Made by a program: the position numbers and the translations under genes. From a virus (lineage: Duplodnaviria > Caudoviricetes), in IMG/VR virus record IMGVR_UViG_3300002185_000031, positions 10,628 through 74,627 of that record: DNA of 64,000 bases, one strand, 5' to 3'. A model generated the notes under the pieces. That model did not search any database. It had not been told where the DNA came from and saw nothing but the letters and a program-made list of their open reading frames with translations. Below are positions 1-64,000 of the stretch, in pieces. Within the stretch, counting starts at the first letter, position 1. Every line of letters starts with the position of its first letter.

Positions 1-600
1 ACTCTAACATAATATTAGCAACAAGTCAATAGATTTTCAATAAATATTTTCAAAATTTTTTTCCATCAAAAAAGAAACATTTTCTTTTTGCGAACAAAAC
101 AAAAACACTTTTTGGAACAGCCTATCATTTTTACACGCAAAAGGGAATTTACAAGAAAAAAAGCCCCATTTCTCTAGAAAAAACAACCCTTTTTAAATCG
201 CCTAATATATGGAAACTTTTTTGATAAATGGCGTAAATTAGCCATTCTTCTATCTGGGTACTTTTAATTTTTGAATTTTCTTAAAAATGGTAGAATGTTG
301 ATTTTTCGGGTTTTGTTGGCATTTTCGTAATTTTAAAATGTTTCAGTAAACAGTTGAAGTTATTTATCTCCTTAAGAACCCCTATATAAAATATAATATA
401 TTTTATATTAATCTTTATATAAATATTTTTATATATTAAAAATAGGGTTTATAAGGCTTAAATAAAGGGTTTTAGGGGGTTTTAAAAAGATTTAAAGTTT
501 AAGTTTACAAGGAAGTGAATATTTCGAGAAATGGCTTATTTATAAGGTTTATAGGTATTTTACAATAAATGTAAGTGTCTGAAAAAGGGGCAAAAACGCA
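1..600. other. AT-rich non-coding region; diverged inverted paralog of 43640-44270 (origin-like)
   Basis: Very AT-rich with no long ORF. Segments such as atctttatataaatattt..taaaatagggt match the reverse complement of ~43800-44215. Confidence 0.5.
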
Positions 601-616
601 CGAAAATTTTTGATGG

Positions 617-832
617 ATGGGGGTAAGGGCAATAAAAATAGCCCCCTACGCTAAAAAATGCGCAGGGGGTGAAAATGCCTTTTGCGGGGGTAAGCAAATG
701 TCAGCGTTTTGCAGATTAAAAGGCATTGAAATTAGGAAATGCGCTGATGATGGCGGCCAATACGGCGAAGTCAACAGCTATCCTATGGCAGTTTGGGATG
801 AATTTATGGGCAATTCTGCTCGCAAAAGGTAA
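617..832 (+). pseudogene. Probable antirepressor C-terminal fragment
   Basis: GKQMSAFCRLKGIEIRKC..YGEVNSYP resembles tails of Rha/BRO/KilA proteins; no convincing RBS or N-terminus. Confidence 0.3.
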
Positions 833-884
833 AAAGACCTTTTGCTTAAATAAAAAAACTCCCACCAACTAAGGCGGGAGCAAA

Positions 885-1691
885 TCATCTCTCATAATTA
901 TCAATCCCCTCAATATCATTAACACGAGAATCCCACAAATACCCCATTTCATATTGTTTCATACGGTCAAATCCGTTTTCTCTATGTCTATTGACAACAC
1001 GGTGAATCAGATATTTTTGCCCATGATTATGACTTGTCATCATGACAATATCGTCAATTTTAAGCCCTCCATGCAGCACTCCTTCTATAGCGGTTGTTTG
1101 AGGCTGTTTTGGACTGTTTAAGAGTGGTTCTTTACCTACTCCCTCCATAATGTCTAACCGAAAAACAACGTCACCAGAGGCGTGTAGAGCGGTATTTAGG
1201 GCACCCATAACTTTACCGCCTGATATATTAGGAATGGTAAGCGAAAAACTGCCATTTTGCATAGTGAGCCAGCGGCTGAAATCAATGCCTGCTATGCCAT
1301 AGTTCTGTGTATTTGGAGGCGGATTAACAACGCCGCCGCTTGTACCTACTGGAGCAGAAAAGCTCAAATTGAAAGCAGTCGAATCCCCCATCAAGTTAAA
1401 AAGCATAGCATTAAAATGATTGCTGACTTCATTCGCCGAACCTGTAAATTGCATTTCTCTAGGCTGTCCATAAACACGATGCACCAAAAATCTAACCTTT
1501 TTTACAATCACGTTATCAGTCAAATAGAAATGCTCGGAGGGCAACTCTATTTTTGAACTGTCAATCCTAATCAACAGCGGGTCAACTCTTACAACCGTAC
1601 CAAAATCTATTTTTGAATCTACTTTGTTGGAATCGCCAGCAATACATTCGTGCAAATCATTCACAAACTGTCCAAAATGTTCAATCATCAA
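885..1691 (-). CDS. Baseplate spike-like protein (XkdR/DUF2577-like) with large internal insertion
   Basis: N-terminal GTVVRVDPLLIRID and C-terminal GLKIDDIVMM..GQKYLI motifs; follows the XkdQ-like gene. Confidence 0.7.
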   Translation of the reverse strand: MMIEHFGQFVNDLHECIAGDSNKVDSKIDFGTVVRVDPLLIRIDSSKIELPSEHFYLTDNVIVKKVRFLVHRVYGQPREMQFTGSANEVSNHFNAMLFNLMGDSTAFNLSFSAPVGTSGGVVNPPPNTQNYGIAGIDFSRWLTMQNGSFSLTIPNISGGKVMGALNTALHASGDVVFRLDIMEGVGKEPLLNSPKQPQTTAIEGVLHGGLKIDDIVMMTSHNHGQKYLIHRVVNRHRENGFDRMKQYEMGYLWDSRVNDIEGIDNYER

Positions 1692-1692
1692 A

Positions 1693-2748
1693 TCACCTCA
1701 CAAAAAACAGCTCCAAATCCATCTTATGCGTATTAGCATGGTAAACATGTGTAACACTAGACAGGCTCATATAATGGTCGATTTTGCCCCTAGAAAGGCG
1801 TATCTGCACCCCATCTCCCGCTTGTAATCCATTTATACCTAATGCAGTCAAGCGAAGCCGCCTCTGCGGTCTATTAAATCCCTGCAAGTGCAGATTAAGC
1901 ATATCACTAATTTCTGCCTCCGTCATATGCTCCTGCGCCTCAACTGTCAACTGCCTAGGCCACCATCGGCGCACATTATTACTGTCATGCCGCTGCCAGA
2001 CTTCACGGAATCCTATCTCGTCATTATCACGTATAACTTTGATAATATTGTAGCTGCTCTCGTTGATATTGACGTTATAAGTAAAACTCTCTCCAAAACT
2101 CTCATCACCTAACACGTAAGGTGTACGCAAGGCTTGCAATTCTCTCCACGCAATAGTCCCCAGCTCATCCCGAATCATATACTGTCTAGGCTCTGCTATA
2201 TGCGCCAATGACATACTATCCATTATCATACTGTAAACAGTTTCGCCCAAAAATAAATGACTTTCCAGTGATGCAAAACTAGGCTCTTGCACAGCAAAAT
2301 TAAAGCCTTCACTTCCTAAGCTGCGCACACGGGCATTATGCTCTGTCATAACGTGAGTAAAAAACCCGCTGGCAGTCATCCCCACCGCCCTGTATGCTGT
2401 TTCGTTTGATTGCAAAAAGTGAAGATGGTCAACGGCTCGCAAAACGTAAACGGCACTATGCCCGCCATGTTGGGATAATTCTATCACCTCAATAATTCCA
2501 AAAAAATAATCCGTTCCATTCACTCCGAAACGGATACGGCTGCCCTCAGTGATAACAATGCCCTCGGCGGTGATATTTTCTTTCAGCATTACCTCCAGCG
2601 TACCGGGCTGACTAGCATTTCTTGAAGTTTGCCATGTGATTGATTCCACAAGTCGCATATCAGCTAAATCAAGCAAAATTCCGCTGTCTATGTCTTGTAC
2701 AAATAGGGTGATTTTATATTGTGATTGGCTTAGTGTATTGATGATCAT
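1693..2748 (-). CDS. Baseplate hub protein (XkdQ/gpD-like)
   Basis: 351 aa; ITWQTSR..PGTLEV, FFGII, LGINGLQAGDGV motifs; lies between LysM and XkdR-like genes. Confidence 0.75.
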   Translation of the reverse strand: MIINTLSQSQYKITLFVQDIDSGILLDLADMRLVESITWQTSRNASQPGTLEVMLKENITAEGIVITEGSRIRFGVNGTDYFFGIIEVIELSQHGGHSAVYVLRAVDHLHFLQSNETAYRAVGMTASGFFTHVMTEHNARVRSLGSEGFNFAVQEPSFASLESHLFLGETVYSMIMDSMSLAHIAEPRQYMIRDELGTIAWRELQALRTPYVLGDESFGESFTYNVNINESSYNIIKVIRDNDEIGFREVWQRHDSNNVRRWWPRQLTVEAQEHMTEAEISDMLNLHLQGFNRPQRRLRLTALGINGLQAGDGVQIRLSRGKIDHYMSLSSVTHVYHANTHKMDLELFFVR

Positions 2749-2789
2749 TTTATCACCTCAATAAAAAACCGCCTTTTGGGCGGTTGTGG
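2746..2789 (-). repeat. 44-bp exact repeat (terminator + RBS + ATG), copy 1
   Basis: Identical to 4153-4196: ccacaaccgcccaaaaggcggttttttattgaggtgataaaatg on the minus strand. Confidence 0.95.
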
Positions 2790-2857
2790 CTATCACGCAT
2801 ACCAACATTCTGGATATTCACGCCTCCAAACGTTATTGCGCAATAGGACTATTTTTA

Positions 2858-3562
2858 TTACCATGAATCTGGTAATCGGAATACTTGACCAGGAAATATC
2901 AAATTTCCCTGTCGGTGCGCCCCTGCTCTAGCATGTATTACATCTTGATTCAGCTCATACAACTCCCGCCAATTTGCCCCATTCCCGCTAAATCTCTGCG
3001 CTATACCCCACAAAGTATCACCACGAACAACCGTATAAGTTTCAGGCGAAGACGGCGGCACATTAACAACAGGCGGCGGTGGTGCTTCAACAGCTATCCC
3101 TTGCGGCGTATCTATCATCTGCAAAGTCTGAACCTCATGCGGCACATACTCAATCAAATCAAGCCTATAATGGATATCATCAGGGAAAAGGCTATCAATT
3201 TCCCTATTACGATACTCACATAACACCATTACATTAGTTGCATAAGTGGGAATATCGCTGACAATAACCAGCCTTGCAGGCTCTCGGCTGCGTTGCCATA
3301 TATGCAGATAATCATTATACTGCCGTGCTGTAAATCCGCCCTCAATGTACCTATCTATCCAGCGTTGACTAAACTGACTGTCTATAGATACCGTGGCAAG
3401 TCCTTGAAATGATGGAGCGGACACATCGCCCACGCTTAATATATTATGTATTTGGGCTTGTGAGGCTCTGGGGAAGTCCAAACGGTCTACCAGCTCTGGG
3501 ATAATCAAACTCCCGCCGGGGAATCCGTGCCATTCTAAGTGTATGAAACATCTTCTTGTCAT
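2858..3562 (-). CDS. LysM-domain tail tube initiator (XkdP-like)
   Basis: C-terminal LysM: YTVVRGDTLWGIAQRFSGNGANWRELYELN..NLIFPGQVFRLP. Confidence 0.9.
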   Translation of the reverse strand: MTRRCFIHLEWHGFPGGSLIIPELVDRLDFPRASQAQIHNILSVGDVSAPSFQGLATVSIDSQFSQRWIDRYIEGGFTARQYNDYLHIWQRSREPARLVIVSDIPTYATNVMVLCEYRNREIDSLFPDDIHYRLDLIEYVPHEVQTLQMIDTPQGIAVEAPPPPVVNVPPSSPETYTVVRGDTLWGIAQRFSGNGANWRELYELNQDVIHARAGAHRQGNLIFPGQVFRLPDSW

Positions 3563-4155
3563 GACAACTCATCCCCAATCAACTTAACACCCAAATCCCA
3601 ACTCTTAACCTTATCATACTCATCAGGCATCTGCAACTCGCTAACCTCAACATTAAAATAAAACCGCAAAATCCCGTCCGAAGTATCTCCCGCATGTCGA
3701 TTTTGAGTAGCCACAATATCCCCCCAAGGCATGGCAATAGATGACAAAACCCGTTCCAAAGTCAGCTCCATCCACTCAAGAGCCTCATTAAGACGTGCCA
3801 CGACTTCCCGATTTTGCGGGTCTATGTTAATATGATAAAATAATCCAATCAAATACTGATAAAAATATCGGACATAATCCCCCTCACGCTGCCGCTGTAT
3901 CGTGTGCCTGTCAATCTGATAAACGTAAATAAAAGGAAAATGCCGATTGTCTTTTGTGCCGTGCGCAATGCCAGTTACAGCATCAATCTCACCTGTTTCC
4001 GTGTAGACGTTCAACCTGTGCACATTAGGAGGCTGTGGTCGCCATGTTCCGTCTGGCTGTTGTATCGGCGGACGAGCTATAGCAACCGTAGGAATCCACC
4101 GCCGAATTTCGGCGACTGTTGCGTTTTTTACGTCTGATGGGGATAGGATATGCAT
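3559..4155 (-). CDS. Probable tail terminator/completion protein
   Basis: Size, DGILRFYFNV C-terminal strand, and position downstream of the gp10-like gene. Confidence 0.5.
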   Translation of the reverse strand: MHILSPSDVKNATVAEIRRWIPTVAIARPPIQQPDGTWRPQPPNVHRLNVYTETGEIDAVTGIAHGTKDNRHFPFIYVYQIDRHTIQRQREGDYVRYFYQYLIGLFYHINIDPQNREVVARLNEALEWMELTLERVLSSIAMPWGDIVATQNRHAGDTSDGILRFYFNVEVSELQMPDEYDKVKSWDLGVKLIGDELS

Positions 4156-4196
4156 TTTATCACCTCAATAAAAAACCGCCTTTTGGGCGGTTGTGG
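4153..4196 (-). repeat. 44-bp exact repeat (terminator + RBS + ATG), copy 2
   Basis: Identical to 2746-2789. Confidence 0.95.
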
Positions 4197-4408
4197 TTTT
4201 AGTTGTTGTTTTTAGATTGCCATTGGGCTTTATATTCTTTGAGTGATAACCCACCATTGGGACCAAATTTATCATCGTGGTCTTCATATTGTAACGGGTC
4301 ATCTTGCCACTTGCAATTTTCGCAAATATCAAAACCACCTCTATCTTCAAAAGCCAATTCACCGCATATTGGACAATCATATTTTTTATCTCCTCATTTC
4401 CTATTGGG

Positions 4409-4609
4409 TTATTCTTCAACGATATCAAATATATCAACTTCATAAGGCTCTTGTTCGTCATGGTCATCTTCGTAGAGCATATAATGGAGGCCTTTTTCAT
4501 TGCTGTCATCGTATGTCATTTCAATTATTTCTTCTACTTCATATATTTTACCATGTGTTAAACTAGGATATTCTCCTGTAGCCTTGTTTGCATTAAATCT
4601 CACCTTCAT
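4409..4609 (-). CDS. Small acidic protein, putative immunity protein
   Basis: MKVRF..LTHGKIYEV..YEVDIFDIVEE resembles immunity genes that follow MuF-type toxins; RBS present. Confidence 0.55.
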   Translation of the reverse strand: MKVRFNANKATGEYPSLTHGKIYEVEEIIEMTYDDSNEKGLHYMLYEDDHDEQEPYEVDIFDIVEE

Positions 4610-4622
4610 ATATTGCCCTCCC

Positions 4623-5237
4623 CTAAAACATTCTTTTTACTTTCTGTTCAACGTAACCAATATTGGGATTATAAAAAGAGTGTACTCTTGCCCTCTTCCG
4701 CTGACCATCCACATCCAAGGTAACATTGCAAGCCTTTTTCTGCCAATCTGTTGCGTTACCGCCATATTGTTTCGCTAATCTGTCGGCTTGCTGAACAGTC
4801 TTTTTGCTCTGTCCTCCTGCAATATCATCTTTTTCTACAACAGATGCATTTGCTACAACATTAAACCTCTTCCCACTAATCTCATCATACACCTCTGCAA
4901 TTGTCGCTGATGGCGTTGTTATTTTACCTTTTGGCTTTTCATCTTTGACTTCATCTTCTTTGTCAGGTTCTTTAGTTTCACTTCCTACATCGTCCTTTGT
5001 GCAATTAGGATTATTACAATTACCAGTTTCCTTTTCAAGAAATCCACCGCAATCAGGGCATTTCTCCGATTTATTCCCAACCACCCCATCAAAACAAGCC
5101 CCACACCCATTACACAACTTTGCCTTATTAATCACAAATAGAGTGTTGTTCTTGAAACAGCAGTATGGGGTGATTTGGAGGGTGGTTTTGTGCCTTTTAA
5201 GTCTGTTTGGTATCAGTAGTTTCTTTAATTTTTGCAA
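4623..5237 (-). CDS. Putative polymorphic toxin (Cys-rich N-terminus, charged linker, nuclease-like C-terminus)
   Basis: TTG start after AGGAG; C-terminal IAGGQSKKTVQQADRLAKQYGGNATDWQKKA; CxxC clusters; own promoter at 5261-5289. Confidence 0.5.
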   Translation of the reverse strand: MQKLKKLLIPNRLKRHKTTLQITPYCCFKNNTLFVINKAKLCNGCGACFDGVVGNKSEKCPDCGGFLEKETGNCNNPNCTKDDVGSETKEPDKEDEVKDEKPKGKITTPSATIAEVYDEISGKRFNVVANASVVEKDDIAGGQSKKTVQQADRLAKQYGGNATDWQKKACNVTLDVDGQRKRARVHSFYNPNIGYVEQKVKRMF

Positions 5238-5260
5238 TAATATCACTCCTGCTAAACATC

Positions 5261-5289
5261 ATCATATCATACCCATTACACAATGTCAA
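5261..5289 (-). promoter_or_regulatory. Sigma-A promoter, family A, with CATT-N4-AATG operator
   Basis: TTGACA-ttgtgtaatgggtatga-TATGAT (17-nt spacer). Confidence 0.85.
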
Positions 5290-5290
5290 A

Positions 5291-5689
5291 TCATTTTTCA
5301 AACTTTTTAGCAAACTTTTCTTGATATCTCTCTTCCCGCCCAATCGCCGCCTTATTCATACCCCGCAGCCAAAAAAATAAGGGCTTTTCTCGTGGGGTTA
5401 CAAATTCGCCGCTGATGTAGTGGGTGAATCCTTCGTTGACGAACGAAGCATAAGGCGCATAATTCATCCATTCAGCAGAAGTAATATCTCCCTCTGTAAC
5501 AGGTTCTGTAGTATCAAAAGAATCCGCAAGCTGTCCTGTGTCAACAGGGGTATAAATAGCTACTTCTGCCGCAAAATGAGCAAACTCATCTTTCAAAAAT
5601 TGTTTGTTCATATCGGGGATTTCCTGTTGCGCTTGTATGATAGTGTTTAGCAGCTCATCTAATCCGCTTGTGTCTGTGTTAATTTTCAT
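5291..5689 (-). CDS. HK97 gp10-like neck/tail-completion protein
   Basis: TPVDTGQLADSF..NYAPYASFVNEG signature. Confidence 0.9.
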   Translation of the reverse strand: MKINTDTSGLDELLNTIIQAQQEIPDMNKQFLKDEFAHFAAEVAIYTPVDTGQLADSFDTTEPVTEGDITSAEWMNYAPYASFVNEGFTHYISGEFVTPREKPLFFWLRGMNKAAIGREERYQEKFAKKFEK

Positions 5690-5700
5690 TTTTTAACCCC

Positions 5701-6771
5701 CTAATTAAACCAATCATACCAAAACGTAACATAAGCCCCCAACTCAGCAGCAGTAGGCGTAACAGCCCTCAAATCAAACCGCCATTCATTCCCAACCCGC
5801 TCCGCTCTCCGTATCTCCATAACATCCCCATCAGGATATAGACGAACCCGCCGCCCTATCTGTGTCATAGGGATAGTCGCAAAATTAGTAGGGTGGACAA
5901 CCGCCCCCACCTCAGTCATAGGCGGTATGCGAATAGCAATATGTATTAAATCCCCAGTCTGCCCTAAATAATGTAAATTTAACCGCCCCCACCAATGCGC
6001 CCCTGTTTCTCTCATGCCCATATTATTAGTATATGCACCTGTAGAGAAGTTTCGCAAGTAAATGGGTACAGTAACCTTTTCATAAACAAATTCAATCGTA
6101 TATTTTTCGTTTTTCGGTGTTAATGTCAATTTATCATCATGTATTATCTCATTATCAAAATTCATATGTAAAAAGTCAAAGCCGTGTATTTCTAACGCCT
6201 CAATATCTATTTCCTCATATCGTGGCACACTCTTAATGATTGAAGTTCTTATCTCATTCCCTGTGGCATCTACAAAACGAATCGTCAACTCGCTCACAGT
6301 TTCAGGCGCAACAGGCTTTTCCTCTTCGGGCGGCAGCGGTGTAACATCATTGATGATATCATCCCGCCCCAGTGCATTCATAGCCAAAGATATCCTTTTG
6401 CGACTGTGCCATGTTGTAGGACTGCCTGCTATGCCTCTAAAAGCATCTTTAATATTTCCCTCTGAATCGGGTATTTTAATAATAATCGTGTCATTATTTC
6501 GCACGTCTGTATCAGTAGGCATGTGTATAGTATAAGATGTAATAACAGGAAACGTGCTTGTTGCGTTAGGGTCTGGATTATCCACCGCCCCCGCTGTCAT
6601 ATGTACAGGTATATTGCTGTATATTTCAGTTATAGCGGGTTGCATAGGTAACTGTCGTCGCACATCCATATAATGAGTGTCAAATATTTCAGCTAATGCC
6701 TTGCCCATCTGCTCAAGTTGATATCGTTCCCGCCTGTGTATTCGTGTTTGCGCCTCACTTCGCCATGACAT
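5701..6771 (-). CDS. Head-closure-like protein fused to a MucBP-like domain and an extra C-terminal domain
   Basis: N-terminal ~140 aa adaptor-like (YTIHMPTDTDVRNNDTIII); LTIRFVDATGNEI..IHGFDF..IEFVYEK is MucBP-like. Confidence 0.6.
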   Translation of the reverse strand: MSWRSEAQTRIHRRERYQLEQMGKALAEIFDTHYMDVRRQLPMQPAITEIYSNIPVHMTAGAVDNPDPNATSTFPVITSYTIHMPTDTDVRNNDTIIIKIPDSEGNIKDAFRGIAGSPTTWHSRKRISLAMNALGRDDIINDVTPLPPEEEKPVAPETVSELTIRFVDATGNEIRTSIIKSVPRYEEIDIEALEIHGFDFLHMNFDNEIIHDDKLTLTPKNEKYTIEFVYEKVTVPIYLRNFSTGAYTNNMGMRETGAHWWGRLNLHYLGQTGDLIHIAIRIPPMTEVGAVVHPTNFATIPMTQIGRRVRLYPDGDVMEIRRAERVGNEWRFDLRAVTPTAAELGAYVTFWYDWFN

Positions 6772-6772
6772 G

Positions 6773-7279
6773 TTATCCTCTCCTCTGCCGCCATTCTAAA
6801 AATCCAATCTTTTCCAGTTTCTTAAAAAGTTTATTCATTTCGCTGGTAATCACATTTTCACTAACATTCAACGCTTGCCCGACTTGATTTCGAGATAGCA
6901 GCGTACCTTTTCTAAACATCCTCAAATAGTCATTATGAGGAAAGTCGGCGGGGTCATAACCAAAATATCTCAACTTGATAATGTCAATCTGCATACTATT
7001 AGGGGCAGCCTCTTCGATTATTCTTTGCAAGTCGCTTTTGACTGCTGTTTTTAGCTCTTTTCGCATTTCTTTTTTGATATCTATGGTTATCGCCCTCCTG
7101 CAATTAAAAAACTGCCTTTTCGGCAGTTTGGGATTATGTTCTAGGTTCGTAAAATTCGCAAGCCTCATCATCATATACAGTCCAGTCGGAATGTCTTTCC
7201 GATTCATGATTTTCGCATACAAAATCAAAATCAGCTTGCGTGTTGGGCTTGGCGTGTATGCATTTTCCGCAAATTTCAT
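6773..7279 (-). CDS. RinA/ArpU-like transcriptional activator (second copy)
   Basis: IIKLRYF..SRNQVGQALNVSENVIT C-terminal HTH. Confidence 0.55.
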   Translation of the reverse strand: MKFAENAYTPSPTRKLILILYAKIMNRKDIPTGLYMMMRLANFTNLEHNPKLPKRQFFNCRRAITIDIKKEMRKELKTAVKSDLQRIIEEAAPNSMQIDIIKLRYFGYDPADFPHNDYLRMFRKGTLLSRNQVGQALNVSENVITSEMNKLFKKLEKIGFLEWRQRRG

Positions 7280-7281
7280 TT

Positions 7282-7488
7282 TTATTTTTCAATATTATCA
7301 TCTCCAGTCTTTAATTGCAATCCAATAAGAAAAGCATTTATGCAAGCCGTAATCACACTCGCTCCTATAGTTGCCAATGCTAAGCCAATCCGAAAATTAC
7401 CGTTTGCTATTCCGTGAAGGTTAATTGCTATTATTATAAGTGCGATAATTAGTAATATGAGGTTTTGGTATATTTGCTTTAGGTTTAT
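7282..7488 (-). CDS. 68-aa two-TM membrane protein with apparent ATA start (not in ORF track)
   Basis: Open frame INLKQIYQNLILLIIALIIIAINLHG..LIGLQLKTGDDNIEK after AGGATGTGA; no ATG in frame. Confidence 0.5.
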   Translation of the reverse strand: MNLKQIYQNLILLIIALIIIAINLHGIANGNFRIGLALATIGASVITACINAFLIGLQLKTGDDNIEK

Positions 7489-7568
7489 TTTATCACATCC
7501 TTTACTTGCCTGTAAGCCCCTATTATACTATAAAAAATCGTCCAATTAAAGACAATTTTTTATTAGCA

Positions 7569-8201
7569 CTATTTCATTTCGATAGCATTTTGCGCCGTCA
7601 ATTTAACATAATATAATTTCAAAGCACTTTTGCGCTTATAAAAATCAGGCTCTATAAGCAACATGCCCACATCTGCACGTTGTAGCTTTTCAATCAAATC
7701 AATCTGCTGTGCGTTAAGAAATGGTCTTATGCTTGGCTCTTTGGGGTCAATATTATTAACTTCTTTAAACTCTTTTGCAGTCATCCCCAAAACAATGCGA
7801 TTAATCATATCACATTCATTGCTATAGTGATAATACTTAGGTTCATCATGCAAAGCCTTTATATTGTCGGTCAGTTCTGGAAACTGCATCCTTGCAAGTC
7901 GTTTTGACGTTATAAATTGTTCCATCTCGTTAAACTTGCGGATGTATAACTCTTTGAACTGTGCCGCCTTTGCGCCAGTAAAACCCATAGCAAGAAACAT
8001 AAATCCATCTCTTGTCATAAGATACATAGGATATTCTTTCCCACGTGTCTTGTAATTTGATAGCCGATAATTCGTCCGTGAAAATTCATCGCTACATTCC
8101 AAACTTCTAATTGATTCAAGTACATGTTTATGTTCCTTTCCAAACACTTCCGCAACTCTCATGCTTGTACATACTGCTGTTTCTTTTTCAACAATTACCA
8201 T
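7569..8201 (-). CDS. rha: Rha-family antirepressor/regulator
   Basis: CTSMRVAEVFGKEHKHVLESIR..YLMTRDGFMFLAMGFTGAKAAQFKELYI..FNEME; start reassigned to MVIVEK. Confidence 0.9.
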   Translation of the reverse strand: MVIVEKETAVCTSMRVAEVFGKEHKHVLESIRSLECSDEFSRTNYRLSNYKTRGKEYPMYLMTRDGFMFLAMGFTGAKAAQFKELYIRKFNEMEQFITSKRLARMQFPELTDNIKALHDEPKYYHYSNECDMINRIVLGMTAKEFKEVNNIDPKEPSIRPFLNAQQIDLIEKLQRADVGMLLIEPDFYKRKSALKLYYVKLTAQNAIEMK

Positions 8202-8211
8202 TTCATCATTC

Positions 8212-8475
8212 TTAATTTTTCCATGTGGCAGTTGGATTGATAATCTGCTGATTGATATTCTGTAAATCAAACTCACCATCTTCTGTGTCGCCCCATTCAA
8301 AGACAAACTCCACATTATCCCGATTTTGGCTAGACAACCCCCGCCCAACAGCCAACCCCAAATTAATCATCAACAATACGACAATAAAAATGCTCTTATA
8401 ACTACCGATTACGCAAAACAACTCGACCGCTAGACGGCGCATTTGAATTAAGTCTAACCGTAACAGAATTTCCAA
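8212..8475 (-). CDS. Small membrane protein, paralog of the 8810-9154 C-terminus
   Basis: TM segment followed by EFVFEWGDTEDGEFDLQNINQQI, versus EFIVEWGDMEDSEVQMQDVQQI in 8810-9154; start uncertain. Confidence 0.45.
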   Translation of the reverse strand: MEILLRLDLIQMRRLAVELFCVIGSYKSIFIVVLLMINLGLAVGRGLSSQNRDNVEFVFEWGDTEDGEFDLQNINQQIINPTATWKN

Positions 8476-8626
8476 GTCCTAAACGTCTGCCTATGGGGTT
8501 GCTGTTTCTTCTTATTGTTGCTCTGCCATCTCGCACATCGGGCAATGCAGTATTATTGAGATTGTATATTGTATCTCTATTATTAGTCAATTTTTGCGTA
8601 ACCCTAAATCTACGCCGTTCAGCCAT
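8402..8626 (-). CDS. Small basic R/N-rich protein
   Basis: MAERRRFRVTQKL.. after a GGGGG RBS. Confidence 0.5.
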   Translation of the reverse strand: MAERRRFRVTQKLTNNRDTIYNLNNTALPDVRDGRATIRRNSNPIGRRLGLGNSVTVRLNSNAPSSGRVVLRNR

Positions 8627-8642
8627 AACACACCCCCAAACA

Positions 8643-8770
8643 AAAACCGCCCTAAAAGGACGGTTGAAAAGTCGTTTAAGCAAATTTGCTGTAAAACCTA
8701 CCTTCGTTTTAATTAGCAGGCAGGGGCGTTAGGTATTACGCCCCTGCCCACTTGCGCAAGCCGTTCCGCT
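8643..8770 (-). ncRNA. Candidate ~130-nt sRNA
   Basis: Promoter TTACGC-N17-TACAAT (8777-8805), GC-rich hairpin gcaggggcgt/acgcccctgc, terminator 8642-8665; no ORF. Confidence 0.4.
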
Positions 8771-8809
8771 TGATTTATTGTATCATAAAAGAACCTTTTG
8801 CGTAATAGG

Positions 8810-9154
8810 TTATTCATTGCTCGGAGGAGGATTTATCTGCTGCACATCCTGCATCTGTACCTCGCTATCCTCCATATCTCCCCATTCAACAATAAATTCA
8901 TTTCCACTGCCAAAAGCTAACATCATAGCCAGAATAAAGATAGCTATTAATTGAGTGACGATAAAAATAAATTGATACTTGATTATTTTCTTAGAACTCT
9001 CAACCGCAACCTTCCACCCATCCATAGCAAAATTAACTTGAGCATCTTTGCTTTTTTCAAGAGCCAGAGCCAATTCCTGCACTTCTTTCATTTGTTTAGC
9101 CGCCTCGTTCAAAATGGCGTTATCTAATTTTTCACCTAGTCCGCTTTTATCCAT
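8810..9154 (-). CDS. Single-TM protein with its own promoter (moron)
   Basis: AAAGGAG RBS, coiled N-terminus, TM segment, acidic C-terminus. Confidence 0.75.
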   Translation of the reverse strand: MDKSGLGEKLDNAILNEAAKQMKEVQELALALEKSKDAQVNFAMDGWKVAVESSKKIIKYQFIFIVTQLIAIFILAMMLAFGSGNEFIVEWGDMEDSEVQMQDVQQINPPPSNE

Positions 9155-9178
9155 GCTACCACTCCTTTCTTTTATAAC

Positions 9179-9207
9179 ATTATATCATACGCATTGTGTA
9201 ATGTCAA
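9179..9207 (-). promoter_or_regulatory. Sigma-A promoter, family A (operator core inverted)
   Basis: TTGACA-ttacacaatgcgtatga-TATAAT. Confidence 0.85.
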
Positions 9208-9223
9208 ACATAGTTATATTACA

Positions 9224-9565
9224 TTAAAGTTTCTTAGCCTCATCAAATTCTTTTTTAGCACTTCTTTTTGATTCCTCATCATCCGCAAGTATGGCATAAA
9301 CACCACGAAAAATTAAATTTATTTTATCAATAGTTTCCCGGCGGTAATCTATTATAGCATCCTTATGATTTTCCAATTGGTGTATTCGTTCTTCATGTTT
9401 TTGCTGTTTCATAGTTTCGATATCGCTAGTATTTTTAGCCAAATTGTCTTTCATTCGAGTAATTTTAACTGCAAGCGTGACTATAGCTCCCGTTATTACA
9501 GCCACAATAGCCCCTCCTACATAAATTAAATTGACAAAATAATAAAGCTCGTCCATTGACTTCAC
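9224..9565 (-). CDS. Membrane protein, holin-like or lysis accessory
   Basis: N-terminal TM plus coiled coil, within the lysis cluster. Confidence 0.5.
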   Translation of the reverse strand: MKSMDELYYFVNLIYVGGAIVAVITGAIVTLAVKITRMKDNLAKNTSDIETMKQQKHEERIHQLENHKDAIIDYRRETIDKINLIFRGVYAILADDEESKRSAKKEFDEAKKL

Positions 9566-9626
9566 CCTCTCTACGAAACAAAGGAGTATAGAGCCTTGTG
9601 CGCCCTATACTCCTTTGCCCATAACA

Positions 9627-9860
9627 CTAATCTACATCATGATAACCCCTCACAAAATAATGCTCATCCATACAATCCTGTATAGCTATCATCTCCGATA
9701 TTGCCTCGCCTACGCTATCAAACGTACCCAGAAAGTCATCTTTCCCCTCGGCATACAGATTAATACCGATTATGGCGTTTTTGTAAAATACAGGCATACA
9801 AAAGAGCCTTTCTCCATCATACACTATGCCGCCATCTCTGTCTTGATTCCAAATAAACAT
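9627..9860 (-). CDS. Hypothetical protein
   Basis: 77 aa; GGAG RBS; co-oriented with neighbours. Confidence 0.6.
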   Translation of the reverse strand: MFIWNQDRDGGIVYDGERLFCMPVFYKNAIIGINLYAEGKDDFLGTFDSVGEAISEMIAIQDCMDEHYFVRGYHDVD

Positions 9861-9911
9861 ATAATCGCCTCCAAAATGGTATATGGAGATTATATGCAGT
9901 TTTTATCAGTT

Positions 9912-10109
9912 TTATTCTTTCGATTTGCTATTCTTTATTTTTTCAGCGTTTTCATAGCCTGATTTAAGTTGATAAGAACCGACTACAAGCCCCACAAGCC
10001 ATATGCTTGTTTCTACAAGCTGCTCATCAACTAATCCGATTGTTGATAACACTACAGTTAAGGCAAATATGCCCAATATCGCCAAGACTACACACTTTGA
10101 AAATGCCAT
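9912..10109 (-). CDS. Holin-like protein (2 TM)
   Basis: Two TM helices and a KSGYEN basic tail; adjacent to the amidase. Confidence 0.7.
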   Translation of the reverse strand: MAFSKCVVLAILGIFALTVVLSTIGLVDEQLVETSIWLVGLVVGSYQLKSGYENAEKIKNSKSKE

Positions 10110-10867
10110 TGCAATCCTTCCTTTCTCTCATCATAAAGCCCTGCCCTAAAATGAATTACGAATATCCTAACCATATCCTCCGACAAATTAAGAGTTGCTC
10201 CATCGCCCAGCAGCAGCCCACGCTCTATCAATCTCTCAATAGCAGGTTTCGCCCATTCTGGCAGTTCGCCAACAGAATTATAACGAGTTTCACCAACATC
10301 ATGTTCAATATCATCATTAATCAAACTCATCATCGCCCTATCTAAATTCGCCCAAAATGTAGGCATATTTGCGGGTGTCACAGGGTCATTTATCCGACTT
10401 CTGGGATGCACTATGCTGTGGGTTGTTAGGTGTCGGATAGTATAAGTCTGCTTGATGTGTTCTAAGAGCTGCGCTGCTGATAAAAATTGAACCGCATTAG
10501 GCATCATGCCGAACGTATCACCAAAGGCTATGCCTATGCTGTAGTCATTGTGATTGACCCTACGCTGTCTGAAAATCTCACTTGTACTATGCCCCAAATA
10601 GTTGTTAAGTGCAGGATTTGTCGTTTGCGTTCCCGCATGAAAGGCAATATGCGCCATATTGACATGCTGTGTTACATTGCCCTGATTGTCAATTATGAAG
10701 TGATAGCTGACTTGATTAGCGGGGTTTATTATGGTGTTAATTGCGCTTTGAGTTGTGTTGCCTGTTGTATGAAATGTTACAGTATCAACCCCAAAAGCAT
10801 TTCGTCTTGATGCACTTGTGTTGAAGTTCCCCGCCGGAGTTCTGGCTATCATGTTTATTATTTGCAT
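10088..10867 (-). CDS. Endolysin: N-acetylmuramoyl-L-alanine amidase (Amidase_2) with SLH-like C-terminal binding domain
   Basis: FHTTG, VSYHFIIDNQG, IAFHAG, YSIGIAF, TTHSIV..DP; C-terminal PEWAKPAIERLIERGLLLGDG. Confidence 0.9.
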   Translation of the reverse strand: MQIINMIARTPAGNFNTSASRRNAFGVDTVTFHTTGNTTQSAINTIINPANQVSYHFIIDNQGNVTQHVNMAHIAFHAGTQTTNPALNNYLGHSTSEIFRQRRVNHNDYSIGIAFGDTFGMMPNAVQFLSAAQLLEHIKQTYTIRHLTTHSIVHPRSRINDPVTPANMPTFWANLDRAMMSLINDDIEHDVGETRYNSVGELPEWAKPAIERLIERGLLLGDGATLNLSEDMVRIFVIHFRAGLYDERKEGLQWHFQSV

Positions 10868-10871
10868 TTTA

Positions 10872-11102
10872 TCACTCCCCCTTTTCATCCTCATAATGTC
10901 CATTTTTCATCCTATGGACATTTTCATAACCACTTTTAGCCATATACATAGCAGCACAAGCTGTGAAAAATGTCAGCCCGTCCCTAACCATCCCAGACAG
11001 CTCACGCCATAAAAACCATGATACCGTGTCCACTATCATAATGACAAGCAGGCAAAGGCAAGCAAATACCATTAATTTTTCTAAAAAAGGTATGTTTTTC
11101 AT
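10872..11102 (-). CDS. Holin-like protein (2 TM), paralog of 9912-10109
   Basis: Two TM helices and KSGYEN. Confidence 0.65.
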   Translation of the reverse strand: MKNIPFLEKLMVFACLCLLVIMIVDTVSWFLWRELSGMVRDGLTFFTACAAMYMAKSGYENVHRMKNGHYEDEKGE

Positions 11103-11701
11103 CGTCTTGTTCTGACGATTTTTTCAGAACCCTTTTTCTTTTGAAGTTTTTTAGTGATTTCGATGTATCTTTTAATTAAGTCAGAAGTGTTGGTTTGCAA
11201 TAGCTCTGATTCTGTGTTGTATTGCTCATATTCTTCTTGATAATTTGACATAAACGCCATTTCTATATCTTTGATTGAAGATTGGCTTGCAAGCCAATCT
11301 TGGAAATGCCGCTCACGTAAAATACTTTCTATTTCTATTAATTCTTTTTTCAAAAGTTCTTCTTCGGTTGGTTTAGGCGGCTCACCTGCTTCTATCCACT
11401 CCCCTTCAATAACCGTTTGGCCTGTATGTTTATCAAATGTGCGGCTATGTTCTATGTACTTAGCTAGGTGTAGGCCATGGGGTGGGGGTATTGTGGTTAT
11501 GTCGTTTGGCAGGGGTAGCATTTCAAATTTAGTTGCTAGTTTAGAGCCACCGTTGTTATCGTTACCGATGGCAGAGCCATCTTCCTTGTTATCGATTATT
11601 TTAAATCTTTCTATCTGGCTTGATAGTACAGCCTCTATAAGTATGCCTGTTTTAATATTAAATCTGTATAAGAACTCTTGAAACTCTTGAAACTCATTCA
11701 T
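11099..11701 (-). CDS. Tail-fibre chaperone-like hypothetical protein
   Basis: Follows a fibre gene; contains TTIPPP..EWIE..KPTEEELLK. Confidence 0.45.
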   Translation of the reverse strand: MNEFQEFQEFLYRFNIKTGILIEAVLSSQIERFKIIDNKEDGSAIGNDNNGGSKLATKFEMLPLPNDITTIPPPHGLHLAKYIEHSRTFDKHTGQTVIEGEWIEAGEPPKPTEEELLKKELIEIESILRERHFQDWLASQSSIKDIEMAFMSNYQEEYEQYNTESELLQTNTSDLIKRYIEITKKLQKKKGSEKIVRTRR

Positions 11702-11788
11702 AATAAATCCTCCCTTACCGATGGCAGAGCCATCTTCCTTACCGAAACCGAAAGCACAATTTTCTTCTTTGGCAGAGCCATCTTCCTT
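11562..11788. repeat. Three copies of a 19-26 bp element containing the palindrome GATGGC-aga-GCCATC
   Basis: ttaccgatggcagagccatcttcctt at 11562-11587 and 11715-11740; tggcagagccatcttcctt at 11770-11788. Confidence 0.9.
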
Positions 11789-11829
11789 AAAATGTCCGCG
11801 TTCTTTGTGGACTTTTATTATCTCCCATA

Positions 11830-13851
11830 CTATCTCGCAATAGGAAACACCACATTAAACCAATAACGATTATGTGCCACATCAGGAGCAGCACCCGCTC
11901 TAAACTGCAAAGTACCATCCTCTCTGATAGTTGCTGCTCTTGTTACATTAATAACATCATTTGATGCCATGCTAAATGTTGTAATAACAGCAGGTCTAAG
12001 CCCATCAGGAATCCATGCTGATGATGTGTTTATTTCATTTAGTGTATTTAACACTATTAAGCCTTGAATAACTGCTTGGCCTGATGTACCTATTTGTGCT
12101 ATTCTTAGGGGGTGCAGTGTGGTTGTTATGCCATTGGTGGGGGTTAGGTTGTGCCATTGCAAGGCTCCTGCTCTGGGGTATACAGTCAAATCATCTGTGT
12201 AAACATCAGAAATAGCAACATCCCTAAGCCTAACCGCAGCGTTCACATGCCATGTACGAGAAAACATCTTTAAACCCAGCAGATATGTTTGATTCACACG
12301 GGCTGCAGCCTCATTGCGGGCTGCAATTGTTATAACCAGCATATTGTTTCTAACCCGCATATCGGATATACCTATAGCACCGTCCAAATGACGAGAAACA
12401 AAAGGGAATGATGATTCTTGAAAGTTTATTATCGGTGCTGCTGCTCCTTGATGCACAAATAAGTTAAATTTTTTGGTTATTGCGCCGCTGGCTTGTATCT
12501 GCTCGAAATAGCTTGCTATTTCGAGCTCTACATACCCCGCTATAATCCCGCCGGAAGGCAAAGGGATTATTATATCTCTTTTGGCATTTGCTCCTTGACC
12601 TCCGAAGTTAATAGCTCCTAATGAGATTTGCTGATAGCCGCCTTGGGGGGTGGTTGCAATTATGCCTGTGCCGCCTATTAGACGCTCATGGGCTAAGGGT
12701 GATGCTCCTGTGGTTTTTAGGAAGTTTGTGTTGGGGTTTGGGGGTGGGTCGTTTTTTAGGGTGGAGATTTGGCCTAGTTCTAGTTTGGCTCTGGTTATCA
12801 CAACCTCGCCTCCAAGTGCCGGGCTAATTCCAAAAAACATAAACGAACCGCCAAAACCTAACTCCAAAGCTCCAAACGGGGTATTTACAACACCCCAAGT
12901 TCGATTACCTGATGTAAATGTATCTGGTACCGTAACGCATCCGCAGTATATATTCCCATCCCCATCTTCGACTGATAGAGTTAATGTTTTACCAAACAGC
13001 AGCTCTTGGGGCATTGTCACATGTCCCCATGATTGGAACATATGGCGAAGATTGGCGTGTGGTGTTAAAGAGCGTTTAATTAACATACCGCGCTTAGTTC
13101 TTGCACTACCTTCATCTACAATTTCGGCAGATATTTCCGGGTCGTGTTCCCAGTTGTTTATTGTGAATATTGTGTCCGTGGTTGTGTTTATGGGGTGGCG
13201 GAAGTCTGGGTTTGTTAATATATTGGGATTAGTCAAGCCCGGTGCAACCTCCAAAATCAACCTCCGCGCCTGCTCATCCGTAACAAAAGCATTAGCAGGA
13301 AAGCTCAAAGTAATATTAGCATCACCGCTAACCCCAATAGACACAGGGTATCGGCGCACAGCAAGCCCACCAGTTAAAGGCGGCACCCATTCAGGATGCT
13401 CCAAAAGTCCTATAGCTAAAAGTATACGTCCAGCATCAGGGTCAATAGCAAAAATACCATATTCATTAAGCCAAAAACCATCTTGTGCGGGATGTAGGTC
13501 ATTGCGATATTCTACAATAAACTGTATTTGGTTATTTTCTGTGATTGGAGTATTTGTTGTGGCAGTTGCTACAAGGTTCACCAATCCTGTTAATGTTCGC
13601 GGGTCTGTTCCACCAGGCAAAACACCACTACCAACCCATACACTATCAATAATCCTTGGCGCACCAGCTCCCCATTTTGCTATAAGTGCAAATCCAGCAT
13701 TGGTTATCCAAAATCCATGCTGCGCATTTACGCCTCCAGCCCTAGAGCTGGACAATAGATTGTCTACTCTAGTTACAGGGTACATTATATCATCATCCCC
13801 ATTTTGATTTTTTCTTTGCAATAAAACGTCATTTTCATTAATTCGTGACAT
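11830..13851 (-). CDS. Tail fibre / receptor-binding protein 1
   Basis: Baseplate-anchoring N-terminus (ITNAGFALIA..GFWLNEYGIFA), an ILTNPDF module, beta-rich C-terminus. Confidence 0.85.
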   Translation of the reverse strand: MSRINENDVLLQRKNQNGDDDIMYPVTRVDNLLSSSRAGGVNAQHGFWITNAGFALIAKWGAGAPRIIDSVWVGSGVLPGGTDPRTLTGLVNLVATATTNTPITENNQIQFIVEYRNDLHPAQDGFWLNEYGIFAIDPDAGRILLAIGLLEHPEWVPPLTGGLAVRRYPVSIGVSGDANITLSFPANAFVTDEQARRLILEVAPGLTNPNILTNPDFRHPINTTTDTIFTINNWEHDPEISAEIVDEGSARTKRGMLIKRSLTPHANLRHMFQSWGHVTMPQELLFGKTLTLSVEDGDGNIYCGCVTVPDTFTSGNRTWGVVNTPFGALELGFGGSFMFFGISPALGGEVVITRAKLELGQISTLKNDPPPNPNTNFLKTTGASPLAHERLIGGTGIIATTPQGGYQQISLGAINFGGQGANAKRDIIIPLPSGGIIAGYVELEIASYFEQIQASGAITKKFNLFVHQGAAAPIINFQESSFPFVSRHLDGAIGISDMRVRNNMLVITIAARNEAAARVNQTYLLGLKMFSRTWHVNAAVRLRDVAISDVYTDDLTVYPRAGALQWHNLTPTNGITTTLHPLRIAQIGTSGQAVIQGLIVLNTLNEINTSSAWIPDGLRPAVITTFSMASNDVINVTRAATIREDGTLQFRAGAAPDVAHNRYWFNVVFPIAR

Positions 13852-13863
13852 AATTCACCATCC

Positions 13864-14406
13864 TTAATTTAATATCTGAATAAATAAATCTTGCGTTCGC
13901 AAATCAGCAGGTGCAGCAGCTCCAACAACAATTCGGGATAGTCCGGCAAGTACGGCAGTATCTCCAATAGCATCAAGCTCATTTTCGACATCCGATAAAC
14001 GATTATTGATATTGGTAAAATTAGTTTCTAATGTCTGAACTCTGCCAGTCAACGCCGTTAAAGCCGTTTGCAGCCCTGATACCGTTGCTTGCAATGCCGT
14101 TAAATCCGCTTGGCTTGCTTTTGACCCTAATTCCGTCATTATAGCAGTAAACTCATCTTCATGTTTTTCGAGCCAATCATGTAAATTTTGAATCGTGGTT
14201 AGTATACCTGGATTTACATCTAAAATATAGTCAATGCGCTCATCAACATACTTAGTTATATCTGCTTGTGTTAAAAGTGCTGCTAAATGCTGCGCTAAAG
14301 TCGTGCCATTAGCCAATATTACATTTTCAGCATTAGTCCGCACCATTAAATCATTCAGTACGCCTTCAACTCTTTTTTGCAGTATAACATTTCTGATATT
14401 TGCCAT
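13864..14406 (-). CDS. Coiled-coil tail-associated protein
   Basis: LMVRTNAENV N-terminus, heptad coiled coil, IVVGAAAP..DLFIQI C-terminus. Confidence 0.65.
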   Translation of the reverse strand: MANIRNVILQKRVEGVLNDLMVRTNAENVILANGTTLAQHLAALLTQADITKYVDERIDYILDVNPGILTTIQNLHDWLEKHEDEFTAIMTELGSKASQADLTALQATVSGLQTALTALTGRVQTLETNFTNINNRLSDVENELDAIGDTAVLAGLSRIVVGAAAPADLRTQDLFIQILN

Positions 14407-14407
14407 T

Positions 14408-15304
14408 TTAAACCTCCTTAACTTCTATATTGCCATTAGTGATATTTGAAAACGCTGTTGTTTCATTTGATGGCATAAAAGTTATAAAATAATCTTCCAT
14501 TGGGTCGTTAGTCGGAATTAGTTCAATATATATCGTTTCTGGGGGCGGTATGGTATCGGGATCGCCATGCAATAAAGTGGTTTCTGAAAACAAGAAATTT
14601 ATACCCCCAAATAGTATAAGCTCTTTATGGCGTGCAAGGGGCAAGTTAGTTTCTGAATATATAAAGTGTGCGCTACCAATTTTAACAACGTCTGCCTTGA
14701 CAATTTCTTGATGCGGTGGATGCAGTAAAGTGGTTTCTGAAAACAAAAAATGATGTCCAGCAAAATATACAGTATCTTCAACTTTAGGCGCATGATAAAT
14801 AGCTGTTGTCATCAATAAGACATTGCTAGGAATCCAACCTCTTACCCATTGCAAAAACTCTCGAAAATCCCGTCTGGTAAATCCCTTTTCGTTTAATCCC
14901 GCCGCCTCGATATCCATAAGAACATCCATTCGCAAGCCTCGCAAATCAACAATGACTTCGCCATCAGGGAATCGCTCATTTATCTGCCCTTGAATATCGC
15001 CGTCCCTATGCAAATCCCCCTGTAACCATGTTTCAGTAAACGGTGACATCGTGCGCATTGCCTCTAAAATCCTCTCACGCCTATCTTCCAAGGTGTCCAT
15101 GATTAGATTAGGTGAAATTCCGTAAATCCGCTCCCACATCTCAATACCCTTAATATCAGCAAGAGAAACACGAGTATTGTCAAATATCTGCACAATTTTT
15201 TCAAGGCTTATGTCGAGTTCAGGCTGCGCAGCCCTAAACATTTCTTGAGCCTCATGGTTTCGTCTGTACAGTTTTTGGTTAGCGTAATCTCGGATTTGAT
15301 TCAT
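14408..15304 (-). CDS. Baseplate wedge protein (XkdU/DUF2313-like)
   Basis: GIEMWERIYGI..DTLEDRRERIL..PFTE..IPSNVLL; three (F/Y)SET repeats. Confidence 0.85.
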   Translation of the reverse strand: MNQIRDYANQKLYRRNHEAQEMFRAAQPELDISLEKIVQIFDNTRVSLADIKGIEMWERIYGISPNLIMDTLEDRRERILEAMRTMSPFTETWLQGDLHRDGDIQGQINERFPDGEVIVDLRGLRMDVLMDIEAAGLNEKGFTRRDFREFLQWVRGWIPSNVLLMTTAIYHAPKVEDTVYFAGHHFLFSETTLLHPPHQEIVKADVVKIGSAHFIYSETNLPLARHKELILFGGINFLFSETTLLHGDPDTIPPPETIYIELIPTNDPMEDYFITFMPSNETTAFSNITNGNIEVKEV

Positions 15305-15348
15305 GGGTTATCCCTCATTTCGGTAGTTCCTTTTGCGCAAAAGGCATT

Positions 15349-15618
15349 TTATCTGCCCCTTTTCGGCTTTACATTCGGCATATTCATTTCTACCCCTTTA
15401 GTTGCCCACACTGCAACAGCTACATCTTTCATTTCGGGGATAAACTTCTCTACCACAGCAACATCGCCAGGGCTTGCTCCTCTCGTTTCGGGTGTACCGA
15501 TATAATGTCGTTCGCCTTCATGCTCACCATCGATATATTCTTGCCGTTGCATAGTTATTGACAGGCTTTCGTCTATGATAATTGAATGCTCATATTTTAC
15601 ATCTACAGTTCTTGGCAT
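15349..15618 (-). CDS. Hypothetical protein (fibre module)
   Basis: 89 aa; GGAGG RBS. Confidence 0.65.
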   Translation of the reverse strand: MPRTVDVKYEHSIIIDESLSITMQRQEYIDGEHEGERHYIGTPETRGASPGDVAVVEKFIPEMKDVAVAVWATKGVEMNMPNVKPKRGR

Positions 15619-15629
15619 AATCTAGCCTC

Positions 15630-16100
15630 CTAAGTTTCAATCTGTTCTTGCAAATCTTTAATTTTAGCTCTTAGTTCCTTGCGCCGTTTCCGTATCGGCG
15701 CATATTCTTTTTCGTCCATTTCGCCATCGAGAAAAGCTATCGCATCATCAACTGTGCTGTTCAGCTCGGCTTGCATTTCTTCAATGTCACGCATTATAAT
15801 CATGGCTTTCACATCTATACGTTTTGCGCTGCCAACATGCTCTCGCGGTTTCACGTTGATTTTGCCTCTTTTGTACTCATATTCGTTATACTTAAAGTCA
15901 AAATCAATATCGCCTGTGTACTCAACATCATATGGCTCATATCGAAATGCAGACCAGCCTATAATATACCCATCTTTTACTTCAAGATATTTCACTTCTG
16001 GCGTTGGTTCTTCAAGTGGTATTCCTTGTTCAAGTAAAATATTCCGCAAGTCCATACCTTTTGACGGTTGTGGCTTTGCGCCTATATAAAAATCATTCAT
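15630..16100 (-). CDS. Tail fibre assembly-like protein
   Basis: TGATG overlap with the upstream fibre gene; C-terminal YAPIRKRRKELRAKI. Confidence 0.6.
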   Translation of the reverse strand: MNDFYIGAKPQPSKGMDLRNILLEQGIPLEEPTPEVKYLEVKDGYIIGWSAFRYEPYDVEYTGDIDFDFKYNEYEYKRGKINVKPREHVGSAKRIDVKAMIIMRDIEEMQAELNSTVDDAIAFLDGEMDEKEYAPIRKRRKELRAKIKDLQEQIET

Positions 16101-18214
16101 CAAGTGCCACCTCCAAGAGAAGTTATTCTGGTCGTCCAATGGTCGTTATTCTCATAACTAATATTTCCTCTCCAACCATTAAATTGATGTCCACCATGAA
16201 AACCAACAGACTGACTACCTGTAATGACGTTGGCATTGCCGCCCCACCAATTCATATGACCCTGCGAAAAAACAGTAGAATGTCCACCAAGAACCATGCC
16301 TTCTAACCAAAAATTATTTACAGTGGTAACGACCCGAGTAACCATTCTAAAGCTAACATCACCGAACCCGCCTTCAACAAATAAAATTTCGTTGTTTAGA
16401 GGTCGTCTTATTAACGTTATGGGATTATTTCCCCATACATGCCCGTTAAAAAGTAATTCCGTACCAGCCCCACTACCACCAGCCGCCAAAATCCACGGTG
16501 TCCAACTTGTGGCAAGATTGGTGCGCCTTGCTCTTTTCCATGTGAAAAACGGCGCAGATAAATTGTCAGAGAATACTTCTAATTCCTGTATTATTCCTTG
16601 ATTTGGCGTTTGTGTTACATTTAATATACGGCGCATATTTCCTGCTATTGGCAACGGCGGTCCATTAGCAACAACTGACGCTTGCGCTATAGAATTCGTG
16701 CCGGCTTGAATTATAGCATTATAATCCGTTTGCGCAACATTTCCAGTCATTGAAAGTCGGCGTGTACCTCGTGCTATAGCATCATTATTGATTAATCCTC
16801 TAGTATTCCAGTTTTCCGCCCATGTAGTAGGCGGTGAACCAGCGGTATTTGCATTTGAGTTCAGCCAAAAACCCATATTATCAATCACTGTCGGCATGAA
16901 ATCTCCATCAATGACTAATTGATGCTCTATTGGATTCCATTCGCTATCCCAATCGCTCTCTTCCCAGTTAATAGGAAAACGCCACTCAGGAAAGTTCCAA
17001 CCACCAATGATTTCAAGTTTTAGTAAGACACCCCACGGCATACCAGCAGCCCAAAACGGACTTGAAGGGTCAGCAGTGTCACGGTCTACAGTAATAACCG
17101 CAAACATGTTGCGTAAGCTGGGCAGCCATCTTTCACTGCCAGCAGTTACAAGCGGATAAGTCGCAGAACCACGTATCAAATATCGCCCTGCTCTCACAGT
17201 TTGCCAACCATCCCGCATTGTGATTAATACTTGTGGAATAGACCAAGAGTTATCAACTATTATAGGGTTATTGAAATCAAGCCCTGCAACATCAATTTCT
17301 GCTATTCTGTCACGCACCCACGAAGTAGGCGCAACCCTTGTATCGTTGGCATTAGCGGGAACTTCACGATTCACATATAAATTTTCTTGAATATGTACAT
17401 TGTCATAAAATTCTGACACTTCATTTGTACGAAGTCCGCCATGTAAATTCAACATACCTGTAACAGTGCCGCCCGCAAGTGGCAGTCGTGTATTTATAGC
17501 TGTGTTTAAATCAGCCGTTGTTACAGCCCCGATATCGGCAGGAGATAAAACTCTTGAGGTCAAGTCGATAACATGGCCTTGGTTATTGACAGTGACATTG
17601 CTATACACATTTGCGCCTGTCAAAGCTGTATTTCTTACCGTATGCACAGGGTGAACGTAATTATTTGCCCCATCTTCCACGTTTAAAATAGTACGAGCCT
17701 GTCCTGCTGTTAAGTCTTGTGGATTACCACCTACCCCTGCATTACCTTTAATAGTATTAGCGGGCATATTGGCTAATTCTGCATTTGTAACGCTATCAGC
17801 TATCAAGTTAGCGGATATAGTGTTGCCATTAACAATAACCTGAATATGCGCCCCTGTTTGCCCCTGTAATACAGGTACAATACTTGACAGCGGCACTCTA
17901 AAAGAGGTGCCGCCAAAAGGTGTCATTACAAGGTCATTGCCGTCTAAATAAACATCTTCAAAAGCATTATAAAGAGGTACGTTTAAGGTAGTATTATCCC
18001 GCCTTGTAAATGATAGCATAGAGGTTGCTCCATCAAAAGTCGCTGACCGCAAATACTCCATAGCATCAAAATCATCCGTTAAGTTGTCAAGGTCTTTTTG
18101 GATAGCGTCAACAATAGTATTTATTTGTCCTATTGCAGCTGTTGTCGCCGTGTCCTTGCGGTCAACATAGGCTTGAGTTGCCAATATTCCTGTAAAATTC
18201 TCTAAATTAGTCAT
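16100..18214 (-). CDS. Tail fibre / receptor-binding protein 2
   Basis: LNVEDGANNYVHP, LPLAGGTVTG and NDTRVAPTSWV fibre motifs. Confidence 0.85.
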   Translation of the reverse strand: MTNLENFTGILATQAYVDRKDTATTAAIGQINTIVDAIQKDLDNLTDDFDAMEYLRSATFDGATSMLSFTRRDNTTLNVPLYNAFEDVYLDGNDLVMTPFGGTSFRVPLSSIVPVLQGQTGAHIQVIVNGNTISANLIADSVTNAELANMPANTIKGNAGVGGNPQDLTAGQARTILNVEDGANNYVHPVHTVRNTALTGANVYSNVTVNNQGHVIDLTSRVLSPADIGAVTTADLNTAINTRLPLAGGTVTGMLNLHGGLRTNEVSEFYDNVHIQENLYVNREVPANANDTRVAPTSWVRDRIAEIDVAGLDFNNPIIVDNSWSIPQVLITMRDGWQTVRAGRYLIRGSATYPLVTAGSERWLPSLRNMFAVITVDRDTADPSSPFWAAGMPWGVLLKLEIIGGWNFPEWRFPINWEESDWDSEWNPIEHQLVIDGDFMPTVIDNMGFWLNSNANTAGSPPTTWAENWNTRGLINNDAIARGTRRLSMTGNVAQTDYNAIIQAGTNSIAQASVVANGPPLPIAGNMRRILNVTQTPNQGIIQELEVFSDNLSAPFFTWKRARRTNLATSWTPWILAAGGSGAGTELLFNGHVWGNNPITLIRRPLNNEILFVEGGFGDVSFRMVTRVVTTVNNFWLEGMVLGGHSTVFSQGHMNWWGGNANVITGSQSVGFHGGHQFNGWRGNISYENNDHWTTRITSLGGGT

Positions 18215-18226
18215 CTAATCACCGCC

Positions 18227-18499
18227 TCATTCTGCCACCGCAATAGCTTTTAGTTTGTCGATTGCCGTTTTCATATCGTCAAGTTTATTAAGCAGTTCAG
18301 CATCAAGCACATCATAGACAAATTTTGTGTTTGCGGCGTTACTACTCTTATCATCATATGGCATTGTGGGAACTACTGCGGATATTGCAACAGTTAGATT
18401 ATCAATATTTAACGGGTCTGATATTTCTGTTAAACCAGTACCACCTTCTGGGAGTGCTTTACCATTTACAACTGTGTATCTTTGAAGCATATCAGCCAT
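18227..18499 (-). CDS. Small fibre-related protein
   Basis: PTMPYDDKSSNAANTKFV fibre motif; coupled to the upstream gene. Confidence 0.6.
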   Translation of the reverse strand: MADMLQRYTVVNGKALPEGGTGLTEISDPLNIDNLTVAISAVVPTMPYDDKSSNAANTKFVYDVLDAELLNKLDDMKTAIDKLKAIAVAE

Positions 18500-21324
18500 T
18501 ACGGTGTCCCCCCTGTTCTGTACATGCCATCGTTGTCAACACGCCAATTTTGCGCCCAACTATGCTCACTATCATTGAATGTAAAGTTATAAATCCCCTC
18601 TGGTTCAAGATATGACGCTTCATAGCCGCCAAGTTTTGAAAACACATCTGTAAACACATCAAAAAACATATCGGATAGCGGCTCGTTAATATCAATATTA
18701 AGTCCTAATTTATTTTGCCAATCTGGGTTAATAGTTCCGGGAAGCTGCATTGATATTTTTATCCCTGCATATCTAGGCCGTCCAGCCGCTTCATTTGCGG
18801 CTATTATCGGCAAAGCCCAAGGTGCATCAACCGTAATAAGATTAAACCAATGGTCATCACTTTCAGGATGTATTTTTACTTCGTCCATTCTGTAAACATA
18901 GGTATATTGCTGTACACCGCCTGTAGGTAGTGGCAAACCGCCGCCTGTGCCTGTTGTAAGCACTGCAAAACTCATGCCCTCATAAATGCCGAATGTTGGC
19001 AAATCTGCATCATCGGGTTTAGAAGTAAACACAGGGGTTATTGCTCTTATCGGATTAGTTTGTGTGCCTGCTCCTGTTGTACTCACGTCATCAGTATATA
19101 CCGCAGATACTCCACCGTTGCCATTACTGCCAATGCTCTGCCATTCGCTCCAAACACCTTTCATTTTCCCACGATATTCAAAAGTAATAGCATCATCAGG
19201 ATAAGGCGAAATTAATTCGTCTGTATTATCATATATCAATACATTATTTGACAAAGCAAAGCAATAAGGCACATAAGCGGAATTGCCTAATTGACTGTGC
19301 AAAATCATTGCCCAACCTGTCGGTTGAATAATATAAAAATGGTTTGGAGACCCACCAGCTATTTCATCGTTAAATGGCGAACGTGTCCAATATGTTGAAG
19401 CTACATTGCTTTCATTACGCATGATGCGGCTTGCTTGGTCGGTGAACAAATCAAATGCCGCACCCTCTAACGGAGGTGTTCCACCAGACACATCTTCCGG
19501 CACATTTAATTCTGCCAAAGATGGGATAAATAGTCTTGTTAAAAGCCCGTCATCACCTTTACCAACTGTACCATAAACAGGGTCTCGGCTTTCCAATACA
19601 GGTATACGTATTTCCTCAATTAGCGAACGCAACCCACGGGGAATAGTCATAATTGTACTTGTGTTTAATTCTTTGTGTAATTGGCTATTAGGCCATGTCC
19701 ACCACGGTTCATTAAATGAGTTTACTGGACTTCTTAAAGGCGGCAATGGGTCACAAATAAAAAATGTAATGTCAGGATTGCCCCTATAATCAGCGTTTGG
19801 AAAGCCTTGATTTGCTATAGTATAAGTTCTGCCTTTATAGTATACCTTTGTGCCGATCGCTTTATCTTTCAACTTTGTATATCCAGCAGGGGCAGGGTCA
19901 TCGCTTAATTCATAATGATTAGGCTTTTGTACTACTGCCATTTGCCAGCCATTTTCTTTTTTATCGTCATAATACGCCGTATTAAATGTCGCCTTTGATT
20001 CAGGTGTGTAAGACGGCGGCGGATTTATTAGCATCTGCCCTTGTGTTACAATATCTGTACCCACTTCAAAATCATGTGTATCTGCGCCGTATTTTTTTTC
20101 GGTTATACGATATAAGTCTGTACGCATTACATCTCTGTTTATATCATCCCATACAGACCATTTATCTGTGCGTATCCAACCAGTCCATTGCTCCCAATCG
20201 TACATAATGTTAATGTATGTAAATGGGGTGAAAAATGAAAATGGATTGAATATTACAAGCGTCTGTATAACCATAGGCTCAAAGCCATTAAAAACATGGT
20301 CAAAATGTTCTATTTTTAAAGAACGGCGTAAACTGTGTGGGTCGGCGGCAGCCGGAAATCCCACAGGCTCATCTGCGGGGGTAGAATCAAAGCGAACCAG
20401 TATTTTACCCGGCGTTTTGAAATCCGAATACCTATCTACCTTTGTATACCCATCATAATCAACACTAATCCCACCATGCTCGTCAACCGTATGTGGGTAT
20501 AAAGCCAAATCCTCATAATGTCTTGACATATGGGAAAAACTTGGGGCTTTATTATCAAGGTCAGGCTCATCACCTTCATAAATTGGTGGGAAGCCGAATA
20601 TATCTGTGCCGACTTTTGGAATGTCATCAATAGACTTTCCACTATCCACAACTTGCCCGTCTTCATCAAATATTGCAATATTATCTTTATCAGCGGTTAG
20701 CACAAGTCTCATCGTATCATCTTGCAAATTCGCAACAGCCGTTTTTAAAGCTGCTATATCAGCCAAAATAGGCGCAAGATTGACATCGCCGCCTCCACCT
20801 AATTCTAAAGCCTCCACACGCAAAACAAGAGCATCTAATGCGGCTGGAAGAGCTTGCAAGAGCGTTATATCTGCCTCCATATCATTAATTAAGGCTTTTA
20901 TATCAGATATATCATTTTCGATTGCCGTTAAATCAGGCGGCGTACCTCCCAAATCGAGATTGTTAATCGCATCCTCCAAATCTTCAATGGCATTTTTCAA
21001 AATCATAATGTTTTTCCTAGTTCTATCTTGAAAATAAGACGAAAAACCATTGATTATATTTGTACCCGCTGCCCAAGATTGCGCTGAGGTTCTGTTTTCA
21101 AAATTACGTATCACGCCTGTCAATGTAGTTGCTGTTTTACCACCATAATAGATAGTCTCTGAATGTTCGCCATCATCGCTATATAGTGTCGCTACATTAG
21201 GGGCAGGCCACATGATATTAGCATTGACAACAGTTATAGTTGTGGTTGTGGCGGTTAAGTTCATAGTTATTTCTGTAATTATACTCTCTCTTGGAGCATC
21301 GTAAATATCGTAAATATTAGGCAT
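18499..21324 (-). CDS. Tail fibre / adhesin 3 with coiled coil and DUF6273/CLec-like domain
   Basis: ETIYYGGK..LTGVIR N-terminus; W.NSQLHKELN, LFIPSLAEL, YWTRSP, VPYCFAL. Confidence 0.75.
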   Translation of the reverse strand: MPNIYDIYDAPRESIITEITMNLTATTTTITVVNANIMWPAPNVATLYSDDGEHSETIYYGGKTATTLTGVIRNFENRTSAQSWAAGTNIINGFSSYFQDRTRKNIMILKNAIEDLEDAINNLDLGGTPPDLTAIENDISDIKALINDMEADITLLQALPAALDALVLRVEALELGGGGDVNLAPILADIAALKTAVANLQDDTMRLVLTADKDNIAIFDEDGQVVDSGKSIDDIPKVGTDIFGFPPIYEGDEPDLDNKAPSFSHMSRHYEDLALYPHTVDEHGGISVDYDGYTKVDRYSDFKTPGKILVRFDSTPADEPVGFPAAADPHSLRRSLKIEHFDHVFNGFEPMVIQTLVIFNPFSFFTPFTYINIMYDWEQWTGWIRTDKWSVWDDINRDVMRTDLYRITEKKYGADTHDFEVGTDIVTQGQMLINPPPSYTPESKATFNTAYYDDKKENGWQMAVVQKPNHYELSDDPAPAGYTKLKDKAIGTKVYYKGRTYTIANQGFPNADYRGNPDITFFICDPLPPLRSPVNSFNEPWWTWPNSQLHKELNTSTIMTIPRGLRSLIEEIRIPVLESRDPVYGTVGKGDDGLLTRLFIPSLAELNVPEDVSGGTPPLEGAAFDLFTDQASRIMRNESNVASTYWTRSPFNDEIAGGSPNHFYIIQPTGWAMILHSQLGNSAYVPYCFALSNNVLIYDNTDELISPYPDDAITFEYRGKMKGVWSEWQSIGSNGNGGVSAVYTDDVSTTGAGTQTNPIRAITPVFTSKPDDADLPTFGIYEGMSFAVLTTGTGGGLPLPTGGVQQYTYVYRMDEVKIHPESDDHWFNLITVDAPWALPIIAANEAAGRPRYAGIKISMQLPGTINPDWQNKLGLNIDINEPLSDMFFDVFTDVFSKLGGYEASYLEPEGIYNFTFNDSEHSWAQNWRVDNDGMYRTGGTP

Positions 21325-21417
21325 TTCAATCCTCCTCAATCGTAACCAACTGCTTAATTGGTCTATCATAGCCAATTGTAAAAGTCTTTTGAATAATCCC
21401 TGTCGGCGGCATGGGGG

Positions 21418-22890
21418 CTATTGTAGGTATATATATGGCACAACCTCAAAATGTAAATCACCCAAAACAGGCAGATAAAGCATTTCTTGATTTTGCTCTA
21501 TTCTTATACGCCCACGCTCATTATTCACAAGGATATTTTCAAAATCTAAATCAACCAATAAGCGGGCATCTTGAAATCTTGCTCCTATAGTTGTACCGCT
21601 TACCAAAGTCCAGAAAGTATGTGTTTGAATTACCGCCTCAGCAGGGAAATAGCGAGATAAATCCATAATTCTACTATCATTATGCTCTGCTGCCAATTGT
21701 TCAAATTTTTCAAGAATGTCCACATATGTATTAGAAATGCCCTCATTTACATAATAAGTGCGTTCCCATTCATCAAAAACACTTTGGCGTGTTTCTCTAA
21801 AATATTCCTCTACTATTTCCTGCAAGCGTGTTTCGATTTGCCCTAGCTGCAAGTCAGATGTTAGAACTATGCGGAAAAATAAGTCTATTGGTAATTCTGT
21901 AGGCGTATCTACAGTAACTCTATGCCCTATAGGCGCAATACCTATCCCTGTATTCCCATTTGCCATACCGTTAGCTTTACCGCTTGCCCCTGCCCCGCTT
22001 TGATTTGCGGGGTCTAAAGATTCTTGCACATGAGCCGCAAAAGAAGCTGATACAGGGAGATTGCTTGTATCGGCAATGAATATTTTAACAGTTCCTTCAC
22101 CCCGCCAAACAGGAAATACCGCAACTTCACCAACTCCATCAATAGCTTGCGTTTCAGCTATATATTGTGCCACATTACCGCCAAAAGCCCTACGGCGCAA
22201 AAAGCGCAAAAAACGGCGGCGGTATGCCTCGTCTGTTTCTCGATTTTGCCCCGGTTTGTACGCAATAGTATCAGTTATAACAGCCCTGCCGATACCACCG
22301 ATAGGACTGGCAGGGGATAAGTCGCCGAAATAGGTATTACCTATATCTCCATAGCTCTCACATTGAAATAATACATGTCCGTCTTTAGTTTGGTTTATGA
22401 AAAATACAATAGGCTCTGTTGTGTCACGTGTGATAAAGCGGCTGCCAAGTGGAAAGTCTGCCATTTGCCCCATATTGTCTAAAGTAAAGCCTTGTCTTAT
22501 GGCTTGCGTTTCGCCAAATCTATGAAAATCATAATCTCGCCCCAAGTCATCAAGATTATTCCCCGTTGCAGTATAAACAAATACCTGTTGCCGCATAATC
22601 CGAATCAATATAGTTAAATCATTAATAGCAATGCTGATAGGCATATATCGCTGAAAATCTGGCGAAGTCCAGCGACTGTCAAAAGGATTTTCAAGCGGCG
22701 TACCGTCCTCGTTGGTGTTTAGACGCTCAAACATTCTATAAACAATCTGACGGGCATCTGTGCGGGTGTCGCTTAAATCGCTTAAATCGGATAATAGAGT
22801 TGTTAAAAGGTCGTTAAATTGTCTATCGCCGTCATGTATTTTTATCTGTTCGAGAATATCATTTTTGAATAGCTCTAGCTCATGCCGCAT
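21418..22890 (-). CDS. Baseplate J-like protein (XkdT)
   Basis: TATGNNLDDLG, CESYGDIGN, ETDEAYRRRF, FGGNVAQY, VFPVWRGEGTVKI, APIGHRVTV. Confidence 0.95.
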   Translation of the reverse strand: MRHELELFKNDILEQIKIHDGDRQFNDLLTTLLSDLSDLSDTRTDARQIVYRMFERLNTNEDGTPLENPFDSRWTSPDFQRYMPISIAINDLTILIRIMRQQVFVYTATGNNLDDLGRDYDFHRFGETQAIRQGFTLDNMGQMADFPLGSRFITRDTTEPIVFFINQTKDGHVLFQCESYGDIGNTYFGDLSPASPIGGIGRAVITDTIAYKPGQNRETDEAYRRRFLRFLRRRAFGGNVAQYIAETQAIDGVGEVAVFPVWRGEGTVKIFIADTSNLPVSASFAAHVQESLDPANQSGAGASGKANGMANGNTGIGIAPIGHRVTVDTPTELPIDLFFRIVLTSDLQLGQIETRLQEIVEEYFRETRQSVFDEWERTYYVNEGISNTYVDILEKFEQLAAEHNDSRIMDLSRYFPAEAVIQTHTFWTLVSGTTIGARFQDARLLVDLDFENILVNNERGRIRIEQNQEMLYLPVLGDLHFEVVPYIYLQ

Positions 22891-22989
22891 TTGTTCACCG
22901 CTTTCTTTGCAATAAAAAGCCGCCTTCACAGGCGGCTAGTAGAAGGATTGCAATGTGTCTTTTAATTAGTTGGGGTTAGGGTGTTGGTA

Positions 22990-23796
22990 TTATTGATTAA
23001 TCATTTCAACGCCATCTAGCACAAGAGAAATCATAGTCATTGCACGTCCAAGCAATGCATCATCATCATCTTGGAAAATAAAACGTGCATGAAAATCAAT
23101 GTTATCAGTAAATTCTCTGTTTTCTAGCATTGTTCTAACTCTTGCTATGGCCGCTGAAGTTGTAGCAAGCTCCAACATACGCTCAAATTCTGCCCTATCA
23201 AATGCTCGAATAGTTCCAACTATGCCGTATTCATCAGCATCTCGATAGCCAAAAATAGTATCGAGCATCATATTATAATCAGGACTAAGCTCAACTCCTG
23301 TCAAAATAGGCAGCTGTTCATCGAGCACATCAAGCATCATGTTCACATATATGAAAAAAGTGCTGTAATCTCTCACATTACCCACTATTTCTCCGCGTGA
23401 AACAAGATCTCTCGTGAACATTTCAATAGTATAACGATTTTGATTATCCCAACTTACCGCATGAACCTCCATCGTAACTATATCAAGTGAGCCATTTTTA
23501 GTAAAAACAGTAAATTCTCTACTTGACAGAGTTGATACGGTATAAACCCTAAACGTATCTGCTAATATATGATGCTCAACCACAAATCGCACATTGGTTA
23601 TGAATCCAATGCCAACCTCATCAAGAGCATTTGATATTTCATTAGCAGCTACAACAGAGTATCCGAAACGCTCGTGGAAAGTACGAGCTACTTCTGATAC
23701 TGGCTCAAGGTTTCTTGCGCATCCGGTCGCTATCACAGATAGAGCAAATATCGCAATGACAACAAACATACGAGCTACATTTGTAAAAATCTTCAT
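22990..23796 (-). CDS. Lipoprotein moron (possible superinfection exclusion)
   Basis: Signal peptide with lipobox VIATG-C; own terminator at ~22916-22938; interrupts the baseplate genes. Confidence 0.7.
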   Translation of the reverse strand: MKIFTNVARMFVVIAIFALSVIATGCARNLEPVSEVARTFHERFGYSVVAANEISNALDEVGIGFITNVRFVVEHHILADTFRVYTVSTLSSREFTVFTKNGSLDIVTMEVHAVSWDNQNRYTIEMFTRDLVSRGEIVGNVRDYSTFFIYVNMMLDVLDEQLPILTGVELSPDYNMMLDTIFGYRDADEYGIVGTIRAFDRAEFERMLELATTSAAIARVRTMLENREFTDNIDFHARFIFQDDDDALLGRAMTMISLVLDGVEMINQ

Positions 23797-23826
23797 GAAA
23801 ATCATCTCCAAAGTTTATTTTTTGTG

Positions 23827-23927
23827 TTGACAAATCAAACTTATGATGATATAATGTAATCAATCTCCTAAGTTTGATTCTTGGAAATGCTCATGAACTC
23901 CCATTACATGAGCATTTCTTTTTTTTT
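23827..23927 (+). ncRNA. Consensus promoter plus ~65-nt terminated antisense RNA
   Basis: TTGACA(23827)-N17-TATAAT(23850); hairpin gaaatgctcatg/catgagcatttc followed by T9 (23884-23927). Confidence 0.6.
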
Positions 23928-24051
23928 CGAGGTCTTTTAATATAATCTCAAGTAAATAGTCCTTTAGCGACTTACCCTCAAGAACTGTTTGCATTTTGAT
24001 TTGTTTAAAAGTTTCCTCGCTCACCCTAATACTCAAATAACGTTTAGACAC
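23860..24051 (-). CDS. Ribbon-helix-helix (CopG/Arc-like) regulator
   Basis: KRYLSIRVSEETFKQIK..SLKDYLLEII; promoter TTGACA-aatgtgcgcatgtgcgc-TATACT with tandem TGTGCGC repeats. Confidence 0.8.
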   Translation of the reverse strand: MSKRYLSIRVSEETFKQIKMQTVLEGKSLKDYLLEIILKDLEKKRNAHVMGVHEHFQESNLGD

Positions 24052-24119
24052 GCTGCTCACCTCCCAAAAACAGTATAGCGCACATGCGCACATTTGTCAA
24101 GAGGTTTTTTAAAATATTT

Positions 24120-24575
24120 TTAAAAATTTATTTGCGCTCTATTTTGCGCCAATGGTATCTCAAATTCCTCCGCAAAAGTGCCATAAATACTCTGCACTTC
24201 AAATTCAACCGCTGCCATGCCGAATTGAGGCTGCCATGTTCGCACTAGGATAACTCGCAATATGCGGTTATCTTGTAGTAAAGCATCTTGAAATACGCTC
24301 TCAACCTTAGTCTGAAAATATCCAAAAGACTTACCGATAAACTGTTCAAGCTCAATGCCCTCATTAGACAAGCACCCAATCCATGAATAACGCTCTGTAT
24401 TTACAATATGCCAAATAGCATTACGAACGGCAGATACTCCGTCAACTTCGCCATTTATGCGGCTTTCATCATCAAAAGATATAGCATCGACAACACGAAT
24501 ATAAGCAGGCGCACGTGATGGGCGGCGCACTGTTTGGATTGGCAAAGCTAAATCGTCTCTTAATCCTCTAATCAA
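24120..24575 (-). CDS. Baseplate protein (XkdS/DUF2634, gp25-like)
   Basis: AVRNAIWHIVNTERYS..GIELEQFIG..DALLQDNRI..SIYG. Confidence 0.9.
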   Translation of the reverse strand: MIRGLRDDLALPIQTVRRPSRAPAYIRVVDAISFDDESRINGEVDGVSAVRNAIWHIVNTERYSWIGCLSNEGIELEQFIGKSFGYFQTKVESVFQDALLQDNRILRVILVRTWQPQFGMAAVEFEVQSIYGTFAEEFEIPLAQNRAQINF

Positions 24576-26707
24576 CCCATCGCCCCCCTGTAATTCCGAT
24601 TACCTCCATTGCGTAAATCATGATTCAATGCGCGCTGTAATCCCTCGGCAACATATGGGGCGGCATATTCTCCCGCTCTCTGTGCTATCCGCTCCCGCTC
24701 TACGTCTGATAGTTGATTTGCATATACCTGTTCATTTATGCCTCCCACATTTACAACAATCGGGGTGCTTGTATAACTGCCCCCTGCTCCAAAATAGACA
24801 TAACCTGCAACATCTTCTTTGAGGCGCATTATTTCCCCTCGTATTTCTTGGTTTGCAGGGTCTGATACAAGTAAAGCGTTACCTTGTGCGGTTCTGACAG
24901 TTCCGTATGGGCTTGCTGCTCTTTCTGCGGCTGAAAATGTTAGATTTCTTAGCTGGTCAATCTGCCGCCTTATCCCCGCATATGCCTCTTCCGATACATC
25001 TTCGTGCATTTTCAATGCCGCCATGCGTGCCTCTACCAAATCCCATACGCTTTCTGTAGCTAAATCTGTTGTGCCAATAAAATGTTTTAAAGCACCTGTT
25101 TCAGCATCCCATACAGCAACCATATCTAACAAGGCATTTGCTTGCCTAACCCCCATAAGGTTTATTTGTGCCTGTGTCACGTCAAAAACTGCATCCTCAA
25201 CATTGCGTAGTTCGCCATATTCATCGAAAAGAAATTGCAAATATTGAGGTGACATGTTCATTATAGAAGTGAACTGGTCAAGAGTAACGCCATATTCGGT
25301 GTTCATTGCCTCAATGGCATTGCTTAGGTTGTAGTGTGCATCTCTTAGGCTTTCGGCGGCTGAATATATGTCTCGGTATGAGCGTAAGATATTACGGTTC
25401 ATTTGCTCCTGCGCTCTTTCGATAGCATTTTGTCGGGCATCTCTTGCGTTCATTCTTTCCGTTTCTTCATCGTGATAATCATTGTTAATGGCGGCTAATC
25501 TTTCTCTTTGTATAGCTGTGAACAAAATGGCCTCATCAAGTTCACCAAATCTTTCTATCATTTCATCTAAAGTCGCAACTGTTTCCATGTGACTAGGAAT
25601 AGTTGAATCACGCAACTCATTTGCATGTATTCTCATAGCCTCAATATTATCAAAAAATAAACTTCTTTCATCAAATGATGAAAAATGAATGCCTTCCTCA
25701 AGCGATGACAACATTCTTTCGGTTGCATCAATCATGTTTTCGGTTGATTGGAATACTACTTCACTAAGATTGCCGCTAAGAGAGGCTCTAAGTCGTTCCA
25801 TAAATGTTGTTTGTGCTCTTTCAGTCTGAGTTAAAGCTCTAAAAGCCTCATGTTGTAGCTGCTCAATCCCCCTAGTTTCCTTCTCGAAGGATAATCTATC
25901 CAATGCTTGTATTTGACTTCCAAGCAGTTGATTTTCTCTTTCAAAACGACTAATGAGCGATTCACTCGCCCCAAGCTCATTCATACGCTCCATAAGGCGT
26001 ATATTCTCAATCAAACTGCGCTCTAATCGTTCGCTTTCATTTGATAATCTTTCAGAACGGCTTAATAAATCATCAGCACTAGGCACAACTACGCTATCAG
26101 TTTCACGAGAAAACACCTGCAAAGCTGAAACAACACCCATTATAGCGGTTGCGATTAAGGCAATCGGTCCCAACGCCATTGTTAATTTTGTTGCAACAGG
26201 TACAGAAGCGTTCATAGCGTTTCGTAATTGCGTTACCGCTTGCACTGATTGACGTGCATGGTTTGGAATTTTCCCTAATTCGGCAACAGAGCCACCGAAC
26301 ACTTTAGTCAATTGCTGAACACCGCGGGCGGCATTTTGGGCTGTCCTGTCTATCTTTTTAACTTCTTTGTTGAACTCTTCAACTTTTTCAGTCTTTTCTT
26401 CAATAGCCTCCGCCATCTCGGCTATGAGTTCAGTCGTTTCTCCCATTGCCTCTTGCATTATTTCAATCACTTCATTGTGTTCTTGCGTTGCCTCGTTGGT
26501 TTCCTCTATTGTTTCGCTGATATTTTCAAAAGCCGATTGCATATCTCCAGCATATAAACCTAAAATTTCAATAGATTCAGCCGCATCCTCGGCGGCGGTG
26601 GATATACCCTCAAATATATTTATTGTATCCTTAATATTCTGTTGAATAGCCAAAAGGGCGGCAGACATTTCATCTTCTAAGATTATTTTATTACGGATTT
26701 CAGCCAT
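24572..26707 (-). CDS. Tape measure protein (711 aa)
   Basis: Helical and Ala/Glu-rich; follows tube and chaperone genes. Confidence 0.85.
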   Translation of the reverse strand: MAEIRNKIILEDEMSAALLAIQQNIKDTINIFEGISTAAEDAAESIEILGLYAGDMQSAFENISETIEETNEATQEHNEVIEIMQEAMGETTELIAEMAEAIEEKTEKVEEFNKEVKKIDRTAQNAARGVQQLTKVFGGSVAELGKIPNHARQSVQAVTQLRNAMNASVPVATKLTMALGPIALIATAIMGVVSALQVFSRETDSVVVPSADDLLSRSERLSNESERLERSLIENIRLMERMNELGASESLISRFERENQLLGSQIQALDRLSFEKETRGIEQLQHEAFRALTQTERAQTTFMERLRASLSGNLSEVVFQSTENMIDATERMLSSLEEGIHFSSFDERSLFFDNIEAMRIHANELRDSTIPSHMETVATLDEMIERFGELDEAILFTAIQRERLAAINNDYHDEETERMNARDARQNAIERAQEQMNRNILRSYRDIYSAAESLRDAHYNLSNAIEAMNTEYGVTLDQFTSIMNMSPQYLQFLFDEYGELRNVEDAVFDVTQAQINLMGVRQANALLDMVAVWDAETGALKHFIGTTDLATESVWDLVEARMAALKMHEDVSEEAYAGIRRQIDQLRNLTFSAAERAASPYGTVRTAQGNALLVSDPANQEIRGEIMRLKEDVAGYVYFGAGGSYTSTPIVVNVGGINEQVYANQLSDVERERIAQRAGEYAAPYVAEGLQRALNHDLRNGGNRNYRGAMG

Positions 26708-26905
26708 CTAACCGCCCTCTTTCTCATGTTTTTCTTTCCAATATCGCTCTAAATCATACTGCACGGATGGCAAAACCCATCCAACTAAAACGCCTTGCTT
26801 ATATGGCGTGAGCTTTACGAAGTCCCAAGGCAGAACCCCGTACTTTTCGGCGATTTTTTCCATACACATCATCATTGCATTAACAGGCTCGCCATCATCT
26901 CTCAC
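26708..26905 (-). CDS. Tail assembly chaperone, frameshift (gpT-like) segment
   Basis: Lies in the -1 frame relative to 26914-27357, after the slippery heptamer A AAA AAC at 26917-26923. Confidence 0.75.
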   Translation of the reverse strand: MRDDGEPVNAMMMCMEKIAEKYGVLPWDFVKLTPYKQGVLVGWVLPSVQYDLERYWKEKHEKEGG

Positions 26906-26913
26906 GCCATATG

Positions 26914-27357
26914 TTAGTTTTTTATCTCTTCGCCGATTTCAAATACTTCATCTTCTTGTTTTTCTGTTGCGGAATCAGTAAACTGCTGGATATGGTTATA
27001 CAGTTGGGTTACTCCATACGCCCCTAAAGCGGTTTTAACAAAATCAACCTTTGATTCTGCACCCGATTCTTGTATTTCATCGTCAAGCAAATCAGAAAAT
27101 TCCAAGGTGCATCTTATCACCATATCAAGCATGATTTCGCCATGCAAGCCCTCGGCATCCAGCCCATCATTATCTCTCATAGCATTGCTTATTCTGGCTC
27201 TGGCAACGGCAAGCCTTGACATGTCATCATAATTTTGCGGTCGGATGGTAAATGATATTTGCTTGCTTCGGATTTCAATTTCAACTTGTTTTGTGGTTTG
27301 CTCAAATTGCTTGCCTTCGTTGTAAAGGTCAAGCAATGGGTTTTGTTTTAGTGTCAT
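26914..27357 (-). CDS. Tail assembly chaperone (XkdN/gpG-like)
   Basis: Position between tube and tape measure; ends in a slippery site. Confidence 0.8.
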   Translation of the reverse strand: MTLKQNPLLDLYNEGKQFEQTTKQVEIEIRSKQISFTIRPQNYDDMSRLAVARARISNAMRDNDGLDAEGLHGEIMLDMVIRCTLEFSDLLDDEIQESGAESKVDFVKTALGAYGVTQLYNHIQQFTDSATEKQEDEVFEIGEEIKN

Positions 27358-27872
27358 TATTGGCTCACTCCTTGCACGGTTCTAAATTGTTCGAGTAGCA
27401 CTTTAGCACCAGGCGGGGCAGTCATTACAACGCTCCCTGTTCTTGGCGAAGTGGAATCAGAACTGGAGTTTTCATATCCAGTATGCTCCAGCATTTCCCA
27501 GCCGTTGTATCTAACCATACGCTGACCATTGAGCCGTGTTGTCTGCTCGTCTCTGGTTGTTATAGTCATAGCGATTTCGTTATATATGCCGTTATGCATA
27601 TCCTCCTCTATCTGCTCCCAGCTGCCGCCGTCTGTGCCTAAAAGATAGGTAAATTCTAAACGATAATGCGTAAGAGTAGAACGTTCTAAAACCCCCGCTC
27701 CTGCAACAGTTACAGATACATTTTGATATTGCGGTGTTATGGTTATATTAGTCATTTCACCGACAATGCGTGCTGGTCTGCCCTCACGAGTATACTCTGC
27801 GATAAATTCAGACTGCCTCACAAAAGTATTGCGTATAGTGCGGTGGAACGGATTTAATTTTTTGATTGCCAT
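27357..27872 (-). CDS. Tail tube protein (XkdM-like)
   Basis: Directly follows the sheath gene; 171 aa, beta-rich. Confidence 0.8.
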   Translation of the reverse strand: MAIKKLNPFHRTIRNTFVRQSEFIAEYTREGRPARIVGEMTNITITPQYQNVSVTVAGAGVLERSTLTHYRLEFTYLLGTDGGSWEQIEEDMHNGIYNEIAMTITTRDEQTTRLNGQRMVRYNGWEMLEHTGYENSSSDSTSPRTGSVVMTAPPGAKVLLEQFRTVQGVSQ

Positions 27873-27884
27873 TTTTATCCCCCC

Positions 27885-29324
27885 TTATGCCCAATTTATG
27901 CGAATTTTCGCAAATATTGTATCAATGGCATTAACCACATTGAGCGGAATAATCTCCATATCAACCGCTGTAGGGCTGTTTGCGTTTGGCTCTACGCTGA
28001 TATGAGATACATCATGCCCGCTAAATTTTTCCTCTGATTCCATAATCGTAATCAGATTATCCATATCACCCTTGATAAGATTTCGCCCGCGGTCATTATT
28101 TGGTGTGCGCCCTTTATGCTGCGTATCAAAAATAATATGCCAGCGTGTCATAAGGTCATGCAAGGTGCGCTTTGTGCGATTATCCCGCCATTGGATATTT
28201 TTTTCCGGTACAAAACTCACGAATGAATTAACATCACGAAGAACTTTGTAACGCCCATCCCAATTTTCTATGATAGTAAACAGGCTGCGGTCATCTGCAT
28301 CTTGTCTCTGTCTCATGTTCAAATCAGGGCGCACACCTGTAACTTGATTAATTACGTCATTGGTTTGACTATGATTTGCCGCTGCCCCCGCTGAACGCCC
28401 CGCAAAGAGCCTTACAACGTCATCCATTTCAAGCCAATAGTCATTATTTATTTCCAACTCTTGAAAAACAACGTCTAACTGGTCACTATCCATGCCTGTA
28501 TCAGGGTTTTCAAACTCACCCGCCACAATTCCATGACGTTCTTCTTGCAAATCTTCATTGAGCTGACGCAACCATGAACGAAAAGCCACTCTTGCGGCTG
28601 AAAAGCCGTTGTCTTGAGGTGTCATAGCAAGCCCTATAGCGTGCCAGCGTTTTGTGCTTGCCTTGTCTAAAAAGGCTTGCAAGCGGGTATTATAGGCTGG
28701 TATAGTGCCATTATCGCCGCCTTGTAAATTAACTTCGCCTGTTGTAAATTCAACATCTGGGTTGGTTTCGTCATATACAGCATCAATCAGCATATTTTCA
28801 CGCATTAGGGTAGGTAAATGCGCTATGTCATTAATGCGCTGCACATACATCCTCTGCCCCTTGAAAAATGTGGTTATTGTGTGTGATTCGTCTTGTTTAA
28901 CTACATTCACATGAATATAATTTCCTGCCGTGCCGCTTTTCTTGGCTCTCCATGTGATATCTCCCTGCACAGCTTCAGCTTTATCGCCGCCTGTATTTTG
29001 AGGAAATATCAAACCCATGCTTGCACCATATGATTGTCCTGCCAAGTTCCCGCTTGCCATGATCATTAAAAGACTGCGCTGTGTTGCTTTGGCTCGTTCA
29101 TCATCTGGGGCTGTCATTGCTGCCGATACTCCTAATTTGGTTATAGCAAAAGCACTTTGCCATTCTCGGCTGTGGATATCCACAATTTCACCCTCGTTGA
29201 ACCATGTTAGAGGCATCATGTCTATAACTATGCCTCTATCACTCGGAGGCGCAAAAGGGCGTATTTCGGAGCGGATATCAAATATTGTGCCGGGTAAGGT
29301 TTGGCTTATTGGTATTCTTGCCAT
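27885..29324 (-). CDS. Tail sheath protein (XkdK-like)
   Basis: Start MARIP after AAAGGAG; AKKSGTAGNYI, VNLQGGDNG, VLRDVNSF, NRTKRTL, TPNNDRGRNL. Confidence 0.9.
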   Translation of the reverse strand: MARIPISQTLPGTIFDIRSEIRPFAPPSDRGIVIDMMPLTWFNEGEIVDIHSREWQSAFAITKLGVSAAMTAPDDERAKATQRSLLMIMASGNLAGQSYGASMGLIFPQNTGGDKAEAVQGDITWRAKKSGTAGNYIHVNVVKQDESHTITTFFKGQRMYVQRINDIAHLPTLMRENMLIDAVYDETNPDVEFTTGEVNLQGGDNGTIPAYNTRLQAFLDKASTKRWHAIGLAMTPQDNGFSAARVAFRSWLRQLNEDLQEERHGIVAGEFENPDTGMDSDQLDVVFQELEINNDYWLEMDDVVRLFAGRSAGAAANHSQTNDVINQVTGVRPDLNMRQRQDADDRSLFTIIENWDGRYKVLRDVNSFVSFVPEKNIQWRDNRTKRTLHDLMTRWHIIFDTQHKGRTPNNDRGRNLIKGDMDNLITIMESEEKFSGHDVSHISVEPNANSPTAVDMEIIPLNVVNAIDTIFAKIRINWA

Positions 29325-29328
29325 TTTA

Positions 29329-29580
29329 TCACTCCTTTTTAAATGTTTTGAAACTATGCCCTGTAAGAGCTTTGAAAAATTCGTTAATGGTATCAGCATC
29401 AAGTAAATCAGCAGGCAAATTCTCACCAACAGCACAGGAACACTTCTCACATGCAGCATCTTCAACTCCCGCCATCTCATAAATGAGATTTTGCGCATCA
29501 GATAAAAGTTCATTAAGCCGTTCAGCTTTCTCAATCGCAATATCAAGCTCTTTTGTGTCAATCTTAACTTTCATTTCCAT
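29329..29580 (-). CDS. Hypothetical protein
   Basis: GGAGG RBS; occupies the position where neck genes normally lie. Confidence 0.65.
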   Translation of the reverse strand: MEMKVKIDTKELDIAIEKAERLNELLSDAQNLIYEMAGVEDAACEKCSCAVGENLPADLLDADTINEFFKALTGHSFKTFKKE

Positions 29581-29593
29581 AATTATCCTCCAA

Positions 29594-29959
29594 TTATCTA
29601 ACCCACGCTTGGCGCATGGATAAAAAATGCTGTCCATATTTGGTTAATTTCAAACTTGCATAATCCGTAGCGGGGTTTACTGTATCGCTTACAAAGCTGC
29701 GGCTTGCCCCGCCCTCGCTGATACTTGATACTTGCTGACTACCCGCCGCCTCTTCTTCTGCCATCTGTATTAATTTCAGCCTATGAGCGGTTAAATACAC
29801 TACGGCTTGGTCATATAGCTGCCGAAAAGTTGAACGACTGACATAAAGGTGTGTTTCTGTAATCCATTCGCATATTTCGGTATCAGCAATATCCTCAAAT
29901 TCCCTTGCTATACGCCTAAATGTCGGTAATAGGGGGCATAATGGGTCTGGTATTGGCAT
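29594..29959 (-). CDS. Head-tail connector (DUF4054-like)
   Basis: FRRIAREF, AVVYLTAHRL, SSISEGGASRSF, LTKYGQHF. Confidence 0.9.
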   Translation of the reverse strand: MPIPDPLCPLLPTFRRIAREFEDIADTEICEWITETHLYVSRSTFRQLYDQAVVYLTAHRLKLIQMAEEEAAGSQQVSSISEGGASRSFVSDTVNPATDYASLKLTKYGQHFLSMRQAWVR

Positions 29960-29969
29960 AATATCCCTC

Positions 29970-30914
29970 CTAATCTTCGATATAGGGCATATTTATACAT
30001 CTGCATCCCCAATCGCCCTCATCAGGCGCATGTCCACCAGGCCATATATCCTGCCCATCTTTACCTGCTCCTTTTGCGCCTTCTGCCCAGCTGAAAACTC
30101 TACCATGCAATCGTGCGTGGCTTGGACGGACGGCGTTATCTTCCATGGTTAGCCAGACAAACGAATCAATCCCTAAATTGGTCTGTCGAACCTCACACAA
30201 AACCTGATACATCTCATAAGTTTGGTCAACAGCAATGTTTTCAGCTCGTCTTTGTGCTATTTGATAGCACTCATTAACCAAAGCCCCTATTGCGATAAGA
30301 CCAGCCCCAACCCTCACAGCATCCATAATTCTATCTCTCACACGACTGCCATATTCAGGTGCAATAGTTTCAGGCAGAAAATCAAGATTATTTTTCTCAT
30401 ACTCATAAACAATCTGCTCTACACCCTCATTGAGATTATACAAATCAGGCAAAACTCCTGTTTGCTCCAAAATTTCAGTCAGTAAAATGCGCCGCTGAAT
30501 CTCGCTCATTGTCTCGGTAAACTGCCTAACCACATCAGCTATGACTATTGGCTGCCATAGTTCTTCAATAGCCAGCATTGCAGTTTCAATTTCAACTTCA
30601 ATCATGCTAGTATAGCGTTCGAGTAGGCGGCGCATTTCACGACTGGAATTTATTGCTAATTTCTTTTTGCGGGTATCATACTCACGAATAAGCGGTACAA
30701 TCTTATCATGATATGCCGCCATCATAATCTGATGCATCTGGCGGCATATACGCCTTAAAGATTTACCGTATTCATTCTGTATCTTCTCCAATGGGCTGTA
30801 CAACCTCTGTAGATAGGCTCGTTCTACCTCCACGCTTTTTCTGTGCAGGCTCATTTTCTTGTGTCTCTTGCTCTGTATGAGAGGTAACATGCTCATCCCC
30901 TCCATCATCTTCAA
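29970..30914 (-). CDS. MuF / SPP1 gp7-like head morphogenesis protein (start uncertain)
   Basis: RAENIAVDQ, FVWLTMEDNAVRPSHARLHGRVFSW, PG..WGCRC. Confidence 0.9.
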   Translation of the reverse strand: MKMMEGMSMLPLIQSKRHKKMSLHRKSVEVERAYLQRLYSPLEKIQNEYGKSLRRICRQMHQIMMAAYHDKIVPLIREYDTRKKKLAINSSREMRRLLERYTSMIEVEIETAMLAIEELWQPIVIADVVRQFTETMSEIQRRILLTEILEQTGVLPDLYNLNEGVEQIVYEYEKNNLDFLPETIAPEYGSRVRDRIMDAVRVGAGLIAIGALVNECYQIAQRRAENIAVDQTYEMYQVLCEVRQTNLGIDSFVWLTMEDNAVRPSHARLHGRVFSWAEGAKGAGKDGQDIWPGGHAPDEGDWGCRCINMPYIED

Positions 30915-31161
30915 AATCTAAATCAGGGCGTGGAATAAATTTACCGGGGAAGAGTTGCAATTCCCTATTTGTCACGGTTAAAATATCGCCGCTTTTATAT
31001 TTCACAGTACGCCCTTTTTCAAGTCTTGAATGACTTCCAACTACTGAATATTGCATTAAACCACCTGCCTTAATAAACTCTGTAACCCGCCTTGGAGTAT
31101 CATAAGCAGCGAAAACCGCTTTATCTGCAAAACGCATTACAGGATTGTCAAATTTTTGCAA
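30772..31161 (-). CDS. Hypothetical head-region protein (start possibly 31056)
   Basis: YKSGDILTV motif and acidic tail; follows the capsid gene. Confidence 0.55.
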   Translation of the reverse strand: MQKFDNPVMRFADKAVFAAYDTPRRVTEFIKAGGLMQYSVVGSHSRLEKGRTVKYKSGDILTVTNRELQLFPGKFIPRPDLDFEDDGGDEHVTSHTEQETQENEPAQKKRGGRTSLSTEVVQPIGEDTE

Positions 31162-31183
31162 TGAATAATTAAATGGGCTTTGA

Positions 31184-32239
31184 CTACTGCCCCTGAAAGG
31201 ATAAGTGGACTACGCCCATCTCACCATCCTGTCTGCGCTTTAATCTCGGTGCGCCCGCTGTAATTATTCTTGCAATTTCCACCATGCCGCCGCTTGCCTC
31301 CCATTCAATAGGAGCAAGAGGGAATCCTTCCGCCCAATCCACGGTGTTTGATTGCATTTGGACTAATATCATATTGCCATCATCAAGCAAATCATTTTCT
31401 TTAATGGCGTTTATTCTGGTCACGGATTGCATCCAGTCGTTGAGAGTGGCGATAGTGCCGTCTTGGAATCTGCGGAATAGCTCCACGTCATAACCAGCGG
31501 GGATATAGAGATTAAAAGGCCCTCTAAAATGACTTTCTCTTGCACGCCTTAGTGTTTCCAATATCAAAAATTCGGCATTAGTGCCGCCGCTTAGGTGGGG
31601 GGCAAGATTAAAAGGTATGGTTGTATGGTCAACAGTCATTCTGTTGGGGTGGTTGGTGTAGCCATGAACTGCTTTACCCAAAAACTTACCGTCATAGCCA
31701 TGCAAAAGCATTTTTTCGCAAGCAATAGCCACTTGGCGGGCTGCCTCGTCCCAGTTTGCAAGGTCTATGTCTGTACCTTCATTGCGTGTTGCATCCAACA
31801 TTCTCATGGACATTTCGACATCTTTAAAAATAACAGGGATTGGCACTTCGTCCAGTTCAAAATTTACCAAATCTCTGTTGCCCTGTCCTGTTACGTCCAT
31901 AGATACGTTGGCGGGTGACATATCTCCTGCTGTAGACCAACGGCTGATTGTCGAGCCTATACCCGCCAATCTATGTACAAGCCCAGCATCTACTAAGTCC
32001 ATTACAGCAGGCATTTCATATTGAGCAAGCGGGATTATACGTCTATCAACGTCAATCCATTCCTCGGCTGATAGAAGGGCATTATTGACAATTTGCCCAT
32101 TTATAACTTGCGCTGGGGTTCTCAAAGAGCGCAAATCCATAATTTTAGTGCGCGGGTCACGTCTGGCATTGCGGAGCTTACGTCCGCTGCTGCCTCTTAA
32201 TGTGGTGGGGTTGACTATATTTACTGCAAAATTACTCAT
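31184..32239 (-). CDS. Major capsid protein (HK97 fold)
   Basis: 351 aa; VPIPVIFKD, AARQVA..EKMLLHG, GYTNHPNR. Confidence 0.9.
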   Translation of the reverse strand: MSNFAVNIVNPTTLRGSSGRKLRNARRDPRTKIMDLRSLRTPAQVINGQIVNNALLSAEEWIDVDRRIIPLAQYEMPAVMDLVDAGLVHRLAGIGSTISRWSTAGDMSPANVSMDVTGQGNRDLVNFELDEVPIPVIFKDVEMSMRMLDATRNEGTDIDLANWDEAARQVAIACEKMLLHGYDGKFLGKAVHGYTNHPNRMTVDHTTIPFNLAPHLSGGTNAEFLILETLRRARESHFRGPFNLYIPAGYDVELFRRFQDGTIATLNDWMQSVTRINAIKENDLLDDGNMILVQMQSNTVDWAEGFPLAPIEWEASGGMVEIARIITAGAPRLKRRQDGEMGVVHLSFQGQ

Positions 32240-32748
32240 TAAAGCACCTCCATAAGAATAAATGTCGGCTTGCTAGGGTCTGCGGTTGTTGCATCTTCCC
32301 TCGCTATGCCGACTGCGTTTGTGTCGTTTCCGACAATGACAAAACCACTGCCATTAGTTGCAGTGGTCAAAAGCTGTCCTTCACTGATTGCGGCATTGCT
32401 TACCACTCTTACATTCACGCTTGCCCCTCTTGCGGGGTAAATAGCAGGAACTTGGTCGCCATCTTTATAGGTTTCATTTAGTTTATAACCGTTGATTGGT
32501 GAGATATTCAGCACCGCAATAGGTAATCTTGTTGCTCCTGTGGGGGCTTCTACTCGGCTTGTTGCGCCTTGAAAACTACTTGTTGATGGGCTTGAGCCTG
32601 TAAATGGCACTACTACGCTGCCGGGGGTTAGTCCATCAGCAGGTGCGCCGTGTAATATAACGTCACGCTCAATAGTGCGCTCATGTCCGGGCAGTACATT
32701 AATAACATTATATGACGTATTTGCGGTATTGTTTGATATTCTTGGCAT
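32239..32748 (-). CDS. Capsid decoration/cement protein
   Basis: Between protease and capsid; beta-rich, ends AVGIAREDA..ILMEVL. Confidence 0.7.
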   Translation of the reverse strand: MPRISNNTANTSYNVINVLPGHERTIERDVILHGAPADGLTPGSVVVPFTGSSPSTSSFQGATSRVEAPTGATRLPIAVLNISPINGYKLNETYKDGDQVPAIYPARGASVNVRVVSNAAISEGQLLTTATNGSGFVIVGNDTNAVGIAREDATTADPSKPTFILMEVL

Positions 32749-34901
32749 TATTTAACCTCCTTAACACGTTTTGCAAAAGCATCTACTTGAAGCTCCACGC
32801 CGTCATCGCTATTATTTTTCAGAGCCGTTTGCATACCTCTGATACCATAATCAGGCGGAGTTTCCGCACCGATGCTTGCGACAATGTTTTCTAATTGGTC
32901 AAGGTTCATGTTGACAAGATGCTCCTCTTTCCAATTAGCTTTTGATACACTGTTAGTTACGATTGTTGCGATAAGACTTTTCTTATAGGCCGCCTCTTTT
33001 TTGTTGTAAGTACGGATTTTTTCCCGCAATTCGGGGTCGGGGATAGCGTTCACATACTGTTCTGTGGACATTTTTTTTTGTAAAGGCTGACGGCTGTTTC
33101 TTTTAGGCTTGCGGCGTGAAGATTTGCGCTTGTTTGTGCCTAATTTCTTGACAAGCTCATCCTCATCTTCAAACTCATAAGACGGGTCTGTCAAGTCCTC
33201 TGTGTCCATGTTTTGCGCATATTCTTCTTCGTCATATGCGCTGGTGTCATAACCCATTTCAACAGCTTTTTGCTTGCAGTATTCGGCAATTTCTTGTAAG
33301 GTTTCGATTTGCTCATAGCATTTTTCGATAACCTCGGCAAGATACGCCACCGCTTCTTCTTCTGTTGTAGAAGTTTCAACATCGTAATCTACTTTTTCAG
33401 CGATTTCAATTGTGTCAAGCTCTAAGGCATCATAAGCATGTAGATATTCTACTATGCTATCGGGGTCGTACTGCTCCAGATACTCATACAATTCAGCGTA
33501 ATCTTCGTTGTATTCGCCCTCTTCGTTTGAAACAACACGCTTATTTTTTGCAGCTCTGCGCATATCAAGCGTTTTGTTTGCTGCTGGTGGTGCTTTTTTC
33601 TTAAATAGTGGCATTTGTTTGCCCTCCTTTTTTGGTTTTGATGGTGCTGGTTTTTCTTGCTGCGGGGGCTGCTTATCAATATACTGCCGCCCCATTTCTA
33701 CTTGCGTTGCAGTGTTGCCTAATTTCACAGTTCCTCTTTTGCGATCAATGATGTATGGCACTTTATACAGCATTTTGTCCTTTTCAAAAACCGCAAAATC
33801 TTCTGACGTTTCGCTATCAGTATAAATTTCGTTGATAGCTTTGACATCGGGGTGAGTTTGTTTGATTTGGGACAGTAATAAGTCAAACGTCATTATTTGG
33901 GTCTGCCGTGCATTTTGGCGCGATTTACGTTTTGCCGCAACAAAAGAAGTCTCCCTCTTAACCCGTTTTTCTTGTCCCATTAGCCTAATTTTGCCTGTTT
34001 CTTCGTCAATAACGTAGTCATGGCGGTATAGTTTGGGCGTTACAGGGTAAATTTCTTTACCCTCTGAATCAAATTCTCTTTTGCGGTAGACAACAAAAGT
34101 AACTCCCGACTCTTCATCGTGCATTTGAGCATCTATCCAGTTAAAATCAGGGTATTTCTCTTTCAAGAGTGAGTTTAGCACCTCTTGAATGTCGGTTTGA
34201 GCGTTGTTTTTTGGTTTTGACTTGCGGGCTTTGCCCAAACTTGGGAATAACTTTACTATTCTTGTCCACATATACTTTGATATGGGAACAGTGCTGCCAT
34301 CTTCGGTTTGGAGTTTTGGGGGTTTTTGGCGGGAGTTGTTGCGCACGCCGCCGCCATCCTCCCATGAAAATGCTCCTATGTCGCCCGGTAGAAGTGCAAA
34401 ATGATTTGGCAAAATGTAGGATTGTATACCTTGATATTCTTCGCCTTGATAACTTCCATGAATCGGAACACCGTCAATGTTGAAATATCCTGTGCTTACT
34501 TCAAGAGGCGGTTCGCCCTTGACGATTGCATTATACGCCGCCTTGTGGTCGGGGCTTTTATCCTTTTTGGATATATCAAAGTAGATATGACAGCGCAATC
34601 GTTTCTTATCCTCTTCGTACCGAACATTAAAAATGCGCCCTGCCCCATATTTTTCAATCATTTCAGGGCTGTTGGCGCATACTGGATTACCTTGTTCGTC
34701 TACAGGATGATGGACAGTTAGCAGTATACCGTTCCAGCCGTCCGTACTTTTTTTGATTTCGTCAGACGGCAACATTTCTCCATTCAAAACCGCCTCACCA
34801 ACCATAATAGCGTTAGCGCAAATGTAGTCGATACCGTCTACTGTGGCTTTCCATGTTTTTAGCTTTTCGTTGTTGACTACTCCTTTAAAATTTAGTTGCA
34901 A
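32748..34901 (-). CDS. Prohead protease/scaffold (DUF2213-like) with long acidic region
   Basis: WNGILLTVHHP, EVSTGY, PNHFALLP..GAFSWEDGGG. Confidence 0.85.
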   Translation of the reverse strand: MQLNFKGVVNNEKLKTWKATVDGIDYICANAIMVGEAVLNGEMLPSDEIKKSTDGWNGILLTVHHPVDEQGNPVCANSPEMIEKYGAGRIFNVRYEEDKKRLRCHIYFDISKKDKSPDHKAAYNAIVKGEPPLEVSTGYFNIDGVPIHGSYQGEEYQGIQSYILPNHFALLPGDIGAFSWEDGGGVRNNSRQKPPKLQTEDGSTVPISKYMWTRIVKLFPSLGKARKSKPKNNAQTDIQEVLNSLLKEKYPDFNWIDAQMHDEESGVTFVVYRKREFDSEGKEIYPVTPKLYRHDYVIDEETGKIRLMGQEKRVKRETSFVAAKRKSRQNARQTQIMTFDLLLSQIKQTHPDVKAINEIYTDSETSEDFAVFEKDKMLYKVPYIIDRKRGTVKLGNTATQVEMGRQYIDKQPPQQEKPAPSKPKKEGKQMPLFKKKAPPAANKTLDMRRAAKNKRVVSNEEGEYNEDYAELYEYLEQYDPDSIVEYLHAYDALELDTIEIAEKVDYDVETSTTEEEAVAYLAEVIEKCYEQIETLQEIAEYCKQKAVEMGYDTSAYDEEEYAQNMDTEDLTDPSYEFEDEDELVKKLGTNKRKSSRRKPKRNSRQPLQKKMSTEQYVNAIPDPELREKIRTYNKKEAAYKKSLIATIVTNSVSKANWKEEHLVNMNLDQLENIVASIGAETPPDYGIRGMQTALKNNSDDGVELQVDAFAKRVKEVK

Positions 34902-34966
34902 TTTATCACCACCTTTTTTGATATAAAAAAACCGCCTTTTATGGCGGTTTTAGTTTTATGGCTTTT

Positions 34967-35692
34967 TTATATTACTAATGCAATTTGCGATAGCAGCAAT
35001 CGGAATGTTTCCCGTCCTCTGGGAGTTATCAATGTTTGGACACCCGATTTCTCATCTCTCGTCCATTCTTTTAACTTGAATACGCCTTTGTTGACATGGG
35101 GCATATAGGGCTTTATACTGCCTTTTTCATCTCGATAGATGTATTTGTTTTGGGTCAGCCAATCAATAAAATATTTCTGCCCGATTTGGAGTTCTTTGGC
35201 AGTATCTCTGAAATTGGTTAAGAGGTTAGTATCTACGAGTTGGTCAAAGTATTCTGCTTTTGGTTTCATTTCTTGATTTTGCATAGCAAGGCGTTCTTTT
35301 TCTTTTTCGGAGGCAACTAGAGCTTCGAGAGCTTCTATGTAGGTTTGGGGGAGTTGGATTTTAGCTTTTAGCTCCTCTTCCAGTTTATTAATATAAGCAA
35401 GTACAGCCTTTCTAACCAACTTACTTTCTCTAACCAGCACTTGTCTTGATTGTGGTAAAGTTAGCTCAAACATTGGATACATTTGCCCATTTTGTGGGTG
35501 TTTGTAATAGGTCTCCAATAATTCTCGGATACCTATTTCTTCCTCAAACTCGTCACGGATGATATTCAAAAGAGTATCATGTCGAAGTTCCGATTTACCC
35601 TCAATCTCTGCCCGAAACATGTTTATCACTTTGACCAGTTCCAGACTGCTAATCATGCCGCTGCCGTTTGACATTTTGATTAATTCGTTCAT
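34967..35692 (-). CDS. Antirepressor with KilA-C/ANT domain
   Basis: LPQTYIEALEAL..KPKAEYFD..TNFRDTAKEL..TLITPRGR. Confidence 0.9.
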   Translation of the reverse strand: MNELIKMSNGSGMISSLELVKVINMFRAEIEGKSELRHDTLLNIIRDEFEEEIGIRELLETYYKHPQNGQMYPMFELTLPQSRQVLVRESKLVRKAVLAYINKLEEELKAKIQLPQTYIEALEALVASEKEKERLAMQNQEMKPKAEYFDQLVDTNLLTNFRDTAKELQIGQKYFIDWLTQNKYIYRDEKGSIKPYMPHVNKGVFKLKEWTRDEKSGVQTLITPRGRETFRLLLSQIALVI

Positions 35693-35798
35693 TTTATTTC
35701 CTCCAGCATAATGTACTCAAAATCACAAAAACCGCTCTAAAATGCGCCTGCTCGCCAAAGCATGTAGAGACTTCCTATACCGCAAGAGGTGAAAAATG

Positions 35799-37175
35799 TC
35801 AAACCCGATTCCTCCACCGCCGCCAAATTCCCCGAATTTTTTTCTTCTCACTATTCATCCTTATCTCCTGTGGATAATTTGGCAATCCCGCATAAGCTCC
35901 CGCATAATCACCAACACCGCTGTAATTTGTCTCAGGCACTTCCTCGTTCATACCCATATCCTTACGGAACTCCTCCAGTGGGTACACCTCTGTAATATCA
36001 CCGCCTTGTCCGACATATTGCCTAAATGCTTGAATCTTGCGCAAGGCATTTTGTACTTTATCATCTTCCTGCGGCTCTATGAGCGGAGACCATTGCAAAT
36101 CGTACTTGGCTTTGGGGATATATCCATACTGCATCAGCCTGTCAATTAATGGGCAGATAATTAGCTTTTCGGCATCCTCTATCTGTCGCCCCCTAATAGA
36201 GCTTAACCACATATCTTTATCAACGGTACTAGCCAATTGCCCCTGTTCGCTGCCTAACAATATTCTGGTTGGTATAGCGGGTTTTACGCTTGCCCCGATA
36301 AGCTGTAATAGCATATCGGCGGTTTGAGTGGGGTTTGGGGTATGCGTTGGCAGAGCTTGGAACTGTGTACCGCTGGCAACAAGGAAATTCTGGTCACTTC
36401 GTGAAAAAGCCTCTAAGTCATCTTTTATTTCCTGCTTGCCCTGTTCACCCAGATAGAGAGATAGCTGCTCATCAAGCAGGGCGGCGATTTTGGTTTTTGT
36501 CCCCATTGCGTACATTTCGGCTGTACTGCCCATCATCTTGTAAAAATCATGGATATAGTTATATGCTGCTTGGAGCTTAGGTCTGCCGAAAACTGTATTA
36601 TCCACGCAATCTAGGGCAATGTGGATAACTTTTGAATGGTGAACGGTGTAATGCTCTGATGTGTTGCCTGTATTGGCGTTTATTCTGTATGTTTCAGGCA
36701 ATCCATAGCGTTTACTTTTGCGGTTGGTATCGGAGGTTAGTATCTGCGCCTGTTCCTCGCTGTATGCGTGAATTAATCGTATATTTTTGATGCTTGCGCC
36801 ACTCTCTAGGGGTTTATCATATGGCGAGTTTGTGCCTATCACAATGACGGCGTAATGCCCTATACAGGCTAGGGTGTCCACACGCTCGAACAAAGAAAAA
36901 AGATTGTGCTGTTTATCCAAGGCTTTAAAGGCTTGATTTATTTTGGATTCCTCTTGCGGGATATCAGGCTCGAAGATTTCGGGCATACTTCGCCATGTGT
37001 AATCTACTATTGCATCAATTACACGCTTTGCAATGCCTGTGAGCTTATAAGCATACATGTAATCGGCAAAAGTGCGGTTTTCTACATGCCCAAACTCGGC
37101 GGCTAGGGAGCGTATGTCTTTTCGGTTGTATAGTGCGTCATGGATTGCTCTGCGTAGATTTTTGGGGTTTTGCAT
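35799..37175 (-). CDS. Portal protein (DUF1073-like)
   Basis: GIAKRVIDAIVD, YGLPETYRI, VHHSKVIH, IPTRILLGSEQGQLAS. Confidence 0.9.
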   Translation of the reverse strand: MQNPKNLRRAIHDALYNRKDIRSLAAEFGHVENRTFADYMYAYKLTGIAKRVIDAIVDYTWRSMPEIFEPDIPQEESKINQAFKALDKQHNLFSLFERVDTLACIGHYAVIVIGTNSPYDKPLESGASIKNIRLIHAYSEEQAQILTSDTNRKSKRYGLPETYRINANTGNTSEHYTVHHSKVIHIALDCVDNTVFGRPKLQAAYNYIHDFYKMMGSTAEMYAMGTKTKIAALLDEQLSLYLGEQGKQEIKDDLEAFSRSDQNFLVASGTQFQALPTHTPNPTQTADMLLQLIGASVKPAIPTRILLGSEQGQLASTVDKDMWLSSIRGRQIEDAEKLIICPLIDRLMQYGYIPKAKYDLQWSPLIEPQEDDKVQNALRKIQAFRQYVGQGGDITEVYPLEEFRKDMGMNEEVPETNYSGVGDYAGAYAGLPNYPQEIRMNSEKKKIRGIWRRWRNRV

Positions 37176-37224
37176 TTGCCGCCTCCTTTAAAATTTAAAA
37201 TTAAAAAACCGCTTTTTATGGCGG

Positions 37225-38025
37225 TTAAGTTCGTTTAATTTTGTGGTTTAGTATGGTTGTTGCATTCGCATATCCCGGTTTAACTTTGATACCTTGCCGC
37301 ATAAGCTCTCTCGAAAAGCTATTTTTGCCTAGTGGTTGGGTTTTGTTAGCTCTACACCAGATAAGGTAGTATTCAAATGCCAATTTTAAAGGCGTATGAG
37401 TATTGGAGAGTTCTAAGGCATCAGCAACAAACTTGGCTACTGCTACGCCTTGCTGCTCTTTATCGGGGCATATTGGTTTGGCAGAGGTTGGTTTTGTGGT
37501 TTCTATAGGCTCAATCCCCAGCTCTTGCAAAGCATAGGGAAGAGTGGCAGATGTATGACCTTTTAGCATTTTCAATCGCCATTCTTTGCTTGCTTTTAGC
37601 TCTTGCGCCATGTTGTTGAAAGCGTTGATGTAAGCAATTTTGAACTTCAACGCTTTTGCTCCAGAAAAGCCCATCACAAGTAAGGTAAAGCCATCAAATG
37701 TCATTTCATATTCACGTTGTTGTCGATTCATAGAATCTAAATATTCATTTGGGATAAACCATTGGGACAAAGTAATATGTTCTCCAATTTCTTTTGCTTG
37801 TCGCAAAATTCCTTGGTTTTTAGTTATTTTTTTGCTTTCTGTAGATAGGAGGGGATTTCCTCCTATCTTTTCTTTATTTTCGGTATTGCTATCATACCCC
37901 TCAATAGCCCGAATTACTTCTCTATGCTTTTTCTCAAAAACCTCTGCTACTCTACGGCTGTTCGCCACTATCTTATTATTCTTTACTGATAACCCAAACT
38001 CTTCCCTTGCCGCTAATTCGTTCAT
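37225..38025 (-). CDS. rha: Rha antirepressor fused to a D5/primase-type C-terminal wHTH
   Basis: ANSRRVAEVFEKKHREVIRAIE, MTFDGFTLLVMGF; C-terminal AFEYYLIWC..PLGKNSFSREL. Confidence 0.85.
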   Translation of the reverse strand: MNELAAREEFGLSVKNNKIVANSRRVAEVFEKKHREVIRAIEGYDSNTENKEKIGGNPLLSTESKKITKNQGILRQAKEIGEHITLSQWFIPNEYLDSMNRQQREYEMTFDGFTLLVMGFSGAKALKFKIAYINAFNNMAQELKASKEWRLKMLKGHTSATLPYALQELGIEPIETTKPTSAKPICPDKEQQGVAVAKFVADALELSNTHTPLKLAFEYYLIWCRANKTQPLGKNSFSRELMRQGIKVKPGYANATTILNHKIKRT

Positions 38026-38190
38026 AGTATCACCTCACAATATTACTCGAAAACAGAAAACCGCTCTATTATCTACCCTGCCGCCGCATGAGAATACGGT
38101 CGGGGATTGAGTACCCCGAAGGTAGATAATAAAACGGTTTTCTCATTTATCGGCAATACCATTATACCGCAAAAGGTGAGGAAAGTCAAG
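38026..38190 (-). promoter_or_regulatory. Promoter (family B) plus structured leader/attenuator RNA
   Basis: TTGACT-ttcctcaccttttgcgg-TATAAT; long stem with inner hairpin; covaries with 44960-45120. Confidence 0.75.
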
Positions 38191-38196
38191 GGGATT

Positions 38197-38321
38197 TTAG
38201 AAAGTTAGGATTTACCACCGTTGCCACAAATGGCAATGAAGTTGTGCGGTGGAAACGTGTCAGAGGCTATTTGGAAGAGCTTAATATCATCCCCACTTGT
38301 GGGGATGATGAATTTAAAATT
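38197..38321 (+). pseudogene. Antirepressor (BRO-like) N-terminal fragment abutting the IS
   Basis: Reads KLGFTTVATNGNEVVRWKRVRGYLEEL; no start codon or RBS. Confidence 0.45.
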
Positions 38322-38410
38322 CGGAATTATCCCTTGACATAGCTTTTTAACTATGCTATACTGTTGTTTGGTATGGTCTGTACATACACAAAATAATAGG
38401 AGGTTAAACT

Positions 38411-38578
38411 ATGTCAAACAAAGAAATGGCTGTACAACTTTACATTGCATATTTGCAAGCTCATGTAACGGTTGGTACACATCCTAAATCGCAAGGCATT
38501 AACTTACCATCTCAAGATGAAATGGTAAGTTACATTAAAAACCTTGCCGAAAAACTATCAACTATCAAAGACGATTGA
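38411..38578 (+). CDS. IS passenger ORF A (55 aa)
   Basis: GGAGG RBS; driven by TTGACA-N17-TATACT starting in the left TIR. Confidence 0.7.
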   Translation: MSNKEMAVQLYIAYLQAHVTVGTHPKSQGINLPSQDEMVSYIKNLAEKLSTIKDD

Positions 38579-38716
38579 TGTTCCGTTCTCTGATATCTGG
38601 ATGGCACTAAATGAGGCTGATATTGCAATACTGATTTTTTCAGCAATTTTTTGTGGCAGCTCTTGAACTTGCTCTTCAAGAGCTGCTATTCTTTGCTCTA
38701 GTGTCAAATTTTCCAC
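38558..38716 (-). CDS. IS passenger ORF B (52 aa, coiled coil)
   Basis: AGGAGG RBS, GTG start, downstream of the transposase; overlaps ORF A convergently by 21 nt. Confidence 0.65.
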   Translation of the reverse strand: MENLTLEQRIAALEEQVQELPQKIAEKISIAISASFSAIQISENGTSIVFDS

Positions 38717-38728
38717 ATTATCACCTCC

Positions 38729-39649
38729 TTATCCCAAAATACTCTGCTTCAACACCAAACTAAACATATCAAACTTCTTGTTGTTATATCTAAAACAAAA
38801 CTCATCAACATACCTCTGCATATACTTAACAGAAATATGATGGTAAATGCCATACACGCCACGTTTTAGAGTAGCCCAAAAACTTTCAATCGTGTTGGTG
38901 TGAATATCCCCATCAGAAAATGCTTTTGTGTGGTCTATTCTCAGATGAATAAAACTGCTCCTTGCTAACGGGTCATAACCTCTAAACTCATCCGTCATAA
39001 CGGTGTTGTTGTTCTCTTGCTTAGATACCGTTTTCAGTATCTCGATCAACTGTTTTGCCGTAAGGCGTTGCCCCTTATTATTGGGCGAAGTAACTTTGGC
39101 GTAAACTTGCTTGTTGTTCCTATCGACAACACCAACCACAGGTGTTTTGTTTGTTCCTCTGCCTCGCTTGCTTGGAGTGGGCGGTTCGTTGTCGTCATCT
39201 TTGCGGTTTTTCTTGCGTGGCTTGCCACCAACATAAGTTTCGTCAATCTCGACAATAGTGTCGAAAAATTCTTTTTGCTCGGAGTTGCCCATAGCTATGC
39301 GTATTTGTTGTAACATACGCCATGCTGTTTTATAGGTAACACCTATTTCTCTTTGTAGCTGCATTGCTGATATTCCCTTCTTACCATTCAGAAAAAGATG
39401 TATGGCATACATCCATTTGCGCAGGTCTGTTGAGGATTTCTCGAAGATTGTGTTTTTGAAAGGGGAGAAACAATTAACACAACTATTGCACCCAAATACT
39501 TTAGGGCGTTTTGTCTCTTGATATACTTTGGCAGAGCCACAATGATTACAGCATACCCCATCGGGATAACGGACAGTTAAAAAATGGTCAACAACTTTCT
39601 TTTCGGTTGGGAATTTTTTCATAAGCTCTAAAAATGTCATAATAATCAC
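38729..39649 (-). CDS. IS1595 (ISXO2-like) DDE transposase
   Basis: Zn ribbon CxxC..CxxC, VEIDETYVGG, VMTDE, HTNTIESFW..LKRGVYGIYHH..YVDEFCFRYN. Confidence 0.97.
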   Translation of the reverse strand: MIIMTFLELMKKFPTEKKVVDHFLTVRYPDGVCCNHCGSAKVYQETKRPKVFGCNSCVNCFSPFKNTIFEKSSTDLRKWMYAIHLFLNGKKGISAMQLQREIGVTYKTAWRMLQQIRIAMGNSEQKEFFDTIVEIDETYVGGKPRKKNRKDDDNEPPTPSKRGRGTNKTPVVGVVDRNNKQVYAKVTSPNNKGQRLTAKQLIEILKTVSKQENNNTVMTDEFRGYDPLARSSFIHLRIDHTKAFSDGDIHTNTIESFWATLKRGVYGIYHHISVKYMQRYVDEFCFRYNNKKFDMFSLVLKQSILG

Positions 39650-39707
39650 CTCTGTAGTGATTATATCATGATTTTCAAGCTATGTCAAGGGATAATTCAG
39701 TTAAAAT

Positions 39708-40997
39708 TTAACCATACGGAGCTTTTCGCCTATGCTGCGCTGTTGCGTTCATCGTAAAAATGAAATATCTCAATCCGTCCACCTCGTCGTCAGCCTCTTT
39801 TAAGGGCTGCTCTTTGCCATTAATATCAAGCCTATCATTCCAAACATACCGCTCTATTCCTGCAATTAATTCCTTGCAGCAGTCATTGATTTTTACCAAT
39901 CCCAAATAAAAGGCATCTGCTACAGCTCTAATACCCTCACTTACAGCGTTATCCGCTAGGCTCGTGGCATATTTCCCGCCGTTGCTCATTGCTATTCTAA
40001 AATCGGCGGCTGAGGGGTCTATTATGATTCTTTCAACGTTATAGCCATCGAGAAAGGTATTGACCTCACGCCGATACATTTCAGAGTTCATTTGTATTTG
40101 CGTTTTTCTGCCGCTGTGGACGTATTCTTTTATGCAATACCATGTTTTATCTGTTGCGTAGCCCCATAAGAGCATTACAAAACTGTTTTGAGTGCCATAA
40201 TCGCATGAGGCTATATATCGGGTGTAGGTTCTTGGAACGGTTGGCACTATGTTTTTGTTGCCGTTTAGGTCGGTGTCCCAATCGGGATATACACGACCTT
40301 GTGCGCGGCGGCGTAATCCCAGAATGTAACGGTCATACCAGACTGTACCGGGGCGCACCTTGTCAAGCTCTCTCGACAACTCCTCATCGGACACACTGAA
40401 ATTATCGTGAATGGTAAAATGCCCATAATTAAAACCATAATCGGGATTTTGGGCTTGTTTTTCAGCATGGATATTCAAGATTTCTTCATAATACCAGTGA
40501 CTTTCAGCTTCGGGGTTTAAGTCGTGGAAATGCTTAGGGTTTTTGGCTGACATTGTGCGATTGAAGGTCTCTTTTAGGGTTTCTCGTTCTATTTGGTTCG
40601 CCTCGGAACAATAAACACAGCCAAATGTTGCGCCTTGCAATTGTCTTTTGGCTCTGATGTTATTGCCACCGTATATTAATATGATTTTTTCCTCGCCATA
40701 GGCTGTTGTTACATAGAGGGCAGACCGCCCTTTCCATTGCCCCTCTCGGCACCTGCCCGCAAAGTGATATATAATGCCATAACCGTCACAGTCTACTATT
40801 AGCTGCCTTGCGTTTGCTACGCTTGTAGCCATTACCATGTGAAGACGAGCGGGGTTTTTTTCTATTGCGTGGCAAAATGCCATTATGTTTAGTACGTTTT
40901 TACCTGCTCTAACGCCGCCCTCCGCTACGTTTAACCAGTGGGTTTGTGTTTTTTTGTAGTATTCACGGGCTTTTTTGTTGAATGGAGCTAGGGACAT
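39708..40997 (-). CDS. terL: Terminase large subunit (PBSX type)
   Basis: Walker A AEGGVRAGKN, SEAN, DLNP, CDYG, IIDPSA, DDEVDGLRY. Confidence 0.95.
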   Translation of the reverse strand: MSLAPFNKKAREYYKKTQTHWLNVAEGGVRAGKNVLNIMAFCHAIEKNPARLHMVMATSVANARQLIVDCDGYGIIYHFAGRCREGQWKGRSALYVTTAYGEEKIILIYGGNNIRAKRQLQGATFGCVYCSEANQIERETLKETFNRTMSAKNPKHFHDLNPEAESHWYYEEILNIHAEKQAQNPDYGFNYGHFTIHDNFSVSDEELSRELDKVRPGTVWYDRYILGLRRRAQGRVYPDWDTDLNGNKNIVPTVPRTYTRYIASCDYGTQNSFVMLLWGYATDKTWYCIKEYVHSGRKTQIQMNSEMYRREVNTFLDGYNVERIIIDPSAADFRIAMSNGGKYATSLADNAVSEGIRAVADAFYLGLVKINDCCKELIAGIERYVWNDRLDINGKEQPLKEADDEVDGLRYFIFTMNATAQHRRKAPYG

Positions 40998-41122
40998 GGA
41001 ATCACCTCAAATCCCAGCAAAAAACAAAATCCCTTAATTCAAGCTCCCTCGTGGGTTTGCCCCTAACGAATAAGGAGCGAGAGAACCTAAAATAAAGGAT
41101 ATTGTCTTACTTTTGCGGAAAA

Positions 41123-42364
41123 GTCAATCACCCCACGGCTAAAGCCAGGGGCTTGTAAGTAGCCGAAACTAAAGCTCCTACGTTAAGCCAATTGACACAT
41201 GGCTTTACGGCTGATATTTACAGCCGCCACATTGTCCGCTGGGGCAGCGTACCCACAGGAAAGACAACAGAAATTATCCCTTGTTTTACGGTTATTTTTT
41301 TCAACATGACCGCATACAACACAAGTGCGAGAAGTGTTGCGCGGGTCAATTAAGGCAATCGGAACACCTGCTATTTTAGCTTTATAGCTAATGAATTGCC
41401 TTAACTGATAGAACGCCCACGATGATTGTCTGCTACGCTGTGACTTTCTAACCGTTTTCTCGGTACGTAGGCGAATGCCCGATAAATCTTCAAGGGCAAT
41501 ACCTACGCCGAGTGCCTTAGCCTTTTTGACAATCTGTTTGCTTATTACATGATTAGTGTTGCGTACAAAACGCTGCTCTTTCTTAGAACGTTTCTTCAAC
41601 AAACGCTTTGCGGATTTTGTGCCTTTGGATTGCAATTTTGCCCTAAGTTTGGCGTTACGGTTGCGTACAGCATTAACAGCAGAGCCAGAAAAGTTTTCGC
41701 CTGTGCTGTCAGTAGCAAGGTTAGCAATCCCAACGTCAATGCCAAGAAAATCATTACTATCTACTGGCGGTGCTTCTGGCACTTCCACAGCAAGCATGAG
41801 ATAAAAAACACCGTCTTGCAGAATTAAATCTGCTTGCCCACGAACACGGTTGCCATAAAGCAAGCCATGATGATACTTGCCAAGAACTATAGGCACTTTG
41901 ATTCTACCATCAAGCGTAAGAAGTGAGGCGTATTCCATGCCATTAAAAGAAAGTATGCGTTCGTCATACACCATAGCCCCAGTATCTTTGAAAGTATGCA
42001 GAGTTTTCTTATCTGCCTTATAACTTTCAGATACCTTGCCTATAGCACGAACAACCATTTGAGCGGATAGACCAAATTGTTCACGCACATCATAATAGCA
42101 AGCCTTTTGAAGTTTAAATTTAGAGAACGTTCCTAAGTTAAAGGCAACTTTGCTGATATGATTACAGGCTTGGTTAAATCGTTTCATAGTTGCAAGCAAA
42201 GAATTAAACTGTTTTTCATCTGGCACTAATTTAATTTTGAGTGTGCAAATCATCAAATCACCTCAAAATTATTATATCATTATTGAATAATAATGTCAAT
42301 ACATTTGAGAGAGGAAGCCGCTTTCCTCCCCATATCTAAAGATAGGGGCTTCTTGCGGCTATTG
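41123..42364 (-). mobile_element. Non-autonomous IS200/IS605 (IS1341-type) element
   Basis: Subterminal hairpins cccctatctttagatatgggg (left end) and cccctggctttagccgtgggg (right end, ending TTGAC); TCAC 5' of the left end; no tnpA. Ends are inferred. Confidence 0.8.
41183..42256 (-). CDS. tnpB: RNA-guided endonuclease TnpB
   Basis: RuvC triad LGIDVG / IALEDL / ADNVAAVNI; Zn ribbon TSRTCVVCG..CLSCG. Confidence 0.97.
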   Translation of the reverse strand: MMICTLKIKLVPDEKQFNSLLATMKRFNQACNHISKVAFNLGTFSKFKLQKACYYDVREQFGLSAQMVVRAIGKVSESYKADKKTLHTFKDTGAMVYDERILSFNGMEYASLLTLDGRIKVPIVLGKYHHGLLYGNRVRGQADLILQDGVFYLMLAVEVPEAPPVDSNDFLGIDVGIANLATDSTGENFSGSAVNAVRNRNAKLRAKLQSKGTKSAKRLLKKRSKKEQRFVRNTNHVISKQIVKKAKALGVGIALEDLSGIRLRTEKTVRKSQRSRQSSWAFYQLRQFISYKAKIAGVPIALIDPRNTSRTCVVCGHVEKNNRKTRDNFCCLSCGYAAPADNVAAVNISRKAMCQLA

Positions 42365-42383
42365 GTGATATTACAAAACGTCA

Positions 42384-43100
42384 CTAATCAAATGTCATCT
42401 TTCGCTCTGGCACTTCCCCCGTCAAAGCCTCCAAAACAGCTCTCTGGTTAGCCTTTGCGACTTCTACAGCCTCATTTGCATCTATGCCGTATTTGATATT
42501 GGATATCTTAATGCGGTGCATTGTTGATATGGCGTTAGTTTTCTGGGCTTGCACTTTAGAAAGCTCCTTATAAAGCTCCAGCATCCGTTTATCACGGTGT
42601 ACGCTGGTAACTTCTATTAAGTCGGTTGCTGCATCTCTATCTAAACCCTTTGCGCTGCGCACGGTTTCGGGTATCATTGCTATATCTTCACCATTTGGGG
42701 TGATTGCGCCTGTTGGCATAGCCTCTAATTCGTCAATCTGTTTCTGGATTAGCTTTTCTCTGATTTCATAGGCTTTTATCTGCTCTTGCAGGGTTTTGAC
42801 TTCGGAATAAATGACAGTTTGCGAATTATCACTGTCATTTATTGGCTCGTTTCCGATTTTGTCATTAATGACATTAATTCTTTTTGTCACTTTTGGCTTG
42901 TTGTCACGATACCTTTTGTCATTTTTGCGCCTATCGCTCTGTAATCTTTTAGGAGAATCGCCTTCCCATTGGTCAGTAGACTTCCAGTTACGCAATAGGC
43001 TTTCGGACGTATCAAGTTCTATAGCTATTTCCTTGATGGTCATACCTGATTCCCATAATTTAAAGGCATCTTCCCTCCGTGAATCCTTTTTCCGTGGCAC
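42384..43100 (-). CDS. terS: Terminase small subunit
   Basis: N-terminal HTH (AFKLWESGMTIKEIAIEL..LLRNWKSTDQW); upstream of terL. Confidence 0.85.
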   Translation of the reverse strand: MPRKKDSRREDAFKLWESGMTIKEIAIELDTSESLLRNWKSTDQWEGDSPKRLQSDRRKNDKRYRDNKPKVTKRINVINDKIGNEPINDSDNSQTVIYSEVKTLQEQIKAYEIREKLIQKQIDELEAMPTGAITPNGEDIAMIPETVRSAKGLDRDAATDLIEVTSVHRDKRMLELYKELSKVQAQKTNAISTMHRIKISNIKYGIDANEAVEVAKANQRAVLEALTGEVPERKMTFD

Positions 43101-43193
43101 ATAACCACCTCAAATCTATCTAAAGCCATAAGCGGCATCATTTATACATATTAGCATTATACAACGCAAAACTAGGCTTTGTCAAGCATTATA

Positions 43194-43640
43194 TCAATTT
43201 TTTTCAAAGTTTTTTTCAAGCAATATCAAAGCATTTTGATGGAGTTTCCTTACCCATCGGCGGCTAATCCCCAATTTATCTTCAATTTGCGGGTGTTCTA
43301 AGCCTTTGACATAGTATAATATCATCATTTCACGAGTTTTATCATTTGGCAGATTATTGGTAAGATAAGATTTGACTTGAGTTTTTAACCTTGCCCATTC
43401 ATTTAAAAGTTCATCAAATTTTTCAGAATAAAAGGCCGCCTTAGTTATGTTATCTGCCATCCTATCACTGTTGCGTGATTGTTGGACTTTATCATGTGAA
43501 AAACTTGAACTTCGTGGGTTAATAGCTGTTTCACGCCATTTTTCAGCATTTTCACGGGCATCGTTTGATTGAATGAAGAGATACTTTATCTCAAACCTCA
43601 TATCATCTAAATATTCCTTTGCAGTTGAGTATTTCGCCAT
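43194..43640 (-). CDS. RinA/ArpU-like late transcriptional activator
   Basis: MILYYVKGL..IEDKLGISRRWVRKLHQNAL; canonical position before terS. Confidence 0.85.
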   Translation of the reverse strand: MAKYSTAKEYLDDMRFEIKYLFIQSNDARENAEKWRETAINPRSSSFSHDKVQQSRNSDRMADNITKAAFYSEKFDELLNEWARLKTQVKSYLTNNLPNDKTREMMILYYVKGLEHPQIEDKLGISRRWVRKLHQNALILLEKNFEKN

Positions 43641-44270
43641 TTCTTCGCCCTCCTTACATGGTTTCTTTTACTATATCAGAATCAACCATTTTTTTCAAGT
43701 ATCAAATCCACATCATTTTTAGGGGTTCAAGTGTCATTTGGTCAAAATTTTCATGTCATTTATACGTATTTTTATTTCACTACCATTTATTGGAAAATGC
43801 TTATAAACTTTGATTTTAAGCTATTTATCAGATTTTTGCTTGCCAAGTGAAATTAAATTTAAAAACTTCTTAAAACCATAAAACCCTTTAAATATAGCCT
43901 TTTAGCCCTATTTTAATAATATTAAAATATTTATATAAAGATTATTATAAATAATTTATTATTTATAATAAGAGAAATTAAGAGAATAAAGAAAATATAA
44001 GTCTTTTGAAATTCTCAACTTTTTATTAAAAATCCTTACAAATGGCGTAAAATAAGGGTTTTTAAGGGTTTTAAATTCTGTAATCTTTAAAAAGTTGTTT
44101 TGGAAGGTTCAATACAAGAATATTGATTTTAAGCCATTTATAAGCATTTTGGAAAATATTGCAAGTGATTTGAAAAGGGGTGTTTTTTTCGGAGAAATGG
44201 GCAAAAATTTCTCCGAAAAAGCGGGTTATGGACGAAAAAAACGCCCTTTCTCAAAAAAGGCGTTTTTTGG
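43641..44270. other. AT-rich non-coding region (origin-like), paralog of 1-600
   Basis: AT-rich core flanked by GGGTTTT-type repeats. Confidence 0.5.
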
Positions 44271-44278
44271 GGTGGTTT

Positions 44279-44959
44279 TTATCTGAATTTTCGGCGCATT
44301 ATGGAGTGGATATTTGCGCCGATTGGCTTTATTTCAAGGCCGCAATGCTTTAGTTCTTGGGTGAAACGCTTTTTGCCTATGGGAGTGAGCTTGCTTGTTC
44401 TGCACCATGTGACATAGTATTCAAAGGCTGTTTTTAGGGGGATTGCGTTGTCTGCGGGTTCTAAGGTTTCTGTGATAAACCTTGCTATTGCGGGAGCGTA
44501 TTCCTCGTTGGATGGAGCAGCAGCAGTCTTTGATAGGATAGACAGGGCGGGGTTTATGCCTAGTTCTTGAAGGACGTAGGGGAGTTGATATTTGTTGGCT
44601 TTAGTGATGTATTTTAGGCGTGTTTCGGGGTCTAAGGTGTATGAGCCTGTTTTTCTTATGGAGGGGAGGACTTCGGACGTTACCCATTTGCGGAATTTTT
44701 TGGCTTGCGGCTTATTGGAGCGCAAAACGGCAGCATATAGACCTGATTCATTTACTAAAATCATTTCACGCTCTTGTCCACCTGACACTACTTTTTTTCG
44801 GGTCAGCTCATCATCATCTAATCTATCTGCAACACGTCCGACATCTGATAACTTCAAAACTTTGCAAATATCAGCCAACACAAACCACGGCTCACCATTT
44901 AGCCGAACTTCTCTTAAATCGTCAATCCCAAATTGGAATATTGTCACGTTATTCATCAA
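44279..44959 (-). CDS. BRO-N antirepressor fused to a D5/primase-type wHTH
   Basis: PWFVLADICKVL..VNESGLY..AKKFRKWVTSEVLPSIRKTGSY; C-terminus homologous to that of the 37225 Rha. Confidence 0.9.
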   Translation of the reverse strand: MMNNVTIFQFGIDDLREVRLNGEPWFVLADICKVLKLSDVGRVADRLDDDELTRKKVVSGGQEREMILVNESGLYAAVLRSNKPQAKKFRKWVTSEVLPSIRKTGSYTLDPETRLKYITKANKYQLPYVLQELGINPALSILSKTAAAPSNEEYAPAIARFITETLEPADNAIPLKTAFEYYVTWCRTSKLTPIGKKRFTQELKHCGLEIKPIGANIHSIMRRKFR

Positions 44960-45120
44960 ATCAACTCCAAAAATTTTTACTCGAAATACAAAACCGTTTT
45001 TTCATACGCCTTGCCGCCACGATAACAGTGGACAGGGATTGATTACCCTGTAGGCGTATGAAAAAACGGTTTTGTTATCTTTCGGCAATACCATTATACC
45101 GCAAAAGACAAAGTTCGTCA
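44960..45120 (-). promoter_or_regulatory. Promoter (family B) plus structured leader RNA
   Basis: TTGACG-aactttgtcttttgcgg-TATAAT; same fold as 38026-38190. Confidence 0.75.
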
Positions 45121-45132
45121 ACCTATTTCGCA

Positions 45133-45615
45133 CTAACGAAACAAAACAAGCGTTACCTCAATATCCGAACCATTATCCAACTGCCACTGCAAACACGCCT
45201 CAACCGCAATCTGCAAAGCCTCCGCATACGGATATCCATATATCCCCGCCGACAACAGCGGAAAGGCTATGCTTTTTATGTCGGATTCCTTAGCCAACGT
45301 CAGCGCATTGATGTATGTGCCATATAAAAGCTCTTTCGCCTTTTGCGGCTCATACTGCGCATATATCGGGCCGACTGCATGAATGATATACTTTGCGGGT
45401 GTTCCCCAGCTTGGCGTTATTAACGCCTTGCCTGTCTGGATTCCATGATATGGCACTTTATCGCAGATATAATCTTCAAGCCTCTCACCGCCATCTCCTT
45501 GAGCGGCATATATCGCACCACATACGCCTGCGCCTCTTTGCAATTGTGCATTGGCGGCATTAACTATCGCATCAACTTGTACTTTGGTGATATCACCATA
45601 GATTATTTTTAACAT
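45133..45615 (-). CDS. Macrodomain ADP-ribose hydrolase
   Basis: GDITK..DAIVNAAN..GAGVCGAI..IIHAVGP..SIAFPLLSAGIYGYP. Confidence 0.95.
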   Translation of the reverse strand: MLKIIYGDITKVQVDAIVNAANAQLQRGAGVCGAIYAAQGDGGERLEDYICDKVPYHGIQTGKALITPSWGTPAKYIIHAVGPIYAQYEPQKAKELLYGTYINALTLAKESDIKSIAFPLLSAGIYGYPYAEALQIAVEACLQWQLDNGSDIEVTLVLFR

Positions 45616-45665
45616 TTTTTACCTCCTATATTGTCAAAGTTGCACTCATATTCTCATTCCTTTTC

Positions 45666-46148
45666 TCAAAATGGAAATTCAATCACTTCAACCAAACTCA
45701 AATCAATCAAAATTTCATCACGAGTAGCCCCATATCTACGCAAAAAATCAATATCCTGATTTCTCATTCTGTTGATTTCCCAGTCTGCATAATTCCAAGT
45801 ATCTTTCATCTCGTGGAAAAATTGCGCCTTTTGAAGTTCTTCAATTCGTTTTTGGGCGGTTGTTCTATCATGTGTCAATTCTCTTTTCGCAAGCTCTTGG
45901 CTAAAAATTTGAGTTTGCACAGTGTCAATAGCTCTTTGAGCGGAGATTTTGAGTTCGTTAGCCATAACCCAGAGACTTTGTTTAACTTCCCGCCATGCTC
46001 TTTTAAGGGCTGATGCAAAAGTCTTTTCGATTCTGGCAGTGCGCCCGAAAATATCGGTGTTGACTTTATAAAGGCTATGCGCTTTATTCATTACCATTTT
46101 CAATACTTCATTTTTTGCATATTGGGTGTTGTTGACTGTAATTGTCAT
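45666..46148 (-). CDS. Hypothetical early protein
   Basis: First gene after the family-A promoter; FASALKRAW motif. Confidence 0.7.
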   Translation of the reverse strand: MTITVNNTQYAKNEVLKMVMNKAHSLYKVNTDIFGRTARIEKTFASALKRAWREVKQSLWVMANELKISAQRAIDTVQTQIFSQELAKRELTHDRTTAQKRIEELQKAQFFHEMKDTWNYADWEINRMRNQDIDFLRRYGATRDEILIDLSLVEVIEFPF

Positions 46149-46178
46149 TTTGAATCCCCCCTCATCTTTTATATACAC

Positions 46179-46207
46179 ATTATATCATACCTATTACACA
46201 ATGTCAA
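46179..46207 (-). promoter_or_regulatory. Sigma-A promoter, family A
   Basis: TTGACA-ttgtgtaataggtatga-TATAAT. Confidence 0.9.
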
Positions 46208-46224
46208 GGGGTTTTGAAAGTTTT

Positions 46225-46467
46225 TCAATAATTTTCGGGGTATAATTTTTTCAACTTTTCATACATGCCCATAATAAAATCTGGCATAGACTGCCCATTT
46301 TTTTCTGCCGCCGCCGCCAGCGCAGTATCTTCATCATGAGTTAAGGCAATTTGTCGCCTGCGTATACGAGGCGGCGTGTTTCCTGCTACGGTAAGGGCGG
46401 CTCTTTGCGCTCCTTTTACTCGTCTTGGGTCTTTGGGATTTTTAGTTTCTTTGCTCATACCAATCAC
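46225..46467 (-). CDS. Small RHH-like DNA-binding protein
   Basis: RRRQIALTHDEDTALAAAAEKNGQSMPDFI. Confidence 0.65.
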   Translation of the reverse strand: MIGMSKETKNPKDPRRVKGAQRAALTVAGNTPPRIRRRQIALTHDEDTALAAAAEKNGQSMPDFIMGMYEKLKKLYPENY

Positions 46468-47273
46468 CTCCTTAATGCTATTTGTTCGTATTGTTTATCC
46501 TCAAACACTTTATAATCAAGACTATATGGCATATCATTCAGCATTTTTTCTTGTGCTGCTCTACAAAAACTTCGTGACACTTCAAAACCATAACTATTAC
46601 GCCCTAATTCATAAGCCGCCCTCAATGTGCTGCCACTCCCAGCGCAAGGGTCAATCACCACATCACCGATATCTGTGAAAATCTCAATCAATCGCTTTAG
46701 CAGTCTAACACTCTTTTGTGTTGGGTGAATTTTCGGAATATCTTTGCCGTCTTTGTGATACTCAAACCAATTCAATATCATTTTCCCATTATTGCGAAAT
46801 TTGGGCAGTTTGTCACGATACAGAACAAGCCCATATTCTGTTGCCCCAACAATTTTCATGTTAGATTTTAGCACTTGTGCTGATGTTTTCTTGACGAATA
46901 TAAGCGGGATATGGTGATTAAATCCATGCTTTTTAGCTGTTTCAATAACATGATATAACTGTTGAAAACTGCAAAACACAATCATACAAGGAGCAGAATC
47001 AACTTGTTTTGGCTCTTTTTTAAGCAGTTTGTGGCAAAAATGAAAATACTCGTTAATATTGAAATTTTCGTCTGTGAGAAAAAATGATTTGTTTGCCTTA
47101 TCGCTCTCGCCGTTTTTGTTGTCGCCACCTACGTACCATTCGGGGCTTGATGCAAAAGCATTGTTTGATAAATTGTATGGGATAACGGCGATCACGAGTT
47201 GAGCAGGGGGTATGTTGTATCTTTTATAGTTTTGGAAATTATCATTATATAATTCACATTGCAACTCTTTCAT
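46464..47273 (-). CDS. N4/N6 DNA methyltransferase with D-to-V change in catalytic motif IV
   Basis: VIAVIPY (GTT) where DIPY/DPPY is expected; HPTQKSV..VVIDPCAGSGST. Confidence 0.9.
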   Translation of the reverse strand: MKELQCELYNDNFQNYKRYNIPPAQLVIAVIPYNLSNNAFASSPEWYVGGDNKNGESDKANKSFFLTDENFNINEYFHFCHKLLKKEPKQVDSAPCMIVFCSFQQLYHVIETAKKHGFNHHIPLIFVKKTSAQVLKSNMKIVGATEYGLVLYRDKLPKFRNNGKMILNWFEYHKDGKDIPKIHPTQKSVRLLKRLIEIFTDIGDVVIDPCAGSGSTLRAAYELGRNSYGFEVSRSFCRAAQEKMLNDMPYSLDYKVFEDKQYEQIALRR

Positions 47274-47509
47274 ATCGCCACCTCCTTATCAGTCATATCC
47301 TCAACATAATAAGGCGCAAAAGGATTATGTGCCTTATATGCCATCAATGCAAACTTTCTGTCTTTCGTCTTAATAAATTCCTTATCAGGTTTATTGCCGC
47401 CTGTCCATTTGATGATATAATAGTTGTCGTTTTTTATTAATATTGGTTTTCTATCCATATCACCATCCTCCTTTCTCATTAGTATCATCATACCATACCC
47501 ATTACACAA
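47270..47509 (-). CDS. Hypothetical early protein (likely start MDRKP)
   Basis: Follows the family-A promoter at 47487-47515. Confidence 0.6.
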   Translation of the reverse strand: MCNGYGMMILMRKEDGDMDRKPILIKNDNYYIIKWTGGNKPDKEFIKTKDRKFALMAYKAHNPFAPYYVEDMTDKEVAI

Positions 47510-47515
47510 TGTAAA
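47487..47515 (-). promoter_or_regulatory. Sigma-A promoter, family A (left border of island)
   Basis: TTTACA-ttgtgtaatgggtatgg-TATGAT. Confidence 0.8.
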
Positions 47516-47593
47516 GAGATTTTTACAAAATATTTCATAAATTTTTTACCCAACTTTTCAAGCATTTTTAAAAATCGTTACTTATGCGGTTAT

Positions 47594-47794
47594 ATGTTAT
47601 TATTGTACTCAGAGGTGTTGCAAATGCTAGATTTAAAAGAAAAAGCTATCCGCACATTATCCGCCATGTCGGATGGCGATAAGGAAGAATTAAAAAAAAT
47701 GATAGATTTTAGCTCGGCGTATTTACAAGATATTGTATCACCTATTTATCAGAAAGACTTCGAGAGAGAGCTGCGGGAGTTACTAATGGAATAG
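47594..47794 (+). CDS. Hypothetical protein, first gene of the island
   Basis: GAGG RBS; likely start MLDLKEK. Confidence 0.6.
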   Translation: MLLLYSEVLQMLDLKEKAIRTLSAMSDGDKEELKKMIDFSSAYLQDIVSPIYQKDFERELRELLME

Positions 47795-47807
47795 TGGAGG
47801 CTGCAAA

Positions 47808-48389
47808 ATGATTAAAGTTAAACAATTGCAAAATACAACTAAAATATTTTCAGATGAGGCATTTAATTCTCATTATGAGCTATATAAAAATTATTGTGTT
47901 AAATACAACGAGATTCAAGAAGAGTTAAAAGAATATGCGGGCTGTCCTGATGCGGATAAGAATTATTCACGGTATCGGGGCATAAAAAAAGAAGAGGCTC
48001 ACAATCTTAACGCCATAACGCTCCATGAGCTATTTTTCAAGAATATATCAGACAATTCAACAAACCCACAAGAGCATTTTACAGAGCTTGTACAGCGTTT
48101 TTTTGGTAGTTTTGAAGATTGGCAAAAAGATTTCATTGCAACTGCAAAAGCAAGCCGTGGCTGGGTTGTAACTGTGTATGAGCAGCGTTCAGGTGAGATT
48201 AAAAATATGCTGATAGATAATCATGATATAGGTGTTTTTATAAGTTCGTATCCGCTCTTAGTGTTGGATTGCTGGGAACACAGCTATATAATGGACTGTC
48301 ACAATAATATTGACAAATACATTGAAAAGTTTTTACATAACATTGACTGGCGTGTGGTTGAAACACGCTCAAAAGCCGTGGAGGTGTAA
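47808..48389 (+). CDS. Fe/Mn superoxide dismutase-like protein
   Basis: Metal ligands FNSHY, TLHELFF, LDCWEHSY. Confidence 0.92.
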   Translation: MIKVKQLQNTTKIFSDEAFNSHYELYKNYCVKYNEIQEELKEYAGCPDADKNYSRYRGIKKEEAHNLNAITLHELFFKNISDNSTNPQEHFTELVQRFFGSFEDWQKDFIATAKASRGWVVTVYEQRSGEIKNMLIDNHDIGVFISSYPLLVLDCWEHSYIMDCHNNIDKYIEKFLHNIDWRVVETRSKAVEV

Positions 48390-48392
48390 ATA

Positions 48393-48659
48393 ATGGATGA
48401 TAAATTCGTAAAAAACGTAGCTCTTGGTGCAATTCTAGCGGGTACAGGCTTGATTTTGCATTCGTTGAGTAATGCTCCAAAAGAGATTAAAGACGAGCTG
48501 CAAAAAGTATCTGGCGTTGATGGCATAGATGCTGTTAAACAATTGATAGATTCTAAACATGAAACTAAGAACCAAGAACATACGGAACATACGGACGAGC
48601 AGCAACCTAAACATGGGGAAGATGGGGAAGATGGGATTAAACTTATTCCGAGTATTTAA
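48393..48659 (+). CDS. Small protein with N-terminal TM
   Basis: VALGAILAGTGLIL; GGAGG RBS. Confidence 0.65.
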   Translation: MDDKFVKNVALGAILAGTGLILHSLSNAPKEIKDELQKVSGVDGIDAVKQLIDSKHETKNQEHTEHTDEQQPKHGEDGEDGIKLIPSI

Positions 48660-49234
48660 TGGGGGTGCTTAACATGAATAGTGGATATGATATGTTGCGT
48701 CAATTTTTAGCGGGCGAAAACCCTGCTGCGAATAATCAGAATCAAAACCAGAATTATGCACAGCAACAGTCTGTCGATACGTTACAAAAACCACAAGCAA
48801 GCAAACGGATATTTGAAATTAGTTCTAAGGATGATTTGCCATATTTAGAGCCTGATGATTCTGGGCAAAAACAAATAGCCATATGCGAGGCTGAAAATCG
48901 CATATATGTAGGGCGGTATAACCACAGCCGTAAAGCTACAGATTGGAGAAAATCCTATATTGAGGAAAGCGAAATGCCTATACCGCAGCCCGCCGATAAT
49001 TCCGAAATTATGAATAAAATTGTTGATGTGCTGGTGGGATTGAGCAGCAAACTTGATGCTATTGATGAAAAACAAGATAGCGTTGCGGCTGAAATAAAGC
49101 AGATTAAGAAAAAAGCGGCACAACCTACAGCTGCTGAATCAATACCAATAACAAAGTCTAAAGCTAAACCGAAAAAGAAAGCCCCGATTGTTGCAGATGA
49201 AGACGATGATGAGGATTATGAAGAGGAGGAATAG
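48659..49234 (+). CDS. N/Q-rich hypothetical protein
   Basis: Low-complexity N-terminus, coiled coil, acidic tail. Confidence 0.75.
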   Translation: MGVLNMNSGYDMLRQFLAGENPAANNQNQNQNYAQQQSVDTLQKPQASKRIFEISSKDDLPYLEPDDSGQKQIAICEAENRIYVGRYNHSRKATDWRKSYIEESEMPIPQPADNSEIMNKIVDVLVGLSSKLDAIDEKQDSVAAEIKQIKKKAAQPTAAESIPITKSKAKPKKKAPIVADEDDDEDYEEEE

Positions 49235-49237
49235 ATT

Positions 49238-49639
49238 ATGAAAACAAGTGATATTATCAGTTTTGCAATGGGTGTGCCTGCTCTTGCGGGATTGGCTATG
49301 AAAGCCAAGAATACAGGCAAAGTTGATAAATACGAAGCCTTAAAAGCGGTTTCTTCCCTTTCTCCTGATTTGAAAAAATGCACCAATATAGCACTTGATT
49401 CAGCAGATGCGGGGGAGAGTTTGCCACAAATAGCTGGCAAACTAATGAATGTTGGTGAAGTATCTCTGTTTGGCAAAACGATTAACACAAGAACTATGAA
49501 AGATGATCTAAGAGAATATGGCGGTAAGCCCGGCTCAATTTTGGCTAACATCCTTGATTGGATGCCCACAGCCCCGCCGGAGCAAGTCGTATCTTTCGGT
49601 GATAGCGCAAGCGATTTGAAAACTTGGATTAATAGCTAA
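49238..49639 (+). CDS. Hypothetical protein
   Basis: Coupled operon gene. Confidence 0.7.
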   Translation: MKTSDIISFAMGVPALAGLAMKAKNTGKVDKYEALKAVSSLSPDLKKCTNIALDSADAGESLPQIAGKLMNVGEVSLFGKTINTRTMKDDLREYGGKPGSILANILDWMPTAPPEQVVSFGDSASDLKTWINS

Positions 49640-49685
49640 TGCCATTGGCATTACTATAAATATCATATAAGAAGGAGGAACACAC

Positions 49686-50225
49686 ATGGATTTCACACAT
49701 GATGGGGATTATGTCCGTACTGGTGGAGCGGGCGGCGGTATAAGCGCAGCTGCAATGATGATGATGGCTGTTGTGGTATTTGTAATTATATTTATCATAG
49801 CTGTTATTTTTTTAGCCGCTTTTGCCTTTAAAGACAAAGACAAAAGAGTTGTTGACGAATACCCACGCAAAGAAAACAACATCGCTGAAATGATGGCTAT
49901 GATGATGGGCGCAAAGGCCATGGGAAACGATAATGGCAACTACAAAAACCACGCAGACCTTGACAGGAAAGAAATTCTGGAAAAGTTAGAGCATAATGAG
50001 GATAGGGCTGTTGCAAGACAAACCCAGTCTGAAATTGGTGCGCTTGGTTTATTGATGCAAAAAGAAATGAGCGACAATGAAAAATTGAACCTTACTAATT
50101 TTGCAAAACTTGAAAACCAGCTCGGAGCTTTGACCATGGGCATGACTACATTGTTGACCGAAAGAAACAACGATGTTATTGTGGACAAATTGCTGAACCG
50201 TCTGGCTTGGGGTAAGGCTTGCTAA
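49686..50225 (+). CDS. Gly-rich TM / coiled-coil protein
   Basis: AAGGAGG RBS; GGAGGG followed by a hydrophobic helix. Confidence 0.75.
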   Translation: MDFTHDGDYVRTGGAGGGISAAAMMMMAVVVFVIIFIIAVIFLAAFAFKDKDKRVVDEYPRKENNIAEMMAMMMGAKAMGNDNGNYKNHADLDRKEILEKLEHNEDRAVARQTQSEIGALGLLMQKEMSDNEKLNLTNFAKLENQLGALTMGMTTLLTERNNDVIVDKLLNRLAWGKAC

Positions 50226-50350
50226 TTGCTTAACCCCTGTATTTATCTAATTCCGATATCTAACCCGATATTGCTTGGCTGGCGCGCCAAATGTATATAC
50301 AAGTCGGGTGGTGGAGGGTTTGATAAATATATATGAAAGAGGGTTTTCCT

Positions 50351-51659
50351 ATGATTACTTGCAGAACTGGCGAAACTTTCTCAAGATTCGCTTGCCCTCC
50401 TAGACGACATCGTGACGTTAGAGCCACTGCCGTTAGGAATTTTCCTGTACAATGTCAAGCACCGAAGCCAATTAGCGGTGTTCGGGTAGTCCAAGAAGCG
50501 GGTGTTCAAAACGCTTTGATTCTTGTCGGAGGCGTAGATGCTTTTATGCCAAATATGGACTACAACCTTGTGCTGTCAGAAAACGTGATTAATCCCACAT
50601 CATTTAATTTCCCGGCGTATCTTTTGGTAAAGGCTGGAGATTTACACACATTGGATGTGAAAATGTCCGTTCACACTTTTTCTGCTAATCAGCAGGGTAT
50701 TATGGTAGCTTAAAAAATAGCCATAATGCTAACGGGGAAACCTAAACCTATACGGTATGGCAATCCCGTGGGAAGTCCTAATAATAGGAAACCTGTATCG
50801 ACTATCCGCTTGGTAGCGGAGTAGGGTTGCTATTGATACGCAACTCGAAATGGGTGTGGTGTTGCAACTGCAACATTAAGAGATAGTCAGTACCTATGGA
50901 AACATAGGATAAAACGGTTACTACAGCCAATTTGCAAAATCACCCAGTAACACGCTTTTTGCGTCATACTTTTGATGGCGTTAATGCTGATGACTTGTTC
51001 GAGCTTGCGCCAGATGACTTGTTGGCAGAAACTCAAACAAATCATTGCATACCACCTCGCAAGCCAGTTGTAAACATAATTCACCCTGCATCTTTGCAAG
51101 GTAGAAGTTATGTTACTATCCGTATTGATTATTATCAATGTGGTCAGTTCATTACAGAAGAATTTTGGTGGAATACTGCCGTCCTCAATAGTAATATTGA
51201 GGATTATGAGTGGGCAAATACGGTAAATTCTAAACCGAGGATATCGGCATGAAAATACCGTGGTAAGCAATCAGATTGCGAAAGGCTGATTGCCACTGTA
51301 GAGCGTACAGGGTGAATAAATATAATCCCTGCAAGAGTGTCCGCAGCCCTACATTCGAGGGTTAAAATGTACGCCGAACTATCCGAAAGGAATAGAAGCA
51401 AAGGATAAAAAGCCTTTGCGATAACATAATTGATATTATTCCAATCATCCGTATGGACACACAAACCCTGCGTGGTGCTGATTTGGTTAATTGGGTAGAC
51501 AATGCCAACAGAGCAGTATCTCGCGTGATTATCCCTTGCGAAAGCAACGACCGCGGCGAACTTCTTATCCCAGAACCTGTTCAAAACAGATGCGGACATA
51601 GAGGATTTGTCGGCGGCGGGCATAACGGATTTAATATGATTCGTAGTGCTTGGGCGTAA
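50351..51659 (+). CDS. Three-exon gene (50351-50623, 50917-51169, 51433-51659), 250 aa after removing two group I introns
   Basis: Exon lengths 273+253+227=753 nt, in frame; junctions read PAYL|VTTAN and EEFW|YIIPII. Confidence 0.7.
50624..50916 (+). ncRNA. Group I intron 1 (IA2/T4 td-like, no homing endonuclease)
   Basis: P4 ACGGGG/AATCCCGT; P7 GACTA(50800)/TAGTC(50884); P7.1 and P7.2; P8; GAAA-capped P9; P9.0 GT/AC before omega-G. 5' splice site less certain. Confidence 0.85.
51170..51432 (+). ncRNA. Group I intron 2 (IA-type, no homing endonuclease)
   Basis: P1 with U51169.G51178; GTAA-capped P2; P3 GTGGGCA/TGTCCGC; P4 ACGGTA/TACCGT; P7 GCGTAC/GTACGC; P9 and P9.1; ends ATAATTG. Confidence 0.88.
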
Positions 51660-51722
51660 AATTAATTGGAATAAGGGGGCGAGGGCAACTTTGCCCCCTC
51701 TTTTCTAAAAGGAGAGAGTAAA

Positions 51723-51917
51723 ATGACAGAAACATTATCATATAACGTGCCATGTTGCGCTATCCTAAAAGCATTAATCCTGTCCTATGCTGATAAGCAA
51801 GCCGTTACTCTTACTAATAACGATATTGACAAAATTATATTGACTATCAATCAAGAAGGACAAGAAAAGGCTTTAGCTATCGTTAATGGGTATTTGGCTG
51901 GTTTGAAGTCTAGTTGA
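51723..51917 (+). CDS. Hypothetical protein
   Basis: AAAGGAG RBS. Confidence 0.7.
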   Translation: MTETLSYNVPCCAILKALILSYADKQAVTLTNNDIDKIILTINQEGQEKALAIVNGYLAGLKSS

Positions 51918-51918
51918 T

Positions 51919-53028
51919 ATGGAAGTCTATCTCGATAATGCAGCTACGACAAAAATTGATGATAGAGTTTGGGAATACATGATTAGCCTAAAAGAGCATT
52001 ATGGTAACGCTTCATGTCCTCATGCTATGGGCAAGAAAGCACAAGAAATAATCGAAAATGCTCGTGAAATCATCGCTAAAAAAATCAATGCCAGCCCAAA
52101 CGAAATAATCTTCACTAGCAGCGGTACAGAATCAAATAATTTAGCAATACTCGGCTTTGTTAGTGCTAATATGCGCAAACGGCAGCATATCATAACCACT
52201 GCAATAGAACATATAAGTGTTATTGAGCCGTTAGAACATTTGAACTATTGCGGGTATGATGTGTCTTTCTTGTCTGTAAATAGCCAAGGGTTGATTGATA
52301 TTTCCTTGTTAGAAAATGAAACATTTCATGATACTGCCCTAATATCAGTAAGTTTGGCAAATAATGAACTTGGCACAGTCAATGACATTGCAGCTATAGG
52401 TAAAATTGCTAAACGCCATGGGATTATTTTTCACTGTGATGCTGTTACGGCGTTCCCGCATATGCCTATTGATGTTAAGGCTTTGGGCGTGGATATGATG
52501 AGCTTGTCAGCGCACAAGGTATACGCCCCTAAAGGTATCGGTGCATTATATATTAGCAAAGATATTGATATTGAGCCTATTGTATTTGGCGGCAAGGCTG
52601 AGTTTGGTATTCGTGCGGGTACGGAAAATGTGTTGGGGATTGCTGCTATGGGTAAAGCGATTGAAATCTTGGATTATTCGGCCTACAACAAAAGCCTAAT
52701 TTATCAGTTTCAACAAGACATTAAAATCAATGTACGGCCTGCATATTTTAATAATCTCAACCCCGAAATCCCCATCCTCAATGTACGATTTGACGGTATA
52801 GATGGTGCTTGGTTAGTACAGGCGTTATCTAACAGGGGCGTTTATGTATCGCAAGGCTCATGTTCAAATCGTGGTTTATCACATGTGCTTTTTGAGATTG
52901 GTTTAACAAAAAAACAAATTAGAGAAAGTATTAGGATTAGTTTGTCAAAATATACCACACAAGAAGAAATCGAGTATGCATTAAAAGTTTTGATTGAGTT
53001 AATAAATAACCCGAAAGGGATTATATAA
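51919..53028 (+). CDS. iscS: Cysteine desulfurase (IscS/NifS class)
   Basis: YLDNAATT, FTSSGTESNN, HCDAV, PLP Lys in SAHKVYAPKGIG, RAGTENV, catalytic Cys in SQGSC. Confidence 0.95.
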   Translation: MEVYLDNAATTKIDDRVWEYMISLKEHYGNASCPHAMGKKAQEIIENAREIIAKKINASPNEIIFTSSGTESNNLAILGFVSANMRKRQHIITTAIEHISVIEPLEHLNYCGYDVSFLSVNSQGLIDISLLENETFHDTALISVSLANNELGTVNDIAAIGKIAKRHGIIFHCDAVTAFPHMPIDVKALGVDMMSLSAHKVYAPKGIGALYISKDIDIEPIVFGGKAEFGIRAGTENVLGIAAMGKAIEILDYSAYNKSLIYQFQQDIKINVRPAYFNNLNPEIPILNVRFDGIDGAWLVQALSNRGVYVSQGSCSNRGLSHVLFEIGLTKKQIRESIRISLSKYTTQEEIEYALKVLIELINNPKGII

Positions 53029-53078
53029 ATGCCGACTGGGTAAAGCCAGCGGGGTAAAAATGAAAAGGAGTAGATAGT

Positions 53079-53789
53079 ATGGACAGGCACACAAACAGAG
53101 CAGCCCATGACGAGGCGAGGCACAATGCAGAAGAAACATTGCGCATGACAAATGCGGATTTGCGCAACCCAAGAATTGCTAATAATGCAAGACGTAGGCA
53201 CATGCTTACCACTATGAAGCGTGAGGCTATGGCGACCATAGCTGAACATGACCGTATGTATGGCGACCGCAATGACCGTCATAATGATGATTACAGAAAT
53301 AATAATCGCAACGACCGCTACAACTACAGGCATAACGATTACCGCAGTGATAACGACCGCCGCATGGACATGATTCATGATGCAATGGACGTAGTAGATA
53401 GAATCCTACCCCATATTACAGGTGAAATGGATGATTATACCGTAGAAAATCGCCGTGGAGTATTTCGCTCTCGTCCAGGGCATAGGAGAGATGGAAGAAA
53501 AACAAGCCCATACCGTGGCGGGAAAAAGTATCATGCTACTGCTGATATGAACAACTACAGCGATGATTATTCTGACGATTGGGAAGATGATGCAGAAAAT
53601 CGCCAACGTGCGGACGATATGGCAAGAACCGCCGCAACAGCAGCCGCTAATACGGCTCGGCGCATGATGGATGACCGCAACCGCTCTGACTATTATCCGC
53701 CTGTAATGCCAAGACAAGACAAAAACGATGACAGGCGCACGATGGATGAGGATGCTGCTCATGGGGCAAGACCAGGAACACGTAGATAA
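53079..53789 (+). CDS. D/R/N-rich low-complexity protein
   Basis: Repetitive NDR/NDY motifs; AAGGAG RBS; terminator at ~53799-53832. Confidence 0.8.
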   Translation: MDRHTNRAAHDEARHNAEETLRMTNADLRNPRIANNARRRHMLTTMKREAMATIAEHDRMYGDRNDRHNDDYRNNNRNDRYNYRHNDYRSDNDRRMDMIHDAMDVVDRILPHITGEMDDYTVENRRGVFRSRPGHRRDGRKTSPYRGGKKYHATADMNNYSDDYSDDWEDDAENRQRADDMARTAATAAANTARRMMDDRNRSDYYPPVMPRQDKNDDRRTMDEDAAHGARPGTRR

Positions 53790-53853
53790 TTTAATTTTCA
53801 AGCCCCTGTCATTGTGATAGTGGCAGGGGCTTGTATTTTTAGGCGGTGATATT

Positions 53854-54435
53854 TTGAACGCAATAGACTTACTGAATACATTAAACAGCAAATACCTATC
53901 AGCAGTTGACTTTCACCGCAACCTTAGCGACTTATACACATGGCTATCGCTTGAAGGATATGCTGCATGGCACAGCTATCAGATGGCAGATGAGCTATTA
54001 ATGCAACGCAAAATCAAAAAGTTCATTGCCGAAAACTATAATATGCCTGTTCCCGATGTTTACAATGGCAGTGTTGATATATTCGAGAATTATACCTCCA
54101 ATCTAAGTCGTGACAAAATTCCAGCAGACAGACGACTTGATATCATCAAGCAGACATGGGAAAAGGATTATATTGATTGGGAAAATGCCGCCCTTTCTGC
54201 TTATGAAGATATCGCCAAAAGGTTACTTGAATTAGGTGATATTGTGGCATTTAACTTTGTCGGCCGCATTATCAGTGAAGTAGCTGGCGAACTTGCCAGA
54301 GTTAAAAACAAAGTCATTGAACTGCAAGGGCATGAATGGGATATGCCACAAATTACAGCAGAGCAATTAGAGCTAACTGATATTTATAGCAAACGGCTTA
54401 ATGAGCTGCGATTTGGGGATGAGCTACTCAGATAG
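53854..54435 (+). CDS. Ferritin-like (four-helix bundle) protein
   Basis: FHRNL..GYAAWHSYQMADE..WENAAL..YE..EVAGELARV. Confidence 0.7.
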   Translation: MNAIDLLNTLNSKYLSAVDFHRNLSDLYTWLSLEGYAAWHSYQMADELLMQRKIKKFIAENYNMPVPDVYNGSVDIFENYTSNLSRDKIPADRRLDIIKQTWEKDYIDWENAALSAYEDIAKRLLELGDIVAFNFVGRIISEVAGELARVKNKVIELQGHEWDMPQITAEQLELTDIYSKRLNELRFGDELLR

Positions 54436-54651
54436 TTTGGGTTTTCTGTGTCTTAGTATAAGACATTTTTCACAAATTGCATCATGAAAACCTTCAAAGT
54501 CTTCAAAAAAATCCATACCATGGTCTGCTTCACCGCAATAATCACAAGTCGTTTCATATAGCTGAAAATATCCGACTAATCAAGTGTCGCATAGATGCAT
54601 ATGTTTATATTTACATGTTGCATTTATACCACAATCATCACATTTTTTCAT
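54424..54651 (-). CDS. 75-aa four-CxxC metal-binding protein with in-frame TGA (54580-54582); selenoprotein candidate or pseudogene
   Basis: AAAGGAG RBS; MKKCDDC..LCDT*L..TCDYC..ICEKCL..SE-TAG; hairpin immediately after the TGA. Confidence 0.65.
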
Positions 54652-54683
54652 TATAATTCTCCTTTCGATAGTGGAGGTTCAAT

Positions 54684-54818
54684 ATGTTTAACTCACCAGC
54701 TTTATATATTGATAAAATTTTTCTAAGCAATTATGCTCTTTTGCTTGTGGCTATACTTCTTTTAGGGCTTATTGCATTGTTACTGTATGGAATACCCAGA
54801 GCTATAAGGAGGCGTTAA
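54684..54818 (+). CDS. 44-aa single-TM peptide
   Basis: GGAGG RBS; YALLLVAILLLGLIALLLYGIPRAIRRR. Confidence 0.65.
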   Translation: MFNSPALYIDKIFLSNYALLLVAILLLGLIALLLYGIPRAIRRR

Positions 54819-54819
54819 T

Positions 54820-55077
54820 ATGGAAAACGAAAACATAAGAGGTGGATGTGGAAGTACACGGTGCTTTCAACTCTCTCATTTTCGCTGTCCACGATTCAAA
54901 AATGAAGTAATCCGCTTATTAGACAAGGTATTTGCTACTGATAAGGATGTATCAGACTTGCTTAAACGGATTGAGGCACTTGAGGCAAGTGGTGGAGCTG
55001 TATTGCCTAATATAACGGCACAAGCTGAAACACTTCCACCAAGTTCACAAGCGACTGCAAATGTAGTCGTAACATAA
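54820..55077 (+). CDS. Fibre-like segment 1 (coiled coil plus half repeat)
   Basis: LLKRIEALEA..ETLPPSSQATANVVVT. Confidence 0.75.
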   Translation: MENENIRGGCGSTRCFQLSHFRCPRFKNEVIRLLDKVFATDKDVSDLLKRIEALEASGGAVLPNITAQAETLPPSSQATANVVVT

Positions 55078-55098
55078 AAATAATAGGAGGAATTTATT

Positions 55099-55401
55099 AT
55101 GACAACGTGGAATTTTGAATTTGGAATCCCTTCTGGATTATCAGCCTACGATGTAGCAGTAGCAAACGGTTTTGTAGGCACGGAACAAGAATGGCTTGCA
55201 AGTCTTGTAGGCGCAGCAGGTACAAATGGCACAAACGGCGAATCCGCTTATCAAATCTGGCTTGACCAAGGAAATACTGGTACAGAGCAAGATTTTCTTG
55301 ATTCTATTGCGGCAACGGCAGTAGCAGATATTACTTTTACAGCCAGCGCAACAGCTTTAAGCCCAGGCAGTCAACCAACTGTACAAGTTACAACGGCATA
55401 G
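55099..55401 (+). CDS. Fibre-like segment 2 (collagen-associated repeats)
   Basis: GLSAYDVAVANGFVGTEQEWLASL; GESAYQIWLDQGNTGTEQDFL. Confidence 0.8.
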   Translation: MTTWNFEFGIPSGLSAYDVAVANGFVGTEQEWLASLVGAAGTNGTNGESAYQIWLDQGNTGTEQDFLDSIAATAVADITFTASATALSPGSQPTVQVTTA

Positions 55402-55413
55402 GGAGTTGATATT

Positions 55414-55854
55414 ATGTCAAAAACAGTAAACTTTGCTTTCGGCATACCGCAAGCCCCAAATTATACAACTATGTTCTGGTCGGGCTATGGTTCAGGTTCT
55501 ACTATCGCCGTAGTTTTAGGCGGTACGCCTGTGCCATTAATCCAAACCACCGCATCAGGTATAACCTTTTCTGGCAATGATGTATTGACCATACAAACCG
55601 CTGGAACATACTTAATATCTTATAAGGTAAATACAACAGCCAGCCTGTTAATGTCAGCGGCAGTTTATCAAAATGGAATTGCGATACCTAGCCTTATCAG
55701 TAATCTTGGTATTGCGGCAAACTCCTTTAGTGGTGAGGCCATTGCCATACTGTCAACAGGTGATACTCTTGAACTTATGCTTTATGGATTGCTTGACACA
55801 GCTGTGCTTGTAGGCGGTGCAGGTGCTACGCTAAATGTTATTCGTATTGCTTGA
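55414..55854 (+). CDS. BclA C-terminal (C1q/TNF-like) domain protein
   Basis: SGITF..LTIQTAGTYLISYKVN..FSGEAIAILSTGDTLEL..ATLNVIRIA. Confidence 0.8.
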   Translation: MSKTVNFAFGIPQAPNYTTMFWSGYGSGSTIAVVLGGTPVPLIQTTASGITFSGNDVLTIQTAGTYLISYKVNTTASLLMSAAVYQNGIAIPSLISNLGIAANSFSGEAIAILSTGDTLELMLYGLLDTAVLVGGAGATLNVIRIA

Positions 55855-55911
55855 TAACGCAAGCCCTAATTAACTTTAGGGCTTGCGTTATTGTGATAAA
55901 TTCAGTTCTTC

Positions 55912-56478
55912 TTGGAGGCTATTATGATTATCTTTGAAAAAACCCCCTATGGTGAAAGAAATATCGAACTTCAAGCAAGGCTTTTTGAAGATAGAATTAT
56001 CTGGCTCACAAGTCATATTAATGCCTTTAACGCCGAACAAATAGCACAACAAATGCAAATTCTTAATTTGCAAGATAATTCTAACATCAAATTTTATATC
56101 AACAGTCCAGGCGGAAGTGTCACAGATGGCTTAATGATTTATGACATTATGCACACAATCCGCCCGAAGGTTGATATATTTTGCGTTGGTCAATGCTGCT
56201 CGATGGCAGCAGTCCTCCTTGCGTCCGCAACAGGTACACGATATGCCTATGAAAATGCTACGATAATGATTCATAAAGTTTCAGCGGGTACTTTTGGCAA
56301 AGAGCCTGATATGGCTATATCGCTAGAACACACTCAAGCCTTAAACGACAGGCTTATGCGTATATTGGCAAGAAATACCAACAAAAGCATAGAGCAAATA
56401 TACACTGATACCGATAGAGATAAATTTTTTACTGCTAGGGAGGCTTTAGATTATGGTTTGGTTGATGTAATGATTTGA
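55912..56478 (+). CDS. clpP: ClpP protease subunit
   Basis: RLFEDRIIWL, YINSPGGSVTDG, CCSMAAVLL (Ser), IMIHK (His), DRDKF (Asp). Confidence 0.95.
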   Translation: MEAIMIIFEKTPYGERNIELQARLFEDRIIWLTSHINAFNAEQIAQQMQILNLQDNSNIKFYINSPGGSVTDGLMIYDIMHTIRPKVDIFCVGQCCSMAAVLLASATGTRYAYENATIMIHKVSAGTFGKEPDMAISLEHTQALNDRLMRILARNTNKSIEQIYTDTDRDKFFTAREALDYGLVDVMI

Positions 56479-56503
56479 CATTGTGTAATGGGTATGGCAT
56501 AAT
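56475..56503 (+). promoter_or_regulatory. Sigma-A promoter, family A, facing antisense into the spo0A-like gene
   Basis: TTGACA-ttgtgtaatgggtatgg-CATAAT. Confidence 0.7.
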
Positions 56504-56506
56504 AAT

Positions 56507-56848
56507 TCACAAGGCTTCTATTATAATTTTATCCGCAATAGTCGCAATCACCTCACTATTAGTTAATTTTCTACGGTAATTTTCGCCAAAAAGAGTTATC
56601 TTAAACTCGTCATCGCCTCTATCAAGCGATACTTCGATTGCGTGTCTTATCGCTCGTTGAACTCTGCTTGAAGTGGTATTATTTTTTTGTGCCACAGTCG
56701 GATATATCTCTTTCGTTACATAATCTAACGCCGACATATCCTCGATAGCCATAAGAACAGCATCACGCAAAAATCTGTAGCCTTTTATGTGGGCTGGTAT
56801 ACCTAGTTTGTCAATTACTTTTGTTACTTTCAAGATGTTGTTGTTCAT
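56507..56848 (-). CDS. spo0A: Spo0A C-terminal DNA-binding domain only (no receiver domain)
   Basis: LGIPAHIKGYRFLRDAV..VTKEIYPTVA..TTSSRVQRAIRHAIE..TNSEVIA. Confidence 0.93.
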   Translation of the reverse strand: MNNNILKVTKVIDKLGIPAHIKGYRFLRDAVLMAIEDMSALDYVTKEIYPTVAQKNNTTSSRVQRAIRHAIEVSLDRGDDEFKITLFGENYRRKLTNSEVIATIADKIIIEAL

Positions 56849-56974
56849 TTTCTATTCCTCCTTTTTCTTTGTTTTTATTCGCTTTTTTAAATATCATAGT
56901 CAACAAAATCAAAGCTAATATAGCGGATATAAAGCCCATACCAAACTATAATATTCCCATTGGAATTGTAAATG

Positions 56975-57193
56975 TCATTCTCTCTCAAAGTACCTTCCCA
57001 ATAATGTAGCAACAATTGGAAAAATTACTAACCCTATAAACAAACCAACAACACCTAACCAACCATTTTCCATAATCGTAACAAACAAAAGCAACGAAAC
57101 TGCTACAGCAATCCGGCGGTTGGTAAAATACAATTTATAGTTGTTTTTTAATCTTGTCATTCTTCTTCTCCTTTCTTTCTCCCAACAAATCAA
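56975..57193 (-). CDS. Two-TM membrane protein
   Basis: Hydrophobic helices; coupled to ssb. Confidence 0.55.
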   Translation of the reverse strand: MICWEKERRRRMTRLKNNYKLYFTNRRIAVAVSLLLFVTIMENGWLGVVGLFIGLVIFPIVATLLGRYFERE

Positions 57194-57681
57194 AACGGCA
57201 AATCATCATCATCCAAATCTTGGTCTATGGCAAAAAAGTTATCGCCCGGCGGAGGGGGCTGCTGCTGGCCATAGTTTTGCTGGGGCGGGGCATATTGCTG
57301 GGGCGGCTGGTTGTTATACTGGCCTTGATACTGGCCTTGGTTTTGATTTCTGCCTTCAAAGGCGGCTTTGCTTTCTGTAAAGTTTTGCTCTTCCAGCAGC
57401 ACCTCTGTAAACCATTGCCTCTGCCCGTTTTGCTCATATTGGCGTATTTGCAGCCTGCCTGAAACAAGCACCTGCATCCCTTTTTTAAAATACCGCTCGG
57501 CAAATTCTGCCGCTTTTCCAAAGCATGTGCAGTTAATAAAATCTGCATCAGGCTCGCCTTCACGCCGGCTGCGGCGGTTTACGGCTAGAGTATAGCGGGC
57601 AATAGCCATAGGCTCGGCGGCGTTGGAATAACGCACTTCGGGGTCTTTGGTCAAGCGACCAAGTAAAATTACACGATTCAT
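57190..57681 (-). CDS. ssb: Single-stranded DNA-binding protein
   Basis: MNRVILLGRLTKDPEVRY..DDDLPF. Confidence 0.98.
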   Translation of the reverse strand: MNRVILLGRLTKDPEVRYSNAAEPMAIARYTLAVNRRSRREGEPDADFINCTCFGKAAEFAERYFKKGMQVLVSGRLQIRQYEQNGQRQWFTEVLLEEQNFTESKAAFEGRNQNQGQYQGQYNNQPPQQYAPPQQNYGQQQPPPPGDNFFAIDQDLDDDDLPF

Positions 57682-57855
57682 TTCACCACTCCTTATGTAT
57701 AGTTATCGTATTTTATCTTCCTCTCGACATATCTTAGACCACTCTTTAAGTGTCAATCCATGCAAATATTTTGGATGTTTGCCTATCCTACATTGTACTT
57801 TGTACATTAGCCATGTGATTATTTTTTCGATTACATCCACATGAACCCACCTCTC

Positions 57856-58548
57856 TCAATAATAAAACGTATGATTTCCGTATACAAAAATCTTTGTACG
57901 ATTTTGGCTTGCCCAGCTTATGCCATGAATAGCGTTGGTGTTAAAGAACAACGCGCCTTGGCTGTAGTCTGTACCATTCAACGCCATTTCAATAGCTTCA
58001 AATTGCTCTTCTGTCGGTGTTGCTCTGTCAAAATTGCCGTCCCTGACAGGTTGAAATTGCATCGACTGGAGGATGACATCCTCTATTGTGTCAGGGAAAT
58101 ATGGGCTATATAGTCGATTCATAATAACATTCACCACAAGAATCATACCGCGCAACCCCTCACCCCTCGCCTCTGCCCATACTATCCGTGATAAAATATC
58201 GAGTTCATGTTCTGTCAGAGTGATATGTGCATAATCTGCACGCGCCTCTAAATCATCATACAACGCATCATAAGCCACGAACTCTACAAAACTATAATAT
58301 AATACAGGCGGCAACACTGCGGACGCACAGAGTGGCTCTATGTGCATTTTGAGAGGTGTTTCATATTCTGCATAATCCACAGCTGCATTTGTTTGGTTTA
58401 AATATTGCATATCATACATATGAGAAATATAAATCACTTGAGCGGCAAGAGTTTTATAATAAATGCAAAATATAAAAATCATTACCGCAAATAATGCGGG
58501 ACGTATGTCTTTTATTTTATTCATACGTATATCCTGCCCATTCGTCAC
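57856..58548 (-). CDS. SleB/CwlJ-like cell wall hydrolase (Hydrolase_2)
   Basis: LSRIVWAEARGE..VVNVIMNRL..FPDTIEDVI..QF..GALFF..YGNHTFY. Confidence 0.93.
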   Translation of the reverse strand: MTNGQDIRMNKIKDIRPALFAVMIFIFCIYYKTLAAQVIYISHMYDMQYLNQTNAAVDYAEYETPLKMHIEPLCASAVLPPVLYYSFVEFVAYDALYDDLEARADYAHITLTEHELDILSRIVWAEARGEGLRGMILVVNVIMNRLYSPYFPDTIEDVILQSMQFQPVRDGNFDRATPTEEQFEAIEMALNGTDYSQGALFFNTNAIHGISWASQNRTKIFVYGNHTFYY

Positions 58549-58912
58549 AAGTATCTTCTAAATCTACATACTGGGTAATATATTCTGATTTTCGATTTAT
58601 ACACACAAACTCATCGTACCCATCTGTATAGCGATGCTGACAATTCCCGCAAACTTGTAATTGGTTTTTGGTTATATCTTGTATTTTTATTATGTTTTCT
58701 TCTTCTTTTAATTTTTGTAATAGCGTTTTTTTATTCTCTTTCTTCACATTCCAAAACCCTAAAATAGTTAAGCCGCCCCATAATATAATATAATATATAC
58801 TATGGGATAATAGCAAGATACGAAAAATCAATGCATCCATTACGGAAAGTATCGTCAATAACAAAAGTAATATAGTTATTGTTAGGTATTGCCTTTTTCT
58901 TGTTTTATTCAT
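58517..58912 (-). CDS. Membrane protein with Cys-rich C-terminus
   Basis: Two TM helices; CGNCQH..C..DTCDEW. Confidence 0.65.
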   Translation of the reverse strand: MNKTRKRQYLTITILLLLLTILSVMDALIFRILLLSHSIYYIILWGGLTILGFWNVKKENKKTLLQKLKEEENIIKIQDITKNQLQVCGNCQHRYTDGYDEFVCINRKSEYITQYVDLEDTCDEWAGYTYE

Positions 58913-58967
58913 TTCATTACCTCAATCCTTGTATTCTCTTTACCAAATACGTATTCGACACAAAATA

Positions 58968-59297
58968 TTAAATATCCGTCCTTTTAATAAAATCTGGCTT
59001 TTCTGTCCGATGTTTCCAATATTTGCAACCTCCATTTGATGGGTTTAAATATTTTCCCAAAAACATAACTGTTGCATTTTTTCGTATGCATTTAGGATTG
59101 TGACACATAGAATCGTATTTTGATAATGCAAGCGTTCGTACCAACTTGGTACTATACCCTGTATAACAAACTCCATGCTCATTCTGGTAATGTGCTAAAT
59201 ACCAACTACCGTACCAACAACAATCGCCGCAAATTTTACCTTGTATTTTTCTTATTAATCTCCAAATTAGACCATTCATCTTCCTTTCATGCTCCAA
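58968..59297 (-). CDS. Cys-rich hypothetical protein
   Basis: CGDCCWY..GGCKYWK; likely start MNGLI. Confidence 0.6.
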   Translation of the reverse strand: MEHERKMNGLIWRLIRKIQGKICGDCCWYGSWYLAHYQNEHGVCYTGYSTKLVRTLALSKYDSMCHNPKCIRKNATVMFLGKYLNPSNGGCKYWKHRTEKPDFIKRTDI

Positions 59298-59602
59298 AAA
59301 AATGTATCAGCTTTTTTGTTTTGTTTCACCCACACGTAAACAATATCCTTGTATTGGAATCCCCATGCTGACATCACTTCTTAGGCTTGCGGTAATTTCG
59401 GGTCGGTTCCCCATAAGTATAGTATTGTGTGGTCTGTGCATAGATTGGGAATAGGTAAAGAGCATATTTCTTCTTGTGTCATTGTTGCATATGGCAATTC
59501 GGCTGTTCCGCGATGACCGCCGCCGCTTTCTTTATACTCTCAGGGTGGGTCACAATACAGAATTTCGTATTTGTTTTCGGTGTTATAGATATCTACAAAC
59601 AT
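59287..59602 (-). pseudogene. MT-A70-family adenine methyltransferase pseudogene
   Basis: KYEILYCDPP[frameshift]EYKESG..YATMTQEEICSLPI..LYLWGT.PKLPQA*EVMSAWGFQYK..VWVK; truncated. Confidence 0.85.
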
Positions 59603-59971
59603 TTAATCCCTCTCCTTTTCAATTTCAATTTTGTCTAAATATTTGCATAAATGACGTACAAATGTTTTATACTGTTTTCTCTGCTTTCTAGTTATCGGTT
59701 TGTATTTCCAATCGTAACCAAGATAAAAACTATTCCAATATCCTGAGCTATTTAATCTCAAATAAAACACTCTATAGTTCCCTAATCTCAATATTTGAGG
59801 TTGCAACCGATAAAGAAAAATCCTACGTTCTTTTGGACATTTTTCTGAAAAACTACCAGAAATTGGTGTGCTGTAGCGTAAGCACTTCACACGAAAACTT
59901 AACCCTCGAAAACACCCTTTTAATGTTATTGATGAATTAAATTCTTCTATTTCCAAACATGTGATTTTCAT
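59603..59971 (-). CDS. Hypothetical protein
   Basis: Co-oriented operon gene. Confidence 0.6.
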   Translation of the reverse strand: MKITCLEIEEFNSSITLKGCFRGLSFRVKCLRYSTPISGSFSEKCPKERRIFLYRLQPQILRLGNYRVFYLRLNSSGYWNSFYLGYDWKYKPITRKQRKQYKTFVRHLCKYLDKIEIEKERD

Positions 59972-59973
59972 TT

Positions 59974-60225
59974 TTAACTAGCCTCTAAATAAACATAATC
60001 TTCAAGCGGTTTTCCATCAATCAAAAATGATATGCAAGTATATCCTTCAATCATATCACTTCTAGTTATCTTAATCATCTCAAAAGCACTTTCATCCAAA
60101 TCTGGGTAATCGTTTCTGGCAATTTCGTATAATTCTTGCAAAGCAGGAAATTCCTTTATGTATCCGTATGACACGTAACATCTGGTGTGATGCTTGTTTG
60201 TCCAATAATATTTATGTAGTTTCAT
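59974..60225 (-). CDS. Hypothetical protein
   Basis: AAAGGAG RBS. Confidence 0.7.
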   Translation of the reverse strand: MKLHKYYWTNKHHTRCYVSYGYIKEFPALQELYEIARNDYPDLDESAFEMIKITRSDMIEGYTCISFLIDGKPLEDYVYLEAS

Positions 60226-60272
60226 CCCAATTCTCCTTTATCGTCAATCTCTGCCTATAAAATAATGATATC

Positions 60273-60470
60273 TTATTTTTTGGATTGTCTTTCGACTTCT
60301 GAATAAATTGCCGAAAACAATTCATTTTCAAAATTGTCTTGAGCAGTCATACACTCTTTGACAAGTGCATCCCAATCTATGTTTTGAGCGGTAATGTATT
60401 TTTCCATCAAATCAAACGCTCGTCTAAAGCTCGGCGCGTATTTTAACATTGGGGTTTGATTCATAATCAA
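60273..60470 (-). CDS. Hypothetical protein
   Basis: GGAG RBS. Confidence 0.6.
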   Translation of the reverse strand: MIMNQTPMLKYAPSFRRAFDLMEKYITAQNIDWDALVKECMTAQDNFENELFSAIYSEVERQSKK

Positions 60471-61086
60471 GCTCTCCTAACATAATTTTACTGCCTACTC
60501 CATAAGCCCATTCTTGAATATCTTTGTTCCTATCAAACATTTTATCAAGGATATCGCCGATAACATACAAAAGATATTCAGCCCTTTTATATTGCGGATG
60601 CGGAGAAAATGGTTCTACAAATGCTTTTTCTTTATACCATTTTAGAATAGCATCATACTTAACATCTAACCTTTTGCGCAAAAGGGCTTTTTCTCTTTCC
60701 TTCTGCTCTTTTTGTCTTTTTTTCTCCTCTCTCGCCAATCTGATATTATTCATTTCTTCCGAGCTAATACCCTCAACGGATAACCCAAATGCGCTTGCAA
60801 GGTTATCAATAGCCGCTGGAAATGACAAATGGCGAGTGTTCATCCAATAATTGATAACATTGCCTTTGGCATTGCATTTATGGCAAAAGAATACAGGCTC
60901 TTCTACTTTTAAGGTATCGCCACGGCTTGCATTGCAAAACATGCAAGCCGTGCGATTTCGTTTTATCTCTATGCCGTCATAAGCTAGGGCTTGGGTTAGA
61001 GTTATGGATTCTAGGATTGTTTCTTTGTCGATATAGTTCATTTCTTCACTCCTCATGTCCATGCAAATAAACCACTTCACTATCAT
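60424..61086 (-). CDS. CHC2 zinc-finger (primase N-terminus-like) protein
   Basis: TACMFCN..FFCHKCNAKGNVINYWM..LSFPAAIDNLASAFGL; no TOPRIM domain. Confidence 0.8.
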   Translation of the reverse strand: MIVKWFICMDMRSEEMNYIDKETILESITLTQALAYDGIEIKRNRTACMFCNASRGDTLKVEEPVFFCHKCNAKGNVINYWMNTRHLSFPAAIDNLASAFGLSVEGISSEEMNNIRLAREEKKRQKEQKEREKALLRKRLDVKYDAILKWYKEKAFVEPFSPHPQYKRAEYLLYVIGDILDKMFDRNKDIQEWAYGVGSKIMLGELDYESNPNVKIRAEL

Positions 61087-61708
61087 TCCCTATATTCTCA
61101 AGCAACCATCTATCAATTTTTTGCTTAGACATATGATTACTGATAACATTTAGCTCATACGAATATTCGCCAATCGCCCTTTTCTGTTGTATTTTTTCGG
61201 CAATTTCATCCTCGCAATAATTGGATTCTACGAGATACAAGTTATAATCCTTTGCCTCTATACCATCAAGATTATTGCAATCCGTAGCGTAAAAAACGGA
61301 TTTATCACCTATCCATATGTGATAGCAGCAGTTATCAACATTATGTTTTGTTTTTTCGGGCTTTATCGTGCAAAAATTTGGGTATACAGAACCGCCGCCC
61401 ATAATAAGTACATCAATATTGCGTTTATCTACTCCGCAATCAATTAAATCAGTCACTAGCCAATGAGGAACACCAAATCGAAGTGTCGGGCGTTCTGATG
61501 CTAGTTTTTTGATTGTAGAACAGTTAAAGTGATCGGAATGAATATGGCTCATCAAAACTAATCTTAACTTCTTATAATGCTCTCTCAACGCCTTAAAAGG
61601 AACGCCGCAATCAATCAAGATATTACTATTCACGATTACGGCGTTGCCTTTTGAGCCTGTTGCGATAATGTTATACATCTGCCAAATCCTTTGGAGGCAT
61701 ATCATCAA
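61046..61708 (-). CDS. MBL-fold metallo-hydrolase
   Basis: IIATGSKGNA, LIDCG, HIHSDH, YATD, VESNY, HMS, LHGH. Confidence 0.9.
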   Translation of the reverse strand: MMICLQRIWQMYNIIATGSKGNAVIVNSNILIDCGVPFKALREHYKKLRLVLMSHIHSDHFNCSTIKKLASERPTLRFGVPHWLVTDLIDCGVDKRNIDVLIMGGGSVYPNFCTIKPEKTKHNVDNCCYHIWIGDKSVFYATDCNNLDGIEAKDYNLYLVESNYCEDEIAEKIQQKRAIGEYSYELNVISNHMSKQKIDRWLLENIGNDSEVVYLHGHEE

Positions 61709-62354
61709 CCATTACAGGCGGCTCATCCACATATTCATTAAAATCTCCCTCTATGATATCCCCTGTTGGCAGATTATCCCCAATTTCCTCCGCTTCATAC
61801 ATGCCGCCTAATTCCTCAACAAACATCTCACGCAATGCTCGGCATTTAGCGACTTTTTCAAGCATTGTAGCGGGTGATGTGTTCCAGAATTTATTAGGTT
61901 TACCATCTTGTTTCTTTTTGACACATTCGCCGTATGATACACTAACATATTTCGGATATTTCAAGTCTTTGCGCCAAACTTCCGCCCATCCTCCGACAAC
62001 TTCTTCATTTGGCAGGTAAAACATGCCATCACGCTGCTGCATATCACCTTTTTCTGTTAAAACTATGATACCGCTTTTCATTCCATCATATTGCGGATGT
62101 TTTAACGCTCTTTTTAGGATTGCATCCTTGCCAACAACAACCGCAGCGGGTTCGTTGCCGTACTTAATGCAGTATGCTTCTTTGAGAAAAGGGTTTAGCC
62201 CTCGCACTTTACAAAGTTCAGAGAAAAATTTAAATTCTGCCATTGTGATTTTCGCATTTGTACCCACAATATAATTTTGCACTATTGTGGGCGTTAGCTT
62301 TACTTGATGCCCATCAACTTCAAATTGCACGGTAATTTCTTTTTTGTCTGACAT
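61671..62354 (-). CDS. RecT/Bet-family single-strand annealing recombinase
   Basis: GLNPFLKEAYCIKYG..VVGKDA..GGWAEV..W..PATMLEKVA..ALRE. Confidence 0.9.
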   Translation of the reverse strand: MSDKKEITVQFEVDGHQVKLTPTIVQNYIVGTNAKITMAEFKFFSELCKVRGLNPFLKEAYCIKYGNEPAAVVVGKDAILKRALKHPQYDGMKSGIIVLTEKGDMQQRDGMFYLPNEEVVGGWAEVWRKDLKYPKYVSVSYGECVKKKQDGKPNKFWNTSPATMLEKVAKCRALREMFVEELGGMYEAEEIGDNLPTGDIIEGDFNEYVDEPPVMVDDMPPKDLADV

Positions 62355-62366
62355 GATGTTAGCCTC

Positions 62367-63203
62367 CTATAATATTTTATACTCAATACCCAACTGTTTC
62401 ATAGCCCCCGCCAACTCTCGAACATCCCGCCGTTTGCCTGTAACCATAAACATCACAGAAATAACTTCTTCAGGGTCTTTTTCGGGCTTTTGCGGTTGCT
62501 GTATTGGTGGTGTTATCGGTGCAGCAACCTCATCAACTTTCGCAATAGCAGCTTGTTCAGCTTGTTTTCTCGCCTCCATTTCTTCCGCAAGCCGTTTTTG
62601 ATTTTCGATTGCCATTTTGCGATTTTTTACTATTGCGATAGCAGAAGATAGGTTAAGGTTTTGCTTGTATTCGACAAGTATCTCCACACTGTCTTCCATT
62701 GTTTCAATGGCGGCTATATCGTTTGCGATACCTTCTAAATACTCTTTGGCCTGTTTTTTGTAATTTGAGACTGCCGTTGATAGCGTGATATTTGGATTCC
62801 ACTGTTCAAAATTGACAATATCAATATTGAGAACTTGCTGCAATTCATTGAAATATTCCTCAATCTCGGCTTTTTTTTGGGCTTTGCGTTCGTTTTCTAC
62901 TTCATCAACACGGCTTTTTAGTGTAGTGTCGGCATATTTATATATGTCTGATACACAATCTTTGTATATCGCCTCAAAAGCCTCATATGGCTGCATTATT
63001 GCGGCTTTTAAATGTTTGCGCCGCTCTTCTAGGGCTGTGAAGTCTTTTGTTAGCTCTGCTCTGGTTTTTTTGACTTCTTTTATTGTTTCGTCAGTTACTG
63101 CAAGAGATAAGGCTTGTTCAACTTGCGATTGTATTTCTTGTTTTAGGGTTGCAAGCTGCTCTTCGATTATTGGTAGTTGTTTTAAGATTATTAAATTATC
63201 CAT
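62367..63203 (-). CDS. DUF1351-like (Gam/Mu-like coiled-coil) protein
   Basis: QLPIIEEQL..VKKTRAEL..LEERRK..IMQPYEAFE. Confidence 0.85.
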   Translation of the reverse strand: MDNLIILKQLPIIEEQLATLKQEIQSQVEQALSLAVTDETIKEVKKTRAELTKDFTALEERRKHLKAAIMQPYEAFEAIYKDCVSDIYKYADTTLKSRVDEVENERKAQKKAEIEEYFNELQQVLNIDIVNFEQWNPNITLSTAVSNYKKQAKEYLEGIANDIAAIETMEDSVEILVEYKQNLNLSSAIAIVKNRKMAIENQKRLAEEMEARKQAEQAAIAKVDEVAAPITPPIQQPQKPEKDPEEVISVMFMVTGKRRDVRELAGAMKQLGIEYKIL

Positions 63204-63399
63204 TATTTTCCACCTCGTCTATTATAAATTGACATTTTTTAGCAGGTGCAAGAATAATTTTGCCATCTACGAGCTCACAAATAGCCCATATACTCGTATC
63301 TTCGCTATCGCCCCATGTTAAAAATTTGTGGAATAATCCCTCAAAATCAACGAAATCTCGGTTTTTCTCGCAATAGTATTGCCCTTTTATTTTTCTCAT
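63196..63399 (-). CDS. Hypothetical protein
   Basis: GLFHKF..AICELVDGKI. Confidence 0.65.
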   Translation of the reverse strand: MRKIKGQYYCEKNRDFVDFEGLFHKFLTWGDSEDTSIWAICELVDGKIILAPAKKCQFIIDEVENNG

Positions 63400-63821
63400 A
63401 GTTTAATCTCCTTTATTTTCGCAATTTTACAATTTGTTTATCACTTCAAATCTCACAAGTTTACCATTATTTATCATGGCTATGCAATTATATTTTTTAC
63501 AAATTAAATCCACATCTGATAATGTCAAAATTTGTAGATTCAATTCGTTTATTTCTTTTAATGTCATTTATAACACGTCCTTTCTTTTGTCATATAGTCC
63601 AAAATTATACTAATTCTATAACTTTGCAAATTATAAGTAGCAAATTCAGCGTTATTGTGTCCGCTATACCTATCATATGGGTTGAAATCGTCATTATGCG
63701 ACAAAATGAGATTATAATGTACTTGCAGGATTTTTGTGCCTTCATATCGTTTTGTTTTACACTCGAGATATGACGTTAAGCGTTATTGTTGTGTTATCAC
63801 TCCCATTTTCTATTTTTCTAT

Positions 63822-64000
63822 CTAACAAAAGCCTTCATAGCGACGACTCGGACATCACAGTCATCATCAGCCAGCCCTTTTTCGATTATCTCAATCGGGC
63901 AGTCCTTGAGATTAGCGGCGGCGTTCATAGCGGCGGCTCGGACACGCCAATTATCATCAGCCAGCCCTTTTTCGATTATCTCAATCGGGCAGTCCTTGAG
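63822..64000 (-). CDS. HEAT/PBS-lyase-like repeat protein, 3' end (runs off the window)
   Basis: 90-nt tandem unit encoding LKDCPIEIIEKGLADDxxxVRxxAM. Confidence 0.85.

Follow-up and report, generated by a model that had tools for sequence, protein, structure and literature searches.

SodA and the ferritin-fold Mn-catalases (CotJC, CotCB, CotD) are associated with the spore coat in Bacillus and C. difficile, and canonical BclA-type proteins join an N-terminal domain, a collagen-like stretch and a BclA_C head. Genes that recall all of these stand side by side in a temperate tailed phage, a myovirus of about 74.6 kb with an integrase. An earlier note put forward the hypothesis that they are a complete set by which the phage remodels or armours the spore of its host, or builds a protective particle. 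Comparison with related phages gives a different picture. The genes do belong to a real, recurring accessory module, but the BclA head, ClpP, cysteine desulfurase and Spo0A fragment, which had suggested the spore, are not among the parts that recur.

Layout of the island

Sheath, baseplate, portal and TerL genes and a tyrosine integrase were identified in this phage, whose genes lie on the minus strand except in the island. Within the window (the whole stretch of DNA analysed, 64,000 nucleotides) GC and AT skew change sign at 48-56 kb only, and ORFs preceded by RBSs occupy the plus strand between 47594 and 56478, bearing out the opposite-strand island of about 9 kb described before. It is a co-oriented block, as claimed, but of 16 plus-strand genes rather than about 17, because the three ORF pieces 50333-50713, 50932-51252 and 51453-51659 are exons of a single gene. 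A single ORF within it (54424-54651) lies on the minus strand. Domain searches and composition recovered the kinds of gene that had been listed (SOD, IscS, ClpP, BclA-like, N/Q-rich, Gly-rich TM and D/R/N), and domain matches confirmed that Spo0A-C and SleB genes adjoin. The features are as follows.

47484..47515 (-): left arm of inverted repeat; family-A sigma-70-like promoter TTTACA-17-TATGAT with TG, firing leftwards
47594..47794 (+): first island gene; small helical protein, 66 aa; alternative ATG at 47624 has a better RBS
47808..48389 (+): Fe/Mn superoxide dismutase (SOD), 193 aa, without signal peptide (Sod_Fe_C, 9e-23)
48393..48659 (+): 88-aa protein, weakly hydrophobic N-terminus, His/Glu/Asp-rich tail (ORF, composition)
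48659..49234 (+): 191-aa protein, N/Q-rich N-terminus, acidic C-terminal tail (ORF)
49238..49639 (+): 133-aa protein (homologue in viral record G002, 35%, E 3e-23)
49686..50225 (+): 179-aa single-pass membrane protein, Gly-rich N-terminus (Kyte-Doolittle)
50333..50656 (+): marker gene, exon 1; start 50333 or 50351 (the relative P0004 uses 50351); ends in U
50657..50916 (+): group I intron 1, 260 nt, ends in G (Rfam RF00028; boundaries from P0004)
50917..51169 (+): exon 2, 93% identical to P0004 along its full length
51170..51432 (+): intron 2, 263 nt; P0004 continuous across the site; 3' end like that of intron 1
51433..51659 (+): exon 3, completing a spliced product of 261 aa
51674..51699 (+): GC-rich hairpin, then T-run; RBS and ATG 23 nt later
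51723..51917 (+): 64-aa protein with CC motif (ORF)
51919..53028 (+): NifS/IscS-type (group I) cysteine desulfurase, 369 aa (Class-V aminotransferase 3e-79, TIGR03402 2e-105)
53079..53789 (+): 236-aa D/R/N-rich low-complexity protein (D 15%, R 18%, N 9%)
53799..53833 (+): hairpin with 16-bp stem, then T-run and RBS; next start codon 20 nt on
53854..54435 (+): ferritin-fold protein, 193 aa, virus-only family (AF2 model against ferritins)
54424..54651 (-): small ORF with several CxxC motifs and a strong RBS; in-frame TGA at codon 24
54684..54818 (+): 44-aa single-pass membrane protein (Kyte-Doolittle score 3.01)
54820..55077 (+): fibre part 1, 85 aa; Cys/His-rich N-terminal anchor and short coiled coil; ends ...PPSSQATANVVVT
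55099..55401 (+): fibre part 2, 100 aa; two tail-fibre repeats; starts ..WNFEFGIP, ends ..SPGSQPTVQVTTA
55414..55854 (+): fibre part 3, 146 aa; BclA_C (C1q/TNF-like) head domain (4.5e-32); starts ..VNFAFGIP
55854..55891 (+): perfect 16-bp inverted repeat (hairpin, I9) between the BclA_C gene and clpP
55912..56478 (+): cellular-type ClpP (4e-55); probable start ATG 55925
56475..56506 (+): right arm of inverted repeat; family-A promoter TTGACA-17-CATAAT with TG, overlapping the clpP stop codon
56507..56848 (-): Spo0A_C, right flank
57856..58548 (-): SleB-type Hydrolase_2, right flank

The gene in three exons serves as the marker of the module. Its intron-less relative P0004 reads ...LHTLDV|TTANLQ... 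where exons 1 and 2 meet, and the DNA between them matches RF00028 with 60 bits (gathering threshold 50) over 50672-50909. P0004 is uninterrupted at the second site too (...EEFW|YIIPI...), where P0006 is broken off. Intron 2 has no RF00028 match in Rfam; the likeness of its 3' end to that of intron 1 is repeat D14. The spliced protein, 261 aa from the M at 50351, is beta-rich and Lys-poor, with Cys residues near its N-terminus and a His/Gly-rich C-terminus. It had no Pfam, PHROG or fold match, its predicted structure reaches a pLDDT of only 45, and its family amounts to four clusters among 1.8e9 representatives.

A recurring core and its additions

The marker occurs in six sequences in all, three of them fragments, whose absences are weak evidence. 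The core order is shared with the five other phage sequences at 30-67% identity. L020/L021 combine SOD, proteins like those of 88 and 191 aa, the marker and the fibre anchor. The L020 SOD (67% identity) is at the equivalent position, the ORF after it is 33% identical to the 88-aa protein (E 1e-9), the 191-aa protein is matched at E 1e-7, and in L021 the anchor is conserved at 58%. There are also four related viral records, G001-G004, two of them complete. G002 has homologues of the 191-aa (E 1e-17), 133-aa and 179-aa proteins, then the marker and the anchor; the 179-aa protein, whose membrane span scores 3.46 in a Kyte-Doolittle window over residues 29-47, is matched there at 42-46% (E 1e-30). 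G003 offers SOD (47%, again at the equivalent position), marker, ferritin-like protein (30%) and, immediately afterwards, the 44-aa membrane protein (51%, E 3e-4). These last two genes abut in G003, relative to which the minus-strand CxxC ORF is an insert. In G004 the marker is followed by the ferritin-like protein (36%) across a 123-bp terminal repeat; in both records this gene adjoins the marker. G001 has the marker and the 66-aa protein, whose homologue (34%, E 2e-8) is the module's first gene in G001/L022.

Two further slots correspond by position and composition only. That of the 64-aa protein holds a conserved Cys protein of about 64 aa in G001, G002 and G004, and that of the 236-aa protein holds R/D/E/Y-rich disordered proteins in G003 and G004, homologous to each other; neither protein of this phage has detectable homology to its counterparts.

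The module's surroundings change from phage to phage. It follows tail genes in G001; in G002 it follows lysis genes in late orientation, preceded by a lysin and a holin-like ORF and followed by TubZ; its neighbours are a sigma factor and FtsK in G003 and a tyrosine recombinase in G004. Whether it comes after lysis genes or next to genes for integrase, TubZ or a sigma factor, the module occupies an accessory slot of the kind in which temperate phages carry cargo. This location and the recurrence of the core in the same order uphold the idea of a coherent module. The complete set is another matter. Searches of G001-G004, with a positive control included, found none of the desulfurase, ClpP, BclA_C head and Spo0A_C in any of the four records, and SOD accompanies the marker in three of the six sequences. 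As a unit, then, the complete set is not conserved; desulfurase, ClpP and BclA_C head are specific to this phage.

The fibre is divided among three cistrons, and both cuts interrupt, at the identical point, a motif that is unbroken in the L046 fibre. A 345-aa protein of G002 begins with the anchor that opens part 1 but has an unrelated distal part, a design of anchor and swappable tip as in receptor-binding proteins. Part 2 carries the common phage tail-fibre repeat SAY[DQ]..GTEQ[ED][WF]L twice and matches 13 PHROG tail-fibre families, 80 related viral loci and the L025 tail-fibre protein. Parts of the fibre had been called collagen/BclA-like. The BclA_C head is there, but part 3 has no collagen stalk in cis, and the "collagen" comes down to four Gly-X-Y triplets in part 2.

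I propose, with a probability of roughly 0.55, that the island represents a mobile, moron-type module which circulates among temperate phages of probably spore-forming Bacillota and which this phage carries in an unusually elaborate version. The recurring core comprises the beta-rich protein of 257-261 aa, the ferritin-fold protein, small membrane and low-complexity proteins, in some phages the Fe/Mn SOD, and a fibre whose Cys/His-rich N-terminal anchor is conserved and whose distal part is exchangeable. To these this copy has added two self-splicing introns in the marker, the desulfurase, the BclA-type fibre tip, the cellular-type ClpP and the antisense CxxC gene. Signal peptides are absent from all soluble parts of the island, and two of its proteins are clearly transmembrane. 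Because the soluble parts lack signal peptides, and because the fibre anchor tracks the module rather than the virion genes, the cytoplasm is the most likely place of assembly for the core proteins. The fibre architecture, together with the missing signal peptides, suggests a physical assembly, membrane-associated or free, that would bear fibres and contain a ferritin-type component.

Other roles for the module

Perhaps nothing is built at all, and SOD, ferritin-fold protein, desulfurase, His/acid-rich membrane proteins and ClpP are a stress- and metal-handling set that protects the Fe-S enzymes and proteostasis of an oxygen-sensitive host while it is infected or lysogenic, with the fibre genes as unrelated neighbours. 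This is conceivable, if doubtful. The active sites look intact: the SOD, aligned full-length to 1coj, retains 4/4 metal ligands, the desulfurase has both its PLP lysine (SAHK) and its catalytic Cys (GSCS), and ClpP keeps its Ser/His/Asp triad and N-terminal region. Phage-borne desulfurases even form a PHROG family (phrog_12787), SOD keeps company with the marker in half of the sequences, and the 88-aa protein, the L020 ORFs and the C-terminus of the marker contain tracts rich in His/Glu or His/Gly/Asn. The ferritin fold is well supported too. The product of 53854-54435 had no sequence-family match, but its AF2 model (pLDDT 73.5) superimposes on ferritins with Z 17.8 and rmsd 2.0 A over 151 residues, and its top-50 structural matches all belong to the ferritin-like superfamily, so the predicted fold agrees with the earlier label "ferritin-like". 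Yet this protein has no ExxH di-iron motifs, and the most conserved member of the module, the 257-aa marker, bears no redox or metal-enzyme signature. The fibre anchor gene lies within the conserved order in three sequences, and the two complete relatives keep the core without SOD, desulfurase or ClpP. In the mobile module proposed above, these three enzymes would be extras serving to protect or maintain the anaerobic cell during infection or lysogeny.

Less probable still is lysogenic conversion, in which the mother cell would deposit the products on the host spore, with BclA-type fibre, SOD and ferritin-fold protein joining coat or exosporium and altering resistance or adhesion. The hosts are probably spore-formers, because this phage has spore-related genes (Spo0A_C and the SleB-type hydrolase adjoin the island), G002 has a SleB-domain lysin and the G003 sigma factor scores best on SigG/SigK/SigE/SigF models. 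The BclA_C head, otherwise absent from deposited phages, is 45% identical to those of canonical NTD-collagen-BclA_C proteins (P0009, P0010), and, like coat proteins, the fibre, SOD and ferritin-fold protein have no signal peptide. On the other hand, the genes that suggest spores (BclA head, ClpP, desulfurase, Spo0A fragment) are confined to this phage, which leaves spore armouring unproven. The core proteins belong to families confined to viruses and resemble no known protein of coat or exosporium, and coats rarely contain transmembrane proteins. In structure the ferritin-fold protein comes nearest to cage-forming ferritins (Z 16-18), with Mn-catalase and a putative spore-coat protein of the fold lower (Z about 12.6). 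No sigmaE/K/F/G-type promoter consensus was found on the coding strand, a weak negative in that the consensus is of Bacillus type, and the words coat, exosporium, superoxide and ClpP are absent from a published catalogue of sporulation genes in gut phages. What stands of spore remodelling is an accessory module in a temperate phage with sporulation-related genes.

It is improbable that the island belongs to the virion, with the three-part fibre as an accessory side fibre, the 257-aa protein as its adaptor and ClpP as a missing head-maturation protease. The standard tail-fibre repeat in the shaft, the anchor with exchangeable tip and the late positions in G001 and G002 would suit such a role, and phage introns are often found in highly expressed late genes. 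The complete carriers of the module, however, have unrelated capsid and portal genes, and those of this phage find no match in G001-G004, so the anchor cannot dock on a shared head. In this phage 20 kb separate the island from the structural genes, which occupy the other strand. The SPP1-like head module yielded no dedicated protease, and ClpP also matches head-maturation protease PHROGs; but it is a full-length cellular type, scoring 188 bits against the cellular model and 95 against the head-maturation model (cut-off 120, not reached), and it is absent from G001-G004. The head module does have a scaffold-like protein, and SPP1-type heads are not known to need a protease. SOD and the ferritin-fold protein would be left unexplained.

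Edges and transcription

The island is bounded by a 32-nt inverted repeat (47484-47515/56475-56506, 88% complementary, 28/32 positions). Repeats exactly at its edges, fibre genes within and a whole block on the opposite strand recall the fibre-switching segments of Mu (G) and P1 (C) or a TIR transposon, but an invertible or transposable cassette is very hard to credit, given that the genome has no serine invertase, its sole tyrosine recombinase lies about 57 kb away, the island contains no transposase, the outward promoters would drive the same genes after an inversion, the modules of relatives were not seen bounded by such repeats, and the repeat is itself a promoter family of five copies, four of them in ordinary places before minus-strand genes.

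The two arms had been described as outward-facing, near-identical promoters that bound the island. They are real and sigma-70-like, but they are just two members of that family. The left one fires into a minus-strand operon (a small ORF, then an N6/N4 methylase), with RBS and ATG about 25 nt downstream; the right one has no ORF downstream and runs antisense into spo0A_C. Searches identified no promoter for the island itself, whose transcription may start from neither a strong sigma-70 site nor one of family A. One or two long transcripts would cover it, graded by the three internal hairpins. That at 51674-51699, where there is no room for a promoter, looks like an intra-operon attenuator or mRNA stabiliser, and that at 53799-53833 like an intra-operon attenuator.

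The island and its counterparts in other phages

PHROG matches to tail sheath, baseplate wedge, tape measure, tail fibre, portal and large terminase, taken with a tyrosine integrase at genome positions 242-1222, make this a temperate contractile-tailed phage. Its head module, which comprises capsid, scaffold-like and gp7-like proteins, has an SPP1-like appearance. The IMG/VR source record (74,627 bp, of which bases 10628-74627 make up the window; linear class; CheckV completeness 84%) has a near-identical twin contig of 74,891 bp. The earlier note had seen an opposite-strand island in this phage, with Spo0A-C and SleB next to it, and both observations stand. Nearly all the phage's genes run on the minus strand, the exception being a block where GC and AT skew switch sign as well, and the two spore-related genes lie just to its right. 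The island and the genes near it are these:

45133-45615, minus strand: Macro-domain gene
47594-56478, plus strand: the island, 16 genes
56507-56848, minus strand: Spo0A_C, the effector domain only
57856-58548, minus strand: SleB-type Hydrolase_2

Besides the last two, the right flank holds SSB, RecT and primase-like genes; the left flank holds a methylase, the Macro-domain gene and a Bro-N gene. None of the island's genes has a paralogue elsewhere in the phage, and the PADLOC defence-system families find nothing among 10 island proteins and exons. Recoding of stop codons was considered and dropped: the window lacks tRNA genes, and in-frame stops follow no pattern.

How widely is the island found? 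Its DNA has no close relative among deposited phages, and tblastn of IscS, BclA_C and SOD against them gave generic, mostly host-like matches (none at all for BclA_C) and no record with two island genes. A scan of IMG/VR with SOD found 18 loci at 29-38% identity, none with another island gene, while single-protein scans with the ferritin-like protein, BclA_C and IscS returned no match there, nor did a metagenome scan with an alignment of the ferritin-like protein. The marker, a gene of the island for a protein of 257-261 aa, led to relatives: a pair of overlapping contigs from JGI (L020/L021) and, in IMG/VR, the four records G001-G004, of which two are complete with terminal repeats. There are six marker-bearing sequences in all. 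An alignment of the marker family found no prophage copy among species-representative genomes.

Genes accompanying the marker in its relatives
L020/L021: SOD (67%), proteins homologous to those of 88 aa and 191 aa, two counterparts by position, marker, a Bro-N gene on the minus strand, fibre anchor (58%)
G001: tail genes like those of this phage, a homologue of the island's first gene, marker
G002: lysin (Amidase_2-SH3-Hydrolase_2), holin-like ORF, homologues of the 191-, 133- and 179-aa proteins, marker, a 345-aa protein, TubZ on the opposite strand
G003: SOD (47%), marker, a disordered protein rich in Tyr, Arg and acidic residues, ferritin-like protein (30%), 44-aa transmembrane protein, sigma factor
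G004: marker, at the end of the contig; then, on the far side of the 123-bp terminal repeat, a small Cys protein, a homologue of G003's disordered protein, ferritin-like protein (36%), tyrosine recombinase

The earlier note had offered conservation as a unit as the measure of its proposal, yet Spo0A_C, ClpP, BclA_C and the class-V aminotransferase occur in 0/4 of the IMG/VR relatives (a positive control was run), and SOD is missing from both complete ones. The capsid and portal of this phage have no match in any of the four. The shared core, the four absent genes and the unmatched heads together lead to the conclusion that there is a conserved mobile core, to which the spore-suggestive genes are phage-specific additions. 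The module, that is, the marker and its recurring neighbours, is a mosaic accessory module in a cargo slot of temperate phages. What is new here is an unannotated module moving between phages with unrelated heads; the "spore set" of the window is a lineage-specific accretion.

Temperate Bacillota phages often carry moron or lysogenic-conversion cassettes, usually placed after the lysis genes and near the attachment site. The module resembles them in position, following the lysin and holin genes and preceding TubZ in G002 and lying by a recombinase in G004, and in standing apart from lytic operons with a mosaic, variable content. It differs in being far larger (up to 16 genes), in having a conserved multi-gene core and in bringing no toxin or obvious host-fitness factor. 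The TubZ-type partition GTPase found in one module-bearing relative (L023:14084-15127, minus strand) points, as far as its sequence goes, to a plasmid-prophage lifestyle. The sigma factor of a relative (L024:13520-14134, plus strand) scores best on models of the sporulation factors SigG, SigK, SigE and SigF, at scores far under their cut-offs.

Proteins of the core and its additions

The module brings two protein families missing from Pfam and PHROGs: that of the ferritin-fold protein and that of the marker, the latter important enough to house two predicted self-splicing introns. The product of 53854-54435 had been called ferritin-like, and its AlphaFold2 model bears this out, though no sequence family matches it. 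The model (pLDDT 73.5) matches ferritins and bacterioferritins in Foldseek with TM of 0.6-0.8; an exhaustive structural scan gives Z 17.8, with an rmsd of 2.0 A over 151 of 158 residues, and the best 50 matches, all 50 of them, belong to the ferritin-like superfamily. Ferritins rank highest (Z 16-18), then Dps (about 14), then Mn-catalase and a putative spore-coat protein (about 12.6). The predicted four-helix bundle with its long crossover loop is like that of ferritin and bacterioferritin. Unlike these, the protein, a near-orphan, has no sequence match in Pfam, NCBIfam or PDB, and its family appears, from the sequences that match it, to be confined to viruses. It also has no ExxH motif, and with positions mapped by eye it does not present the di-iron ligand set (E, ExxH, E, ExxH). 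Proteins of 188 aa in L022 and 183 aa in L023, both loci of relatives, were tried as diverged members and set aside (E of 0.05 or no match).

Then there is the fibre, encoded by three ORFs of 85 aa (the Cys/His anchor), 100 aa (a shaft, carrying a common tail-fibre repeat) and 146 aa (the BclA_C head). They share one reading frame and are separate cistrons, each with its own RBS. Reading through them to make one protein is dismissed by these RBSs and by three stops at the first junction. Both junctions (within 54820-55857, plus strand) fall at the same motif, one ORF ending in ...P(P/G)SSQ.T..V.T and the next starting with ..NF.FGIP. The motif is unbroken in the fibre locus of another phage (L046, near 3100-3250), where it reads ...APGSAVTV...AAVLDFSIPEG. 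In general form the motif is PGSxxTV...xFxIPxG, cut at the same point in both junctions. The cut could be a recombination joint for swapping parts, or it could allow non-covalent strand complementation between separate polypeptides.

The earlier note had spoken of collagen- and BclA-like fibre parts. The BclA half of this survives: the head matches PF18573 at 4.5e-32 (positions 7-128 of 128) and is 45% identical to the heads of proteins with the canonical NTD-collagen-BclA_C arrangement. The collagen half shrinks to four Gly-X-Y triplets, and those lie on the preceding ORF; the 146-aa ORF has no Gly-X-Y region, where the canonical proteins P0009 and P0010 carry PF01391. To judge by sequence, the three ORFs together echo the anchor-stalk-head layout of BclA-type exosporium glycoproteins. 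The island's fibre departs from those proteins in lacking a collagen stalk in cis, in being split over three cistrons, and in having an N-terminal anchor that is specific to the phage module and bears an unrelated tip in G002, whose 345-aa protein has only the Cys/His anchor in common with the fibre. No exosporium-targeting motif or sigmaK promoter came to light. The module's fibre, in short, has a swappable tip.

The domains that the earlier note assigned to the enzymes and to the fibre head (Sod_Fe_C, class-V aminotransferase, BclA_C, CLP_protease) all hold. The SOD matches Sod_Fe_C of Pfam at 9.2e-23 over residues 88-187; for an N-terminal helical hairpin domain Pfam gives no Sod_Fe_N match, and phmmer aligns residues 14-188 to the full-length Aquifex Fe-SOD structure 1coj. 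The metal ligands His, His, Asp and His of 1coj are kept, as the H of SHYE, the H of TLHELFF, and the D and H of LDCWEHSY.

The desulfurase (PF00266, 2.8e-79) has the SAHK motif with the PLP lysine and the GSCS motif of the cysteine loop. Its best-scoring models are NifS and IscS (NifS 352 bits, against a cut-off of 531), and NifS, IscS, DndA and SclA all score under their equivalog cut-offs. It is not the cargo desulfurase of Family 2A encapsulins (NF041166), which it matches over the catalytic part only at 127 bits against a cut-off of 800. ClpP (PF00574, 4e-55) aligns over residues 3-186 to S. aureus ClpP, with the Ser-His-Asp triad and the N-terminal region kept, and stays below equivalog level on the cellular subfamily model NF001368 (188 against 249) and on TIGR00493 (173 against 308.6). 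A role as head-maturation protease (NF045542) is discounted by a score of 95 bits against a cut-off of 120 and by the gene's location, about 20 kb from the head genes and on the other strand.

What the core might build

The fibre has an exchangeable tip and an anchor that keeps company with the module, not with virion genes. The soluble parts are without secretion signals: neither SOD nor the ferritin-fold protein has a signal peptide, and the same goes for the marker protein and the fibre parts. These are the reasons to think that the core builds something cytoplasmic that bears fibres, with a ferritin-type component and membrane-anchored partners; it may end up on spores, on virions or as a free particle. 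SOD, desulfurase and ClpP are probably extras that protect or service a host sensitive to oxygen. The island's only clear transmembrane proteins are those of 179 aa and 44 aa.

A bolder proposal is that the core (the 257-aa protein, membrane proteins, low-complexity proteins, the ferritin-fold protein and the anchor-plus-tip fibre) is a kit for a cytoplasmic fibre-bearing layer or nanoparticle, made in sporulating cells and ending up on the host's spore. If this is so, then temperate phages would re-dress spores with exchangeable fibres, here with a BclA head, and with redox proteins. This bolder proposal is a long shot, to which I give a probability of roughly 0.15. Single sporulation regulators and cortex hydrolases are known from phages of spore-formers, and no multi-gene structural kit has so far been shown in them.

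The spore-surface interpretation of the earlier note, in which products of the island would come to be placed on the spore, is only partly supported. Spo0A_C and SleB in this phage, a lysin with a SleB domain in G002 and the sporulation-like sigma factor in G003 make the hosts evidently spore-formers, and the BclA head serves as fibre tip in this phage. Both fit a destination on the spore. It is harder to square with that destination that the unknowns of the core have no homology to coat or exosporium proteins in Pfam, NCBIfam or PHROG; the one match is BclA_C, which is not conserved in the module, and the other spore-suggestive genes are no more constant, which goes against the interpretation by the earlier note's own conservation test. 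The modelled ferritin-fold protein, too, is closer to cage ferritins than to coat catalases. Nor does the coding strand of the island have a promoter matching a sporulation-sigma (sigmaK or sigmaE) consensus, a consensus that is derived from Bacillus.

The earlier note was right that individual sporulation genes of phages are known. Gut phages carry spo0A cut down to its DNA-binding effector domain, and hydrolases of the sleB/cwlJ type (Schwartz et al., mBio 2023, PMC10294663); by a term search, the words coat, exosporium, superoxide and ClpP do not occur in that survey. Our phage is like those surveyed in having an effector-domain-only Spo0A and a SleB-type hydrolase. The two genes are no part of the island, which they flank on the opposite strand in a stretch of early and replication genes, and the other phages that bear the module lack them.

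Remodelling of spore surfaces by temperate phages would bear on the transmission and persistence of Bacillota in gut and soil. Should the module prove to be no more than stress-protective cargo, it would count as an ordinary case of phage auxiliary genes, if a large one.

Introns, island boundaries and neighbouring genes

The marker gene (50333-51659) is interrupted twice. A group I intron (Rfam RF00028) is found at 50672-50909 with 60 bits, against a gathering threshold of 50, and a search with exon 2 uncovered P0004, an uninterrupted relative of 257 aa, 93% identical, from which the boundaries were taken:

to 50656, plus strand: exon 1
50657-50916, plus strand: intron 1, containing the RF00028 match
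50917-51169, plus strand: exon 2
51170-51432, plus strand: intron 2
51433-51659, plus strand: exon 3

T at 50656 and 51169 supplies the U before each 5' splice site, and both introns end in G (50916 and 51432). Exact excision of the two restores the conserved ORF, and both junctions match P0004. Intron 2 has no match to RF00028, even in a focused scan. The case for it comes from P0004, from a 3' end resembling that of intron 1, and from another relative, P0006, whose protein is predicted to end at this very point. The C-terminus predicted for P0006 (...EIWYESAVLNSNI) resembles what reading from exon 2 into intron 2 would give here (...EEFWWNTAVLNSNI), and the phage of P0006 therefore probably has a related intron at the same site. 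Several group I introns interrupt orf142 of Staphylococcus phage Twort, and the marker is likewise a phage gene with more than one predicted self-splicing intron free of ORFs. It differs from orf142 in belonging to an unrelated protein family and in that its second intron, lacking the RF00028 match, rests on the intron-less P0004.

The marker family forms four clusters among 1.8 billion representatives, and its fold matches nothing clearly (AF2 pLDDT 45; VIA best Z 2.5; BFVD none; ESM Atlas at most 0.84; PDB profile none). In the closest relative, an inserted 226-aa gene (L020:3781-4461, minus strand) separates the transmembrane protein gene from the marker gene, which has no introns there; in this phage the corresponding neighbourhood carries the introns instead.

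Near-identical, outward-facing family-A promoters had been reported at the island's edges, and they are there, as the arms of a 32-nt inverted repeat (47484-47515 and 56475-56506) that is 88% complementary. Both arms are sigma-70-type promoters with an extended -10 element. The genome has five copies of the form TTGACA-TTGTGTAATGGGTATG(R)-TATAAT:

56475-56503, plus strand
47515-47487, minus strand
46207, minus strand
9207, minus strand
5289, minus strand

The four on the minus strand lie 20-30 nt upstream of an RBS and ATG. The sole plus-strand copy overlaps the stop codon of clpP; no ORF lies downstream of this copy, and it is directed antisense into spo0A_C, so that its RNA, as predicted, would be antisense to spo0A_C and the genes beyond. 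The conserved CATT-N4-AATG within the spacer may be an operator, and the family-A elements probably serve as operators too. The bounding repeat is read as two members of a promoter family, not as recombination sites.

Phages Mu and P1 have invertible fibre segments, G and C, and the island resembles them in that its fibre genes are enclosed between inverted repeats some 30 bp long. An invertible segment of the Gin/Hin/Cin type is nonetheless rejected, since the genome, in a record estimated as 84% complete, has no gene of the Resolvase family or for a serine invertase. The island differs from G and C also in that its repeats belong to an ordinary five-copy promoter family and in its 9 kb of mostly non-fibre genes.

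Three GC-rich hairpins lie within the island (51674-51699, 53799-53833 and 55854-55891). The next RBS and start codon follow each within 20-35 nt, which leaves no room for promoters, so the sequence suggests that the island is transcribed as one or two long RNAs, attenuated internally. A promoter shared by the region upstream of the island and other operon starts was sought and gave only AT-rich chance matches, with no island promoter identified.

One gap in the island (54436-54683) houses a minus-strand ORF (54424-54651) with a strong RBS, several CxxC motifs and an in-frame TGA. It is an insert, since the flanking genes abut in G003. The TGA is codon 24, at the second Cys position of one CxxC motif; the ORF lies about 1.4 kb downstream of the NifS-like gene, which matches the selenocysteine lyase SclA weakly (119 bits, below cut-off).

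Elsewhere, the late region contains three dispersed genes of antirepressor type (Ant, Rha-like and Bro-N), at 34967-35692, 37225-38025 and 44279-44959, all on the minus strand; one of them separates the portal gene from the head gene that comes next. An IS605-type transposase gene (41183-42256, minus strand; PHROG transposase families, E 1e-41) lies between the genes for small and large terminase. Its best matches, at 71%, are to a Clostridia MAG and Geobacillus, which is consistent with a host in Bacillota but says no more than that. Outside the window, at genome C1:4196-7801, is a four-gene operon resembling NAD salvage, its products NadE-, Nampt-, Prs- and nicotinamidase-like by their N-terminal sequences; this operon and the Macro-domain gene may be counter-defence genes.

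Follow-up and report, generated by a model that had tools for sequence, protein, structure and literature searches.

Single phage genes that hold several group I introns, and group I introns that hold no open reading frame (ORF), are already documented (PMC10136302, PMC11878797, PMC2504315), and the case reported here is ordinary for phages. The orf142 gene of Staphylococcus phage Twort contains three such introns and displays exon skipping (Landthaler & Shub 1999, according to the passage on it in PMC10136302); polymerase and terminase genes of the Bastillevirinae carry two or three group I introns each (PMC11878797), and ORF-less group I introns persist in prophages of the Bacillus cereus group (PMC2504315). 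Prophage introns related to those of JCL1032 and ROSA fall into subclasses IA1/IA2 (PMC2504315), and the introns of JCL1032 are reported to be self-splicing in work cited in PMC6669764. The limits of the Rfam model RF00028 for phage introns have been discussed (PMC11878797), and both PMC11878797 and PMC2504315 comment on homology with introns of JCL1032 and ROSA-type phages or on limits of RF00028.

The gene described here lies in a 64,000-nt stretch of a phage contig, referred to below as the window. From comparison of its sequence with that of uninterrupted homologues, it is very probably a conserved phage gene (261 aa) split by two independently acquired, endonuclease-free IA-type group I introns. 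It resembles orf142 in that several introns of the self-splicing subgroup IA are located within one phage protein gene; however, in Twort a 23-nt exon is flanked by two close paralogues, introns 2 and 3, whereas here two unrelated, predicted introns surround a 253-nt exon. The closest named relative of intron 2 is the terminase intron of Lactobacillus phage JCL1032 (EU409559, joined CDS ORF5), with 73% identity over 177 nt. Also ORF-less (226 nt), it shares with intron 2 the P1 3' strand, P3-P9, a conserved 14-nt hairpin loop and the 3' tail, and differs in its terminase host gene, the absence of the P2 hairpin, a stronger, 6-bp P1 and a 5-bp P10. Intron 1 is similar to the T4 td-type IA2 introns (RF00028) in its GACUA/UAGUC P7, the presence of P7.1 and P7.2, a near-consensus J8/7 and a GNRA P9, but has no endonuclease ORF; at the DNA level its closest relatives lie in topoisomerase genes of Lactococcus and Enterococcus phages. 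As in the Bastillevirinae and B. cereus group cases, introns without a full endonuclease gene persist and highly conserved sites are targeted; the host genes there are those of DNA polymerase, terminase, RNR and tape measure, whereas here the family is uncharacterised.

Exons and predicted product

The initial annotation described one gene with two different ORF-less introns, the removal of which leaves a continuous protein, and this description held once one boundary had been moved by 33 nt. The features of the locus are as follows.

50337 to 50342, + strand: Shine-Dalgarno-like AAGAGG, 8 nt 5' of the ATG at 50351 (direct reading of the sequence)
50351 to 50656, + strand: exon 1, 306 nt, 102 codons, last bases ...TTGGAT
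50657 to 50916, + strand: intron 1, 260-nt ORF-less group I intron, IA, T4 td-like, last base G50916
50917 to 51169, + strand: exon 2, 253 nt (phmmer E 1.7e-12 to P0001, BLASTP E 4e-22)
51170 to 51432, + strand: intron 2, 263-nt ORF-less group I intron of the JCL1032/Staphylococcus-phage lineage, last base G51432
51433 to 51659, + strand: exon 3, 227 nt with TAA stop, aligned to P0001 residues 206-272
51674 to 51699, + strand: terminator-like hairpin, 11-bp stem then a T run, 15 nt past the stop (consensus scan, pattern match only)

An alternative ATG upstream, at 50333, has no comparable Shine-Dalgarno site. Unspliced, the gene consists of three fragment ORFs of 126, 106 and 68 aa. The reference homologue P0001, an uninterrupted protein of 287 aa, was found by phmmer with exon 2. 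Exons 1 and 2 match its residues 44-105 and about 117-204, with exon 3 following in the same order, and precise removal of both introns yields a conserved continuous frame (786 nt, 261 aa) which is colinear with P0001 and its family. The spliced product is 39% identical to P0001 end to end, and the alignment is gap-free at both junctions.

It is in the position of the first junction that our results depart from the initial annotation, which had intron 1 running from 50624 to 50916 (293 nt), a junction ..TATCTT/GTTACT.. and a product of 250 aa. The 3' end at 50916 is correct; the 5' site lies after 50656 and not after 50623. In P0001, eleven residues separate the exon-1 and exon-2 matches, and the window encodes the same eleven in frame at 50624-50656. 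This stretch is in frame with exon 1, stop-free and colinear with the motif K-x-G-D-L-H-T-L, which is invariant in the family and its most conserved; on these grounds a reading of 50624-50656 as a core-less mini-intron was rejected. In a tblastx comparison with L010, the DNA of P0001, homology runs until about 50659 and is found again from 50917. Since 50624-50656 is coding, intron 1 comprises 50657-50916 and has a length of 260 rather than 293 nt, and alignment with uninterrupted homologues gives a product of 261 rather than 250 aa. The boundaries 50656/50657 and 50916/50917 are the sole pair at which the frame is kept, a U precedes the 5' site and the intron ends in G, and the homologues place the predicted junction 1 at ...TTGGAT joined to GTTACT.... 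The P1 initially drawn for intron 1 (...ATCTT with GAGAT at 50637-50641) is a chance complementarity within coding sequence and was ruled out by homology.

The limits first given for intron 2, 51170-51432, proved exact: the homologues confirm junction 2, and the covariance-model match described below ends at 51432. Predicted junction 2 is ...TTTTGGT joined to ATATTATT..., with a Tyr codon divided by the intron (T in exon 2, AT in exon 3); the residues at this point are W-Y-I-I-P in the window and F-Y-I-I-P in the family.

Intron 1

The helices of intron 1 are listed below.

50652-50657 with 50664-50669: P1, 5-6 bp, U50656.G50665 at the splice site
50800-50804 with 50884-50888: P7, GACUA/UAGUC
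50805-50820: P7.1
50826-50844: P7.2
50860-50875: P8
50893-50908: P9, GAAA loop

A scan of the whole window with Rfam returned one match only, that of RF00028 to intron 1 (60 bits, E 1e-12, positions 50672-50909, full model 1-253), against a gathering cut-off of 50 bits. The P7 sequences, the P7.1 and P7.2 hairpins and the GNRA loop of P9 appear in the RF00028 alignment as they had been described; P7.1 and P7.2 form a 44-nt insertion between P7 and P3', and J8/7 is near consensus. P7 is clear, whereas the assignment of P2 and P3, and with it the partner of P3, is ambiguous: non-standard P3 pairs are flagged in the Rfam alignment, and the minimum free energy (MFE) fold pairs otherwise. The folding z-score is -4.0, and the boundaries are those set by protein alignment with the homologues. 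The 3' half of the intron matches, at 74-75% identity, the DNA between the parts of split topoisomerase genes in Lactococcus AM-type phages, in which an additional ORF is situated 5' of the matching stretch.

Intron 2

The following helices were assigned to intron 2.

51167-51171 with 51176-51180: P1, U51169.G51178
51183-51202: P2
51210-51215 with 51339-51344: P3
51220-51224 with 51257-51261: P4
51235-51247: P5
51267-51293: P6
51303-51308 with 51369-51374: P7
51308-51331: post-P7 hairpin
51345-51363: P8
51379-51395: P9
51398-51419: terminal hairpin

A search with RF00028 had been proposed as a check of both introns. It succeeded for intron 1, as given above, and failed for intron 2, which was without a match even at E <= 10 and hence below the gathering cut-off. 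This failure says little, since the same model (E <= 0.1) also misses the annotated terminase intron of JCL1032, as it does the AM1 locus, and is thus a matter of model coverage.

Strong support for the core helices of intron 2, including the P3/P7 pseudoknot, came from covariation. Eight contiguous cores of the intron-2 type were aligned (alignment A3), and a structure of 48 pairs comprising P3, P4, P6, P7, the post-P7 hairpin, P8, P9 and the terminal hairpin was scored on them. As many as 93% of the cells were paired, compared to 26-44% when the partners were slid; P3, P4, P6 and P7 were paired in 100%, and compensatory changes on both sides occurred in 31 of the 48 pairs. None of 500 shuffled controls reached the observed values. 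A covariance model, R1, was built (from alignment A4) on the relatives in seven other phages, the window being left out. In the window it gave a single match, at 51208-51432 (188 bits, E about 1e-48), which covers the full model, ends at the last G and contains zero non-standard pairs. The MFE fold of intron 2 (z -4.6) regains P1-P9, including the P1 hairpin with U51169.G51178, and both the P7 and the U.G pair of P1 are as originally described. The presence of two separate group I cores, also part of the initial annotation, is thus borne out by the 60-bit RF00028 match of intron 1 and by the homology, covariation and independent model R1 of intron 2.

The P1 of intron 2, of only 4-5 bp, is weaker than in the relatives, and its P10 is imperfect and offset by one base; because of this weak P1 and offset P10, splicing could be inefficient. 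The relatives share the 3' strand of P1, which pairs with a 5' exon that ends in GGU. Three stretches of the window are unpaired and nonetheless invariant across all intron-2 relatives in A3 and A4, namely 51313-51326 (the 14-nt post-P7 loop), 51405-51412 (an A-rich loop, in the terminal hairpin) and 51420-51426 (in the 3' tail); they probably make tertiary contacts.

Both introns had been called endonuclease-free, and the search for such genes led to the same result. The longest ORF on the sense strand of either intron has 32 aa, and no homing endonuclease ORF is present; the antisense ORFs overlapping the introns and the neighbouring 64-aa ORF downstream contain no Pfam domain.

Host gene family

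The initial annotation treated the case as unusual and the gene as an unknown island gene; the gene belongs to a conserved phage family. The comparison with intron-less homologues that had been suggested yielded about 45 of them, of 270-300 aa, all uninterrupted and continuous across both junctions. The family counts at least 27 database proteins, and IMG/VR and JGI metagenomes supplied 19 distinct loci. In each of the 19 distinct loci fetched, one unbroken match spans both sites and neither intron is present, and both are likewise absent from the 27 uninterrupted family proteins in the database. The two insertion sites are within the most conserved, invariant motifs of the family, and insertion into such motifs is the usual habit of homing introns. 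The gene of P0001 is uninterrupted in its DNA, and the genes upstream of it are syntenic with those in the window; on long contigs the family gene has tail/baseplate genes on one side and recombination genes (RecT/YqaJ or ERF) on the other.

Intron 1 was found at its site only in the gene of the window. For intron 2 the results point to one further occurrence, in the contig of protein P0003 (ENA sample ERZ27257345), in which the SOD gene is also upstream and intron 1 is absent. The last seven residues of P0003 are identical to those produced in the window by reading through into intron 2, and a related intron is therefore probably present at the intron-2 site. Judging by these residues, intron 2 or a close relative probably occupies the same site in this one other syntenic phage contig. 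The P0003 contig has genes at 2739-3410 and 3527-4156, and the split copy is followed by a 209-aa ORF on the opposite strand, which could be an endonuclease. Other doubly split copies of the family were absent from the protein database within the sensitivity of a word-based search, and scans of viral contigs for close relatives with each exon gave zero matches.

As to the function of the protein, searches with the exons and with full-length homologues detected no Pfam or PHROG family, and a profile search of PDB sequences with the host family gave no match. The AlphaFold model of P0001 is mediocre (pLDDT 65, pTM 0.62); with it, Foldseek found no match at E <= 0.001, and the best VIA-align hit had a Z of 3.1, nothing usable. 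An ESM Atlas search for the host protein likewise gave no usable match. A 7017-aa phmmer match, P0002, was rejected as a homologue, being an axolotl protein with a profile comparison probability of 0.04.

Relatives of intron 2 in other phages

Bases 82-263 of intron 2 are 68-73% identical, over about 180 nt, to 39 phage records, and the best match (E 4e-18) is the intron within the joined terminase CDS of JCL1032. These relatives lie inside split terminase, helicase, polymerase and tail genes: in addition to JCL1032, they were found in the helicase of a crAss-like phage, in the terminases of phages from Staphylococcus and Mammaliicoccus, in the terminase of a second crAss-like phage, and in the DNA polymerases of Leptolyngbya and Alicyclobacillus phages. 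In several of the records an ORF annotated as LAGLIDADG, HNH or 'endonuclease' ends at the start of the match, and in all relatives similarity ends just past the conserved 3' tail with its final G, which corresponds to 51432. When the P1 and last-G rules were applied to JCL1032 as a control, they rebuilt an open terminase of 602 aa. Introns 1 and 2 themselves are unrelated in sequence, their relatives occupy unrelated genes, and no further copies of either were found in the 74.6-kb contig.

In crAss-like phage cr118_1 (MT774379, locus L004), an endonuclease-free member of the intron-2 family at 1066-1420 splits the DNA helicase gene, and in cr131_1 (locus L012) another such member follows a terminase fragment, at about 572-774; the annotation in both places is none. 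The terminase gene of Staphylococcus phage SA2 (MH356730, locus L008) seems to be interrupted twice. The first insert, 1146-1374, is a 229-nt ORF-less intron of the intron-2 family; the second, at about 1440-2300, comes after a short exon and has a 198-aa ORF inside. With the first intron removed, the frame continues briefly and then meets a stop.

Origin and possible roles of the introns

The introns are proposed to be selfish or neutral elements that inserted into the two motifs with the highest conservation in the gene, and that either lost their endonuclease genes or came without them. After transcription each ribozyme would fold separately, P1 would offer a U.G pair at U50656 (intron 1) or U51169 (intron 2), and exogenous guanosine would attack at the 5' splice site; the released 5' exon would then attack after the terminal G (50916 or 51432), ligating the exons. 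The open and conserved state of the three exons makes the gene look functional, an argument for working splicing; the intact cores, together with the intact conserved exons, argue that both introns still splice. We infer that the two do splice and that they probably have no regulatory role. One scenario contrary to this is that the introns are decaying relics, one or both of which no longer splice, in a pseudogene yielding at most the fragments of 126, 106 and 68 aa. It would fit with the lack of an endonuclease to maintain them, the short P1 and imperfect P10 of intron 2, the accessory nature of the gene and the lack of another doubly split copy in the database. However, the core helices are all intact, R1 aligns without a non-standard pair, intron 1 exceeds the RF00028 cut-off, and an open frame with its invariant residues kept over 261 codons is not expected after a long-lost splicing activity. 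We consequently consider decay unlikely.

A regulatory explanation had been put forward in the initial annotation, in the form of a double conditional switch by which no protein is made unless GTP, Mg or the physiological state (such as dormancy) permits both ribozymes to splice. That group I splicing needs guanosine and Mg is a general consideration in its favor; serial introns would multiply any inefficiency, the P1 of intron 2 is weak, and mutualistic roles of introns are discussed in reviews (PMC3073962). Nevertheless, no sensor or aptamer-like element, alternative pairing or extra conserved domain was found: the Rfam scan of the whole window shows an intron only, and every helix of intron 2 belongs to the core shared by its family. 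The gene works without the introns, as they are missing from 19 loci and 27 proteins, and the relatives of the two introns differ and are located in unrelated genes, a pattern of mobile elements. The lack of introns in 19 of 19 loci is as would be expected of sporadic selfish insertions and not of a built-in regulator, and a switch of this kind appears highly improbable. [quoted passage not shown] In Twort orf142 and in the terminase of SIOphi, tandem group I introns are reported to cause the skipping of an exon (PMC10136302, PMC11878797), but the exons in the documented natural cases are of 23-34 nt and exon 2 has 253 nt; in addition, the two introns are unrelated in sequence, and the product would be frame-shifted, with a stop after 21 codons, and only 123 aa long. 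More broadly, it is very unlikely that the two ORF-less ribozymes gate or diversify expression, for instance by splicing that depends on the state of the host or by the 123-aa N-terminal variant that skipping of exon 2 would yield; if they did, a phage would possess a natural control device made of two ribozymes.

With two selfish or neutral insertions as the preferred reading, the value of the case is mainly in annotation and method, and the general understanding of group I introns is unchanged by it. In the annotation, a single 261-aa gene with two introns should replace the three fragment ORFs, and an uncharacterised but conserved gene family joins the list of intron targets; with what appear to be natural variants of zero, one and two introns, it should be useful for studies of intron gain. 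RF00028 misses a widespread lineage of phage introns, present in JCL1032 and in Staphylococcus, Clostridioides and crAss-like phages, and owing to this gap many split genes in deposited phage genomes remain annotated as fragments or 'none'.

Genomic setting

The phage contig to which the window belongs (IMG/VR, 74.6 kb) is a single metagenomic assembly with an estimated completeness of about 84%. The window codes for tail sheath, baseplate J, portal and terminase proteins and is thus that of a myovirus. The relatives of the introns are mostly from Bacillota phages, which is consistent with a Bacillota host. The split gene is found within a rightward gene block (47808-56478, + strand), with an Fe/Mn superoxide dismutase (SOD) gene upstream and, downstream, genes for a class-V aminotransferase (cysteine desulfurase-like), a BclA C-terminal-domain protein and ClpP.

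Elsewhere in the window, the terminase large-subunit gene (39708-40997, - strand, in the region 38729-43100) lies between two different transposase-type genes. An IS605 OrfB/TnpB (Cas12f-like) gene at 41183-42256 separates it from the small-subunit gene (42384-43100), and on its other flank there is an IS1595-type DDE transposase gene at 38729-39649, on the - strand.
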